Shown: positions 1-64,000, counted from the first letter of the stretch. The stretch is 64,000 nucleotides of DNA from Tubulanus polymorphus (GCF_964204645.1 NW_027437460.1:1-64000); one strand, 5' to 3'. The notes: a model not told the origin generated them from the sequence alone. Translations and numbers: made by a program.

Positions 1-1638
1 ACCCCCTACCCCTAACCCTACCCCTACCCTAACCCTACCCCTACCCCTCACCCACACCCTACCCCTAACCCTAACCCTAACCCTAACCCTAACCCTAACC
101 CTAACCCTAACCCTAACCCTACCCCTAACCCTACCCCAACCCCTAACCCTAACCCTAACCCTAACCCTAACCCTAACCCTACCCTACCCCTAACCCTACC
201 CCTAACCCTAACCCTAACCCTAACCCTAACCCTAACCCTAACCCTAACCCTAACCCTAACCCTAACCCCTAACCCTACCCTACCCAACCCTACCCCTAAC
301 CCTAACCCTAACCCTACCCTAACCCTAACCCTAACCCTAACCCTAACCCTAACCCTAACCCTAACCCTAACCCTAACCCTAACCCTAACCCTAACCCTAA
401 CCCTAACCCTAACCCTAACCCTAACCCTAACCCTAACCCTAACCCTAACCCTAACCCTAACCCTAACCCTAACCCTAACCCTAACCCTAACCCTAACCCT
501 AACCCTAACCCTAACCCTAACCCTAACCCTAACCCTAACCCTAACCCTAACCCTAACCCTAACCCTAACCCTAACCCTAACCCTAACCCTAACCCTAACC
601 CTAACCCTAACCCTAACCCTAACCCTAACCCTAACCCTAACCCTAACCCTAACCCTAACCCTAACCCTAACCCTAACCCTAACCCTAACCCTAACCCTAA
701 CCCTAACCCTAACCCTAACCCTAACCCTAACCCTAACCCTAACCCTAACCCTAACCCTAACCCTAACCCTAACCCTAACCCTAACCCTAACCCTAACCCT
801 AACCCTAACCCTAACCCTAACCCTAACCCTAACCCTAACCCTAACCCTAACCCTAACCCTAACCCTAACCCTAACCCTAACCCTAACCCTAACCCTAACC
901 CTAACCCTAACCCTAACCCTAACCCTAACCCTAACCCTAACCCTAACCCTAACCCTAACCCTAACCCTAACCCTAACCCTAACCCTAACCCTAACCCTAA
1001 CCCTAACCCTAACCCTAACCCTAACCCTAACCCTAACCCTAACCCTAACCCTAACCCTAACCCTAACCCTAACCCTAACCCTAACCCTAACCCTAACCCT
1101 AACCCTAACCCTAACCCTAACCCTAACCCTAACCCTAACCCTAACCCTAACCCTAACCCTAACCCTAACCCTAACCCTAACCCTAACCCTAACCCTAACC
1201 CTAACCCTAACCCTAACCCTAACCCTAACCCTAACCCTAACCCTAACCCTAACCCTAACCCTAACCCTAACCCTAACCCTAACCCTAACCCTAACCCTAA
1301 CCCTAACCCTAACCCTAACCCTAACCCTAACCCTAACCCTAACCCTAACCCTAACCCTAACCCTAACCCTAACCCTAACCCTAACCCTAACCCTAACCCT
1401 AACCCTAACCCTAACCCTAACCCTAACCCTAACCCTAACCCTAACCCTAACCCTAACCCTAACCCTAACCCTAACCCTAACCCTAACCCTAACCCTAACC
1501 CTAACCCTAACCCTAACCCTAACCCTAACCCTAACCCTAACCCTAACCCTAACCCTAACCCTAACCCTAACCCTAACCCTAACCCTAACCCTAACCCTAA
1601 CCCTAACCCTAACCCTAACCCTAACCCTAACCCTAACC
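1..1638 (-). repeat. Telomeric repeat array (CCCTAA)n / (TTAGGG)n, left chromosome end
   Basis: Pure CCCTAA tandem from about 320 to 1638. The first ~320 bp are degenerate (CCCTA, CCCCTAA, CCCA variants). The C-rich strand is on + at the window start, as expected for a left terminus. Confidence 0.99.
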
Positions 1639-2664
1639 ACTTTCAAAGGCCCGCGATTCGAGACAAGTGGCACAGTAGACACCAAAGTCTACTTCAAACC
1701 AACCGATTCGCATCAATTACTACATCGATCCTCGTTTCACCCTAAACACACATTTTCCGGTATAGTTAAAAGTCAAATTCTCCGGTTCCGGCGCATCTGC
1801 AATAACGATTCGGACTTACACGCAGCGACCGGAACCGTCCTTAAAGTACTCAGAGGTCGTGGCTACAAAGACCGCGAACTGCGACACATCAAAAGCCAAG
1901 CTCTACGGCACCACGCCGAACGAGATCTACGAGAACAACAACGGGCCGACGAACCGCCGAAAAAGCGTTTACCGCTTATCTTACCTCACTCCGAAGCCAA
2001 CCGAACCCTAGCCCGTAACATCCGAACCAGATTTACGGAACTGGCTACGGCCACCGGCCGGTCTGACGAGGTAACCACGGTCACCGCCTACACCAAGCAC
2101 AAGAGTCTCAAAGATCTCCTAACTTCGTCGCAGCTCAAACCCACGGAGCCACCCCCTCCCCGAGTCCCCTCTTCACCGCATCGTAACAGAAATACTTCCG
2201 TTGTTTCCAATTCTTCTATTTCCAGGTCTACTCAAAGAACTCCGTCAACCCGACGTCGAGGCACCGAGAAATGCAGAACACCGAGATGTCGTACGTGTCC
2301 ACTCGTCCGAGAAACAACCGTTTGCCGCAGCCACAACAAAATGCACGCGATCCGCAGCACAATTAATTGCGCGACCCGTGAAATTGTATACTGCATCGAA
2401 TGCACCAAGTGCAACATGCTGTACGTCGGCCAAACCGGAATGTCTCTACGAGAACGCGTCACTCATCACGTCTCACGCATCAGAACGAAGAATTCGACTC
2501 CAGTCTCGGACCACTTCAACCAAGTCGACCACACCCGCGAACACTTTCGGGTGTACGGTCTCCAACACCTACCAGGCTCCACGAGACCGATCCGCGAAGC
2601 AGCCGAACAAAACTGGATACGACGACTCGATACGAACACGCCCCGAGGCATGAACGTCCCGTAG
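1639..2664 (+). CDS. Partial PLE polyprotein (341 aa, no start codon): RT C-terminus/thumb, Cys-rich linker, GIY-YIG endonuclease
   Basis: Manual translation of frame +1 shows no stop from 1639 to TAG at 2662-2664. Thumb region: TFKGPRFETSGTVDTKVYFKPTDSHQLLHRSSFHPKHTFSGIVKSQILRFRRICNN...LRGRGY, matching the PLE pattern YxKPT...SxHP...Q..R..RIC...GY. Then AYTKHKSLKDLL, the linker C-x4-C-x2-C-x23-C (2272-2370), and IVYCIECTKCNMLYVGQT...LRER..HH...SDHF...H...REAAEQNWI...GMN (GIY-YIG with R, E, N and CCHH residues). The ORF track shows only the last 107 aa (2341-2664). Confidence 0.93.
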   Translation, partial: TFKGPRFETSGTVDTKVYFKPTDSHQLLHRSSFHPKHTFSGIVKSQILRFRRICNNDSDLHAATGTVLKVLRGRGYKDRELRHIKSQALRHHAERDLREQQRADEPPKKRLPLILPHSEANRTLARNIRTRFTELATATGRSDEVTTVTAYTKHKSLKDLLTSSQLKPTEPPPPRVPSSPHRNRNTSVVSNSSISRSTQRTPSTRRRGTEKCRTPRCRTCPLVRETTVCRSHNKMHAIRSTINCATREIVYCIECTKCNMLYVGQTGMSLRERVTHHVSRIRTKNSTPVSDHFNQVDHTREHFRVYGLQHLPGSTRPIREAAEQNWIRRLDTNTPRGMNVP

Positions 2665-2732
2665 ACCGCCTCACTACAACAATTAACTCTCACTACTTTT
2701 TTACAGGGATAACCCGCTGCCCGTGCACTAGT

Positions 2733-2761
2733 GGGGTCTCCAAACCTTCGGTTTGGTCCCC
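2733..2761 (+). other. Predicted stem-loop in the PLE 3' UTR
   Basis: CCAAACC (2740-2746), TTC loop, GGTTTGG (2750-2756) form a perfect 7-bp stem. It is extended by GGGG (2733-2736) pairing with CCCC (2758-2761). Confidence 0.7.
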
Positions 2762-2798
2762 TAACCTCTATCTCTAAACCTAACCCTAACCCTAACCC
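2758..2798 (+). repeat. Short internal telomeric tract at the PLE 3' end / satellite junction
   Basis: CCCCTAA CCTCTA TCTCTAA ACC followed by (TAACCC)3 at 2781-2798, in the same polarity as the terminal array. Confidence 0.92.
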
Positions 2799-5700
2799 TT
2801 CAACCCATCTACTCGAAATCAGTTCAGTTTACCTTAACCTATCATTTCAGATCGAATCCATCATCTTCAGGAGCAAAAGTAGCTAGAAAATTCTTAATCT
2901 TTCCACCTATCTATTTCAAATCAGTTCAATACGCCAAAAACTATCTTTTCAGATTGAATCCATCATCTTCAGAAGCAAAAGAAGCCAGAAAATTCTGAAT
3001 CTTTCAAACAGTCTATTGAAAATCAGTTCAGTACACCCTAACCCACCAATTAAGATAGAATTCATCATCTTTAGGACCATATTTAGCTAGAAAAATCTGT
3101 ATCTTTCAACCCATCTACTCGAAATCAGTTCAGTTTACCTTAACCTATCATTTCAGATCGAATTCATCATCTTCAGGAGCATTTAGTAGCCAGAAAATTC
3201 TTAATCTTTCCACCTATCTATTTCAAATCAGTTCAATACGCCTAAACCCATCTTTTCAGATTGAATCCATCATCTTCAGAAGCAAAAGAAGCCAGAAAAT
3301 TCTGAATCTTTCAAACAGTCTATTGAAAATCAGTTCAGTACACCCTAACCCACCAATTAAGATAGAATTCATCATCTTTAGGACCATATTTAGCTAGAAA
3401 AATCTGTATCTTTCAACCCATCTACTCGAAATCAGTTCAGTTTACCTTAACCTATCATTTCAGATCGAATTCATCATCTTCAGGAGCATTTAGTAGCCAG
3501 AAAATTCTTAATCTTTCCACCTATCTATTTCAAATCAGTTCAATACGCCTAAACCCATCTTTTCAGATTGAATCCATCATCTTCAGAAGCAAAAGCAGCC
3601 AGAAAATTCTGAATCTTTCAAACAGTCTATTGAAAATCAGTTCAGTACACCCTAACCCACCAATTAAGATAGATTCATCATCTTTAGGACCATATTTAGC
3701 TAGAAAAATCTGTATCTTTCAACCCATCTACTCGAAATCAGTTCAGTTTACCTTAACCTATCATTTCAGATCGAATCCATCATCTTCAGGAGCAAAAGTA
3801 GCTAGAAAATTCTTAATCTTTCCACCTATCTATTTGAAGTCAGTTCAATACGCCTTAACCCATCTTTTCAGATTGAAACCATCATCTTCAGAAGCAAAAG
3901 CAGCCAGAAAATTCTGAATCTTTCAAACAGTCTATTGAAAATCAGTTCAGTACACCCTAACCCACCAATTAAGATAGAATTCATCATCTTTAGGACCATA
4001 TTTAGCTAGAAAAATCTGTATCTTTCAACCCATCCACCAAAAATCAGTTCAGTTTACCTTAACCTATCATTTCAGATCGAATCCATCATCTTCAGGAGCA
4101 AAAGTAGCTAGAAATTTCTTAATCTTTCCACCTATCTATTTGAAGTCAGTTCAATACGCCTTAACCCATCTTTTCAGATTGAAACCATCATCTTCAGAAG
4201 CAAAAGCAGCCAGAAAATTCTGAATCTTTCAAACAGTCTATTGAAAATCAGTTCAGTACACCCTAACCCACCAATTAAGATAGAATTCATCATCTTTAGG
4301 ACCATATTTAGCTAGAAAAATCTGTATCTTTCAACCCATCTACTCGAAATCAGTTTAGTTTACCTTAACCTATCATTTGAGATCGAATCCATCATCTTCA
4401 GGAGCAAAAGTAGCTAGAAAATTCTTAATCTTTCCACCTATCTATTTCAAATCAGTTCAATACGCCTAAACCCATCTTTTCAGATTGAATCCATCATCTT
4501 CAGAAGCAAAAGAAGCCAGAAAATTCTGAATCTTTCAAACAGTCTATTGAAAATCAGTTCAGTACTCCCTAACCCACCAATTAAGATAGAATTCATCATC
4601 TTTAGGACCATATTTAGCTAGAAAAATCTGTATCTTTCAACCCATCTACTCGAAATCAGTTCAGTTTACCTTAACCTATCATTTCAGATCGAATCTATCA
4701 TCTTCAGGAGCAAAAGTAGCTAGAAAATTCTTAATCTTTCCACCTATCTATTTCAAATCAGTTCAATACGCCTTAACCCATCTTTTCAGATTGAAACCAT
4801 CATCTTCAGAAGCAAAAGCAGCCAGAAAATTCTGAATCTTTCAAACAGTCTATTGAAAATCAGTTCAGTACACCCTAACCCACCAATTAAGATAGAATTC
4901 ATCATCTTTAGGACCATATTTAGCTAGAAAAATCTGTATCTTTCAACCCATCTACTCGAAATCAGTTTAGTTTACCTTAACCTATCATTTGAGATCGAAT
5001 CCATCATCTTCAGGAGCATTTAGTAGCCAGAAAATTCTTAATCTTTCCACCTATCTATTTCAAATCAGTTCAATACGCCTAAACCCATCTTTTCAGATTG
5101 AATCCATCATCTTCAGAAGCAAAAGCAGCCAGAAAATTCTGAATCTTTCAAACAGTCTATTGAAAATCAGTTCAGTACACCCTAACCCACCAATTAAGAT
5201 AGAATTCATCATCTTTAGGACCATATTTAGCTAGAAAAATCTGTATCTTTCAACCCATCTACTCGAAATCAGTTCAGTTTACCTTAACCTATCATTTCAG
5301 ATCGAATCTATCATCTTCAGGAGCAAAAGTAGCTAGAAAATTCTTAATCTTTCCACCTATCTATTTCAAATCAGTTCAATACGCCTAAACCCATCTTTTC
5401 AGATTGAAACCATCATCTTCAGAAGCAAAAGCAGCCAGAAAATTCTGAATCTTTCAAACAGTCTATTGAAAATCAGTTCAGTACACCCTAACCCACCAAT
5501 TAAGATAGAATTCATCATCTTTAGGACCATATTTAGCTAGAAAAATCTGTATCTTTCAACCCATCTACTCGAAATCAGTTCAGTTTACCTTAACCTATCA
5601 TTTCAGATCGAATCCATCATCTTCAGGAGCATGTAGTAGCCAGAAAATTCTTAATCTTTCCACCTATCTATTTCAAATCAGTTCAATACGCCTAAACCCA

Positions 5701-8247
5701 TCTTTTCAGATTGAATCCATCATCTTCAGAAGCAAAAGCAGCCAGAAAATCCTGAATCTTTCAAACAGTCTATTGAAAATCAGTTCAGTACACCCTAACC
5801 CACCAATTAAGATAGAATTCATCATCTTTAGGACCATATTTAGCTAGAAAAATCTGTATCTTTCAACCGATCTACTCGAAATCAGTTCACTTTACCTTAA
5901 CCAATCATTTCAGATCGAATCCATCATCTTCAGGAGCAAAAGTAGCTAGAAAATTCTTAATCTTTCCACCTATCTATTTGAAATCAGTTCAATACGCCTA
6001 AACCCATCTTTTCAGATTGAATCCATCATCTTCAGAAGCAAAAGCAGCCAGAAAATTCTGAATCTTTCAAACAGTCTATTGAAAATCAGTTCAGTACTCC
6101 CTAACCCACCAATTAAGATAGATTCATCATCTTTGGGACTATATTTAGCTAGAAAAATCTGTATCTTTCAACCCATCTACTCGAAATCAGTTCAGTATAC
6201 CTTAACCTATCATTTGAGATCGAATCCATCATCTTCAGGAGCAAAAGTAGCTAGAAAATTCTTAATCTTTCCACCTATCTATTTCAAATCAGTTCAATAC
6301 GCCAAAAACTATCTTTTCAGATTGAATCCATCACCTTCAGAAGCAAAAGAAGCCAGAAAATTCTGAATCTTTCAAACAGTCTATTGAAAATCAGTTCAGT
6401 ACACCCTAACCCACCAATTAAGATAGAATTCATCATCTTTAGGACCATATTTAGCTAGAAAAATCTGTATCTTTCAACCCATCTACTCGAAATCAGTTCA
6501 GTTTACCTTAACCTATCATTCCAGATCGAATTCATCATCTTCAGGAGCATTTAGTAGCCAGAAAATTCTTAATCTTTCCACCTATCTATTTCAAATCAGT
6601 TCAATACGCCTAAACCCATCTTTTCAGATTGAATCCATCATCTTCAGAAGCAAAAGCAGCCAGAAAATTCTGAATCTTTCAAACAATCTATTGAAAATCA
6701 GTTCAGTACACCCTAACACACCAATTAAGATAGATTCATCATCTTTAGGACCATATTTAGCTAGAAAAATCTGTATCTTTCAACCCATCTACTCGAAATC
6801 AGTTCAGTTTACCTTAACCTATCATTTCAGATCGAATCCATCATCTTCAGGAGCATTTAGTAGCCAGAAAATTCTTAATCTTTCCACCTATCTATTTCAA
6901 ATCAGTTCAATACGCCTAAACCCATCTTTTCGGATTGAAACCATCATCTTCAGAAGCAAAAGCAGCCAGAAAATTCTGAATCTTTCAAACAGTCTATTGA
7001 AAATCAGTTCAGTACACCCTAACCCACCAATTAAGATAGAATTCATCATCTTTAGGACCATATTTAGCTAGAAAAATCTGTATCTTTCAACCGATCTACT
7101 CGAAATCAGTTCAGTTTACCTTAACCTATCATTTCAGATCGAATCCATCATCTTCAGGAGCAAAAGTAGCTAGAAAATTCTTAATCTTTCCACCTATCTA
7201 TTTGAAGTCAGTTCAATACGCCTTAACCCATCTTTTCAGATTGAAACCATCATCTTCAGAAGCAAAAGCAGCCAGAAAATTCTGAATCTTTCAAACAGTC
7301 TATTGAAAATCAGTTCAGTACACCCTAACCCACCAATTAAGATAGAATTCATCATCTTTAGGACCATATTTAGCTAGAAAAATCTGTATCTTTCAACCCA
7401 TCTACTCGAAATCAGTTCAGTTTACCTTAACCTATCATTTCAGATCGAATCTATCATCATCAGGAGCAAAAGTAGCTAGAAAATTCTTAATCTTTCCACC
7501 TATCTATTTCAAATCAGTTCAATACGCCTAAACCCATCTTTTCAGATTGAAACCACCATCTTCAGAAGCAAAAGCAGCCAGAAAATTCTGAATCTTTCAA
7601 ACAGTCTATTGAAAATCAGTTCAGTACACCCTAACCCACCAATTAAGATAGAATTCATCATCTTTAGGACCATATTTAGCTAGAAAAATCTGTATCTTTC
7701 AACCAATCTACTCGAAATCAGTTCAGTTTACCTTAACCTATCATTTCAGATCGAATCTATCATCTTCAGGAGCAAAAGTAGCTAGAAAATTCTTAATCTT
7801 TCCACCTATCTATTTCAAATCAGTTCAATACGCCTAAACCCATCTTTTCAGATTGAAACCACCATCTTCAGAAGCAAAAGCAGCCAGAAAATTCTGAATC
7901 TTTCAAACAGTCTATTGAAAATCAGTTCAGTACACCCTAACCCACCAATTAAGATAGAATTCATCATCTTTAGGACCATATTTAGCTAGAAAAATCTGTA
8001 TCTTTCAACCGATCTACTCGAAATCAGTTCACTTTACCTTAACCAATCATTTCAGATCGAATCCATCATCTTCAGGAGCAAAAGTAGCCAGAAAATTCTT
8101 AATCTTTCCACCTATCTATTTGAAATCAGTTCAATACGCCTAAACCCATCTTTTCAGATTGAATCCATCATCTTCAGAAGCAAAAGCAGCCAGAAAATTC
8201 TGAATCTTTCAAACAGTCTATTGAAAATCAGTTCAGTACTCCCTAAC
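2799..8247. repeat. Subtelomeric satellite, 306-bp monomer (3 x 102-bp subunits A-B-C), distal block of about 18 monomers
   Basis: Subunits start ATCTTTCAACCCATC (A), ATCTTTCCACCTATC (B) and ATCTTTCAAACAGTC (C). Each counts 102 bp and shares AAATCAGTTCA and CATCATCTT at the same offsets. Monomers are 305-307 bp. The block begins a few bases into subunit A. Confidence 0.98.
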
Positions 8248-8366
8248 CACGACGGTACGAGTAAAGGCAAATGCGACCATGTCGAACGTTATGACGTAGC
8301 GCGTCTCTATTGGTTAAATTGATTTTTGCGCTAAAAATAGCTTCGCGGTTGAGCGCGCGTGTTGAA
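8248..8366 (+). repeat. Left TIR plus degenerate subterminal inverted repeat
   Basis: Motifs GCGACCATG (8273), GTTATGACGT (8288), CTAAAAATA (8331), CGCGGT (8344) and CGCGTGTTGAA (8356) are mirrored in order at the right end. Confidence 0.75.
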
Positions 8367-9823
8367 TGAATACGGAACGGCACCCGGAGTAATGTCACGT
8401 TTTAAGGTATTAAGTATTTGGGATTCGAACCGAAGCATATCTAAAATGAAAATATACGTGTTTTAGCGTTTAGCTATGTTCCAGTTTTCTCAACTTTCGC
8501 CATATTAATTTCCCAGGGCGGCGCTGAAAACCAGGAAGTAATTTTGTCATTTTGCCGGTTTTGGGCCTCCGAAATCTCAAAGTTTTGGAAGAATTTAAGG
8601 TAGAATAGACAGTTCAGTCATCCAAATACCCAATAGTATTAAAACCCATCTAAAAACGAATCGAATGATACCTTATATGTCTATATGGCATTGGAAATAA
8701 GTGAGATATTCCCAGTTTCTCGTACTACTTCAAAACTAATTTTATGAGCTTGCGTTTTTACCTTATTAATTTTGATGACTTTTACTCGAATATAATTGGG
8801 TTCATTCGAAATCTGAAAACATACGTAATTAGATCTTGTTCTCCTGTCAATTTTGATATATAGAATGTGTACTCCCTATTACGAGTTGACTTAGAATTTG
8901 CGTCATCAAGTTAGGCCTAATCGTAAACTGCGGACCAAATTCGAAAATTATTGTAATTGGACTAGTGCCACAGTCTATAAAACACATACTGAGACTTATT
9001 GAATCCTGAAATGAAGGACTGTTATGAGAATAATCATTTGGCATAAGGAAATATTGAATTCGTTGCGTAATATGCCTAAACTAGGATTTTCCACGAGAAT
9101 GGTGTAAAAGCGCAGGCGTTACCTCAATTTTGGCTCTGACACAGAAATTTGTGTGCAGGTCTTCGGGTGGTGGGGCCATTTTTGTAGGGGATTTCCCTGA
9201 AAATTCTGACTAATTACAGCGCAGTCACAGTGAAAATTGATTAATACAGACTCGAAAATGTGTGTCTGTCCTGTCCAACAGTGCCGCACCCTTGTTGTGG
9301 AAACGGCTAAAGGGAAATAAATTTGATTGATCTGTTTCTCGTGGAAAACCAGCCTATGGCTCATTTTCACGCATCTCACATCTAATGTCGAATTCAGTTT
9401 TGTTTGAAAGGATATCAGGTTGTCTAGCTCAGTTAGTGTTTAGCGTAGGCCTACTAGGGACCTATGTATATTGTATTGGAAGATTGCCAAAAATCTTTGA
9501 ATTGTAAATTTTATTTTAAAGATAATATATTTTTTGTTTTATAGGATTCGTCAGTTATTTGTCAGACATAGCAGATATTTTATAACCGATGTTTCCCATT
9601 CAAATGTAAGTTGTATCAAGCAGAAATTTGCAATTTTTTCATATTTATTTGTTCATAACATAATATTGACATTTGTTTATTTCAGGTAGATGGCAAGTAG
9701 CGTGCATTTGGTTCTGATGGTACCCATGGAATTCAGCAGTTGGCCTTCCATATCATATCAATAAATTTTACAAATTAGTAACCGCAATTGCTCAAATAGC
9801 TTGTTGCATTCAAAGCTTCTGTC

Positions 9824-10343
9824 TCATTGTTTTAGGTTTGAAATAAAAGATTGATGTACTTTCAATTTGCTTCTTTTTCTGACTGCGATATATATTACCA
9901 CGTCTACAGCTCGTTGAACCCGCGTTTCAAAGTATGCGGGTTCATATAAACCCAGCGTTTGCAGGGCTGCATCTACACTTAATTTAGCTCCAGTAACTGA
10001 ATCCACATCTGTAGAGTTTTTCGTGAACATAGGTTCAATTCTCAATAGGTTATATAACTCCTTTTTCAAAAACCTGGCTTTTTGCATTCAACCCGTATTT
10101 CGAGCTTAGTGTAGACGCATAACCTCGGTATAAGATGCAAGTGTAGAAGAAGCTTCTCTTATTTTCTTCTGTTAGTAGGAATGAATAGGAATTCACGACT
10201 TCAGGAATACGCATATGAAAAAGCTCTTTTATATGTTTAGATTTATTCAAACATCTAAGTGAAAAGATGGAAACAAGTAAAATCTTGACAATCCCCAGTT
10301 TTAAGATTCAACTTCATGTCCTTGTACTTGATATCTGCATCAC
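9824..10343 (-). pseudogene. Possible decayed coding exon inside the transposon (product unidentified)
   Basis: A strong acceptor (TTTTTGTTTGCTTTTATTCATCTTTAG|G at 10344/10343) precedes two overlapping open frames (10050-10304 and 9824-10087) that a frameshift near 10060-10075 would join. No recognisable domain. Confidence 0.25.
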
Positions 10344-10793
10344 CTAAAGATGAATAAAAGCAAACAAAAAATTCAATTGATTGCTGAAAGTTAAATGATT
10401 CAATACAGCAGCGATGACTACAGATGATGTATTTACCATTCAGTCAGTGAGGCCTACTCACTTTTTATCATCTCCAATCCTGTAAACCTGGCTTTTCTAG
10501 TCACAAGTTGACCTCTAAATTAGCATTGTTCGGGTTCCTGTAACAGGCTGAACTCTCTGAAAAAAAACATTGCCTTTGAAATAAAAAAAATTGCATGTGG
10601 AAATTTATTTCAAGACTTCATAGTTATGTAAATAAATGTCATGAATAGCCTACCTTCTTACGACTCTAAGAGGCCTAGGCCTACTTTTCGGGTCCATGGA
10701 AAAATCATTCACTAGTAGATAGGTGGTCTGTCAAAAATGTTTCCTAAAAATAAGATAAGTAGCAGTGAGTACACTACCTACAAGTTCACTCAA

Positions 10794-10809
10794 CCCCCCC
10801 CCCCCCCCC
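10794..10809. repeat. Poly-C tract (C16)
   Basis: 16 consecutive C. Confidence 0.9.
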
Positions 10810-11245
10810 AGTAGATTGTTTGATGAGAACCTAATCTAAAGTATCGCTTGTCCATGTTTTTGTAGACTACATTAAAGTGTGGATGGAGTAGACACTTGAA
10901 GATAATTAGACACCGTAGAATTGAGTGCAGGACACTTACATTTGTTTCGTTTATTCTTCTCGTTAGGACCTTGGCTGCTTCGGGAATCAGGTTCCGATTC
11001 GATGCGACAGAAGAGTAGTAGTACTGTAGGCCTGTGTACCATGGCATGACCGAGTACCGACAGCTGATATTTTATCGGTCGTAGCGCACTATTTTATCAT
11101 GATCCATAGCCATATTCCAACCTTGGTGCCTTGAGTGCGGTACAGTTATTCTTTTAAACGGACTTGGGCCATTTGTGATGTGAAATACTATATTTTATAC
11201 CAGATCCAGTCAGTTAAAGAAAATTCTCCGTCTTGTTTATCATGA

Positions 11246-11259
11246 CGGCCGCCATTTTG
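11246..11259 (-). promoter_or_regulatory. YY1-type motif, possible inward-facing promoter element of the transposon
   Basis: The minus strand reads CAAAATGGCGGCCG, the YY1 consensus. A CCAAT box (ACCAATCA) lies at 11283-11290. Confidence 0.4.
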
Positions 11260-11420
11260 ACTAGCGGTAATTGATGATTGACACCAATCAAATTTTTAAA
11301 ACTAATCTTCCAGCGATGTTGCTTTCAATTAATTTTATGTTTTATATGTTAATTATAGTCTTTAAATGGATTCTTTTATAAATATTATTTAAAATACATC
11401 GCAGAATAGATTTTAGATCC

Positions 11421-11555
11421 TTCAACGCGCGTATCGCGAGACCGCGCGGTGTTGTTTATTTAGAGTATTATGACGTCATAACAACATTCGCGCACCTAGA
11501 AAGTTCACGTGTTTGGTGTCAAGGTCGCTGAAAGTTGCGGCTCTGTACCTTCGTG
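11421..11555 (-). repeat. Right TIR plus degenerate subterminal inverted repeat
   Basis: TTCAACGCGCG (11421), ACCGCG (11441), TATTTAG (11457), ACGTCATAAC (11473), CAAGGTCGC (11520) and TIR GTACCTTCGTG (11545) are reverse-complement counterparts of the left-end motifs. Confidence 0.75.
11468..11481. promoter_or_regulatory. 14-bp perfect palindrome containing a consensus CRE/ATF site
   Basis: TTATGACGTCATAA, with core TGACGTCA. A partial counterpart, GTTATGACGT, lies at 8288-8297. Function is not demonstrated. Confidence 0.5.
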
Positions 11556-14500
11556 TAACCCACCAATTAAGATAGATTCATCATCTTTGGGACTATATTT
11601 AGCTAGAAAAATCTGTATCTTTCAACCCATCTACTCGAAATCAGTTCAGTATACCTTAACCTATCATTTAAGATCGAATCCATCATCTTCAGGAGCAAAA
11701 GTAGCTAGAAAATTCTTAATCTTTCCACCTATCTATTTCAAATCAGTTCAATACGCCAAAAACTATCTTTTCAGATTGAATCCATCACCTTCAGAAGCAA
11801 AAGAAGCCAGAAAATTCTGAATCTTTCAAACAGTCTATTGAAAATCAGTTCAGTACACCCTAACCCACCAATTAAGATAGAATTCATCATCTTTAGGACC
11901 ATATTTAGCTAGAAAAATCTGTATCTTTCAACCCATCTACTCGAAATCAGTTCAGTTTACCTTAACCTATCATTTCAGATCGAATTCATCATCTTCAGGA
12001 GCATTTAGTAGCCAGAAAATTCTTAATCTTTCCACCTATCTATTTCAAATCAGTTCAATACGCCTAAACCCATCTTTTCAGATTGAATCCATCATCTTCA
12101 GAAGCAAAAGCAGCCAGAAAATCCTGAATCTTTCAAACAGTCTATTGAAAATCAGTTCAGTACACCCTAACCCACCAATTAAGATAGAATTCATCATCTT
12201 TAGGACCATATTTAGCTAGAAAAATCTGTATCTTTCAACCGATCTACTCGAAATCAGTTCACTTTACCTTAACCAATCATTTCAGATCGAATCCATCATC
12301 TTCAGGAGCAAAAGTAGCTAGAAAATTCTTAATCTTTCCACCTATCTATTTGAAATCAGTTCAATACGCCTAAACCCATCTTTTCAGATTGAATCCATCA
12401 TCTTCAGAAGCAAAAGCAGCCAGAAAATTCTGAATCTTTCAAACAGTCTATTGAAAATCAGTTCAGTACACCCTAACCCACCAATTAAGATAGAATTCAT
12501 CATCTTTAGGACCATATTTAGCTAGAAAAATCTGTATCTTTCAACCGATCTACTCGAAATCAGTTCAATTTACCTTAACCAATCATTTCAGATCGAATCC
12601 ATCATCTTCAGGAGCAAAAGTAGCTAGAAAATTCTTAATCTTTCCACCTATCTATTTGAAATCAGTTCAATACGCCTAAACCCATCTTTTCAGATTGAAT
12701 CCATCATCTTCAGAAGCAAAAGCAGCCAGAAAATTCTGAATCTTTCAAACAGTCTATTGAAAATCAGTTCAGTACACCCTAACCCACCAATTAAGATAGA
12801 TTCATCATCTTTAGGACCATATTTAGCTAGAAAAATCTGTATCTTTCAACCCATCTACTCGAAATCAGTTCAGTTTACCTTAACCTATCATTTGAGATCG
12901 AATCCATCATCTTCAGGAGCAAAAAGTAGCTAGAAAATTCTTAATCTTTCCACCTATCTATTTCAAATCAGTTCAATACGCCTAAACCCATCTTTTCAGA
13001 TTGAAAGCATCATCTTCAGAAGCAAAAGCAGCCAGAAAATTCTGAATCTTTCAAACAGTCTATTGAAAATCAGTTCAGTACACCCTAACCCACCAATTAA
13101 GATAGAATTCATCATCTTTAGGACCATATTTAGCTAGAAAAATCTGTATCTTTCAACCCATCTACTCGAAATCAGTTCAGATTACCTTAACCTATCATTT
13201 GAGATCGAATCCATCATCTTCAGGAGCAAAAGTAGCTAGAAAATTCTTAATCTTTCCACCTATCTATTTCAAATCAGTTCAATACGCCAAAAACTATCTT
13301 TTCAGATTGAATCCATCACCTTCAGAAGCAAAAGAAGCCAGAAAATTCTGAATCTTTCAAACAGTCTATTGAAAATCAGTTCAGTACACCCTAACCCACC
13401 AATTAAGATAGAATTCATCATCTTTAGGACCATATTTAGCTAGAAAAATCTGTATCTTTCAACCCATCTACTCGAAATCAGTTCAGTTTACCTTAACCTA
13501 TCATTCCAGATCGAATTCATCATCTTCAGGAGCATTTAGTAGCCAGAAAATTCTTAATCTTTCCACCTATCTATTTCAAATCAGTTCAATACGCCTAAAC
13601 CCATCTTTTCAGATTGAATCCATCATCTTCAGAAGCAAAAGCAGCCAGAAAATTCTGAATCTTTCAAACAGTCTATTGAAAATCAGTTCAGTACACCCTA
13701 ACACACCAATTAAGATAGATTCATCATCTTTAGGACCATATTTAGCTAGAAAAATCTGTATCTTTCAACCCATCTACTCGAAATCAGTTCAGTTTACCTT
13801 AACCTATCATTTCAGATCGAATCCATCATCTTCAGGAGCATTTAGTAGCCAGAAAATTCTTAATCTTTCCACCTATCTATTTCAAATCAGTTCAATACGC
13901 CTAAACCCATCTTTTCGGATTGAAACCATCATCTTCAGAAGCAAAAGCAGCCAGAAAATTCTGAATCTTTCAAACAGTCTATTGAAAATCAGTTCAGTAC
14001 ACCCTAACCCACCAATTAAGATAGAATTCATCATCTTTAGGACCATATTTAGCTAGAAAAATCTGTATCTTTCAACCGATCTACTCGAAATCAGTTCAGT
14101 TTACCTTAACCTATCATTTCAGATCGAATCCATCATCTTCAGGAGCAAAAGTAGCTAGAAAATTCTTAATCTTTCCACCTATCTATTTGAAGTCAGTTCA
14201 ATACGCCTTAACCCATCTTTTCAGATTGAAACCATCATCTTCAGAAGCAAAAGCAGCCAGAAAATTCTGAATCTTTCAAACAGTCTATTGAAAATCAGTT
14301 CAGTACACCCTAACCCACCAATTAAGATAGAATTCATCATCTTTAGGACCATATTTAGCTAGAAAAATCTGTATCTTTCAACCCATCTACTCGAAATCAG
14401 TTTAGTTTACCTTAACCTATCATTTGAGATCGAATCCATCATCTTCAGGAGCATTTAGTAGCCAGAAAATTCTTAATCTTTCCACCTATCTATTTCAAAT

Positions 14501-17500
14501 CAGTTCAATACGCCTAAACCCATCTTTTCAGATTGAATCCATCATCTTCAGAAGCAAAAGCAGCCAGAAAATTCTGAATCTTTCAAACAGTCTATTGAAA
14601 ATCAGTTCAGTACACCCTAACCCACCAATTAAGATAGAATTCATCATCTTTAGGACCATATTTAGCTAGAAAAATCTGTATCTTTCAACCCATCTACTCG
14701 AAATCAGTTCAGTTTACCTTAACCTATCATTTCAGATCGAATCTATCATCTTCAGGAGCAAAAGTAGCTAGAAAATTCTTAATCTTTCCACCTATCTATT
14801 TCAAATCAGTTCAATACGCCTAAACCCATCTTTTCAGATTGAAACCACCATCTTCAGAAGCAAAAGCAGCCAGAAAATTCTGAATCTTTCAAACAGTCTA
14901 TTGAAAATCAGTTCAGTACACCCTAACCCACCAATTAAGATAGAATTCATCATCTTTAGGACCATATTTAGCTAGAAAAATCTGTATCTTTCAACCCATC
15001 TACTCGAAATCAGTTCAGTTTACCTTAACCTATCATTTCAGATCGAATCTATCATCATCAGGAGCAAAAGTAGCTAGAAAATTCTTAATCTTTCCACCTA
15101 TCTATTTCAAATCAGTTCAATACGCCTAAACCCATCTTTTCAGATTGAAACCACCATCTTCAGAAGCAAAAGCAGCCAGAAAATTCTGAATCTTTCAAAC
15201 AGTCTATTGAAAATCAGTTCAGTACACCCTAACCCACCAATTAAGATAGAATTCATCATCTTTAGGACCATATTTAGCTAGAAAAATCTGTATCTTTCAA
15301 CCAATCTACTCGAAATCAGTTCAGTTTACCTTAACCTATCATTTCAGATCGAATCCATCATCTTCAGGAGCATTTAATAGCCAGAAAATTCTTAATCTTT
15401 CCACCTATCTATTTCAAATCAGTTCAATACGCCTAAACCCATCTTTTCAGATTGAATCCACCATCTTCAGAAGCAAAAGCAGCCAGAAAATCCTGAATCT
15501 TTCAAACAGTCTATTGAAAATCAGTTCAGTACACCCTAACCCACCAATTAAGATAGAATTCATCATCTTTAGGACCATATTTAGCTAGAAAAATCTGTAT
15601 CTTTCAACCGATCTACTCGAAATCAGTTCACTTTACCTTAACCAATCATTTCAGATCGAATCCATCATCTTCAGGAGCAAAAGTAGCCAGAAAATTCTTA
15701 ATCTTTCCACCTATCTATTTGAAATCAGTTCAATACGCCTAAACCCATCTTTTCAGATTGAATCCATCATCTTCAGAAGCAAAAGCAGCCAGAAAATTCT
15801 GAATCTTTCAAACAGTCTATTGAAAATCAGTTCAGTACTCCCTAACCCACCAATTAAGATAGATTCATCATCTTTGGGACTATATTTAGCTAGAAAAATC
15901 TGTATCTTTCAACCCATCTACTCGAAATCAGTTCAGTATACCTTAACCTATCATTTGAGATCGAATCCATCATCTTCAGGAGCAAAAGTAGCTAGAAAAT
16001 TCTTAATCTTTCCACCTATCTATTTCAAATCAGTTCAATACGCCTAAACCCATCTTTTCAGATTGAATCCATCATCTTCAGAAGCAAAAGCAGCCAGAAA
16101 ATTCTGAATCTTTCAAACAGTCTATTGAAAATCAGTTCAGTACACCCTAACCCACCAATTAAGATAGAATTCATCATCTTTAGGACCATATTTAGCTAGA
16201 AAAATCTGTATCTTTCAACCGATCTACTCGAAATCAGTTCAATTTACCTTAACCAATCATTTCAGATCGAATCCATCATCTTCAGGAGCAAAAGTAGCTA
16301 GAAAATTCTTAATCTTTCCACCTATCTATTTGAAATCAGTTCAATACGCCTAAACCCATCTTTTCAGATTGAATCCATCATCTTCAGAAGCAAAAGCAGC
16401 CAGAAAATTCTGAATCTTTCAAACAGTCTATTGAAAATCAGTTCAGTACACCCTAACCCACCAATTAAGATAGATTCATCATCTTTAGGACCATATTTAG
16501 CTAGAAAAATCTGTATCTTTCAACCCATCTACTCGAAATCAGTTCAGTTTACCTTAACCTATCATTTGAGATCGAATCCATCATCTTCAGGAGCAAAAAG
16601 TAGCTAGAAAATTCTTAATCTTTCCACCTATCTATTTCAAATCAGTTCAATACGCCTAAACCCATCTTTTCAGATTGAAAGCATCATCTTCAGAAGCAAA
16701 AGCAGCCAGAAAATTCTGAATCTTTCAAACAGTCTATTGAAAATCAGTTCAGTACACCCTAACCCACCAATTAAGATAGAATTCATCATCTTTAGGACCA
16801 TATTTAGCTAGAAAAATCTGTATCTTTCAACCCATCTACTCCAAATCAGTTCAGATTGAAAATCAGTTCAGTACACCCTAACCCACCAATTAAGATAGAA
16901 TTCATCATCTTTAGGACCATATTTAGCTAGAAAAATCTGTATCTTTCAACCAATCTACTCGAAATCAGTTCAGTTTACCTTAACCTATCATTTCAGATCG
17001 AATCCATCATCTTCAGGAGCATTTAGTAGCCAGAAAATTCTTAATCTTTCCACCTATCTATTTCAAATCAGTTCAATACGCCTAAACCCATCTTTTCAGA
17101 TTGAATCCACCATCTTCAGAAGCAAAAGCAGCCAGAAAATCCTGAATCTTTCAAACAGTCTATTGAAAATCAGTTCAGTACACCCTAACCCACCAATTAA
17201 GATAGAATTCATCATCTTTAGGACCATATTTAGCTAGAAAAATCTGTATCTTTCAACCGATATACTCGAAATCAGTTCAATTTACCTTAACCAATCATTT
17301 CAGATCGAATCCATCATCTTCAGGAGCAAAAGTAGCTAGAAAATTCTTAATCTTTCCACCTATCTATTTGAAATCAGTTCAATACGCCTAAACCCATCTT
17401 TTCAGATTGAATCCATCATCTTCAGAAGCAAAAGCAGCCAGAAAATTCTGAATCTTTCAAACAGTCTATTGAAAATCAGTTCAGTACACCCTAACCCACC

Positions 17501-20500
17501 AATTAAGATAGATTCATCATCTTTAGGACCATATTTAGCTAGAAAAATCTGTATCTTTCAACCCATCTACTCGAAATCAGTTCAGTTTACCTTAACCTAT
17601 CATTTGAGATCGAATCCATCATCTTCAGGAGCAAAAAGTAGCTAGAAAATTCTTAATCTTTCCACCTATCTATTTCAAATCAGTTCAATACGCCTAAACC
17701 CATCTTTTCAGATTGAAAGCATCATCTTCAGAAGCAAAAGCAGCCAGAAAATTCTGAATCTTTCAAACAGTCTATTGAAAATCAGTTCAGTACACCCTAA
17801 CCCACCAATTAAGATAGAATTCATCATCTTTAGGACCATATTTAGCTAGAAAAATCTGTATCTTTCAACCCATCTACTCGAAATCAGTTCAGATTACCTT
17901 AACCTATCATTTGAGATCGAATCCATCATCTTCAGGAGCATTGAGTAGCCAGAAAATTCTTAACCTTTCCACCTATCTATTTCAAATCAGTTCAATACGC
18001 CTAAACCCATCTTTTCAGATTGAATCCATCATCTTCAGAAGCAAAAGCAGCCAGAAAATCCTGAATCTTTCAAACAGTCTATTCAAAATCAGTTCAGTAC
18101 ACCCTAACACACCAATTAAGATAGAATTCATCATCTTTAGGACCATATTTAGCTAGAAAAATCTGTATCTTTCAACCCATCTACTCGAAATCAGTTCAGT
18201 TTACCTTAACCTATCATTTCAGATCGAATCCATCATCTTCAGGAGCATTTAGTAGCCAGAAAATTCTTAATCTTTCCACCTATCTATTTCAAATCAGTTC
18301 AATACGCCTAAACCCATCTTTTCGGATTGAAACCATCATCTTCAGAAGCAAAAGCAGCCAGAAAATTCTGAATCTTTCAAACAGTCTATTGAAAATCAGT
18401 TCAGTACACCCTAACCCACCAATTAAGATAGAATTCATCATCTTTAGGACCATATTTAGCTAGAAAAATCTGTATCTTTCAACCCATCTACTCGAAATCA
18501 GTTCAGTTTACCTTAACCTATCATTTCAGATCGAATCTATCATCTTCAGGAGCAAAAGTAGCTAGAAAATTCTTAATCTTTCCACCTATCTATTTCAAAT
18601 CAGTTCAATACGCCTAAACCCATCTTTTCAGATTGAAACCACCATCTTCAGAAGCAAAAGCAGCCAGAAAATTCTGAATCTTTCAAACAGTCTATTGAAA
18701 ATCAGTTCAGTACACCCTAACCCACCAATTAAGATAGAATTCATCATCTTTAGGACCATATTTAGCTAGAAAAATCTGTATCTTTCAACCCATCTACTCG
18801 AAATCAGTTCAGTTTACCTTAACCTATCATTTCAGATCGAATCTATCATCATCAGGAGCAAAAGTAGCTAGAAAATTCTTAATCTTTCCACCTATCTATT
18901 TCAAATCAGTTCAATACGCCTAAACCCATCTTTTCAGATTGAAACCACCATCTTCAGAAGCAAAAGCAGCCAGAAAATTCTGAATCTTTCAAACAGTCTA
19001 TTGAAAATAAGTTCAGTACACCCTAACCCACCAATTAAGATAGAATTCATCATCTTTAGGACCATATTTAGCTAGAAAAATCTGTATCTTTCAACCAATC
19101 TACTCGAAATCAGTTCAGTTTACCTTAACCTATCATTTCAGATCGAATCCATCATCTTCAGGAGCATTTAGTAGCCAGAAAATTCTTAATCTTTCCACCT
19201 ATCTATTTCAAATCAGTTCAATACGCCTAAACCCATCTTTTCAGATTGAATCCACCATCTTCAGAAGCAAAAGCAGCCAGAAAATCCTGAATCTTTCAAA
19301 CAGTCTATTGAAAATCAGTTCAGTACACCCTAACCCACCAATTAAGATAGAATTCATCATCTTTAGGACCATATTTAGCTAGAAAAATCTGTATCTTTCA
19401 ACCGATCTACTCGAAATCAGTTCACTTTACCTTAACCAATCATTTCAGATCGAATCCATCATCTTCAGGAGCAAAAGTAGCCAGAAAATTCTTAATCTTT
19501 CCACCTATCTATTTGAAATCAGTTCAATACGCCTAAACCCATCTTTTCAGATTGAATCCATCATCTTCAGAAGCAAAAGCAGCCAGAAAATTCTGAATCT
19601 TTCAAACAGTCTATTGAAAATCAGTTCAGTACTCCCTAACCCACCAATTAAGATAGATTCATCATCTTTGGGACTATATTTAGCTAGAAAAATCTGTATC
19701 TTTCAACCCATCTACTCGAAATCAGTTCAGTATACCTTAACCTATCATTTGAGATCGAATCCATCATCTTCAGGAGCAAAAGTAGCTAGAAAATTCTTAA
19801 TCTTTCCACCTATCTATTTCAAATCAGTTCAATACGCCAAAAACTATCTTTTCAGATTGAATCCATCACCTTCAGAAGCAAAAGAAGCCAGAAAATTCTG
19901 AATCTTTCAAACAGTCTATTGAAAATCAGTTCAGTACACCCTAACCCACCAATTAAGATAGAATTCATCATCTTTAGGACCATATTTAGCTAGAAAAATC
20001 TGTATCTTTCAACCCATCTACTCGAAATCAGTTCAGTTTACCTTAACCTATCATTTCAGATCGAATTTATCATCTTCAGGAGCATTTAGTAGCCAGAAAA
20101 TTCTTAATCTTTCCACCTATCTATTTCAAATCAGTTCAATACGCCTAAACCCATCTTTTCAGATTGAATCCATCATCTTCAGAAGCAAAAGCAGCCAGAA
20201 AATCCTGAATCTTTCAAACAGTCTATTGAAAATCAGTTCAGTACACCCTAACCCACCAATTAAGATAGAATTCATCATCTTTAGGACCATATTTAGCTAG
20301 AAAAATCTGTATCTTTCAACCGATCTACTCGAAATCAGTTCACTTTACCTTAACCAATCATTTCAGATCGAATCCATCATCTTCAGGAGCAAAAGTAGCT
20401 AGAAAATTCTTAATCTTTCCACCTATCTATTTGAAATCAGTTCAATACGCCTAAACCCATCTTTTCAGATTGAATCCATCATCTTCAGAAGCAAAAGCAG

Positions 20501-23500
20501 CCAGAAAATTCTGAATCTTTCAAACAGTCTATTCAAAATCAGTTCAGTACACCCTAACACACCAATTAAGATAGAATTCATCATCTTTAGGACCATATTT
20601 AGCTAGAAAAATCTGTATCTTTCAACCCATCTACTCGAAATCAGTTCAGTTTACCTTAACCTATCATTTCAGATCGAATCCATCATCTTCAGGAGCATTT
20701 AGTAGCCAGAAAATTCTTAATCTTTCCACCTATCTATTTCAAATCAGTTCAATACGCCTAAACCCATCTTTTCGGATTGAAACCATCATCTTCAGAAGCA
20801 AAAGCAGCCAGAAAATTCTGAATCTTTCAAACAGTCTATTGAAAATCAGTTCAGTACACCCTAACCCACCAATTAAGATAGAATTCATCATCTTTAGGAC
20901 CATATTTAGCTAGAAAAATCTGTATCTTTCAACCCATCTACTCGAAATCAGTTCAGTTTACCTTAACCTATCATTCCAGATCGAATTCATCATCTTCAGG
21001 AGCATTTAGTAGCCAGAAAATTCTTAATCTTTCCACCTATCTATTTCAAATCAGTTCAATACGCCTAAACCCATCTTTTCAGATTGAATCCATCATCTTC
21101 AGAAGCAAAAGCAGCCAGAAAATTCTGAATCTTTCAAACAGTCTATTGAAAATCAGTTCAGTACACCCTAACACACCAATTAAGATAGATTCATCATCTT
21201 TAGGACCATATTTAGCTAGAAAAATCTGTATCTTTCAACCCATCTACTCGAAATCAGTTCAGTTTACCTTAACCTATCATTTCAGATCGAATCCATCATC
21301 TTCAGGAGCATTTAGTAGCCAGAAAATTCTTAATCTTTCCACCTATCTATTTCAAATCAGTTCAATACGCCTAAACCCATCTTTTCGGATTGAAACCATC
21401 ATCTTCAGAAGCAAAAGCAGCCAGAAAATTCTGAATCTTTCAAACAGTCTATTGAAAATCAGTTCAGTACACCCTAACCCACCAATTAAGATAGAATTCA
21501 TCATCTTTAGGACCATATTTAGCTAGAAAAATCTGTATCTTTCAACCGATCTACTCGAAATCAGTTCAGTTTACCTTAACCTATCATTTCAGATCGAATC
21601 CATCATCTTCAGGAGCAAAAGTAGCTAGAAAATTCTTAATCTTTCCACCTATCTATTTGAAGTCAGTTCAATACGCCTTAACCCATCTTTTCAGATTGAA
21701 ACCATCATCTTCAGAAGCAAAAGCAGCCAGAAAATTCTGAATCTTTCAAACAGTCTATTGAAAATCAGTTCAGTACACCCTAACCCACCAATTAAGATAG
21801 AATTCATCATCTTTAGGACCATATTTAGCTAGAAAAATCTGTATCTTTCAACCCATCTACTCGAAATCAGTTTAGTTTACCTTAACCTATCATTTGAGAT
21901 CGAATCCATCATCTTCAGGAGCATTTAGTAGCCAGAAAATTCTTAATCTTTCCACCTATCTATTTCAAATCAGTTCAATACGCCTAAACCCATCTTTTCA
22001 GATTGAATCCATCATCTTCAGAAGCAAAAGCAGCCAGAAAATTCTGAATCTTTCAAACAGTCTATTGAAAATCAGTTCAGTACACCCTAACCCACCAATT
22101 AAGATAGAATTCATCATCTTTAGGACCATATTTAGCTAGAAAAATCTGTATCTTTCAACCCATCTACTCGAAATCAGTTCAGTTTACCTTAACCTATCAT
22201 TTCAGATCGAATCTATCATCTTCAGGAGCAAAAGTAGCTAGAAAATTCTTAATCTTTCCACCTATCTATTTCAAATCAGTTCAATACGCCTAAACCCATC
22301 TTTTCAGATTGAAACCACCATCTTCAGAAGCAAAAGCAGCCAGAAAATTCTGAATCTTTCAAACAGTCTATTGAAAATCAGTTCAGTACACCCTAACCCA
22401 CCAATTAAGATAGAATTCATCATCTTTAGGACCATATTTAGCTAGAAAAATCTGTATCTTTCAACCCATCTACTCGAAATCAGTTCAGTTTACCTTAACC
22501 TATCATTTCAGATCGAATCCATCATCTTCAGGAGCATTTAGTAGCCAGAAAATTCTTAATCTTTCCACCTATCTATTTCAAATCAGTTCAATACGCCTAA
22601 ACCCATCTTTTCAGATTGAATCCACCATCTTCAGAAGCAAAAGCAGCCAGAAAATCCTGAATCTTTCAAACAGTCTATTGAAAATCAGTTCAGTACACCC
22701 TAACCCACCAATTAAGATAGAATTCATCATCTTTAGGACCATATTTAGCTAGAAAAATCTGTATCTTTCAACCGATCTACTCGAAATCAGTTCACTTTAC
22801 CTTAACCAATCATTTCAGATCGAATCCATCATCTTCAGGAGCAAAAGTAGCCAGAAAATTCTTAATCTTTCCACCTATCTATTTGAAATCAGTTCAATAC
22901 GCCTAAACCCATCTTTTCAGATTGAATCCATCATCTTCAGAAGCAAAAGCAGCCAGAAAATTCTGAATCTTTCAAACAGTCTATTGAAAATCAGTTCAGT
23001 ACTCCCTAACCCACCAATTAAGATAGATTCATCATCTTTGGGACTATATTTAGCTAGAAAAATCTGTATCTTTCAACCCATCTACTCGAAATCAGTTCAG
23101 TATACCTTAACCTATCATTTGAGATCGAATCCATCATCTTCAGGAGCAAAAGTAGCTAGAAAATTCTTAATCTTTCCACCTATCTATTTCAAATCAGTTC
23201 AATACGCCAAAAACTATCTTTTCAGATTGAATCCATCACCTTCAGAAGCAAAAGAAGCCAGAAAATTCTGAATCTTTCAAACAGTCTATTGAAAATCAGT
23301 TCAGTACACCCTAACCCACCAATTAAGATAGAATTCATCATCTTTAGGACCATATTTAGCTAGAAAAATCTGTATCTTTCAACCCATCTACTCGAAATCA
23401 GTTCAGTTTACCTTAACCTATCATTTCAGATCGAATTCATCATCTTCAGGAGCATTTAGTAGCCAGAAAATTCTTAATCTTTCCACCTATCTATTTCAAA

Positions 23501-26500
23501 TCAGTTCAATACGCCTAAACCCATCTTTTCAGATTGAATCCATCATCTTCAGAAGCAAAAGCAGCCAGAAAATCCTGAATCTTTCAAACAGTCTATTGAA
23601 AATCAGTTCAGTACACCCTAACCCACCAATTAAGATAGAATTCATCATCTTTAGGACCATATTTAGCTAGAAAAATCTGTATCTTTCAACCGATCTACTC
23701 GAAATCAGTTCACTTTACCTTAACCAATCATTTCAGATCGAATCCATCATCTTCAGGAGCAAAAGTAGCTAGAAAATTCTTAATCTTTCCACCTATCTAT
23801 TTGAAATCAGTTCAATACGCCTAAACCCATCTTTTCAGATTGAATCCATCATCTTCAGAAGCAAAAGCAGCCAGAAAATTCTGAATCTTTCAAACAGTCT
23901 ATTGAAAATCAGTTCAGTACACCCTAACCCACCAATTAAGATAGAATTCATCATCTTTAGGACCATATTTAGCTAGAAAAATCTGTATCTTTCAACCGAT
24001 CTACTCGAAATCAGTTCAATTTACCTTAACCAATCATTTCAGATCGAATCCATCATCTTCAGGAGCAAAAGTAGCTAGAAAATTCTTAATCTTTCCACCT
24101 ATCTATTTGAAATCAGTTCAATACGCCTAAACCCATCTTTTCAGATTGAATCCATCATCTTCAGAAGCAAAAGCAGCCAGAAAATTCTGAATCTTTCAAA
24201 GAGTCTATTGAAAATCAGTTCAGTACACCCTAACCCACCAATTAAGATAGATTCATCATCTTTAGGACCATATTTAGCTAGAAAAATCTGTATCTTTCAA
24301 CCCATCTACTCGAAATCAGTTCAGTTTACCTTAACCTATCATTTGAGATCGAATCCATCATCTTCAGGAGCAAAAAGTAGCTAGAAAATTCTTAATCTTT
24401 CCACCTATCTATTTCAAATCAGTTCAATACGCCTAAACCCATCTTTTCAGATTGAATCCATCATCTTCAGAAGCAAAAGCAGCCAGAAAATTCTGAATCT
24501 TTCAAACAGTCTATTGAAAATCAGTTCAGTACACCCTAACCCACCAATTAAGATAGAATTCATCATCTTTAGGACCATATTTAGCTAGAAAAATCTGTAT
24601 CTTTCAACCCATCTACTCGAAATCAGTTCAGATTACCTTAACCTATCATTTGAGATCGAATCCATCATCTTCAGGAGCATTGAGTAGCCAGAAAATTCTT
24701 AACCTTTCCACCTATCTATTTCAAATCAGTTCAATACGCCTAAACCCATCTTTTCAGATTGAATCCATCATCTTCAGAAGCAAAAGCAGCCAGAAAATCC
24801 TGAATCTTTCAAACAGTCTATTGAAAATCAGTTCAGTACACCCTAACACACCAATTAAGATAGAATTCATCATCTTTAGGACCATATTTAGCTAGAAAAA
24901 TCTGTATCTTTCAACCCATCTACTCGAAATCAGTTCAGTTTACCTTAACCTATCATTTCAGATCGAATCCATCATCTTCAGGAGCATTTAGTAGCCAGAA
25001 AATTCTTAATCTTTCCACCTATCTATTTCAAATCAGTTCAATACGCCTAAACCCATCTTTTCGGATTGAAACCATCATCTTCAGAAGCAAAAGCAGCCAG
25101 AAAATTCTGAATCTTTCAAACAGTCTATTGAAAATCAGTTCAGTACACCCTAACCCACCAATTAAGATAGAATTCATCATCTTTAGGACCATATTTAGCT
25201 AGAAAAATCTGTTTCTTTCAACCGATCTACTCGAAATCAGTTCACTTTACCTTAACCAATCATTTCAGATCGAATCCATCATCTTCAGGAGCAAAAGTAG
25301 CTAGAAAATTCTTAATCTTTCCACCTATCTATTTGAAATCAGTTCAATACGCCTAAACCCATCTTTTCAGATTGAATCCATCATCTTCAGAAGCAAAAGC
25401 AGCCAGAAAATTCTGAATCTTTCAAACAGTCTATTGAAAATCACTTCAGTACACCCTAACCCACCAATTAAGATAGAATTCATCATCTTTAGGACCATAT
25501 TTAGCTAGAAAAATCTGTATCTTTCAACCGATCTACTCGAAATCAGTTCAATTTACCTTAACCAATCATTTCAGATCGAATCCATCATCTTCAGGAGCAA
25601 AAGTAGCTAGAAAATTCTTAATCTTTCCACCTATCTATTTGAAATCAGTTCAATACGCCTAAACCCATCTTTTCAGATTGAATCCATCATCTTCAGAAGC
25701 AAAAGCAGCCAGAAAATTCTGAATCTTTCAAACAGTCTATTGAAAATCAGTTCAGTACACCCTAACCCACCAATTAAGATAGATTCATCATCTTTAGGAC
25801 CATATTTAGCTAGAAAAATCTGTATCTTTCAACCCATCTACTCGAAATCAGTTCAGTTTACCTTAACCTATCATTTGAGATCGAATCCATCATCTTCAGG
25901 AGCAAAAAGTAGCTAGAAAATTCTTAATCTTTCCACCTATCTATTTCAAATCAGTTCAATACGCCTAAACCCATCTTTTCAGATTGAAAGCATCATCTTC
26001 AGAAGCAAAAGCAGCCAGAAAATTCTGAATCTTTCAAACAGTCTATTGAAAATCAGTTCAGTACACCCTAACCCACCAATTAAGATAGAATTCATCATCT
26101 TTAGGACCATATTTAGCTAGAAAAATCTGTATCTTTCAACCCATCTACTCGAAATCAGTTCAGATTACCTTAACCTATCATTTGAGATCGAATCCATCAT
26201 CTTCAGGAGCATTGAGTAGCCAGAAAATTCTTAACCTTTCCACCTATCTATTTCAAATCAGTTCAATACGCCTAAACCCATCTTTTCAGATTGAATCCAT
26301 CATCTTCAGAAGCAAAAGCAGCCAGAAAATCCTGAATCTTTCAAACAGTCTATTCAAAATCAGTTCAGTACACCCTAACACACCAATTAAGATAGAATTC
26401 ATCATCTTTAGGACCATATTTAGCTAGAAAAATCTGTATCTTTCAACCCATCTACTCGAAATCAGTTCAGTTTACCTTAACCTATCATTTCAGATCGAAT

Positions 26501-29500
26501 CCATCATCTTCAGGAGCATTTAGTAGCCAGAAAATTCTTAATCTTTCCACCTATCTATTTCAAATCAGTTCAATACGCCTAAACCCATCTTTTCGGATTG
26601 AAACCATCATCTTCAGAAGCAAAAGCAGCCAGAAAATTCTGAATCTTTCAAACAGTCTATTGAAAATCAGTTCAGTACACCCTAACCCACCAATTAAGAT
26701 AGAATTCATCATCTTTAGGACCATATTTAGCTAGAAAAATCTGTATCTTTCAACCCATCTACTCGAAATCAGTTTAGTTTACCTTAACCTAGCATTTGAG
26801 ATCGAATCCATCATCTTTAGGAGCAAAAGTAGCAAGAAAATTCTTAATCTTTCCACCTATCTATTTGAAATCAGTTCAATACGCCTTAACCCATCTTTTC
26901 AGATTGAAACCATCATCTTCAGAAGCAAAAGCAGCCAGAAAATTCTGAATCTTTCAAACAGTCTATTGAAAATCAGTTCAGTACTCCCTAACCCACCAAT
27001 TAAGATAGAATTCATCATCTTTGGGACCATATTTAGCTAGAAAAATCTGTATCTTTCAACCCATCTACTCGAAATCAGTTTAGTTTACCTTAACCTAGCA
27101 TTTGAGATCGAATCCATCATCTTTAGGAGCAAAAGTAGCAAGAAAATTCTTAATCTTTCCACCTATCTATTTCAAATCAGTTCAATACGCCAAAAACTAT
27201 CTTTTCAGATTGAATCCATCACCTTCAGAAGCAAAAGAAGCCAGAAAATTCTGAATCTTTCAAACAGTCTATTGAAAATCAGTTCAGTACACCCTAACCC
27301 ACCAATTAAGATAGAATTCATCATCTTTAGGACCATATTTAGCTAGAAAAATCTGTATCTTTCAACCCATCTACTCGAAATCAGTTCAGTTTACCTTAAC
27401 CTATCATTTCAGATCGAATTCATCATCTTCAGGAGCATTTAGTAGCCAGAAAATTCTTAATCTTTCCACCTATCTATTTCAAATCAGTTCAATACGCCTA
27501 AACCCATCTTTTCAGATTGAAACCATCATCTTCAGAAGCAAAAGCAGCCAGAAAATTCTGAATCTTTCAAACAGTCTATTGAAAATCAGTTCAGTACACC
27601 CTAACCCACCAATTAAGATAGAATTCATCATCTTTAGGACCATATTTAGCTAGAAAAATCTGTATCTTTCAACCCATCTACTCGAAATCAGTTCAGTTTA
27701 CCTTAACCTATCATTTCAGATCGAATCCATCCTCTTCAGGAGCAAAAAGTAGCTAGAAAATTCTTAATCTTTCCACCTATCTATTTCAAAGCAGTTCAAT
27801 ACGCCTAAACCCATCTTTTCAGATTGAAAGCATCATCTTCAGAAGCAAAAGCAGCCAGAAAATTCTGAATCTTTCAAACAGTCTATTGAAAATCAGTTCA
27901 GTACACCCTAACCCACCAATTAAGATAGAATTCATCATCTTTAGGACCATATTTAGCTAGAAAAATCTGTATCTTTCAACCCATCTACTCGAAATCAGTT
28001 CAGTTTACCTTAACCTATCATTTCAGATTGAATCTATCATCTTCAGGAGCAAAAGTAGCTAGAAAATTCTTAATTTTTCCACCTATCTATTTCAAATCAG
28101 TTCAATACGCCTAAACCCATCTTTTCAGATTGAATCCATCATCTTCAGAAGCAAAAGCAGCCAGAAAATTCTGAATCTTTCAAACAGTCTATTGAAAATC
28201 AGTTCAGTACACCCTAACCCACCAATTAAGATAGAATTCATCATCTTTAGGACCATATTTAGCTAGAAAAATCTGTATCTTTCAACCCATCTACTCGAAA
28301 TCAGTTCAGTTTACCTTAACCTATCATTTCAGATCGAATCCATCCTCTTCAGGAGCAAAAAGTAGCTAGAAAATTCTTAATCTTTCCACCTATCTATTTC
28401 AAAGCAGTTCAATACGCCTAAACCCATCTTTTCAGATTGAAAGCATCATCTTCAGAAGCAAAAGCAGCCAGAAAATTCTGAATCTTTCAAACAGTCTATT
28501 GAAAATCAGTTCAGTACACCCTAACCCACCAATTAAGATAGAATTCATCATCTTTAGGACCATATTTAGCTAGAAAAATCTGTATCTTTCAACCCATCTA
28601 CTCGAAATCAGTTCAGTTTACCTTAACCTATCATTTCAGATCGAATCCATCATCTTCAGGAGCAAAAAGTAGCTAGAAAATTCTTAATCTTTCCACCTAT
28701 CTATTTCAAATCAGTTCAATACGCCTAAACCCATCTTTTCAGATTGAAAGCATCATCTTCAGAAGCAAAAGCAGCCAGAAAATTCTGAATCTTTCAAACA
28801 GTCTATTCAAAATCAGTTCAGTACACCCTAACACACCAATTAAGATAGAATTCATCATCTTTAGGACCATATTTAGCTAGAAAAATCTGTATCTTTCAAC
28901 CGATCTACTCGAAATCAGTTCAATTTACCTTAACCAATCATTTCAGACCGAATCCATCATCTTCAGGAGCATTTAGTAGCTAGAAAATTCTTAATCTTTC
29001 CACCTATCTATTTGAAATCAGTTCAATACGCCTAAACCCATCTTTTCAGATTGAATCCATCATCTTCAGAAGCAAAAGCAGCCAGAAAATTCTGAATCTT
29101 TCAAACAGTCTATTGAAAATCAGTTCAGTACACCCTAACCCACCAATTAAGATAGAATTCATCATCTTTAGGACCATATTTAGCTAGAAAAATCTGTATC
29201 TTTCAACCGATCTACTCGAAATCAGTTCAATTTACCTTAACCAATCATTTCAGATCGAATCCATCATCTTCAGGAGCAAAAGTAGCTAGAAAATTCTTAA
29301 TCTTTCCACCTATCTATTTCAAATCAGTTCAATACGCCTAAACCCATCTTTTTAGATTGAATCCATCATCTTCAGAAGCAAAAGCAGCCAGAAAATCCTG
29401 AATCTTTCAAACAGTCTATTCAAAATCAGTTCAGTACACCCTAACACACCAATTAAGATAGAATTCATCATCTTTAGGACCATATTTAGCTAGAAAAATC

Positions 29501-32500
29501 TGTATCTTTCAACCGATCTACTCGAAATCAGTTCAGTTTACCTTAACCTATCATTTCAGATCGAATCCATCATCTTCAGGAGCAAAAGTAGCTAGAAAAT
29601 TCTTAATCTTTCCACCTATCTATTTGAAGTCAGTTCAATACGCCTTAACCCATCTTTTCAGATTGAAACCATCATCTTCAGAAGCAAAAGCAGCCAGAAA
29701 ATTCTGAATCTTTCAAACAGTCTATTGAAAATCAGTTCAGTACACCCTAACCCACCAATTAAGATAGAATTCATCATCTTTAGGACCATATTTAGCTAGA
29801 AAAATCTGTATCTTTCAACCCATCCACCAAAAATCAGTTCAGTTTACCTTAACCTATCATTTCAGATCGAATCCATCATCTTCAGGAGCAAAAGTAGCTA
29901 GAAAATTCTTAATCTTTCCACCTATCTATTTGAAGTCAGTTCAATACGCCTTAACCCATCTTTTCAGATTGAAACCATCATCTTCAGAAGCAAAAGCAGC
30001 CAGAAAATTCTGAATCTTTCAAACAGTCTATTGAAAATCAGTTCAGTACACCCTAACCCACCAATTAAGATAGAATTCATCATCTTTAGGACCATATTTA
30101 GCTAGAAAAATCTGTATCTTTCAACCCATCTACTCGAAATCAGTTTAGTTTACCTTAACCTATCATTTGAGATCGAATCCATCATCTTCAGGAGCATTTA
30201 GTAGCCAGAAAATTCTTAATCTTTCCACCTATCTATTTCAAATCAGTTCAATACGCCTAAACCCATCTTTTCAGATTGAATCCATCATCTTCAGAAGCAA
30301 AAGCAGCCAGAAAATTCTGAATCTTTCAAACAGTCTATTGAAAATCAGTTCAGTACACCCTAACACACCAATTAAGATAGAATTCATCATCTTTAGGACC
30401 ATATTTAGCTAGAAAAATCTGTATCTTTCAACCGATCTACTCGAAATCAGTTCAGTTTACCTTAACCTATCATTTCAGATCGAATCCATCATCTTCAGGA
30501 GCAAAAGTAGCTAGAAAATTCTTAATCTTTCCACCTATCTATTTGAAGTCAGTTCAATACGCCTTAACCCATCTTTTCAGATTGAATCCATCATCTTCAG
30601 GAGCAAAAGTAGCTAGAAAATTCTTAATCTTTCCACCTATCTATTTGAAATCAGTTCAATACGCCTAAACCCATCTTTTTAGATTGAATCCATCATCTTC
30701 AGAAGCAAAAGCAGCCAGAAAATCCTGAATCTTTCAAACAGTCTATTCAAAATCAGTTCAGTACATCCTAACACACCAATTAAGATAGAATTCATCATCT
30801 TTAGGACCATATTTAGCTAGAAAAATCTGTATCTTTCAACCGATCTACTCGAAATCAGTTCAGTTTACCTTAACCTATCATTTCAGATCGAATCCATCAT
30901 CTTCAGGAGCAAAAGTAGCTAGAAAATTCTTAATCTTTCCACCTATCTATTTGAAGTCAGTTCAATACGCCTTAACCCATCTTTTCAGATTGAAACCATA
31001 GAAGCAAAAGCAGCCAGAAAATTCTGAATCTTTCAAACAGTCTATTGAAAATCAGTTCAGTACACCCTAACCCACCAATTAAGATAGAATTCATCATCTT
31101 TAGGACCATATTTAGCTAGAAAAATCTGTATCTTTCAACCCATCCACCAAAAATCAGTTCAGTTTACCTTAACCTATCATTTCAGATCGAATCCATCATC
31201 TTCAGGAGCAAAAGTAGCTAGAAAATTCTTAATCTTTCCACCTATCTATTTGAAGTCAGTTCAATACGCCTTAACCCATCTTTTCAGATTGAAACCATCA
31301 TCTTCAGAAGCAAAAGCAGCCAGAAAATTCTGAATCTTTCAAACAGTCTATTGAAAATCAGTTCAGTACACCCTAACCCACCAATTAAGATAGAATTCAT
31401 CATCTTTAGGACCATATTTAGCTAGAAAAATCTGTATCTTTCAACCCATCTACTCGAAATCAGTTTAGTTTACCTTAACCTATCATTTGAGATCGAATCC
31501 ATCATCTTCAGGAGCATTTAGTAGCCAGAAAATTCTTAATCTTTCCACCTATCTATTTCAAATCAGTTCAATACGCCTAAACCCATCTTTTCAGATTGAA
31601 TCCATCATCTTCAGAAGCAAAAGCAGCCAGAAAATTCTGAATCTTTCAAACAGTCTATTGAAAATCAGTTCAGTACACCCTAACCCACCAATTAAGATAG
31701 AATTCATCATCTTTAGGACCATATTTAGCTAGAAAAATCTGTATCTTTCAACCCATCTACTCGAAATCAGTTCAGTTTACCTTAACCTATCATTTCAGAT
31801 CGAATCTATCATCTTCAGGAGCAAAAGTAGCTAGAAAATTCTTAATCTTTCCACCTATCTATTTCAAATCAGTTCAATACGCCTAAACCCATCTTTTCAG
31901 ATTGAAACCATCATCTTCAGAAGCAAAAGCAGCCAGAAAATTCTGAATCTTTCAAACAGTCTATTGAAAATCAGTTCATTACACCCTAACCCACCAATTA
32001 AGATAGAATTCATCATCTTTAGGACCATATTTAGCTAGAAAAATCTGTATCTTTCAACCCATCTACTCGAAATCAGTTCAGTTTACCTTAACCTATCATT
32101 TCAGATTGAATCTATCATCTTCAGGAGCAAAAGTAGCTAGAAAATTCTTAATCTTTCCACCTATCTATTTCAAATCAGTTCAATACGCCTAAACCCATCT
32201 TTTCAGATTGAATCCATCATCTTCAGAAGCAAAAGCAGCCAGAAAATTCTGAATCTTTCAAACAGTCTATTGAAAATCAGTTCAGTACACCCTAACCCAC
32301 CAATTAAGATAGAATTCATCATCTTTAGGACCATATTTAGCTAGAAAAATCTGTATCTTTCAACCCATCTACTCGAAATCAGTTTAGTTTACCTTAACCT
32401 ATCATTTGAGATCGAATCCATCATCTTCAGGAGCATTTAGTAGCCAGAAAATTCTTAATCTTTCCACCTATCTATTTCAAATCAGTTCAATACGCCTAAA

Positions 32501-35500
32501 CCCATCTTTTCAGATTGAATCCATCATCTTCAGAAGCAAAAGCAGCCAGAAAATTCTGAATCTTTCAAACAGTCTATTGAAAATCAGTTCAGTACACCCT
32601 AACCCACCAATTAAGATAGAATTCATCATCTTTAGGACCATATTTAGCTAGAAAAATCTGTATCTTTCAACCCATCTACTCGAAATCAGTTTAGTTTACC
32701 TTAACCTATCATTTGAGATCGAATCCATCATCTTCAGGAGCATTTAGTAGCCAGAAAATTCTTAATCTTTCCACCTATCTATTTCAAATCAGTTCAATAC
32801 GCCTAAACCCATCTTTTCAGATTGAATCCATCATCTTCAGAAGCAAAAGCAGCCAGAAAATTCTGAATCTTTCAAACAGTCTATTGAAAATCAGTTCAGT
32901 ACACCCTAACCCACCAATTAAGATAGAATTCATCATCTTTAGGACCATATTTAGCTAGAAAAATCTGTATCTTTCAACCCATCTACTCGAAATCAGTTCA
33001 GTTTACCTTAACCTATCATTTCAGATCGAATCTATCATCTTCAGGAGCAAAAGTAGCTAGAAAATTCTTAATCTTTCCACCTATCTATTTCAAATCAGTT
33101 CAATACGCCTAAACCCATCTTTTCAGATTGAAACCATCATCTTCAGAAGCAAAAGCAGCCAGAAAATTCTGAATCTTTCAAACAGTCTATTGAAAATCAG
33201 TTCATTACACCCTAACCCACCAATTAAGATAGAATTCATCATCTTTAGGACCATATTTAGCTAGAAAAATCTGTATCTTTCAACCCATCTACTCGAAATC
33301 AGTTCAGTTTACCTTAACCTATCATTTCAGATTGAATCTATCATCTTCAGGAGCAAAAGTAGCTAGAAAATTCTTAATCTTTCCACCTATCTATTTCAAA
33401 TCAGTTCAATACGCCTAAACCCATCTTTTCAGATTGAATCCATCATCTTCAGAAGCAAAAGCAGCCAGGAAATTCTGAATCTTTCAAACAGTCTATTGAA
33501 AATCAGTTCACTACTCCCTAACCCACCAATTAAGATAGAATTCATCATCTTTGGGACCATATTTAGCTAGAAAAATCTGTATCTTTCAACCCATCTACTC
33601 GAAATCAGTTTAGTTTACCTTAACCTAGCATTTGAGATCGAATCCATCATCTTTAGGAGCAAAAGTAGCAAGAAAATTCTTAATCTTTCCACCTATCTAT
33701 TTCAAATCAGTTCAATACGCCAAAAACTATCTTTTCAGATTGAATCCATCACCTTCAGAAGCAAAAGAAGCCAGAAAATTCTGAATCTTTCAAACAGTCT
33801 ATTGAAAATCAGTTCAGTACACCCTAACCCACCAATTAAGATAGAATTCATCATCTTTAGGACCATATTTAGCTAGAAAAATCTGTATCTTTCAACCCAT
33901 CTACTCGAAATCAGTTCAGTTTACCTTAACCTATCATTTCAGATCGAATTCATCATCTTCAGGAGCATTTAGTAGCCAGAAAATTCTTAATCTTTCCACC
34001 TATCTATTTCAAATCAGTTCAATACGCCTAAACCCATCTTTTCAGATTGAAACCATCATCTTCAGAAGCAAAAGCAGCCAGAAAATTCTGAATCTTTCAA
34101 ACAGTCTATTGAAAATCAGTTCAGTACACCCTAACCCACCAATTAAGATAGAATTCATCATCTTTAGGACCATATTTAGCTAGAAAAATCTGTATCTTTC
34201 AACCCATCTACTCGAAATCAGTTCAGTTTACCTTAACCTATCATTTCAGATCGAATCCATCATCTTCAGGAGCAAAAGTAGCTAGAAAATTCTTAATCTT
34301 TCCACCTATCTATTTGAAATCAGTTCAATACGCCTAAACCCATCTTTTCAGATTGAATCCATCATCTTCAGAAGCAAAAGCAGCCAGAAAATTCTGAATC
34401 TTTCAAACAGTCTATTGAAAATCAGTTCAGTACACCCTAACCCACCAATTAAGATAGAATTCATCATCTTTAGGACCATATTTAGCTAGAAAAATCTGTA
34501 TCTTTCAACCCATCTACTCGAAATCAGTTCAGTTTACCTTAACCTATCATTTCAGATCGAATCCATCATCTTCAGGAGCATTTAGTAGCCAGAAAATTCT
34601 TAACCTTTCCACCTATCTATTTCAAATCAGTTCAATACGCCTAAACCCATCTTTTTAGATTGAATCCATCATCTTCAGAAGCAAAAGCAGCCAGAAAATC
34701 CTGAATCTTTCAAACAGTCTATTCAAAATCAGTTCAGTACACCCTAACACACCAATTAAGATAGAATTCATCATCTTTAGGACCATATTTAGCTAGAAAA
34801 ATCTGTATCTTTCAACCGATCTACTCGAAATCAGTTCAGTTTACCTTAACCTATCATTTCAGATCGAATCCATCATCTTCAGGAGCAAAAGTAGCTAGAA
34901 AATTCTTAATCTTTCCACCTATCTATTTGAAGTCAGTTCAATACGCCTTAACCCATCTTTTCAGATTGAAACCATCATCTTCAGAAGCAAAAGCAGCCAG
35001 AAAATTCTGAATCTTTCAAACAGTCTATTGAAAATCAGTTCAGTACACCCTAACCCACCAATTAAGATAGAATTCATCATCTTTAGGACCATATTTAGCT
35101 AGAAAAATCTGTATCTTTCAACCCATCCACCAAAAATCAGTTCAGTTTACCTTAACCTATCATTTCAGATCGAATCCATCATCTTCAGGAGCAAAAGTAG
35201 CTAGAAAATTCTTAATCTTTCCACCTATCTATTTGAAATCAGTTCAATACGCCTAAACCCATCTTTTCAGATTGAATCCATCATCTTCAGAAGCAAAAGC
35301 AGCCAGAAAATTCTGAATCTTTCAAACAGTCTATTGAAAATCAGTTCAGTACACCCTAACCCACCAATTAAGATAGATTCATCATCTTTAGGACCATATT
35401 TAGCTAGAAAAATCTGTATCTTTCAACCCATCTACTCGAAATCAGTTCAGTTTACCTTAACCTATCATTTCAGATCGAATCCATCATCTTCAGGAGCAAA

Positions 35501-38500
35501 AAGTAGCTAGAAAATTCTTAATCTTTCCACCTATCTATTTCAAATCAGTTCAATACGCCTAAACCCATCTTTTCAGATTGAATCCATCATCTTCAGAAGC
35601 AAAAGCAGCCAGAAAATTCTGAATCTTTCAAACAGTCTATTGAAAATCAGTTCAGTACACCCTAACCCACCAATTAAGATAGATTCATCATCTTTAGGAC
35701 CATATTTAGCTAGAAAAATCTGTATCTTTCAACCCATCTACTCGAAATCAGTTCAATTTACCTTAACCAATCATTTCAGATCGAATCCATCATCATCAGG
35801 AGCAAAAGTAGCTAGAAAATTCTTAATCTTTCCACCTATCTATTTGAAATCAGTTCAATACGCCTAAACCCATCTTTTCAGATTGAATCCATCATCTTCA
35901 GAAGCAAAAGCAGCCAGAAAATTCTGAATCTTTCAAAGAGTCTATTGAAAATCAGTTCAGTACACCCTAACCCACCAATTAAGATAGATTCATCATCTTT
36001 AGGACCATATTTAGCTAGAAAAATCTGTATCTTTCAACCCATCTACTCGAAATCAGTTCAGTTTACCTTAACCTATCATTTCAGATCGAATCCATCATCT
36101 TCAGGAGCAAAAAGTAGCTAGAAAATTCTTAATCTTTCCACCTATCTATTTCAAATCAGTTCAATACGCCTAAACCCATCTTTTCAGATTGAAAGCATCA
36201 TCTTCAGAAGCAAAAGCAGCCAGAAAATTCTGAATCTTTCAAACAGTCTATTGAAAATCAGTTCAGTACACCCTAACCCACCAATTAAGATAGAATTCAT
36301 CATCTTTAGGACCATATTTAGCTAGAAAAATCTGTATCTTTCAACCGATCTACTCGAAATCAGTTCAATTTACCTTAACCAATCATTTCAGATCGAATCC
36401 ATCATCTTCAGGAGCAAAAGTAGCTAGAAAATTCTTAATCTTTCCACCTATCTATTTGAAATCAGTTCAATACGCTTAAACCCATCTTTTCAGATTGAAT
36501 CCATCATCTTCAGAAGCAAAAGCAGCCAGAAAATTCTGAATCTTTCAAACAGTCTATTGAAAATCAGTTCAGTACACCCTAACCCACCAATTAAGATAGA
36601 TTCATCATCTTTAGGACCATATTTAGCTAGAAAAATCTGTATCTTTCAACCCATCTACTCGAAATCAGTTCAGTTTACCTTAACCTATCATTTCAGATCG
36701 AATCCATCATCTTCAGGAGCAAAAAGTAGCTAGAAAATTCTTAATCTTTCCACCTATCTATTTCAAATCAGTTCAATACGCCTAAACCCATCTTTTCAGA
36801 TTGAAAGCATCATCTTCAGAAGCAAAAGCAGCCAGAAAATTCTGAATCTTTCAAACAGTCTATTGAAAATCAGTTCAGTACACCCTAACCCACCAATTAA
36901 GATAGAATTCATCATCTTTAGGACCATATTTAGCTAGAAAAATCTGTATCTTTCAACCCATCTACTCGAAATCAGTTCAGATTACCTTAACCTATCATTT
37001 GAGATCGAATCCATCATCTTCAGGAGCATTTAGTAGCCAGAAAATTCTTAACCTTTCCACCTATCTATTTCAAATCAGTTCAATACGCCTAAACCCATCT
37101 TTTCAGATTGAATCCATCATCTTCAGAAGCAAAAGCAGCCAGAAAATCCTGAATCTTTCAAACAGTCTATTCAAAATCAGTTCAGTACACCCTAACACAC
37201 CAATTAAGATAGAATTCATCATCTTTAGGACCATATTTAGCTAGAAAAATCTGTATCTTTCAACCGATCTACTCGAAATCAGTTCAGTTTACCTTAACCT
37301 ATCATTTCAGATCGAATCCATCATCTTCAGGAGCATTTAGTAGCCAGAAAATTCTTAATCTTTCCACCTATCTATTTCAAATCAGTTCAATACGCCTAAA
37401 CCCATCTTTTCAGATTGAATCCATCATCTTCAGAAGCAAAAGCAGCCAGAAAATCCTGAATCTTTCAAACAGTCTATTGAAAATCAGTTCAGTACTCCCT
37501 AACCCACCAATTAAGATAGAATTCATCATCTTTAGGACCATATTTAGCTAGAAAAATCTGTATCTTTCAACCGATCTACTCGAAATCAGTTCAGTTTACC
37601 TTAACCTATCATTTCAGATCGAATCCATCATCTTCAGGAGCAAAAGTAGCTAGAAAATTCTTAATCTTTCCACCTATCTATTTGAAGTCAGTTCAATACG
37701 CCTTAACCCATCTTTTCAGATTGAAACCATCATCTTCAGAAGCAAAAGCAGCCAGAAAATTCTGAATCTTTCAAACAGTCTATTGAAAATCAGTTCAGTA
37801 CACCCTAACCCACCAATTAAGATAGAATTCATCATCTTTAGGACCATATTTAGCTAGAAAAATCTGTATCTTTCAACCCATCCACCAAAAATCAGTTCAG
37901 TTTACCTTAACCTATCATTTCAGATCGAATCCATCATCTTCAGGAGCAAAAGTAGCTAGAAAATTCTTAATCTTTCCACCTATCTATTTGAAGTCAGTTC
38001 AATACGCCTTAACCCATCTTTTCAGATTGAAACCATCATCTTCAGAAGCAAAAGCAGCCAGAAAATTCTGAATCTTTCAAACAGTCTATTGAAAATCAGT
38101 TCAGTACACCCTAACCCACCAATTAAGATAGAATTCATCATCTTTAGGACCATATTTAGCTAGAAAAATCTGTATCTTTCAACCCATCTACTCGAAATCA
38201 GTTTAGTTTACCTTAACCTATCATTTGAGATCGAATCCATCATCTTCAGGAGCATTTAGTAGCCAGAAAATTCTTAATCTTTCCACCTATCTATTTCAAA
38301 TCAGTTCAATACGCCTAAACCCATCTTTTCAGATTGAATCCATCATCTTCAGAAGCAAAAGCAGCCAGAAAATTCTGAATCTTTCAAACAGTCTATTGAA
38401 AATCAGTTCAGTACACCCTAACCCACCAATTAAGATAGAATTCATCATCTTTAGGACCATATTTAGCTAGAAAAATCTGTATCTTTCAACCCATCTACTC

Positions 38501-41500
38501 GAAATCAGTTCAGTTTACCTTAACCTATCATTTCAGATCGAATCTATCATCTTCAGGAGCAAAAGTAGCTAGAAAATTCTTAATCTTTCCACCTATCTAT
38601 TTCAAATCAGTTCAATACGCCTAAACCCATCTTTTCAGATTGAAACCATCATCTTCAGAAGCAAAAGCAGCCAGAAAATTCTGAATCTTTCAAACAGTCT
38701 ATTGAAAATCAGTTCAGTACACCCTAACCCACCAATTAAGATAGATTCATCATCTTTAGGACCATATTTAGCTAGAAAAATCTGTATCTTTCAACCCATC
38801 TACTCGAAATCAGTTCAGTTTACCTTAACCTATCATTTCAGATCGAATCCATCATCTTCAGGAGCATTTAGTAGCCAGAAAATTCTCAATCTTTCCACCT
38901 ATCTATTTCAAATCAGTTCAATACGCCTAAACCCATCTTTTCAGATTGAATCCATCATCTTCAGAAGCAAAAGCAGCCAGAAAATTCTGAATCTTTCAAA
39001 CAGTCTATTGAAAATCAGTTCAGTACACCCTAACCCACCAATTAAGATAGAATTCATCATCTTTAGGACCATATTTAGCTAGAAAAATCTGTATCTTTCA
39101 ACCGATCTACTCGAAATCAGTTCAATTTACCTTAACCAATCATTTCAGATCGAATCCATCATCTTCAGGAGCAAAAGTAGCTAGAAAATTCTTAATCTTT
39201 CCACCTATCTATTTGAAATCAGTTCAATACGCTTAAACCCATCTTTTCAGATTGAATCCATCATCTTCAGAAGCAAAAGCAGCCAGAAAATTCTGAATCT
39301 TTCAAACAGTCTATTGAAAATCAGTTCAGTACACCCTAACCCACCAATTAAGATAGATTCATCATCTTTAGGACCATATTTAGCTAGAAAAATCTGTATC
39401 TTTCAACCCATCTACTCGAAATCAGTTCAGTTTACCTTAACCTATCATTTCAGATCGAATCCATCATCTTCAGGAGCAAAAAGTAGCTAGAAAATTCCTA
39501 ATCTTTCCACCTATCTATTTCAAATCAGTTCAATACGCCTAAACCCATCTTTTCAGATTGAAAGCATCATCTTCAGAAGCAAAAGCAGCCAGAAAATTCT
39601 GAATCTTTCAAACAGTCTATTGAAAATCAGTTCAGTACACCCTAACCCACCAATTAAGATAGAATTCATCATCTTTAGGACCATATTTAGCTAGAAAAAT
39701 CTGTATCTTTCAACCCATCTACTCGAAATCAGTTCAGATTACCTTAACCTATCATTTGAGATCGAATCCATCATCTTCAGGAGCATTTAGTAGCCAGAAA
39801 ATTCTTAACCTTTCCACCTATCTATTTCAAATCAGTTCAATACGCCTAAACCCATCTTTTCAGATTGAATCCATCATCTTCAGAAGCAAAAGCAGCCAGA
39901 AAATCCTGAATCTTTCAAACAGTCTATTCAAAATCAGTTCAGTACACCCTAACACACCAATTAAGATAGAATTCATCATCTTTAGGACCATATTTAGCTA
40001 GAAAAATCTGTATCTTTCAACCGATCTACTCGAAATCAGTTCAGTTTACCTTAACCTATCATTTCAGATCGAATCCATCATCTTCAGGAGCAAAAGTAGC
40101 TAGAAAATTCTTAATCTTTCCACCTATCTATTTGAAGTCAGTTCAATACGCCTTAACCCATCTTTTCAGATTGAAACCATCATCTTCAGAAGCAAAAGCA
40201 GCCAGAAAATTCTGAATCTTTCAAACAGTCTATTGAAAATCAGTTCAGTACACCCTAACCCACCAATTAAGATAGAATTCATCATCTTTAGGACCATATT
40301 TAGCTAGAAAAATCTGTATCTTTCAACCCATCCACCAAAAATCAGTTCAGTTTACCTTAACCTATCATTTCAGATCGAATCCATCATCTTCAGGAGCAAA
40401 AGTAGCTAGAAAATTCTTAATCTTTCCACCTATCTATTTGAAGTCAGTTCAATACGCCTTAACCCATCTTTTCAGATTGAAACCATCATCTTCAGAAGCA
40501 AAAGCAGCCAGAAAATTCTGAATCTTTCAAACAGTCTATTGAAAATCAGTTCAGTACACCCTAACCCACCAATTAAGATAGAATTCATCATCTTTAGGAC
40601 CATATTTAGCTAGAAAAATCTGTATCTTTCAACCCATCTACTCGAAATCAGTTTAGTTTACCTTAACCTATCATTTGAGATCGAATCCATCATCTTCAGG
40701 AGCATTTAGTAGCCAGAAAATTCTTAATCTTTCCACCTATCTATTTCAAATCAGTTCAATACGCCTAAACCCATCTTTTCAGATTGAATCCATCATCTTC
40801 AGAAGCAAAAGCAGCCAGAAAATTCTGAATCTTTCAAACAGTCTATTGAAAATCAGTTCAGTACACCCTAACCCACCAATTAAGATAGAATTCATCATCT
40901 TTAGGGCCATATTTAGCTAGAAAAATCTGTATCTTTCAACCCATCTACTCGAAATCAGTTCAGTTTACCTTAACCTATCATTTCAGATCGAATCTATCAT
41001 CTTCAGGAGCAAAAGTAGCTAGAAAATTCTTAATCTTTCCACCTATCTATTTCAAATCAGTTCAATACGCCTAAACCCATCTTTTCAGATTGAAACCATC
41101 ATCTTCAGAAGCAAAAGCAGCCAGAAAATTCTGAATCTTTCAAACAGTCTATTGAAAATCAGTTCATTACACCCTAACCCACCAATTAAGATAGAATTCA
41201 TCATCTTTAGGACCATATTTAGCTAGAAAAATCTGTATCTTTCAACCCATCTACTCGAAATCAGTTCAGTTTACCTTAACCTATCATTTCAGATTGAATC
41301 TATCATCTTCAGGAGCAAAAGTAGCTAGAAAATTCTTAATCTTTCCACCTATCTATTTCAAATCAGTTCAATACGCCTAAACCCATCTTTTCAGATTGAA
41401 TCCATCATCTTCAGAAGCAAAAGAAGCCAGAAAATTCTGAATCTTTCAAACAGTCTATTGAAAATCAGTTCAGTACTCCCTAACCCACCAATTAAGATAG

Positions 41501-44500
41501 AATTCATCATCTTTGGGACCATATTTAGCTAGAAAAATCTGTATCTTTCAACCCATCTACTCGAAATCAGTTTAGTTTACCTTAACCTAGCATTTGAGAT
41601 CGAATCCATCATCTTTAGGAGCAAAAGTAGCAAGAAAATTCTTAATCTTTCCACCTATCTATTTCAAATCAGTTCAATACGCCAAAAACTATCTTTTCAG
41701 ATTGAATCCATCACCTTCAGAAGCAAAAGAAGCCAGAAAATTCTGAATCTTTCAAACAGTCTATTGAAAATCAGTTCAGTACACCCTAACCCACCAATTA
41801 AGATAGAATTCATCATCTTTAGGACCATATTTAGCTAGAAAAATCTGTATCTTTCAACCCATCTACTCGAAATCAGTTCAGTTTACCTTAACCTATCATT
41901 TCAGATCGAATTCATCATCTTCAGGAGCATTTAGTAGCCAGAAAATTCTTAATCTTTCCACCTATCTATTTCAAATCAGTTCAATACGCCTAAACCCATC
42001 TTTTCAGATTGAAACCATCATCTTCAGAAGCAAAAGCAGCCAGAAAATTCTGAATCTTTCAAACAGTCTATTGAAAATCAGTTCAGTACACCCTAACCCA
42101 CCAATTAAGATAGAATTCATCATCTTTAGGACCATATTTAGCTAGAAAAATCTGTATCTTTCAACCCATCTACTCGAAATCAGTTCAGTTTACCTTAACC
42201 TATCATTTCAGATCGAATCCATCCTCTTCAGGAGCAAAAAGTAGCTAGAAAATTCTTAATCTTTCCACCTATCTATTTCAAAGCAGTTCAATACGCCTAA
42301 ACCCATCTTTTCAGATTGAAAGCATCATCTTCAGAAGCAAAAGCAGCCAGAAAATTCTGAATCTTTCAAACAGTCTATTGAAAATCAGTTCAGTACACCC
42401 TAACCCACCAATTAAGATAGAATTCATCATCTTTAGGACCATATTTAGCTAGAAAAATCTGTATCTTTCAACCCATCTACTCGAAATCAGTTCAGTTTAC
42501 CTTAACCTATCATTTCAGATTGAATCTATCATCTTCAGGAGCAAAAGTAGCTAGAAAATTCTTAATTTTTCCACCTATCTATTTCAAATCAGTTCAATAC
42601 GCCTAAACCCATCTTTTCAGATTGAATCCATCATCTTCAGAAGCAAAAGCAGCCAGAAAATCCTGAATCTTTCAAACAGTCTATTGAAAATCAGTTCAGT
42701 ACACCCTAACCCACCAATTAAGATAGAATTCATCATCTTTAGGACCATATTTAGCTAGAAAAATCTGTATCTTTCAACCGATCTACTCGAAATCAGTTCA
42801 CTTTACCTTAACCAATCATTTCAGATCGAATCCATCATCTTCAGGAGCAAAAGTAGCTAGAAAATTCTTAATCTTTCCACCTATCTATTTGAAATCAGTT
42901 CAATACGCCTAAACCCATCTTTTCAGATTGAATCCATCATCTTCAGAAGCAAAAGCAGCCAGAAAATTCTGAATCTTTCAAACAGTCTATTGAAAATCAG
43001 TTCAGTACACCCTAACCCACCAATTAAGATAGAATTCATCATCTTTAGGACCATATTTAGCTAGAAAAATCTGTATCTTTCAACCCATCTACTCGAAATC
43101 AGTTCAGTTTACCTTAACCTATCATTTAAGATCGAATCCATCCTCTTCAGGAGCAAAAAGTAGCTAGAAAATTCTTAATCTTTCCACCTATCTATTTCAA
43201 AGCAGTTCAATACGCCTAAACCCATCTTTTCAGATTGAAAGCATCATCTTCAGAAGCAAAAGCAGCCAGAAAATTCTGAATCTTTCAAACAGTCTATTGA
43301 AAATCAGTTCAGTACACCCTAACCCACCAATTAAGATAGAATTCATCATCTTTAGGACCATATTTAGCTAGAAAAATCTGTATCTTTTAACCCATCTACT
43401 CGAAATCAGTTCAGTTTACCTTAACCTATCATTTCAGATTGAATCGATCATCTTCAGGAGCAAAAGTAGCTAGAAAATTCTTAATTTTTCCACCTATCTA
43501 TTTCAAATCAGTTCAATACGCCTAAACCCATCTTTTCAGATTGAATCCATCATCTTCAGAAGCAAAAGCAGCCAGAAAATTCTGAATCTTTCAAACAGTC
43601 TATTGAAAATCAGTTCAGTACACCCTAACCCACCAATTAAGATAGAATTCATCATCTTTAGGACCATATTTAGCTAGAAAAATCTGTATCTTTCAACCCA
43701 TCTACTCGAAATCAGTTCAGTTTACCTTAACCTATCATTTCAGATCGAATCCATCATCTTCAGGAGCATTTAGTAGCCAGAAAATTCTTAATCTTTCCAC
43801 CTATCTATTTCAAATCAGTTCAATACGCCTAAACCCATCTTTTCAGATTGAATCCATCATCTTCAGAAGCAAAAGCAGCCAGAAAATCCTGAATCTTTCA
43901 AACAGTCTATTGAAAATCAGTTCAGTACACCCTAACCCACCAATTAAGATAGAATTCATCATCTTTAGGACCATATTTAGCTAGAAAAATCTGTATCTTT
44001 CAACCGATCTACTCGAAATCAGTTCACTTTACCTTAACCAATCATTTCAGATCGAATCCATCATCTTCAGGAGCAAAAGTAGCTAGAAAATTCTTAATCT
44101 TTCCACCTATCTATTTGAAATCAGTTCAATACGCCTAAACCCATCTTTTCAGATTGAATCCATCATCTTCAGAAGCAAAAGCAGCCAGAAAATTCTGAAT
44201 CTTTCAAACAGTCTATTGAAAATCAGTTCAGTACACCCTAACCCACCAATTAAGATAGATTCATCATCTTTAGGACCATATTTAGCTAGAAAAATCTGTA
44301 TCTTTCAACCCATCTACTCGAAATCAGTTCAGTTTACCTTAACCTATCATTTGAGATCGAATCCATCATCTTCAGGAGCATTTAGTAGCCAGAAAATTCT
44401 TAAACTTTCCACCTATCTATTTCAAATCAGTTCAATACGCCTAAACCCATCTTTTCAGATTGAATCCATCATCTTCAGAAGCAAAAGCAGCCAGAAAATT

Positions 44501-47500
44501 CTGAATCTTTCAAACAGTCTATTGAAAATCAGTTCAGTACACCCTAACCCACCAATTAAGATAGAATTCATCATCTTTAGGACCATATTTAGCTAGAAAA
44601 ATCTGTATCTTTCAACCGATCTACTCGAAATCAGTTCAGTTTACCTTAACCTATCATTTCAGATCGAATCCATCATCTTCAGGAGCAAAAAGTAGCTAGA
44701 AAATTCTTAATCTTTCCACCTATCTATTTCAAATCAGTTCAATACGCCTAAACCCATCTTTTCAGATTGAAAGCATCATCTTCAGAAGCAAAAGCAGCCA
44801 GAAAATTCTGAATCTTTCAAACAGTCTATTGAAAATCAGTTCAGTACACCCTAACCCACCAATTAAGATAGAATTCATCATCTTTAGGACCATATTTAGC
44901 TAGAAAAATCTGTATCTTTCAACCCATCAACTCGAAATCAGTTCAGTTTACCTTAACCTATCATTTCAGATTGAATCTATCATCTTCAGGAGCAAAAGTA
45001 GCTAGAAAATTCGTAATCTTTCCACCTATCTATTTGAAATCAGTTCAATACGCCTAAACCCATCTTTTCAGATTGAATCCATCATCTTCAGAAGCAAAAG
45101 CAGCCAGAAAATTCTGAATCTTTCAAACAGTCTATTGAAAATCAGTTCAGTACTCCCTAACCCACCAATTAAGATAGAATTCATCATCTTTAGGACCATA
45201 TTTAGCTAGAAAAATCTGTATCTTTCAACCCATCTACTCGAAATCAGTTCAGTTTACCTTAACCTATCATTTCAGATCGAATTCATCATCTTCAGGAGCA
45301 TTTAGTAGCCAGAAAATTCTTAATCTTTCCACCTATCTATTTCAAATCAGTTCAATACGCCTAAACCCATCTTTTCAGATTGAAACTATCATCTTCAGAA
45401 GCAAAAGCAGCCAGAAAATTCTGAATCTTTCAAACAGTCTATTGAAAATCAGTTCAGTACACCCTAACCCACCAATTAAGATAGAATTCATCATCTTTAG
45501 GACCATATTTAGCTAGAAAAATCTGTATCTTTCAACCCATCTACTCGAAATCAGTTCAGTTTACCTTAACCTATCATTTCAGATCGAATCCATCCTCTTC
45601 AGGAGCAAAAAGTAGCTAGAAAATTCTTAATCTTTCCACCTATCTATTTCAAAGCAGTTCAATACGCCTAAACCCATCTTTTCAGATTGAAAGCATCATC
45701 TTCAGAAGCAAAAGCAGCCAGAAAATTCTGAATCTTTCAAACAGTCTATTGAAAATCAGTTCAGTACACCCTAACCCACCAATTAAGATAGAATTCATCA
45801 TCTTTAGGACCATATTTAGCTAGAAAAATCTGTATCTTTCAACCGATCTACTCGAAATCAGTTCACTTTACCTTAACCAATCATTTCAGATCGAATCCAT
45901 CATCTTCAGGAGCAAAAGTAGCTAGAAAATTCTTAATCTTTCCACCTATCTATTTGAAATCAGTTCAATACGCCTAAACCCATCTTTTCAGATTGAATCC
46001 ATCATCTTCAGAAGCAAAAGCAGCCAGAAAATTCTGAATCTTTCAAACAGTCTATTGAAAATCAGTTCAGTACACCCTAACCCACCAATTAAGATAGAAT
46101 TCATCATCTTTAGGACCATATTTAGCTAGAAAAATCTGTATCTTTCAACCCATCTACTCGAAATCAGTTCAGTTTACCTTAACCTATCATTTAAGATCGA
46201 ATCCATCCTCTTCAGGAGCAAAAAGTAGCTAGAAAATTCTTAATCTTTCCACCTATCTATTTCAAAGCAGTTCAATACGCCTAAACCCATCTTTTCAGAT
46301 TGAAAGCATCATCTTCAGAAGCAAAAGCAGCCAGAAAATTCTGAATCTTTCAAACAGTCTATTGAAAATCAGTTCAGTACACCCTAACCCACCAATTAAG
46401 ATAGAATTCATCATCTTTAGGACCATATTTAGCTAGAAAAATCTGTATCTTTTAACCCATCTACTCGAAATCAGTTCAGTTTACCTTAACCTATCATTTC
46501 AGATTGAATCGATCATCTTCAGGAGCAAAAGTAGCTAGAAAATTCTTAATTTTTCCACCTATCTATTTCAAATCAGTTCAATACGCCTAAACCCATCTTT
46601 TCAGATTGAATCCATCATCTTCAGAAGCAAAAGCAGCCAGAAAATTCTGAATCTTTCAAACAGTCTATTGAAAATCAGTTCAGTACACCCTAACCCACCA
46701 ATTAAGATAGAATTCATCATCTTTAGGACCATATTTAGCTAGAAAAATCTGTATCTTTCAACCCATCTACTCGAAATCAGTTCAGTTTACCTTAACCTAT
46801 CATTTCAGATCGAATCCATCATCTTCAGGAGCATTTAGTAGCCAGAAAATTCTTAATCTTTCCACCTATCTATTTCAAATCAGTTCAATACGCCTAAACC
46901 CATCTTTTCAGATTGAATCCATCATCTTCAGAAGCAAAAGCAGCCAGAAAATCCTGAATCTTTCAAACAGTCTATTGAAAATCAGTTCAGTACACCCTAA
47001 CCCACCAATTAAGATAGAATTCATCATCTTTAGGACCATATTTAGCTAGAAAAATCTGTATCTTTCAACCCATCTACTCGAAATCAGTTCAGTTTACCTT
47101 AACCTATCATTTGAGATCGAATCCATCATCTTCAGGAGCATTTAGTAGCCAGAAAATTCTTAAACTTTCCACCTATCTATTTCAAATCAGTTCAATACGC
47201 CTAAACCCATCTTTTCAGATTGAATCCATCATCTTCAGAAGCAAAAGCAGCCAGAAAATTCTGAATCTTTCAAACAGTCTATTGAAAATCAGTTCAGTAC
47301 ACCCTAACCCACCAATTAAGATAGAATTCATCATCTTTAGGACCATATTTAGCTAGAAAAATCTGTATCTTTCAACCGATCTACTCGAAATCAGTTCAGT
47401 TTACCTTAACCTATCATTTCAGATCGAATCCATCATCTTCAGGAGCAAAAAGTAGCTAGAAAATTCTTAATCTTTCCACCTATCTATTTCAAATCAGTTC

Positions 47501-50500
47501 AATACGCCTAAACCCATCTTTTCAGATTGAAAGCATCATCTTCAGAAGCAAAAGCAGCCAGAAAATTCTGAATCTTTCAAACAGTCTATTGAAAATCAGT
47601 TCAGTACACCCTAACCCACCAATTAAGATAGAATTCATCATCTTTAGGACCATATTTAGCTAGAAAAATCTGTATCTTTCAACCCATCAACTCGAAATCA
47701 GTTCAGTTTACCTTAACCTATCATTTCAGATTGAATCTATCATCTTCAGGAGCAAAAGTAGCTAGAAAATTCGTAATCTTTCCACCTATCTATTTGAAAT
47801 CAGTTCAATACGCCTAAACCCATCTTTTCAGATTGAATCCATCATCTTCAGAAGCAAAAGCAGCCAGAAAATTCTGAATCTTTCAAACAGTCTATTGAAA
47901 ATCAGTTCAGTACTCCCTAACCCACCAATTAAGATAGAATTCATCATCTTTAGGACCATATTTAGCTAGAAAAATCTGTATCTTTCAACCCATCTACTCG
48001 AAATCAGTTCAGTTTACCTTAACCTATCATTTCAGATCGAATTCATCATCTTCAGGAGCATTTAGTAGCCAGAAAATTCTTAATATTTCCACCTATCTAT
48101 TTCAAATCAGTTCAATACGCCTAAACCCATCTTTTCAGATTGAAACCATCATCTTCAGAAGCAAAAGCAGCCAGAAAATTCTGAATCTTTCAAACAGTCT
48201 ATTGAAAATCAGTTCAGTACACCCTAACCCACCAATTAAGATAGAATTCATCATCTTTAGGACCATATTTAGCTAGAAAAATCTGTATCTTTCAACCCAT
48301 CTACTCGACATCAGTTTAGTTTACCTTAACCTATCATTTCAGATCGAATCCATCATCTTCAGGAGCATTTAGTAGCCAGAAAATTCTTAATCTTTCCACC
48401 TATCTATTTCAAATCAGTTCAATACGCCTAAACCCATCTTTTCAGATTGAATCCATCATCTTCAGAAGCAAAAGAAGCCAGAAAATTCTGAGTCTTTCAA
48501 ACAGTCTATTGAAAATCAGTTCAGTACACCCTAACCCACCAATTAAGATAGAATTCATCATCTTTAGGACCATATTTAGCTAGAAAAATCTGTATCTTTC
48601 AACCCATCTACTCGAAATCAGTTCAGTTTACCTTAACCTATCATTTCAGATCGAATCTATCATCTTCAGGAGCAAAAGTAGCTAGAAAATTCTTAATCTT
48701 TCCACCTATCTATTTCAAATCAGTTCAATACGCCTAAACCCATCTTTTCAGATTGAAACCATCATCTTCAGAAGCAAAAGCAGCCAGAAAATTCTGAATC
48801 TTTCAAACAGTCTATTGAAAATCAGTTCATTACACCCTAACCCACCAATTAAGATAGAATTCATCATCTTTAGGACCATATTTAGCTAGAAAAATCTGTA
48901 TCTTTCAACCCATCTACTCGAAATCAGTTCAGTTTACCTTAACCTATCATTTCAGATTGAATCTATCATCTTCAGGAGCAAAAGTAGCTAGAAAATTCTT
49001 AATCTTTCCACCTATCTATTTCAAATCAGTTCAATACGCCTAAACCCATCTTTTCAGATTGAATCCATCATCTTCAGAAGCAAAAGCAGCCAGAAAATTC
49101 TGAATCTTTCAAACAGTCTATTGAAAATCAGTTCAGTACTCCCTAACCCACCAATTAAGATAGAATTCATCATCTTTGGGACCATATTTAGCTAGAAAAA
49201 TCTGTATCTTTCAACCCATCTACTCGAAATCAGTTTAGTTTACCTTAACCTAGCATTTGAGATCGAATCCATCATCTTTAGGAGCAAAAGTAGCAAGAAA
49301 ATTCTTAATCTTTCCACCTATCTATTTCAAATCAGTTCAATACGCCAAAAACTATCTTTTCAGATTGAATCCATCACCTTCAGAAGCAAAAGAAGCCAGA
49401 AAATTCTGAATCTTTCAAACAGTCTATTGAAAATCAGTTCAGTACACCCTAACCCACCAATTAAGATAGAATTCATCATCTTTAGGACCATATTTAGCTA
49501 GAAAAATCTGTATCTTTCAACCCATCTACTCGAAATCAGTTCAGTTTACCTTAACCTATCATTTCAGATCGAATTCATCATCTTCAGGAGCATTTAGTAG
49601 CCAGAAAATTCTTAATCTTTCCACCTATCTATTTCAAATCAGTTCAATACGCCTAAACCCATCTTTTCAGATTGAATCCATCATCTTCAGAAGCAAAAGC
49701 AGCCAGAAAATCCTGAATCTTTCAAACAGTCTATTGAAAATCAGTTCAGTACACCCTAACCCACCAATTAAGATAGAATTCATCATCTTTAGGACCATAT
49801 TTAGCTAGAAAAATCTGTATCTTTCAACCGATCTACTCGAAATCAGTTCACTTTACCTTAACCAATCATTTCAGATCGAATCCATCATCTTCAGGAGCAA
49901 AAGTAGCTAGAAAATTCTTAATCTTTCCACCTATCTATTTGAAATCAGTTCAATACGCCTAAACCCATCTTTTCAGATTGAATCCATCATCTTCAGAAGC
50001 AAAAGCAGCCAGAAAATTCTGAATCTTTCAAACAGTCTATTGAAAATCAGTTCAGTACACCCTAACCCACCAATTAAGATAGATTCATCATCTTTAGGAC
50101 CATATTTAGCTAGAAAAATCTGTATCTTTCAACCCATCTACTCGAAATCAGTTCAGTTTACCTTAACCTATCATTTGAGATCGAATCCATCATCTTCAGG
50201 AGCATTTAGTAGCCAGAAAATTCTTAAACTTTCCACCTATCTATTTCAAATCAGTTCAATACGCCTAAACCCATCTTTTCAGATTGAATCCATCATCTTC
50301 AGAAGCAAAAGCAGCCAGAAAATTCTGAATCTTTCAAACAGTCTATTCAAAATCAGTTCAGTACACCCTAACCCACCAATTAAGATAGAATTCATCATCT
50401 TTAGGACCATATTTAGCTAGAAAAATCTGTATCTTTCAACCGATCTACTCGAAATCAGTTCAGTTTACCTTAACCTATCATTTCAGATCGAATCCATCAT

Positions 50501-53500
50501 CTTCAGGAGCAAAAAGTAGCTAGAAAATTCTTAATCTTTCCACCTATCTATTTCAAATCAGTTCAATACGCCTAAACCCATCTTTTCAGATTGAAAGCAT
50601 CATCTTCAGAAGCAAAAGCAGCCAGAAAATTCTGAATCTTTCAAACAGTCTATTGAAAATCAGTTCAGTACACCCTAACCCACCAATTAAGATAGAATTC
50701 ATCATCTTTAGGACCATATTTAGCTAGAAAAATCTGTATCTTTCAACCCATCAACTCGAAATCAGTTCAGTTTACCTTAACCTATCATTTCAGATTGAAT
50801 CTATCATCTTCAGGAGCAAAAGTAGCTAGAAAATTCGTAATCTTTCCACCTATCTATTTGAAATCAGTTCAATACGCCTAAACCCATCTTTTCAGATTGA
50901 ATCCATCATCTTCAGAAGCAAAAGCAGCCAGAAAATTCTGAATCTTTCAAACAGTCTATTGAAAATCAGTTCAGTACTCCCTAACCCACCAATTAAGATA
51001 GAATTCATCATCTTTAGGACCATATTTAGCTAGAAAAATCTGTATCTTTCAACCCATCTACTCGAAATCAGTTCAGTTTACCTTAACCTATCATTTCAGA
51101 TCGAATTCATCATCTTCAGGAGCATTTAGTAGCCAGAAAATTCTTAATATTTCCACCTATCTATTTCAAATCAGTTCAATACGCCTAAACCCATCTTTTC
51201 AGATTGAAACCATCATCTTCAGAAGCAAAAGCAGCCAGAAAATTCTGAATCTTTCAAACAGTCTATTGAAAATCAGTTCAGTACACCCTAACCCACCAAT
51301 TAAGATAGAATTCATCATCTTTAGGACCATATTTAGCTAGAAAAATCTGTATCTTTCAACCCATCTACTCGACATCAGTTTAGTTTACCTTAACCTATCA
51401 TTTCAGATCGAATCCATCATCTTCAGGAGCATTTAGTAGCCAGAAAATTCTTAATCTTTCCACCTATCTATTTCAAATCAGTTCAATACGCCTAAACCCA
51501 TCTTTTCAGATTGAATCCATCATCTTCAGAAGCAAAAGAAGCCAGAAAATTCTGAGTCTTTCAAACAGTCTATTGAAAATCAGTTCAGTACACCCTAACC
51601 CACCAATTAAGATAGAATTCATCATCTTTAGGACCATATTTAGCTAGAAAAATCTGTATCTTTCAACCCATCTACTCGAAATCAGTTCAGTTTACCTTAA
51701 CCTATCATTTCAGATCGAATCTATCATCTTCAGGAGCAAAAGTAGCTAGAAAATTCTTAATCTTTCCACCTATCTATTTCAAATCAGTTCAATACGCCTA
51801 AACCCATCTTTTCAGATTGAAACCATCATCTTCAGAAGCAAAAGCAGCCAGAAAATTCTGAATCTTTCAAACAGTCTATTGAAAATCAGTTCATTACACC
51901 CTAACCCACCAATTAAGATAGAATTCATCATCTTTAGGACCATATTTAGCTAGAAAAATCTGTATCTTTCAACCCATCTACTCGAAATCAGTTCAGTTTA
52001 CCTTAACCTATCATTTCAGATTGAATCTATCATCTTCAGGAGCAAAAGTAGCTAGAAAATTCTTAATCTTTCCACCTATCTATTTCAAATCAGTTCAATA
52101 CGCCTAAACCCATCTTTTCAGATTGAATCCATCATCTTCAGAAGCAAAAGCAGCCAGAAAATTCTGAATCTTTCAAACAGTCTATTGAAAATCAGTTCAG
52201 TACTCCCTAACCCACCAATTAAGATAGAATTCATCATCTTTGGGACCATATTTAGCTAGAAAAATCTGTATCTTTCAACCCATCTACTCGAAATCAGTTT
52301 AGTTTACCTTAACCTAGCATTTGAGATCGAATCCATCATCTTTAGGAGCAAAAGTAGCAAGAAAATTCTTAATCTTTCCACCTATCTATTTCAAATCAGT
52401 TCAATACGCCAAAAACTATCTTTTCAGATTGAATCCATCACCTTCAGAAGCAAAAGAAGCCAGAAAATTCTGAATCTTTCAAACAGTCTATTGAAAATCA
52501 GTTCAGTACACCCTAACCCACCAATTAAGATAGAATTCATCATCTTTAGGACCATATTTAGCTAGAAAAATCTGTATCTTTCAACCCATCTACTCGAAAT
52601 CAGTTCAGTTTACCTTAACCTATCATTTCAGATCGAATTCATCATCTTCAGGAGCATTTAGTAGCCAGAAAATTCTTAATCTTTCCACCTATCTATTTCA
52701 AATCAGTTCAATACGCCTAAACCCATCTTTTCAGATTGAATCCATCATCTTCAGAAGCAAAAGCAGCCAGAAAATCCTGAATCTTTCAAACAGTCTATTG
52801 AAAATCAGTTCAGTACACCCTAACCCACCAATTAAGATAGAATTCATCATCTTTAGGACCATATTTAGCTAGAAAAATCTGTATCTTTCAACCGATCTAC
52901 TCGAAATCAGTTCACTTTACCTTAACCAATCATTTCAGATCGAATCCATCATCTTCAGGAGCAAAAGTAGCTAGAAAATTCTTAATCTTTCCACCTATCT
53001 ATTTGAAATCAGTTCAATACGCCTAAACCCATCTTTTCAGATTGAATCCATCATCTTCAGAAGCAAAAGCAGCCAGAAAATCCTGAATCTTTCAAACAGT
53101 CTATTGAAAATCAGTTCAGTACACCCTAACCCACCAATTAAGATAGAATTCATCATCTTTAGGACCATATTTAGCTAGAAAAATCTGTATCTTTCAACCG
53201 ATCTACTCGAAATCAGTTCACTTTACCTTAACCAATCATTTCAGATCGAATCCATCATCTTCAGGAGCAAAAGTAGCTAGAAAATTCTTAATCTTTCCAC
53301 CTATCTATTTGAAATCAGTTCAATACGCCTAAACCCATCTTTTCAGATTGAATCCATCATCTTCAGAAGCAAAAGCAGCCAGAAAATTCTGAATCTTTCA
53401 AACAGTCTATTGAAAATCAGTTCAGTACACCCTAACCCACCAATTAAGATAGATTCATCATCTTTAGGACCATATTTAGCTAGAAAAATCTGTATCTTTC

Positions 53501-56500
53501 AACCCATCTACTCGAAATCAGTTCAGTTTACCTTAACCTATCATTTGAGATCGAATCCATCATCTTCAGGAGCATTTAGTAGCCAGAAAATTCTTAAACT
53601 TTCCACCTATCTATTTCAAATCAGTTCAATACGCCTAAACCCATCTTTTCAGATTGAATCCATCATCTTCAGAAGCAAAAGCAGCCAGAAAATTCTGAAT
53701 CTTTCAAACAGTCTATTCAAAATCAGTTCAGTACACCCTAACCCACCAATTAAGATAGAATTCATCATCTTTAGGACCATATTTAGCTAGAAAAATCTGT
53801 ATCTTTCAACCGATCTACTCGAAATCAGTTCAGTTTACCTTAACCTATCATTTCAGATCGAATCCATCATCTTCAGGAGCAAAAAGTAGCTAGAAAATTA
53901 TTAATCTTTCCACCTATCTATTTCAAATCAGTTCAATACGCCTAAACCCATCTTTTCAGATTGAAAGCATCATCTTCAGAAGCAAAAGCAGCCAGAAAAT
54001 TCTGAATCTTTCAAACAGTCTATTGAAAATCAGTTCAGTACACCCTAACCCACCAATTAAGATAGAATTCATCATCTTTAGGACCATATTTAGCTAGAAA
54101 AATCTGTATCTTTCAACCCATCAACTCGAAATCAGTTCAGTTTACCTTAACCTATCATTTCAGATTGAATCTATCATCTTCAGGAGCAAAAGTAGCTAGA
54201 AAATTCGTAATCTTTCCACCTATCTATTTGAAATCAGTTCAATACGCCTAAACCCATCTTTTCAGATTGAATCCATCATCTTCAGAAGCAAAAGCAGCCA
54301 GAAAATTCTGAATCTTTCAAACAGTCTATTGAAAATCAGTTCAGTACTCCCTAACCCACCAATTAAGATAGAATTCATCATCTTTAGGACCATATTTAGC
54401 TAGAAAAATCTGTATCTTTCAACCCATCTACTCGAAATCAGTTCAGTTTACCTTAACCTATCATTTCAGATCGAATTCATCATCTTCAGGAGCATTTAGT
54501 AGCCAGAAAATTCTTAATATTTCCACCTATCTATTTCAAATCAGTTCAATACGCCTAAACCCATCTTTTCAGATTGAAACCATCATCTTCAGAAGCAAAA
54601 GCAGCCAGAAAATTCTGAATCTTTCAAACAGTCTATTGAAAATCAGTTCAGTACACCCTAACCCACCAATTAAGATAGAATTCATCATCTTTAGGACCAT
54701 ATTTAGCTAGAAAAATCTGTATCTTTCAACCCATCTACTCGACATCAGTTTAGTTTACCTTAACCTATCATTTCAGATCGAATCCATCATCTTCAGGAGC
54801 ATTTAGTAGCCAGAAAATTCTTAATCTTTCCACCTATCTATTTCAAATCAGTTCAATACGCCTAAACCCATCTTTTCAGATTGAATCCATCATCTTCAGA
54901 AGCAAAAGAAGCCAGAAAATTCTGAGTCTTTCAAACAGTCTATTGAAAATCAGTTCAGTACACCCTAACCCACCAATTAAGATAGAATTCATCATCTTTA
55001 GGACCATATTTAGCTAGAAAAATCTGTATCTTTCAACCCATCTACTCGAAATCAGTTGAGTTTACCTTAACCTATCATTTCAGATCGAATCTATCATCTT
55101 CAGGAGCAAAAGTAGCTAGAAAATTCTTAATCTTTCCACCTATCTATTTCAAATCAGTTCAATACGCCTAAACCCATCTTTTCAGATTGAAACCATCATC
55201 TTCAGAAGCAAAAGCAGCCAGAAAATTCTGAATCTTTCAAACAGTCTATTGAAAATCAGTTCATTACACCCTAACCCACCAATTAAGATAGAATTCATCA
55301 TCTTTAGGACCATATTTAGCTAGAAAAATCTGTATCTTTCAACCCATCTACTCGAAATCAGTTCAGTTTACCTTAACCTATCATTTCAGATTGAATCTAT
55401 CATCTTCAGGAGCAAAAGTAGCTAGAAAATTCTTAATCTTTCCACCTATCTATTTCAAATCAGTTCAATACGCCTAAACCCATCTTTTCAGATTGAATCC
55501 ATCATCTTCAGAAGCAAAAGCAGCCAGAAAATTCTGAATCTTTCAAACAGTCTATTGAAAATCAGTTCAGTACTCCCTAACCCACCAATTAAGATAGAAT
55601 TCATCATCTTTGGGACCATATTTAGCTAGAAAAATCTGTATCTTTCAACCCATCTACTCGAAATCAGTTTAGTTTACCTTAACCTAGCATTTGAGATCGA
55701 ATCCATCATCTTTAGGAGCAAAAGTAGCAAGAAAATTCTTAATCTTTCCACCTATCTATTTCAAATCAGTTCAATACGCCAAAAACTATCTTTTCAGATT
55801 GAATCCATCACCTTCAGAAGCAAAAGAAGCCAGAAAATTCTGAATCTTTCAAACAGTCTATTGAAAATCAGTTCAGTACACCCTAACCCACCAATTAAGA
55901 TAGAATTCATCATCTTTAGGACCATATTTAGCTAGAAAAATCTGTATCTTTCAACCCATCTACTCGAAATCAGTTCAGTTTACCTTAACCTATCATTTCA
56001 GATCGAATTCATCATCTTCAGGAGCATTTAGTAGCCAGAAAATTCTTAATCTTTCCACCTATCTATTTCAAATCAGTTCAATACGCCTAAACCCATCTTT
56101 TCAGATTGAAACCATCATCTTCAGAAGCAAAAGCAGCCAGAAAATTCTGAATCTTTCAAACAGTCTATTGAAAATCAGTTCAGTACACCCTAACCCACCA
56201 ATTAAGATAGAATTCATCATCTTTAGGACCATATTTAGCTAGAAAAATCTGTATCTTTCAACCCATCTACTCGAAATCAGTTCAGTTTACCTTAACCTAT
56301 CATTTCAGATCGAATCCATCCTCTTCAGGAGCAAAAAGTAGCTAGAAAATTCTTAATCTTTTCACCTATCTATTTCAAAGCAGTTCAATACGCCTAAACC
56401 CATCTTTTCAGATTGAAAGCATCATCTTCAGAAGCAAAAGCAGCCAGAAAATTCTGAATCTTTCAAACAGTCTATTGAAAATCAGTTCAGTACACCCTAA

Positions 56501-59500
56501 CCCACCAATTAAGATAGAATTCATCATCTTTAGGACCATATTTAGCTAGAAAAATCTGTATCTTTCAACCCATCTACTCGACATCAGTTTAGTTTACCTT
56601 AACCTATCATTTCAGATCGAATCCATCATCTTCAGGAGCATTTAGTAGCCAGAAAATTCTTAATCTTTCCACCTATCTATTTCAAATCAGTTCAATACGC
56701 CTAAACCCATCTTTTCAGATTGAATCCATCATCTTCAGAAGCAAAAGAAGCCAGAAAATTCTGAGTCTTTCAAACAGTCTATTGAAAATCAGTTCAGTAC
56801 ACCCTAACCCACCAATTAAGATAGAATTCATCATCTTTAGGACCATATTTAGCTAGAAAAATCTGTATCTTTCAACCCATCTACTCGAAATCAGTTCAGT
56901 TTACCTTAACCTATCATTTGAGATCGAATCCATCATCTTCAGGAGCATTTAGTAGCCAGAAAATTCTTAAACTTTCCACCTATCTATTTCAAATCAGTTC
57001 AATACGCCTAAACCCATCTTTTCAGATTGAATCCATCATCTTCAGAAGCAAAAGCAGCCAGAAAATTCTGAATCTTTCAAACAGTCTATTCAAAATCAGT
57101 TCAGTACACCCTAACCCACCAATTAAGATAGAATTCATCATCTTTGGGACCATATTTAGCTAGAAAAATCTGTATCTTTCAACCCATCTACTCGAAATCA
57201 GTTTAGTTTACCTTAACCTAGCATTTGAGATCGAATCCATCATCTTTAGGAGCAAAAGTAGCAAGAAAATTCTTAATCTTTCCACCTATCTATTTCAAAT
57301 CAGTTCAATACGCCAAAAACTATCTTTTCAGATTGAATCCATCATCTTCAGAAGCAAAAGCAGCCAGAAAATTCTGAATCTTTCAAACAGTCTATTGAAA
57401 ATCAGTTCAGTACTCCCTAACCCACCAATTAAGATAGAATTCATCATCTTTGGGACCATATTTAGCTAGAAAAATCTGTATCTTTCAACCCATCTACTCG
57501 AAATCAGTTTAGTTTACCTTAACCTAGCATTTGAGATCGAATCCATCATCTTTAGGAGCAAAAGTAGTAAGAAAATTCTTAATCTTTCCACCTATCTATT
57601 TCAAATCAGTTCAATACGCCAAAAACTATCTTTTCAGATTGAATCCATCACCTTCAGAAGCAAAAGAAGCCAGAAAATTCTGAATCTTTCAAACAGTCTA
57701 TTGAAAATCAGTTCAGTACACCCTAACCCACCAATTAAGATAGAATTCATCATCTTTAGGACCATATTTAGCTAGAAAAATCTGTATCTTTCAACCCATC
57801 TACTCGAAATCAGTTCAGTTTACCTTAACCTATCATTTCAGATCGAATTCATCATCTTCAGGAGCATTTAGTAGCCAGAAAATTCTTAATCTTTCCACCT
57901 ATCTATTTCAAATCAGTTCAATACGCCTAAACCCATCTTTTCAGATTGAAACCATCATCTTCAGAAGCAAAAGCAGCCAGAAAATTCTGAATCTTTCAAA
58001 CAGTCTATTGAAAATCAGTTCAGTACACCCTAACCCACCAATTAAGATAGAATTCATCATCTTTAGGACCATATTTAGCTAGAAAAATCTGTATCTTTCA
58101 ACCCATCTACTCGAAATCAGTTCAGTTTACCTTAACCTATCATTTCAGATCGAATCCATCCTCTTCAGGAGCAAAAAGTAGCTAGAAAATTCTTAATCTT
58201 TCCACCTATCTATTTCAAAGCAGTTCAATACGCCTAAACCCATCTTTTCAGATTGAAAGCATCATCTTCAGAAGCAAAAGCAGCCAGAAAATTCTGAATC
58301 TTTCAAACAGTCTATTGAAAATCAGTTCAGTACACCCTAACCCACCAATTAAGATAGAATTCATCATCTTTAGGACCATATTTAGCTAGAAAAATCTGTA
58401 TCTTTCAACCCATCTACTCGAAATCAGTTCAGTTTACCTTAACCTATCATTTCAGATTGAATCTATCATCTTCAGGAGCAAAAGTAGCTAGAAAATTCTT
58501 AATTTTTCCACCTATCTATTTCAAATCAGTTCAATACGCCTAAACCCATCTTTTCAGATTGAATCCATCATCTTCAGAAGCAAAAGCAGCCAGAAAATTC
58601 TGAATCTTTCAAACAGTCTATTGAAAATCAGTTCAGTACACCCTAACCCACCAATTAAGATAGAATTCATCATCTTTAGGACCATATTTAGCTAGAAAAA
58701 TCTGTATCTTTCAACCCATCTACTCGAAATCAGTTCAGTTTACCTTAACCTATCATTTCAGATCGAATCCATCATCTTCAGGAGCATTTAGTAGCCAGAA
58801 AATTCTTAATCTTTCCACCTATCTATTTCAAATCAGTTCAATACGCCTAAACCCATCTTTTCAGATTGAATCCATCATCTTCAGAAGCAAAAGCAGCCAG
58901 AAAATCCTGAATCTTTCAAACAGTCTATTGAAAATCAGTTCAGTACACCCTAACCCACCAATTAAGATAGAATTCATCATCTTTAGGACCATATTTAGCT
59001 AGAAAAATCTGTATCTTTCAACCGATCTACTCGAAATCAGTTCACTTTACCTTAACCAATCATTTCAGATCGAATCCATCATCTTCAGGAGCAAAAGTAG
59101 CTAGAAAATTCTTAATCTTTCCACCTATCTATTTGAAATCAGTTCAATACGCCTAAACCCATCTTTTCAGATTGAATCCATCATCTTCAGAAGCAAAAGC
59201 AGCCAGAAAATTCTGAATCTTTCAAACAGTCTATTGAAAATCAGTTCAGTACACCCTAACCCACCAATTAAGATAGATTCATCATCTTTAGGACCATATT
59301 TAGCTAGAAAAATCTGTATCTTTCAACCCATCTACTCGAAATCAGTTCAGTTTACCTTAACCTATCATTTCAGATCGAATCCATCATCTTCAGGAGCATT
59401 TAGTAGCCAGAAAATTCTTAATCTTTCCACCTATCTATTTCAAATCAGTTCAATACGCCTAAACCCATCTTTTCAGATTGAATCCATCATCTTCAGAAGC

Positions 59501-62500
59501 AAAAGCAGCCAGAAAATTCTGAATCTTTCAAACAGTCTATTGAAAATCAGTTCAGTACACCCTAACCCACCAATTAAGATAGAATTCATCATCTTTAGGA
59601 CCATATTTAGCTAGAAAAATCTGTATCTTTCAACCGATCTACTCGAAATCAGTTCAATTTACCTTAACCAATCATTTCAGATCGAATCCATCATCTTCAG
59701 GAGCAAAAAGTAGCTAGAAAATTCTTAATCTTTCCACCTATCTATTTCAAATCAGTTCAATATGCCTAAACCCATCTTTTCAGATTGAATCCATCATCTT
59801 CAGAAGCAAAAGCAGCCAGAAAATCCTGAATCTTTCAAACAGTCTATTCAAAATCAGTTCAGTACACCCTAACACACCAATTAAGATAGAATTCATCATC
59901 TTTAGGACCATATTTAGCTAGAAAAATCTGTATCTTTCAACCCATCTACTCGAAATCAGTTCAGTTTACCTTAACCTATCATTTCAGATCGAATCCATCA
60001 TCTTCAGGAGCATTTAGTAGCCAGAAAATTCTTAATCTTTCCACCTATCTATTTCAAATCAGTTCAATACGCCTAAACCCATCTTTTCGGATTGAAAGCA
60101 TCATCTTCAGAAGCAAAAGCAGCCAGAAAATTCTGAATCTTTCAAACAGTCTATTGAAAATCAGTTCAGTACACCCTAACCCACCAATTAAGATAGAATT
60201 CATCATCTTTAGGACCATATTTAGCTAGAAAAATCTGTATCTTTCAACCGATCTACTCGAAATCAGTTCAGTTTACCTTAACCTATCATTTGAGATCGAA
60301 TCCATCATCTTCAGAAGCAAAAGCAGCCAGAAAATTCTGAATCTTTCAAACAGTCTATTGAAAATCAGTTCAGTACTCCCTAACCCACCAATTAAGATAG
60401 AATTCATCATCTTTAGGACCATATTTAGCTAGAAAAATCTGTATCTTTCAACCCATCTACTCGAAATCAGTTCAGTTTACCTTAACCTATCATTTCAGAT
60501 CGAATTCATCATCTTCAGGAGCATTTAGTAGCCAGAAAATTCTTAATCTTTCCACCTATCTATTTCAAATCAGTTCAATACGCCTAAACCCATCTTTTCG
60601 GATTGAAAGCATCATCTTCAGAAGCAAAAGCAGCCAGAAAATTCTGAATCTTTCAAACAGTCTATTGAAAATCAGTTCAGTACACCCTAACCCACCAATT
60701 AAGATAGAATTCATCATCTTTAGGACCATATTTAGCTAGAAAAATCTGTATCTTTCAACCGATCTACTCGAAATCAGTTCAGTTTACCTTAACCTATCAT
60801 TTGAGATCGAATCCATCATCTTCAGAAGCAAAAGCAGCCAGAAAATTCTGAATCTTTCAAACAGTCTATTGAAAATCAGTTCAGTACTCCCTAACCCACC
60901 AATTAAGATAGAATTCATCATCTTTAGGACCATATTTAGCTAGAAAAATCTGTATCTTTCAACCCATCTACTCGAAATCAGTTCAGTTTACCTTAACCTA
61001 TCATTTCAGATCGAATTCATCATCTTCAGGAGCATTTAGTAGCCAGAAAATTCTTAATCTTTCCACCTATCTATTTCAAATCAGTTCAATACGCCTAAAC
61101 CCATCTTTTCAGATTGAATCCATCATCTTCAGAAGCAAAAGAAGCCAGAAAATTCTGAATCTTTCAAACAGTCTATTGAAAATCAGTTCAGTACTCCCTA
61201 ACCCACCAATTAAGATAGAATTCATCATCTTTAGGACCATATTTAGCTAGAAAAATCTGTATCTTTCAACCCATCTACTCGAAATCAGTTCAGTTTACCT
61301 TAACCTATCATTTCAGATCGAATTCATCATCTTCAGGAGCATTTAGTAGCCAGAAAATTCTTAATCTTTCCACCTATCTATTTCAAATCAGTTCAATACG
61401 CCTAAACCCATCTTTTCAGATTGAATCCATCATCTTCAGAAGCAAAAGAAGCCAGAAAATTCTGAATCTTTCAAACAGTCTATTGAAAATCAGTTCAGTA
61501 CACCCTAACCCACCAATTAAGATAGAATTCATCATCTTTAGGACCATATTTAGCTAGAAAAATCTGTATCTTTCAACCCATCTACTCGAAATCAGTTCAG
61601 TTTACCTTAACCTATCATTTCAGATCGAATCCATCATCTTCAGGAGCATGTAGTAGCCAGAAAATTCTTAATCTTTCCACCTATCTATTTCAAATCAGTT
61701 CAATACGCCTAAACCCATCTTTTCAGATTGAATCCATCATCTTCAGAAGCAAAAGCAGCCAGAAAATTCTGAATCTTTCAAACAGTCTATTGAAAATCAG
61801 TTCAGTACTCCCTAACCCACCAATTAAGATAGAATTCATCATCTTTGGGACCATATTTAGCTAGAAAAATCTGTATCTTTCAACCCATCTACTCGAAATC
61901 AGTTTAGTTTACCTTAACCTAGCATTTGAGATCGAATCCATCATCTTTAGGAGCAAAAGTAGCAAGAAAATTCTTAATCTTTCCACCTATCTATTTCAAA
62001 TCAGTTCAATACGCCAAAAACTATCTTTTATAGATTGAATCCATCACCTTCAGAAGCAAAAGAAGCCAGAAAATTCTGAATCTTTCAAACAGTCTATTGA
62101 AAATCAGTTCAGTACACCCTAACCCACCAATTAAGATAGAATTCATCATCTTTAGGACCATATTTAGCTAGAAAAATCTGTATCTTTCAACCCATCTACT
62201 CGAAATCAGTTCAGTTTACCTTAACCTATCATTTCAGATCGAATTCATCATCTTCAGGAGCATTTAGTAGCCAGAAAATTCTTAATCTTTCCACCTATCT
62301 ATTTCAAATCAGTTCAATACGCCTAAACCCATCTTTTCAGATTGAATCCATCATCTTCAGAAGCAAAAGCAGCCAGAAAATTCTGAATCTTTCAAACAGT
62401 CTATTGAAAATCAGTTCAGTACACCCTAACCCACCAATTAAGATAGAATTCATCATCTTTAGGACCATATTTAGCTAGAAAAATCTGTATCTTTCAACCC

Positions 62501-64000
62501 ATCTACTCGAAATCAGTTCAGTTTACCTTAACCTATCATTTCAGATCGAATCCATCCTCTTCAGGAGCAAAAAGTAGCTAGAAAATTCTTAATCTTTCCA
62601 CCTATCTATTTCAAAGCAGTTCAATACGCCTAAACCCATCTTTTCAGATTGAAAGCATCATCTTCAGAAGCAAAAGCAGCCAGAAAATTCTGAATCTTTC
62701 AAACAGTCTATTGAAAATCAGTTCAGTACACCCTAACCCACCAATTAAGATAGATTCATCATCTTTAGGACCATATTTAGCTAGAAAAATCTGTATCTTT
62801 CAACCCATCTACTCGAAATCAGTTCAGTTTACCTTAACCTATCATTTCAGATCGAATCCATCATCTTCAGGAGCAAAAAGTAGCTAGAAAATTCTTAATC
62901 TTTCCACCTATCTATTTCAAATCAGTTCAATACGCCTAAACCCATCTTTTCAGATTGAATCCATCATCTTCAGAAGCAAAAGCAGCCAGAAAATTCTGAA
63001 TCTTTCAAACAGTCTATTGAAAATCAGTTCAGTACACCCAAACCCACCAATTAAGATAGAATTCATCATCTTTAGGACCATATTTAGCTAGAAAAATCTG
63101 TATCTTTCAACCGATCTACTCGAAATCAGTTCAGTTTACCTTAACCTATCATTTCAGATCGAATCCATCATCTTCAGAAGCAAAAGCAGCCAGAAAATTC
63201 TGAATCTTTCAAACAGTCTATTGAAAATCAGTTCAGTACTCCCTAACCCACCAATTAAGATAGAATTCATCATCTTTAGGACCATATTTAGCTAGAAAAA
63301 TCTGTATCTTTCAACCCATCTACTCGAAATCAGTTCAGTTTACCTTAACCTATCATTTCAGATCGAATTCATCATCTTCAGGAGCATTTAGTAGCCAGAA
63401 AATTCTTAATCTTTCCACCTATCTATTTCAAATCAGTTCAATACGCCTAAACCCATCTTTTCAGATTGAATCCATCATCTTCAGAAGCAAAAGCAGCCAG
63501 AAAATTCTGAATCTTTCAAACAGTCTATTGAAAATCAGTTCAGTACTCCCTAACCCACCAATTAAGATAGAATTCATCATCTTTAGGACCATATTTAGCT
63601 AGAAAAATCTGTATCTTTCAACCCATCTACTCGAAATCAGTTCAGTTTACCTTAACCTATCATTTCAGATCGAATTCATCATCTTCAGGAGCATTTAGTA
63701 GCCAGAAAATTCTTAATCTTTCCACCTATCTATTTCAAATCAGTTCAATACGCCTAAACCCATCTTTTCAGATTGAATCCATCATCTTCAGAAGCAAAAG
63801 AAGCCAGAAAATTCTGAATCTTTCAAACAGTCTATTGAAAATCAGTTCAGTACAACCTAACCCACCAATTAAGATAGAATTCATCATCTTTAGGACCATA
63901 TTTAGCTAGAAAAATCTGTATCTTTCAACCCATCTACTCGAAATCAGTTTAGTTTACCTTAACCTAGCATTTGAGATCGAATCCATCATCTTTAGGAGCA
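11556..64000. repeat. Subtelomeric 306-bp satellite, proximal block of about 171 monomers, running off the window end
   Basis: Same A-B-C monomer, head-to-tail in a single orientation, resuming in register after the TSD. Only SNPs, 1-bp indels and a few subunit-level rearrangements are seen. Confidence 0.99.

What the first reader, a model, noticed from the sequence alone, without database searches (positions are those of the whole stretch)
1600..2810. Endonuclease-bearing Penelope-like retroelement forming the chromosome terminus (candidate telomere-healing or telomere-targeting retroelement system)
Seen: the order is telomere | 5'-truncated PLE | short CCCTAA tract | broken satellite. The element's sense strand is the telomeric C-strand, and its 3' end points to the centromere. 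Established: this polarity, with 3' reverse-complement telomeric repeats and a telomere-capped 5' truncation, is how endonuclease-deficient Athena/Coprina PLEs and Terminons attach to exposed G-rich 3' ends. PLE RTs are the closest retroelement relatives of telomerase. Unusual: this copy keeps a GIY-YIG with its catalytic residues, plus a Neptune-type Cys linker. Inference: either the RNA's CCCUAA tail annealed to an eroded or broken end and primed RT there, with telomerase recapping afterwards, or the endonuclease nicks TTAGGG repeats specifically. Either way it would be a retroelement acting at telomeres alongside telomerase. Telomere-repeat-associated EN+ PLEs have some precedent (MjPLE01 in kuruma shrimp), so novelty needs checking.
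Basis: partly seen in the sequence, partly recalled or inferred. Interest (0 to 1): 0.9.

Follow-up and report, generated by a model that had tools for sequence, protein, structure and literature searches.

The report
Endonuclease-bearing Penelope element stacked on telomeres
A young retrotransposon family of a ribbon worm keeps its own DNA-cutting enzyme, yet stacks head to tail on chromosome ends in one fixed direction. Each copy ends in telomere-type repeats, a habit so far described only for relatives that lack the enzyme.

Summary
Window 1-1638 is (CCCTAA)273. Positions 1639-2664 are an unbroken 341-codon 3' remnant of a Penelope-like element (PLE) with a CX4CxxC linker and an intact GIY-YIG domain. 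The 3' UTR follows (2665-2778), then 20 nt of CCCTAA-type tail (2779-2798), then a 306-bp satellite to 64000.

It is one dead, 5'-truncated copy of a very young family (99-100% identical, about 92-97 copies assembled). The full element is 6354 bp: ORF1 with a LINE-type SGNH esterase, and ORF2 with RT plus endonuclease. No hammerhead ribozyme was found.

About 55 of 92 3' ends sit in head-to-tail arrays at contig ends. At 6 of 6 resolved ends the 3' end points to the centromere. The other 37 or so copies are interior and carry only 8-10 nt of tail, against 13 nt or more (mode 20) at ends.

A 61%-identical relative that is absent from this genome has the same ORFs, 3' stem-loop and telomeric tail. 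Two more distant relatives also end in telomeric repeats.

The telomere-attaching reading is supported. Whether the endonuclease takes part is unresolved, and reads could not test the junctions. The MjPLE01 precedent is misquoted: it lacks the endonuclease.

First-stage notes of this scan describe the same system on other contigs of this genome.

The parts
1..1638 (+). Terminal telomere tract, C-strand (CCCTAA)n on the + strand. The first ~300 bases hold variant repeats. The last 5 bases (TAACC, 1634-1638) are shared with the element (junction microhomology).
1639..2664 (+). 5'-truncated ORF2 remnant (341 codons plus stop), corresponding to unit positions 5208-6233 of the 6354-bp full-length element. 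It holds the RT thumb/linker region and the endonuclease. The RT core and ORF1 are absent.
2272..2298 (+). CX4CxxC Zn-finger-like linker (CRTPRCRTC), the Neptune/Nematis-type motif upstream of the endonuclease.
   Evidence: motif definition from PMC8557442
2383..2631 (+). GIY-YIG endonuclease domain. It has two Cys between GIY and YIG, and the Arg, Glu and Asn positions are conserved with relatives.
2665..2778 (+). 3' UTR with a conserved 3' module. The box CCCGCTGCCCGTGCACTAGTGGGG lies at 2713-2736. A GGGG...CCCC-closed stem-loop lies at 2733-2761 (7-bp stem CCAAACC/GGTTTGG with a UUCG loop, 2740-2756). The stretch TAACCTCTATCTCTAAA follows at 2762-2778. No hammerhead ribozyme.
2779..2798 (+). 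3' tail CCTAACCCTAACCCTAACCC (3.3 C-strand telomeric repeats), the modal tail length of the family at chromosome ends.
2799..64000 (+). Subtelomeric 306-bp satellite (3 x 102 bp; each subunit holds one telomere-like motif in C-strand orientation). The array is entered at TTCAACCC and is interrupted by a 3.3-kb non-satellite insert at about 8250-11550. This is the context and target of the element, not part of it.

Best explanation
The window holds the innermost and only copy, at this chromosome end, of a recently active autonomous Penelope-like retroelement. The host is probably the nemertean Tubulanus polymorphus, judged from the best protein hit.

SHOWN: The full element is 6354 bp. It has a 2.2-kb 5' UTR, an ORF1 of 523 aa with a C-terminal SGNH esterase like that of CR1/L2-type LINE ORF1 proteins, and an ORF2 of 766 aa (RT, then a CX4CxxC linker, then GIY-YIG). 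Its 3' end is a conserved box, a stem-loop, and at least CCTAACC(C).

INFERRED mechanism: The C-strand-type 3' end of the RNA pairs with a G-strand 3'-OH at a chromosome end. That end may be an eroded telomere with a short repeat seed, or a break in the telomere-like subtelomeric satellite. The RT copies the RNA from there, and synthesis often stops early, which gives the 5' truncation. The new cDNA end is then capped, either by telomerase or by a jump to the tail of another RNA. Repetition, plus unequal exchange, builds polarised head-to-tail arrays.

The same family also enters interior sites, presumably by endonuclease-nicked target-primed reverse transcription, and there it leaves a shorter tail. 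Here the element was primed at or within about 20 nt of the satellite, stopped at unit position about 5203, and was capped with about 1.6 kb of telomere.
For: Family and anatomy: 47 matches at 99-100% identity. A 40-mer from the endonuclease region occurs 97 times and a 3'-end 38-mer 92 times, with reversed-pattern controls at 0. The esterase blocks GDS, G, GxN and DxxH are invariant in 5 relatives, and the best PDB hit is 4c1b_A 'ORF1-encoded protein', E=6.4e-5.

Terminal arrays: all copies in the arrays are intact at the 3' end. There are at least 13 different 5' truncation points (1277, 1399, 1770, 2205, 2207, 3288, 4428, 5203, 5720, 5767, 6253, 6289, 6321).

Polarity: in the 40 loci read, every 3' end is followed by C-strand repeats and never by G-strand repeats. 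The polarity is as predicted at 6 of 6 ends: C43, C10, C8 and C4 on the left with the + strand; C7 and C32 on the right with the - strand. Telomere tracts were located.

Enrichment: on the large contigs, 21 of 58 3' ends lie within 75 kb of an end, which is 0.7% of the sequence.

End priming rather than insertion deep in a telomere: the innermost copies on C43, C34 and C4 meet the satellite after only 20-22 nt of repeat, although present telomeres are 1.3-1.6 kb. The C34 and C4 junctions lie on telomere-like motifs of the satellite. Overall, 12 of 25 non-redundant linkers are 18-22 nt. Every 5' junction shows 1-5 nt of microhomology with the repeat.

Conservation: L042 (61% identical protein, at best 69% nucleotide identity to this genome, so from another genome) has the esterase ORF1, RT-EN, the same box, a stem-loop of different sequence, and a (CCTAAC)n tail. 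L051 and L043 (41% and 39%) also end in C-strand telomeric repeats.

Telomerase: a TERT RNA-binding domain is present at C5:22.80 Mb, over the cut-off.

Copy number: an independent sample gives about 100-150 copies, and depth rises toward the 3' end.
Against: No read spans the junctions, because the reads tool skipped the repeats. No RNA run holds the element, so neither expression nor the true RNA 3' end is known.

About 40% of copies are interior, so the element is not a dedicated telomeric element.

The endonuclease is conserved in all telomere-tailed relatives, which argues that it is used, possibly at telomeres too.

Repeated identical truncated units within arrays (C65 x4, C10 x3-4, C34 x3, C4 x8) show that much of the array length comes from duplication or unequal exchange, not from separate retrotranspositions. 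The arrays on small contigs (C30, C34, C54, C63, C65, C66) are not anchored to a telomere.

The sharp 20-nt mode is unexplained, since tandem junctions keep 7 nt and interior copies 8-10 nt. One endonuclease fragment 7.5 kb from the start of C6 has the opposite polarity.

Contig lengths are known only for C4, C10, C34 and C65. 'Interior' therefore rests on the contigs being numbered by size.
Confidence: 0.6

Rival explanations
1. Endonuclease-dependent, telomere-repeat-specific insertion, in the manner of TRAS/SART in silkworm. The GIY-YIG domain, guided by the Cys linker, nicks the G-strand inside double-stranded TTAGGG repeats. The nick primes reverse transcription on the C-strand-type RNA tail. 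Terminal arrays then arise because telomeres are the largest target.
For: The endonuclease and its catalytic positions are conserved across telomere-tailed lineages at 39-61% identity. The CX2-5CxxC linker has been proposed to direct Neptune elements to microsatellites (PMC8557442). Relatives end in other microsatellites, (ATGT)n and AAT-rich, so a tail and target switch to the telomeric hexamer is a small step. Interior copies at C2:16.497 Mb and at C3:16.025 and 16.172 Mb sit in degenerate telomere-like arrays in C-strand orientation. The C7 copy has 233 nt of perfect repeat on its proximal side, and other copies have 49-98 nt.
Against: Insertion at random depth in 1.3-1.6 kb telomeres should leave proximal tracts of many lengths. 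Instead the median is 21 nt, and three innermost copies touch the satellite after 20-22 nt. Most interior copies (about 32 of 36) are followed by fewer than 13 nt of telomeric repeat, so the endonuclease is not restricted to repeat arrays. No biochemical data exist.
Confidence: 0.25
2. The element is a passive passenger. Ordinary dispersed or satellite-embedded PLE tandem arrays happen to lie in subtelomeres. Breaks inside them are healed by telomerase, and recombination (unequal exchange, break-induced replication) spreads the arrays between ends. The element has no affinity for chromosome ends.
For: PLEs in general form tandem and partial-tandem arrays (PMC8557442). Identical truncated units are repeated within arrays, and every full-length copy is preceded by another copy's 3' end with the same 7-nt junction (27 of 27). 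The same 306-bp satellite flanks several arrays, as expected if subtelomeres exchange sequence.
Against: Random breakage would cap 3'-truncated and antisense copies as often as 5'-truncated sense ones. Yet all junctions read are 5' truncations in one polarity. The C-strand tail follows each 3' end whatever lies beyond it: satellite, the element's own body at 13 or more different points, a SINE, other PLE families, or unrelated DNA. The tail and the 3' module are conserved in a relative from another genome.
Confidence: 0.08
3. Assembly artefact: the telomere, the PLE fragment and the satellite were joined wrongly in a small, repeat-rich, unplaced contig.
For: C43 is a small contig made almost wholly of repeats. 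The reads tool could not test the junctions. The first 300 bases show noisy repeats typical of read ends.
Against: The same architecture recurs on chromosome-scale contigs. C10 has a telomere at 1-1323 and then the element. C7, C8 and C32 have telomere tracts distal to copies of the right polarity. The window copy carries three private substitutions and an in-frame body, so it is a distinct locus. The 5-nt junction microhomology is what telomere addition produces.
Confidence: 0.05

Closest known systems
Athena / Terminons (bdelloid rotifers) and Coprina (fungi, protists): endonuclease-deficient telomere-associated PLEs
   Same: They share the 3' end with short reverse-complement telomeric repeats next to a structured RNA element, and 5' truncations capped by telomeric repeats. 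They also share head-to-tail arrays at chromosome ends with the 3' end toward the centromere, and an accessory GDSL/SGNH esterase, as in Terminons (PMC6431247; PMC8557442).
   Different: Those elements lack an RT-fused endonuclease and carry a hammerhead ribozyme beside the repeats. Here a C-terminal GIY-YIG domain is fused to the RT and is conserved. No hammerhead is detectable (Rfam, E up to 1); a plain stem-loop stands in its place. About 40% of copies are interior. The element measures 6.35 kb, whereas Terminons reach 40 kb.
Neptune-type EN+ PLEs
   Same: The order is RT, then a CX2-5CxxC linker, then a C-terminal GIY-YIG with Cys residues between GIY and YIG. Full-length copies are preceded by a partial copy (pseudo-LTR), and inverted 5' fragments occur. 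The 3' ends associate with microsatellites (PMC8557442).
   Different: Canonical EN+ PLEs are described with a single ORF, hammerhead motifs and dispersed insertion. This family has a separate esterase ORF1, no hammerhead, the telomeric hexamer as its 3' repeat, and polarised terminal arrays. Clade membership was not tested against named reference sequences.
   Same: Neptune-like RT lineage linked with chromosome-end biology.
   Different: Craig et al. 2021 list it as an element that lost its endonuclease (EN-), so it is not an EN+ precedent. The original paper is not in the library and was not read.
TRAS/SART (Bombyx) and HeT-A/TART/TAHRE (Drosophila): telomere-specialised non-LTR elements
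   Same: Retrotransposons that occupy telomeres in one orientation. In Bombyx they act beside telomerase-type repeats. They have two ORFs, and the ORF1 esterase here resembles that of CR1/L2-type LINEs (PDB 4c1b).
   Different: The RT class differs (LINE against PLE), and so does the nuclease (APE-type, or none, against GIY-YIG). No sequence relationship beyond the esterase fold.
GIY-YIG PLEs bounded by telomere-like repeats in lake sturgeon (PMC12031113)
   Same: EN+ PLE remnants directly flanked by telomere-like repeats.
   Different: This was reported as incidental context of an integrated herpesvirus. No tail, polarity or array analysis was made, and the relationship to this family is unknown.

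Membership tests
Penelope-like elements (PLE) | PLE-type reverse transcriptase | tested here: met
   The full-length ORF2 hits RVT_1 (E=1.1e-7). 3325 homologues have E<=1e-10, and the 120 listed nearly all carry the combination DUF8422 + HTH_animal + GIY-YIG. The window copy itself keeps only the part after the RT core.
Penelope-like elements (PLE) | [quoted passage not shown] | tested here: met
   PF01541, E=4.9e-5. The core IVYCIECTKCNMLYVGQT has Cys between the motifs, and His residues follow downstream.
Penelope-like elements (PLE) | Pseudo-LTR / partial tandem architecture | tested here: met
   All 27 occurrences of the unit's 5' end are preceded by another copy's 3' end, with upstream fragments of 66, 102 and 635 bp or full length. 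An inverted 92-bp fragment lies at the C10 end.
Penelope-like elements (PLE) | Hammerhead ribozyme in the terminal repeat (canonical PLEs) | tested here: not met
   No Rfam match at E up to 1 in 10 kb that covers more than one full unit. This feature is not universal: Naiad and Chlamys elements also lack it (PMC8557442).
Neptune clade of EN+ PLEs | CX2-5CxxC Zn-finger-like linker between RT and a C-terminal EN | tested here: met
   CRTPRCRTC at nt 2272-2298. It is shared with P0002, P0035 and P0012 but absent from P0091, P0106, P0100 and P0088. The motif is also found in Nematis and Naiad.
Neptune clade of EN+ PLEs | Placement inside the clade in an RT phylogeny with named references | not testable with these tools
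   No named Neptune, Nematis, Poseidon, Hydra, Athena or Coprina sequences could be brought in by reference. The tree holds only unnamed database homologues.
Athena/Coprina-type telomere-attaching PLEs | Reverse-complement telomeric repeats at the 3' end, and 5' truncations capped by telomeric repeats, at chromosome ends | tested here: met
   At least 33 3' ends have 13 nt or more of C-strand repeat. Polarity is as predicted at 6 of 6 ends.
Athena/Coprina-type telomere-attaching PLEs | Absence of an endonuclease domain | tested here: not met
   An intact GIY-YIG is fused to the RT in the family and in its telomere-tailed relatives. The family works like these elements at chromosome ends but is not a member.
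Athena/Coprina-type telomere-attaching PLEs | Restriction to chromosome termini | tested here: not met
   About 37 of 92 3' ends lie megabases inside large contigs.
SGNH/GDSL esterase ORF1 (as in CR1/L2 LINE ORF1p and Terminon accessory ORFs) | Blocks I, II, III and V with the Ser, Gly, Asn, Asp and His residues | tested here: met
   G43, S45, N46, G66, G94 and N96 are invariant, and a D..IHW block is present, in 5 sequences. The profile hits PDB 4c1b_A at E=6.4e-5 and GDSL lipases more weakly. Pfam on the single sequence is only E=0.05.

The most novel reading that the evidence does not exclude
This PLE lineage has two modes of entry and serves as a back-up end-healing system beside telomerase. 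Its RNA ends in a telomerase-template-like CCUAACCC, presented by a conserved stem-loop. On free or barely seeded G-strand ends, the RT primes without the endonuclease and may copy the short template reiteratively, which would give the sharp 20-nt tail. At interior sites the GIY-YIG nick is used and only 8-10 nt of tail remain. That would make it a living intermediate between EN+ transposing PLEs and EN- telomere-attached PLEs, the closest retroelement relatives of telomerase. It also comes with its own tRNA-headed SINE passenger.
Probability: 0.3. Interest if true: 0.9.

Novelty: new variant of a known kind. Interest (0 to 1): 0.75.

Why it matters
PLE reverse transcriptases are the sister group of telomerase. 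The field divides them cleanly: endonuclease-bearing elements that transpose inside chromosomes, and endonuclease-less elements that attach to chromosome ends (PMC8557442).

A young family that does both breaks that division. It also offers natural material for asking how telomere attachment arose and whether loss of the endonuclease follows it or precedes it. It has a fused, conserved GIY-YIG, a telomere-complementary 3' end conserved across genomes, polarised terminal arrays on telomerase-type TTAGGG telomeres, and a non-autonomous tRNA-headed partner.

It also shows that chromosome ends of an animal with ordinary telomerase repeats can be built partly from retroelements. This matters for reading subtelomeres in new telomere-to-telomere assemblies.

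No description of such an EN+ telomere-tailed PLE was found in six full-text searches. Subscription papers, including the 2007 Athena paper and the 2017 Terminon paper, could not be read.

Tried and rejected
1. Read-level test of the junctions. Read laying on 1580-3110 with four runs skipped 1580-1646 and 2763-2806 as repeats, so it gave no junction evidence. It did give copy number and the private substitutions. The tool called these stretches repeats, not human-like.

2. RNA evidence. No listed run is RNA and holds the element, and the one guessed RNA run laid nothing. Expression is unknown.

3. Fetching interior copies. I did not try to read flanks by other means. Interior copies were classed only by exact hypothesis patterns, so their flanks beyond 8-13 nt are unknown, except for C2:16.497 Mb and C3:16.172 Mb.

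4. Hammerhead or other known RNA family in the element: none.

5. A tRNA in the passenger element by ARAGORN: none. Rfam does find it.

6. Phylogeny with named PLE clades: not possible, because no reference sequences are available by reference. The quick tree of unnamed homologues is a short search, and only 11 of its 39 rows had their 3' ends examined, so its count of gains is not meaningful.

7. Look-up of the 96%-identical annotated protein (P0001): records of the window's own genome are withheld.

8. Rejected idea: that the 20-nt tail is simply encoded by master copies. Tandem full-length junctions keep only 7 nt.

9. Rejected idea: that the interior degenerate telomere-like satellite explains all interior copies. 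It abuts only the C2 and C3 copies, and perhaps lies near C6:11.27 Mb.

Full report
OBSERVATION

The window starts with (CCCTAA)273 at 4-1638. From 1639 one frame stays open for 341 codons, to a stop at 2662-2664, while the other two frames are broken. The product carries a GIY-YIG domain (PF01541, E=4.9e-5). A CX4CxxC motif (CRTPRCRTC, nt 2272-2298) lies upstream of it. A 114-nt 3' UTR follows, then CCTAACCCTAACCCTAACCC (2779-2798), then a 306-bp satellite that fills the rest of the window. The sense strand is the telomeric C-strand, and the 3' end faces inward.

THE FAMILY

The 1160 bases are one copy of a family whose members are 99-100% identical. A 40-mer from the endonuclease region occurs 97 times. 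A 38-mer at the 3' end occurs 92 times. Reversed-pattern controls give none. Raw reads of an independent sample give about 750-1100x depth at about 7.2x genome coverage, so roughly 100-150 copies, and depth rises toward the 3' end.

A natural full-length unit (L031:409-6762, from contig C4) measures 6354 bp. It has a 2.2-kb leader, an ORF1 of 523 aa and an ORF2 of 766 aa with RT and GIY-YIG.

The C-terminus of ORF1 is an SGNH esterase. The GDS, G, GxN and DxxH blocks are invariant in five relatives. A profile of them finds PDB 4c1b_A, deposited as 'ORF1-encoded protein', at E=6.4e-5, ahead of GDSL lipases. From my own knowledge, 4c1b is the esterase of a zebrafish L2-type LINE ORF1 protein.

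Rfam finds no hammerhead or any other family in 10 kb of the array. The best protein hit (96%) is annotated in Tubulanus polymorphus. The genome is therefore probably that nemertean, which is an inference. A TERT RNA-binding domain is present on C5.

The window copy starts at unit position about 5203. It lacks ORF1 and the RT core and carries three private substitutions. It is a dead remnant.

DISTRIBUTION AND POLARITY

Of the 92 3' ends, 55 lie in head-to-tail arrays. There are 12 within 71 kb of the start of C4, 6 within 36 kb of the start of C10, one at 12.8 kb on C8 and 2 at the right end of C7. The other 34 are on small unplaced contigs.

Telomere tracts were found at the start of C10 (1-1323) and at C8:4-1552. 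They were also found at C7:21571497-21572584 and C32:105332-106748.

At all six ends that can be judged, the copies point their 3' ends to the centromere: C43, C10, C8 and C4 on the left, C7 and C32 on the right. On the large contigs, 21 of 58 3' ends lie within 75 kb of an end, which is about 0.7% of the sequence. The remaining 37 or so are megabases inside contigs. Calling them interior assumes the contigs are numbered by size, since only four contig lengths were shown.

JUNCTIONS

In the 40 loci I could read, every copy in an array is intact at its 3' end and truncated at its 5' end, at 13 or more different points. Every 3' end is followed by C-strand repeats and never by G-strand repeats.

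What follows the repeats varies. It can be the satellite, the element's own body, a tRNA-headed SINE, two other PLE families, or unrelated DNA. The linker lengths of 25 non-redundant junctions have a median of 21 nt. Twelve of them lie at 18-22 nt, and a tail of the distribution reaches 233 nt. Each 5' junction shares 1-5 nt with the repeat; in the window this is TAACC.

All 27 copies that reach unit position 1 are preceded by another copy's 3' end, with the constant junction CCTAACC|TTAGCCC. This is the pseudo-LTR architecture of PLEs. The outermost copy on C10 also has the typical inverted fragment. Identical truncated units repeated within arrays show that duplication or unequal exchange has added to array length.

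TWO TAIL CLASSES

Exact-pattern counts show 69 sites where the 3' end is followed by CCTAACCC. Of these, 41 continue with TAA and 33 with TAACC. Copies in terminal arrays almost all have 13 nt or more (29 against 2). Interior copies almost all have 8-10 nt (4 against about 32). Fisher's test gives p=2e-12, with the caveat that segmental duplicates make the copies non-independent.

The interior copies whose flanks I could read sit in a degenerate telomere-like array, in C-strand orientation (C2:16.497 Mb and C3:16.172 Mb; the same array also lies beside the C3:16.025 Mb copy). That array occurs mid-chromosome on most large contigs.

CONSERVATION

The nearest relative (P0002, 61% identity, contig L042 from another sequencing run) matches this genome at no more than 69% nucleotide identity, so it comes from another genome. 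It has the esterase ORF1 and RT-EN, the same 3' box, a GGGG...CCCC-closed stem-loop of different sequence, a nearly identical CCCCTAACC..CTCTAAA stretch, and then (CCTAAC)n.

Two more distant relatives also end in C-strand telomeric repeats: L051 at 41%, flanked by such repeats on both sides, and L043 at 39%. One (L049/L050) has a degenerate version. Others end in (ATGT)n or AAT-rich repeats, or in nothing recognisable.

A quick tree puts this element with P0002 (100% support), apart from the other telomere-tailed group. Only 11 rows had their ends examined, so nothing firm follows about the number of origins. The GIY-YIG positions are conserved in all of them.

A 335-bp element shares the 3' module. 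It has a true tRNA-like head (Rfam, 43 bits) and stands in 26 tandem copies at the start of C65. It is a non-autonomous passenger.

MECHANISM

The shown facts are the fixed polarity, the C-strand 3' end, the capped 5' truncations, the microhomologies, the enrichment at ends, and the conservation of both the tail and the endonuclease.

The mechanism is inferred. The RNA's C-strand-type end pairs with a G-strand 3'-OH at a chromosome end, and the RT extends from there. The truncated cDNA end is then capped, either by telomerase or by a jump to another RNA.

The main argument against insertion deep inside telomeres comes from three independent innermost copies (C43, C34, C4). They meet the satellite after only 20-22 nt, although present telomeres are 1.3-1.6 kb long. 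The C34 and C4 junctions fall on telomere-like motifs of the satellite. The C7 copy, with 233 nt of repeat on its proximal side, shows that longer seeds are also used.

The conserved endonuclease and the many interior copies show that nick-primed insertion is part of the life cycle too. Whether the endonuclease also acts at telomeres is open. The sharp 20-nt mode is unexplained, since tandem junctions keep only 7 nt and interior copies 8-10 nt. It could be an RNA-templated tail, reiterative copying of a short template-like end, or a preference for barely seeded ends.

COMPARISON AND NOVELTY

At chromosome ends the family behaves like Athena/Terminons and Coprina. It fails two of their defining features, namely having no endonuclease and being restricted to termini, and it has a stem-loop where they have a hammerhead (PMC6431247, PMC8557442). 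In protein architecture it is a Neptune-type EN+ PLE, but with a separate LINE-like esterase ORF1 and no hammerhead. Clade membership could not be tested against named references.

A sturgeon study mentions GIY-YIG PLEs bounded by telomere-like repeats but does not analyse them. Six full-text searches found no description of an EN+ PLE with a telomeric tail and terminal arrays. The 2007 Athena and 2017 Terminon papers are not held. I rate it a new variant of a known kind.

First-stage notes of this scan describe the same system on other contigs of this genome. They are unverified. They agree with what I tested and did not shape my reading.

LIMITS

- There is no read-level junction proof and no RNA data.
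- Interior flanks are largely unread, and contig lengths are mostly unknown.
- Copy counts are inflated by duplication.
- The tree is a quick one.

Noticed in passing
L039:1-8816 (C65:1-8816); also L004:2661-2800 and L020:2662-2860: A 335-bp non-autonomous element with a true tRNA-like head (Rfam tRNA, 43 bits) and the PLE's 3' box and CCCCTAACC..CTCTAAACCTAACCCC end. It stands in 26 tandem copies and as single or truncated copies inside the terminal arrays. It looks like a SINE mobilised by the PLE.
   Followed up: partly
window 8250-11550: A 3.3-kb non-satellite insert interrupts the 306-bp satellite. It has no ORF of 90 aa or more, and its GC skew near zero is unlike the satellite's.
   Followed up: no
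window 2799-64000; also L008, L013, L015, L036: The 306-bp subtelomeric satellite is made of three 102-bp subunits. Each holds one telomere-like motif (CCTTAACCT, CCTAAACCC, CCCTAACCC) in C-strand orientation. The same satellite lies proximal to the PLE arrays on C4, C7 and C34.
   Followed up: partly
L009:2660-4130 and L029:2650-4156 (C3:16.172 Mb, C2:16.497 Mb): A ~1.5-kb degenerate telomere-like array (CCCTAACCCTCTAAACACTAAA type) that recurs mid-chromosome on most large contigs. It may be a pericentromeric satellite or a relic of chromosome fusion.
   Followed up: partly
L033:7817-10000 and L034:1-376 (C4:47.8-60.4 kb); L025 reverse strand 2654-3440 (C30 end): Two further PLE families lie inside the terminal arrays in the same polarity. 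One has a related esterase ORF1 and is capped by 98 nt of telomeric repeat. The other is a 5'-truncated GIY-YIG element that ends in a (CCTAACTCCTAAA)-like array. At L034:377 a family-1 copy starting at the ORF1 ATG is joined, with no linker, to the middle of the other family's esterase.
   Followed up: no
L012:2660-2755 (C66:15.35 kb); L023:2700-2990 (C8:12.9 kb): Variant terminal repeats lie proximal to PLE copies: (CCCCCTAA)n and (TTCATTAACCCTAACCCTAA)n.
   Followed up: no
window 2484 and 2622 (loose ends of raw reads, run X5): Reads of an independent sample join the element's 5' leader directly to the endonuclease region. These are internally deleted derivatives, not present in the loci held.
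   Followed up: no
L046-L048, L044/L045, L054-L057 (marine metagenome contigs): Two-ORF PLEs with a GDSL-type esterase ORF1 and RT-GIY-YIG are common in ocean metagenomes. The box GCC(A/C)GTGCA is kept in the 3' UTRs of L054-L057 and L059, and of L042.
   Followed up: partly
G000:C6:7540-7579 (minus strand): An endonuclease-region 40-mer lies 7.5 kb from a contig start in the opposite polarity and without the 3' anchor. It is the only apparent exception to the polarity rule, and may be an inverted fragment like the one on C10.
   Followed up: no
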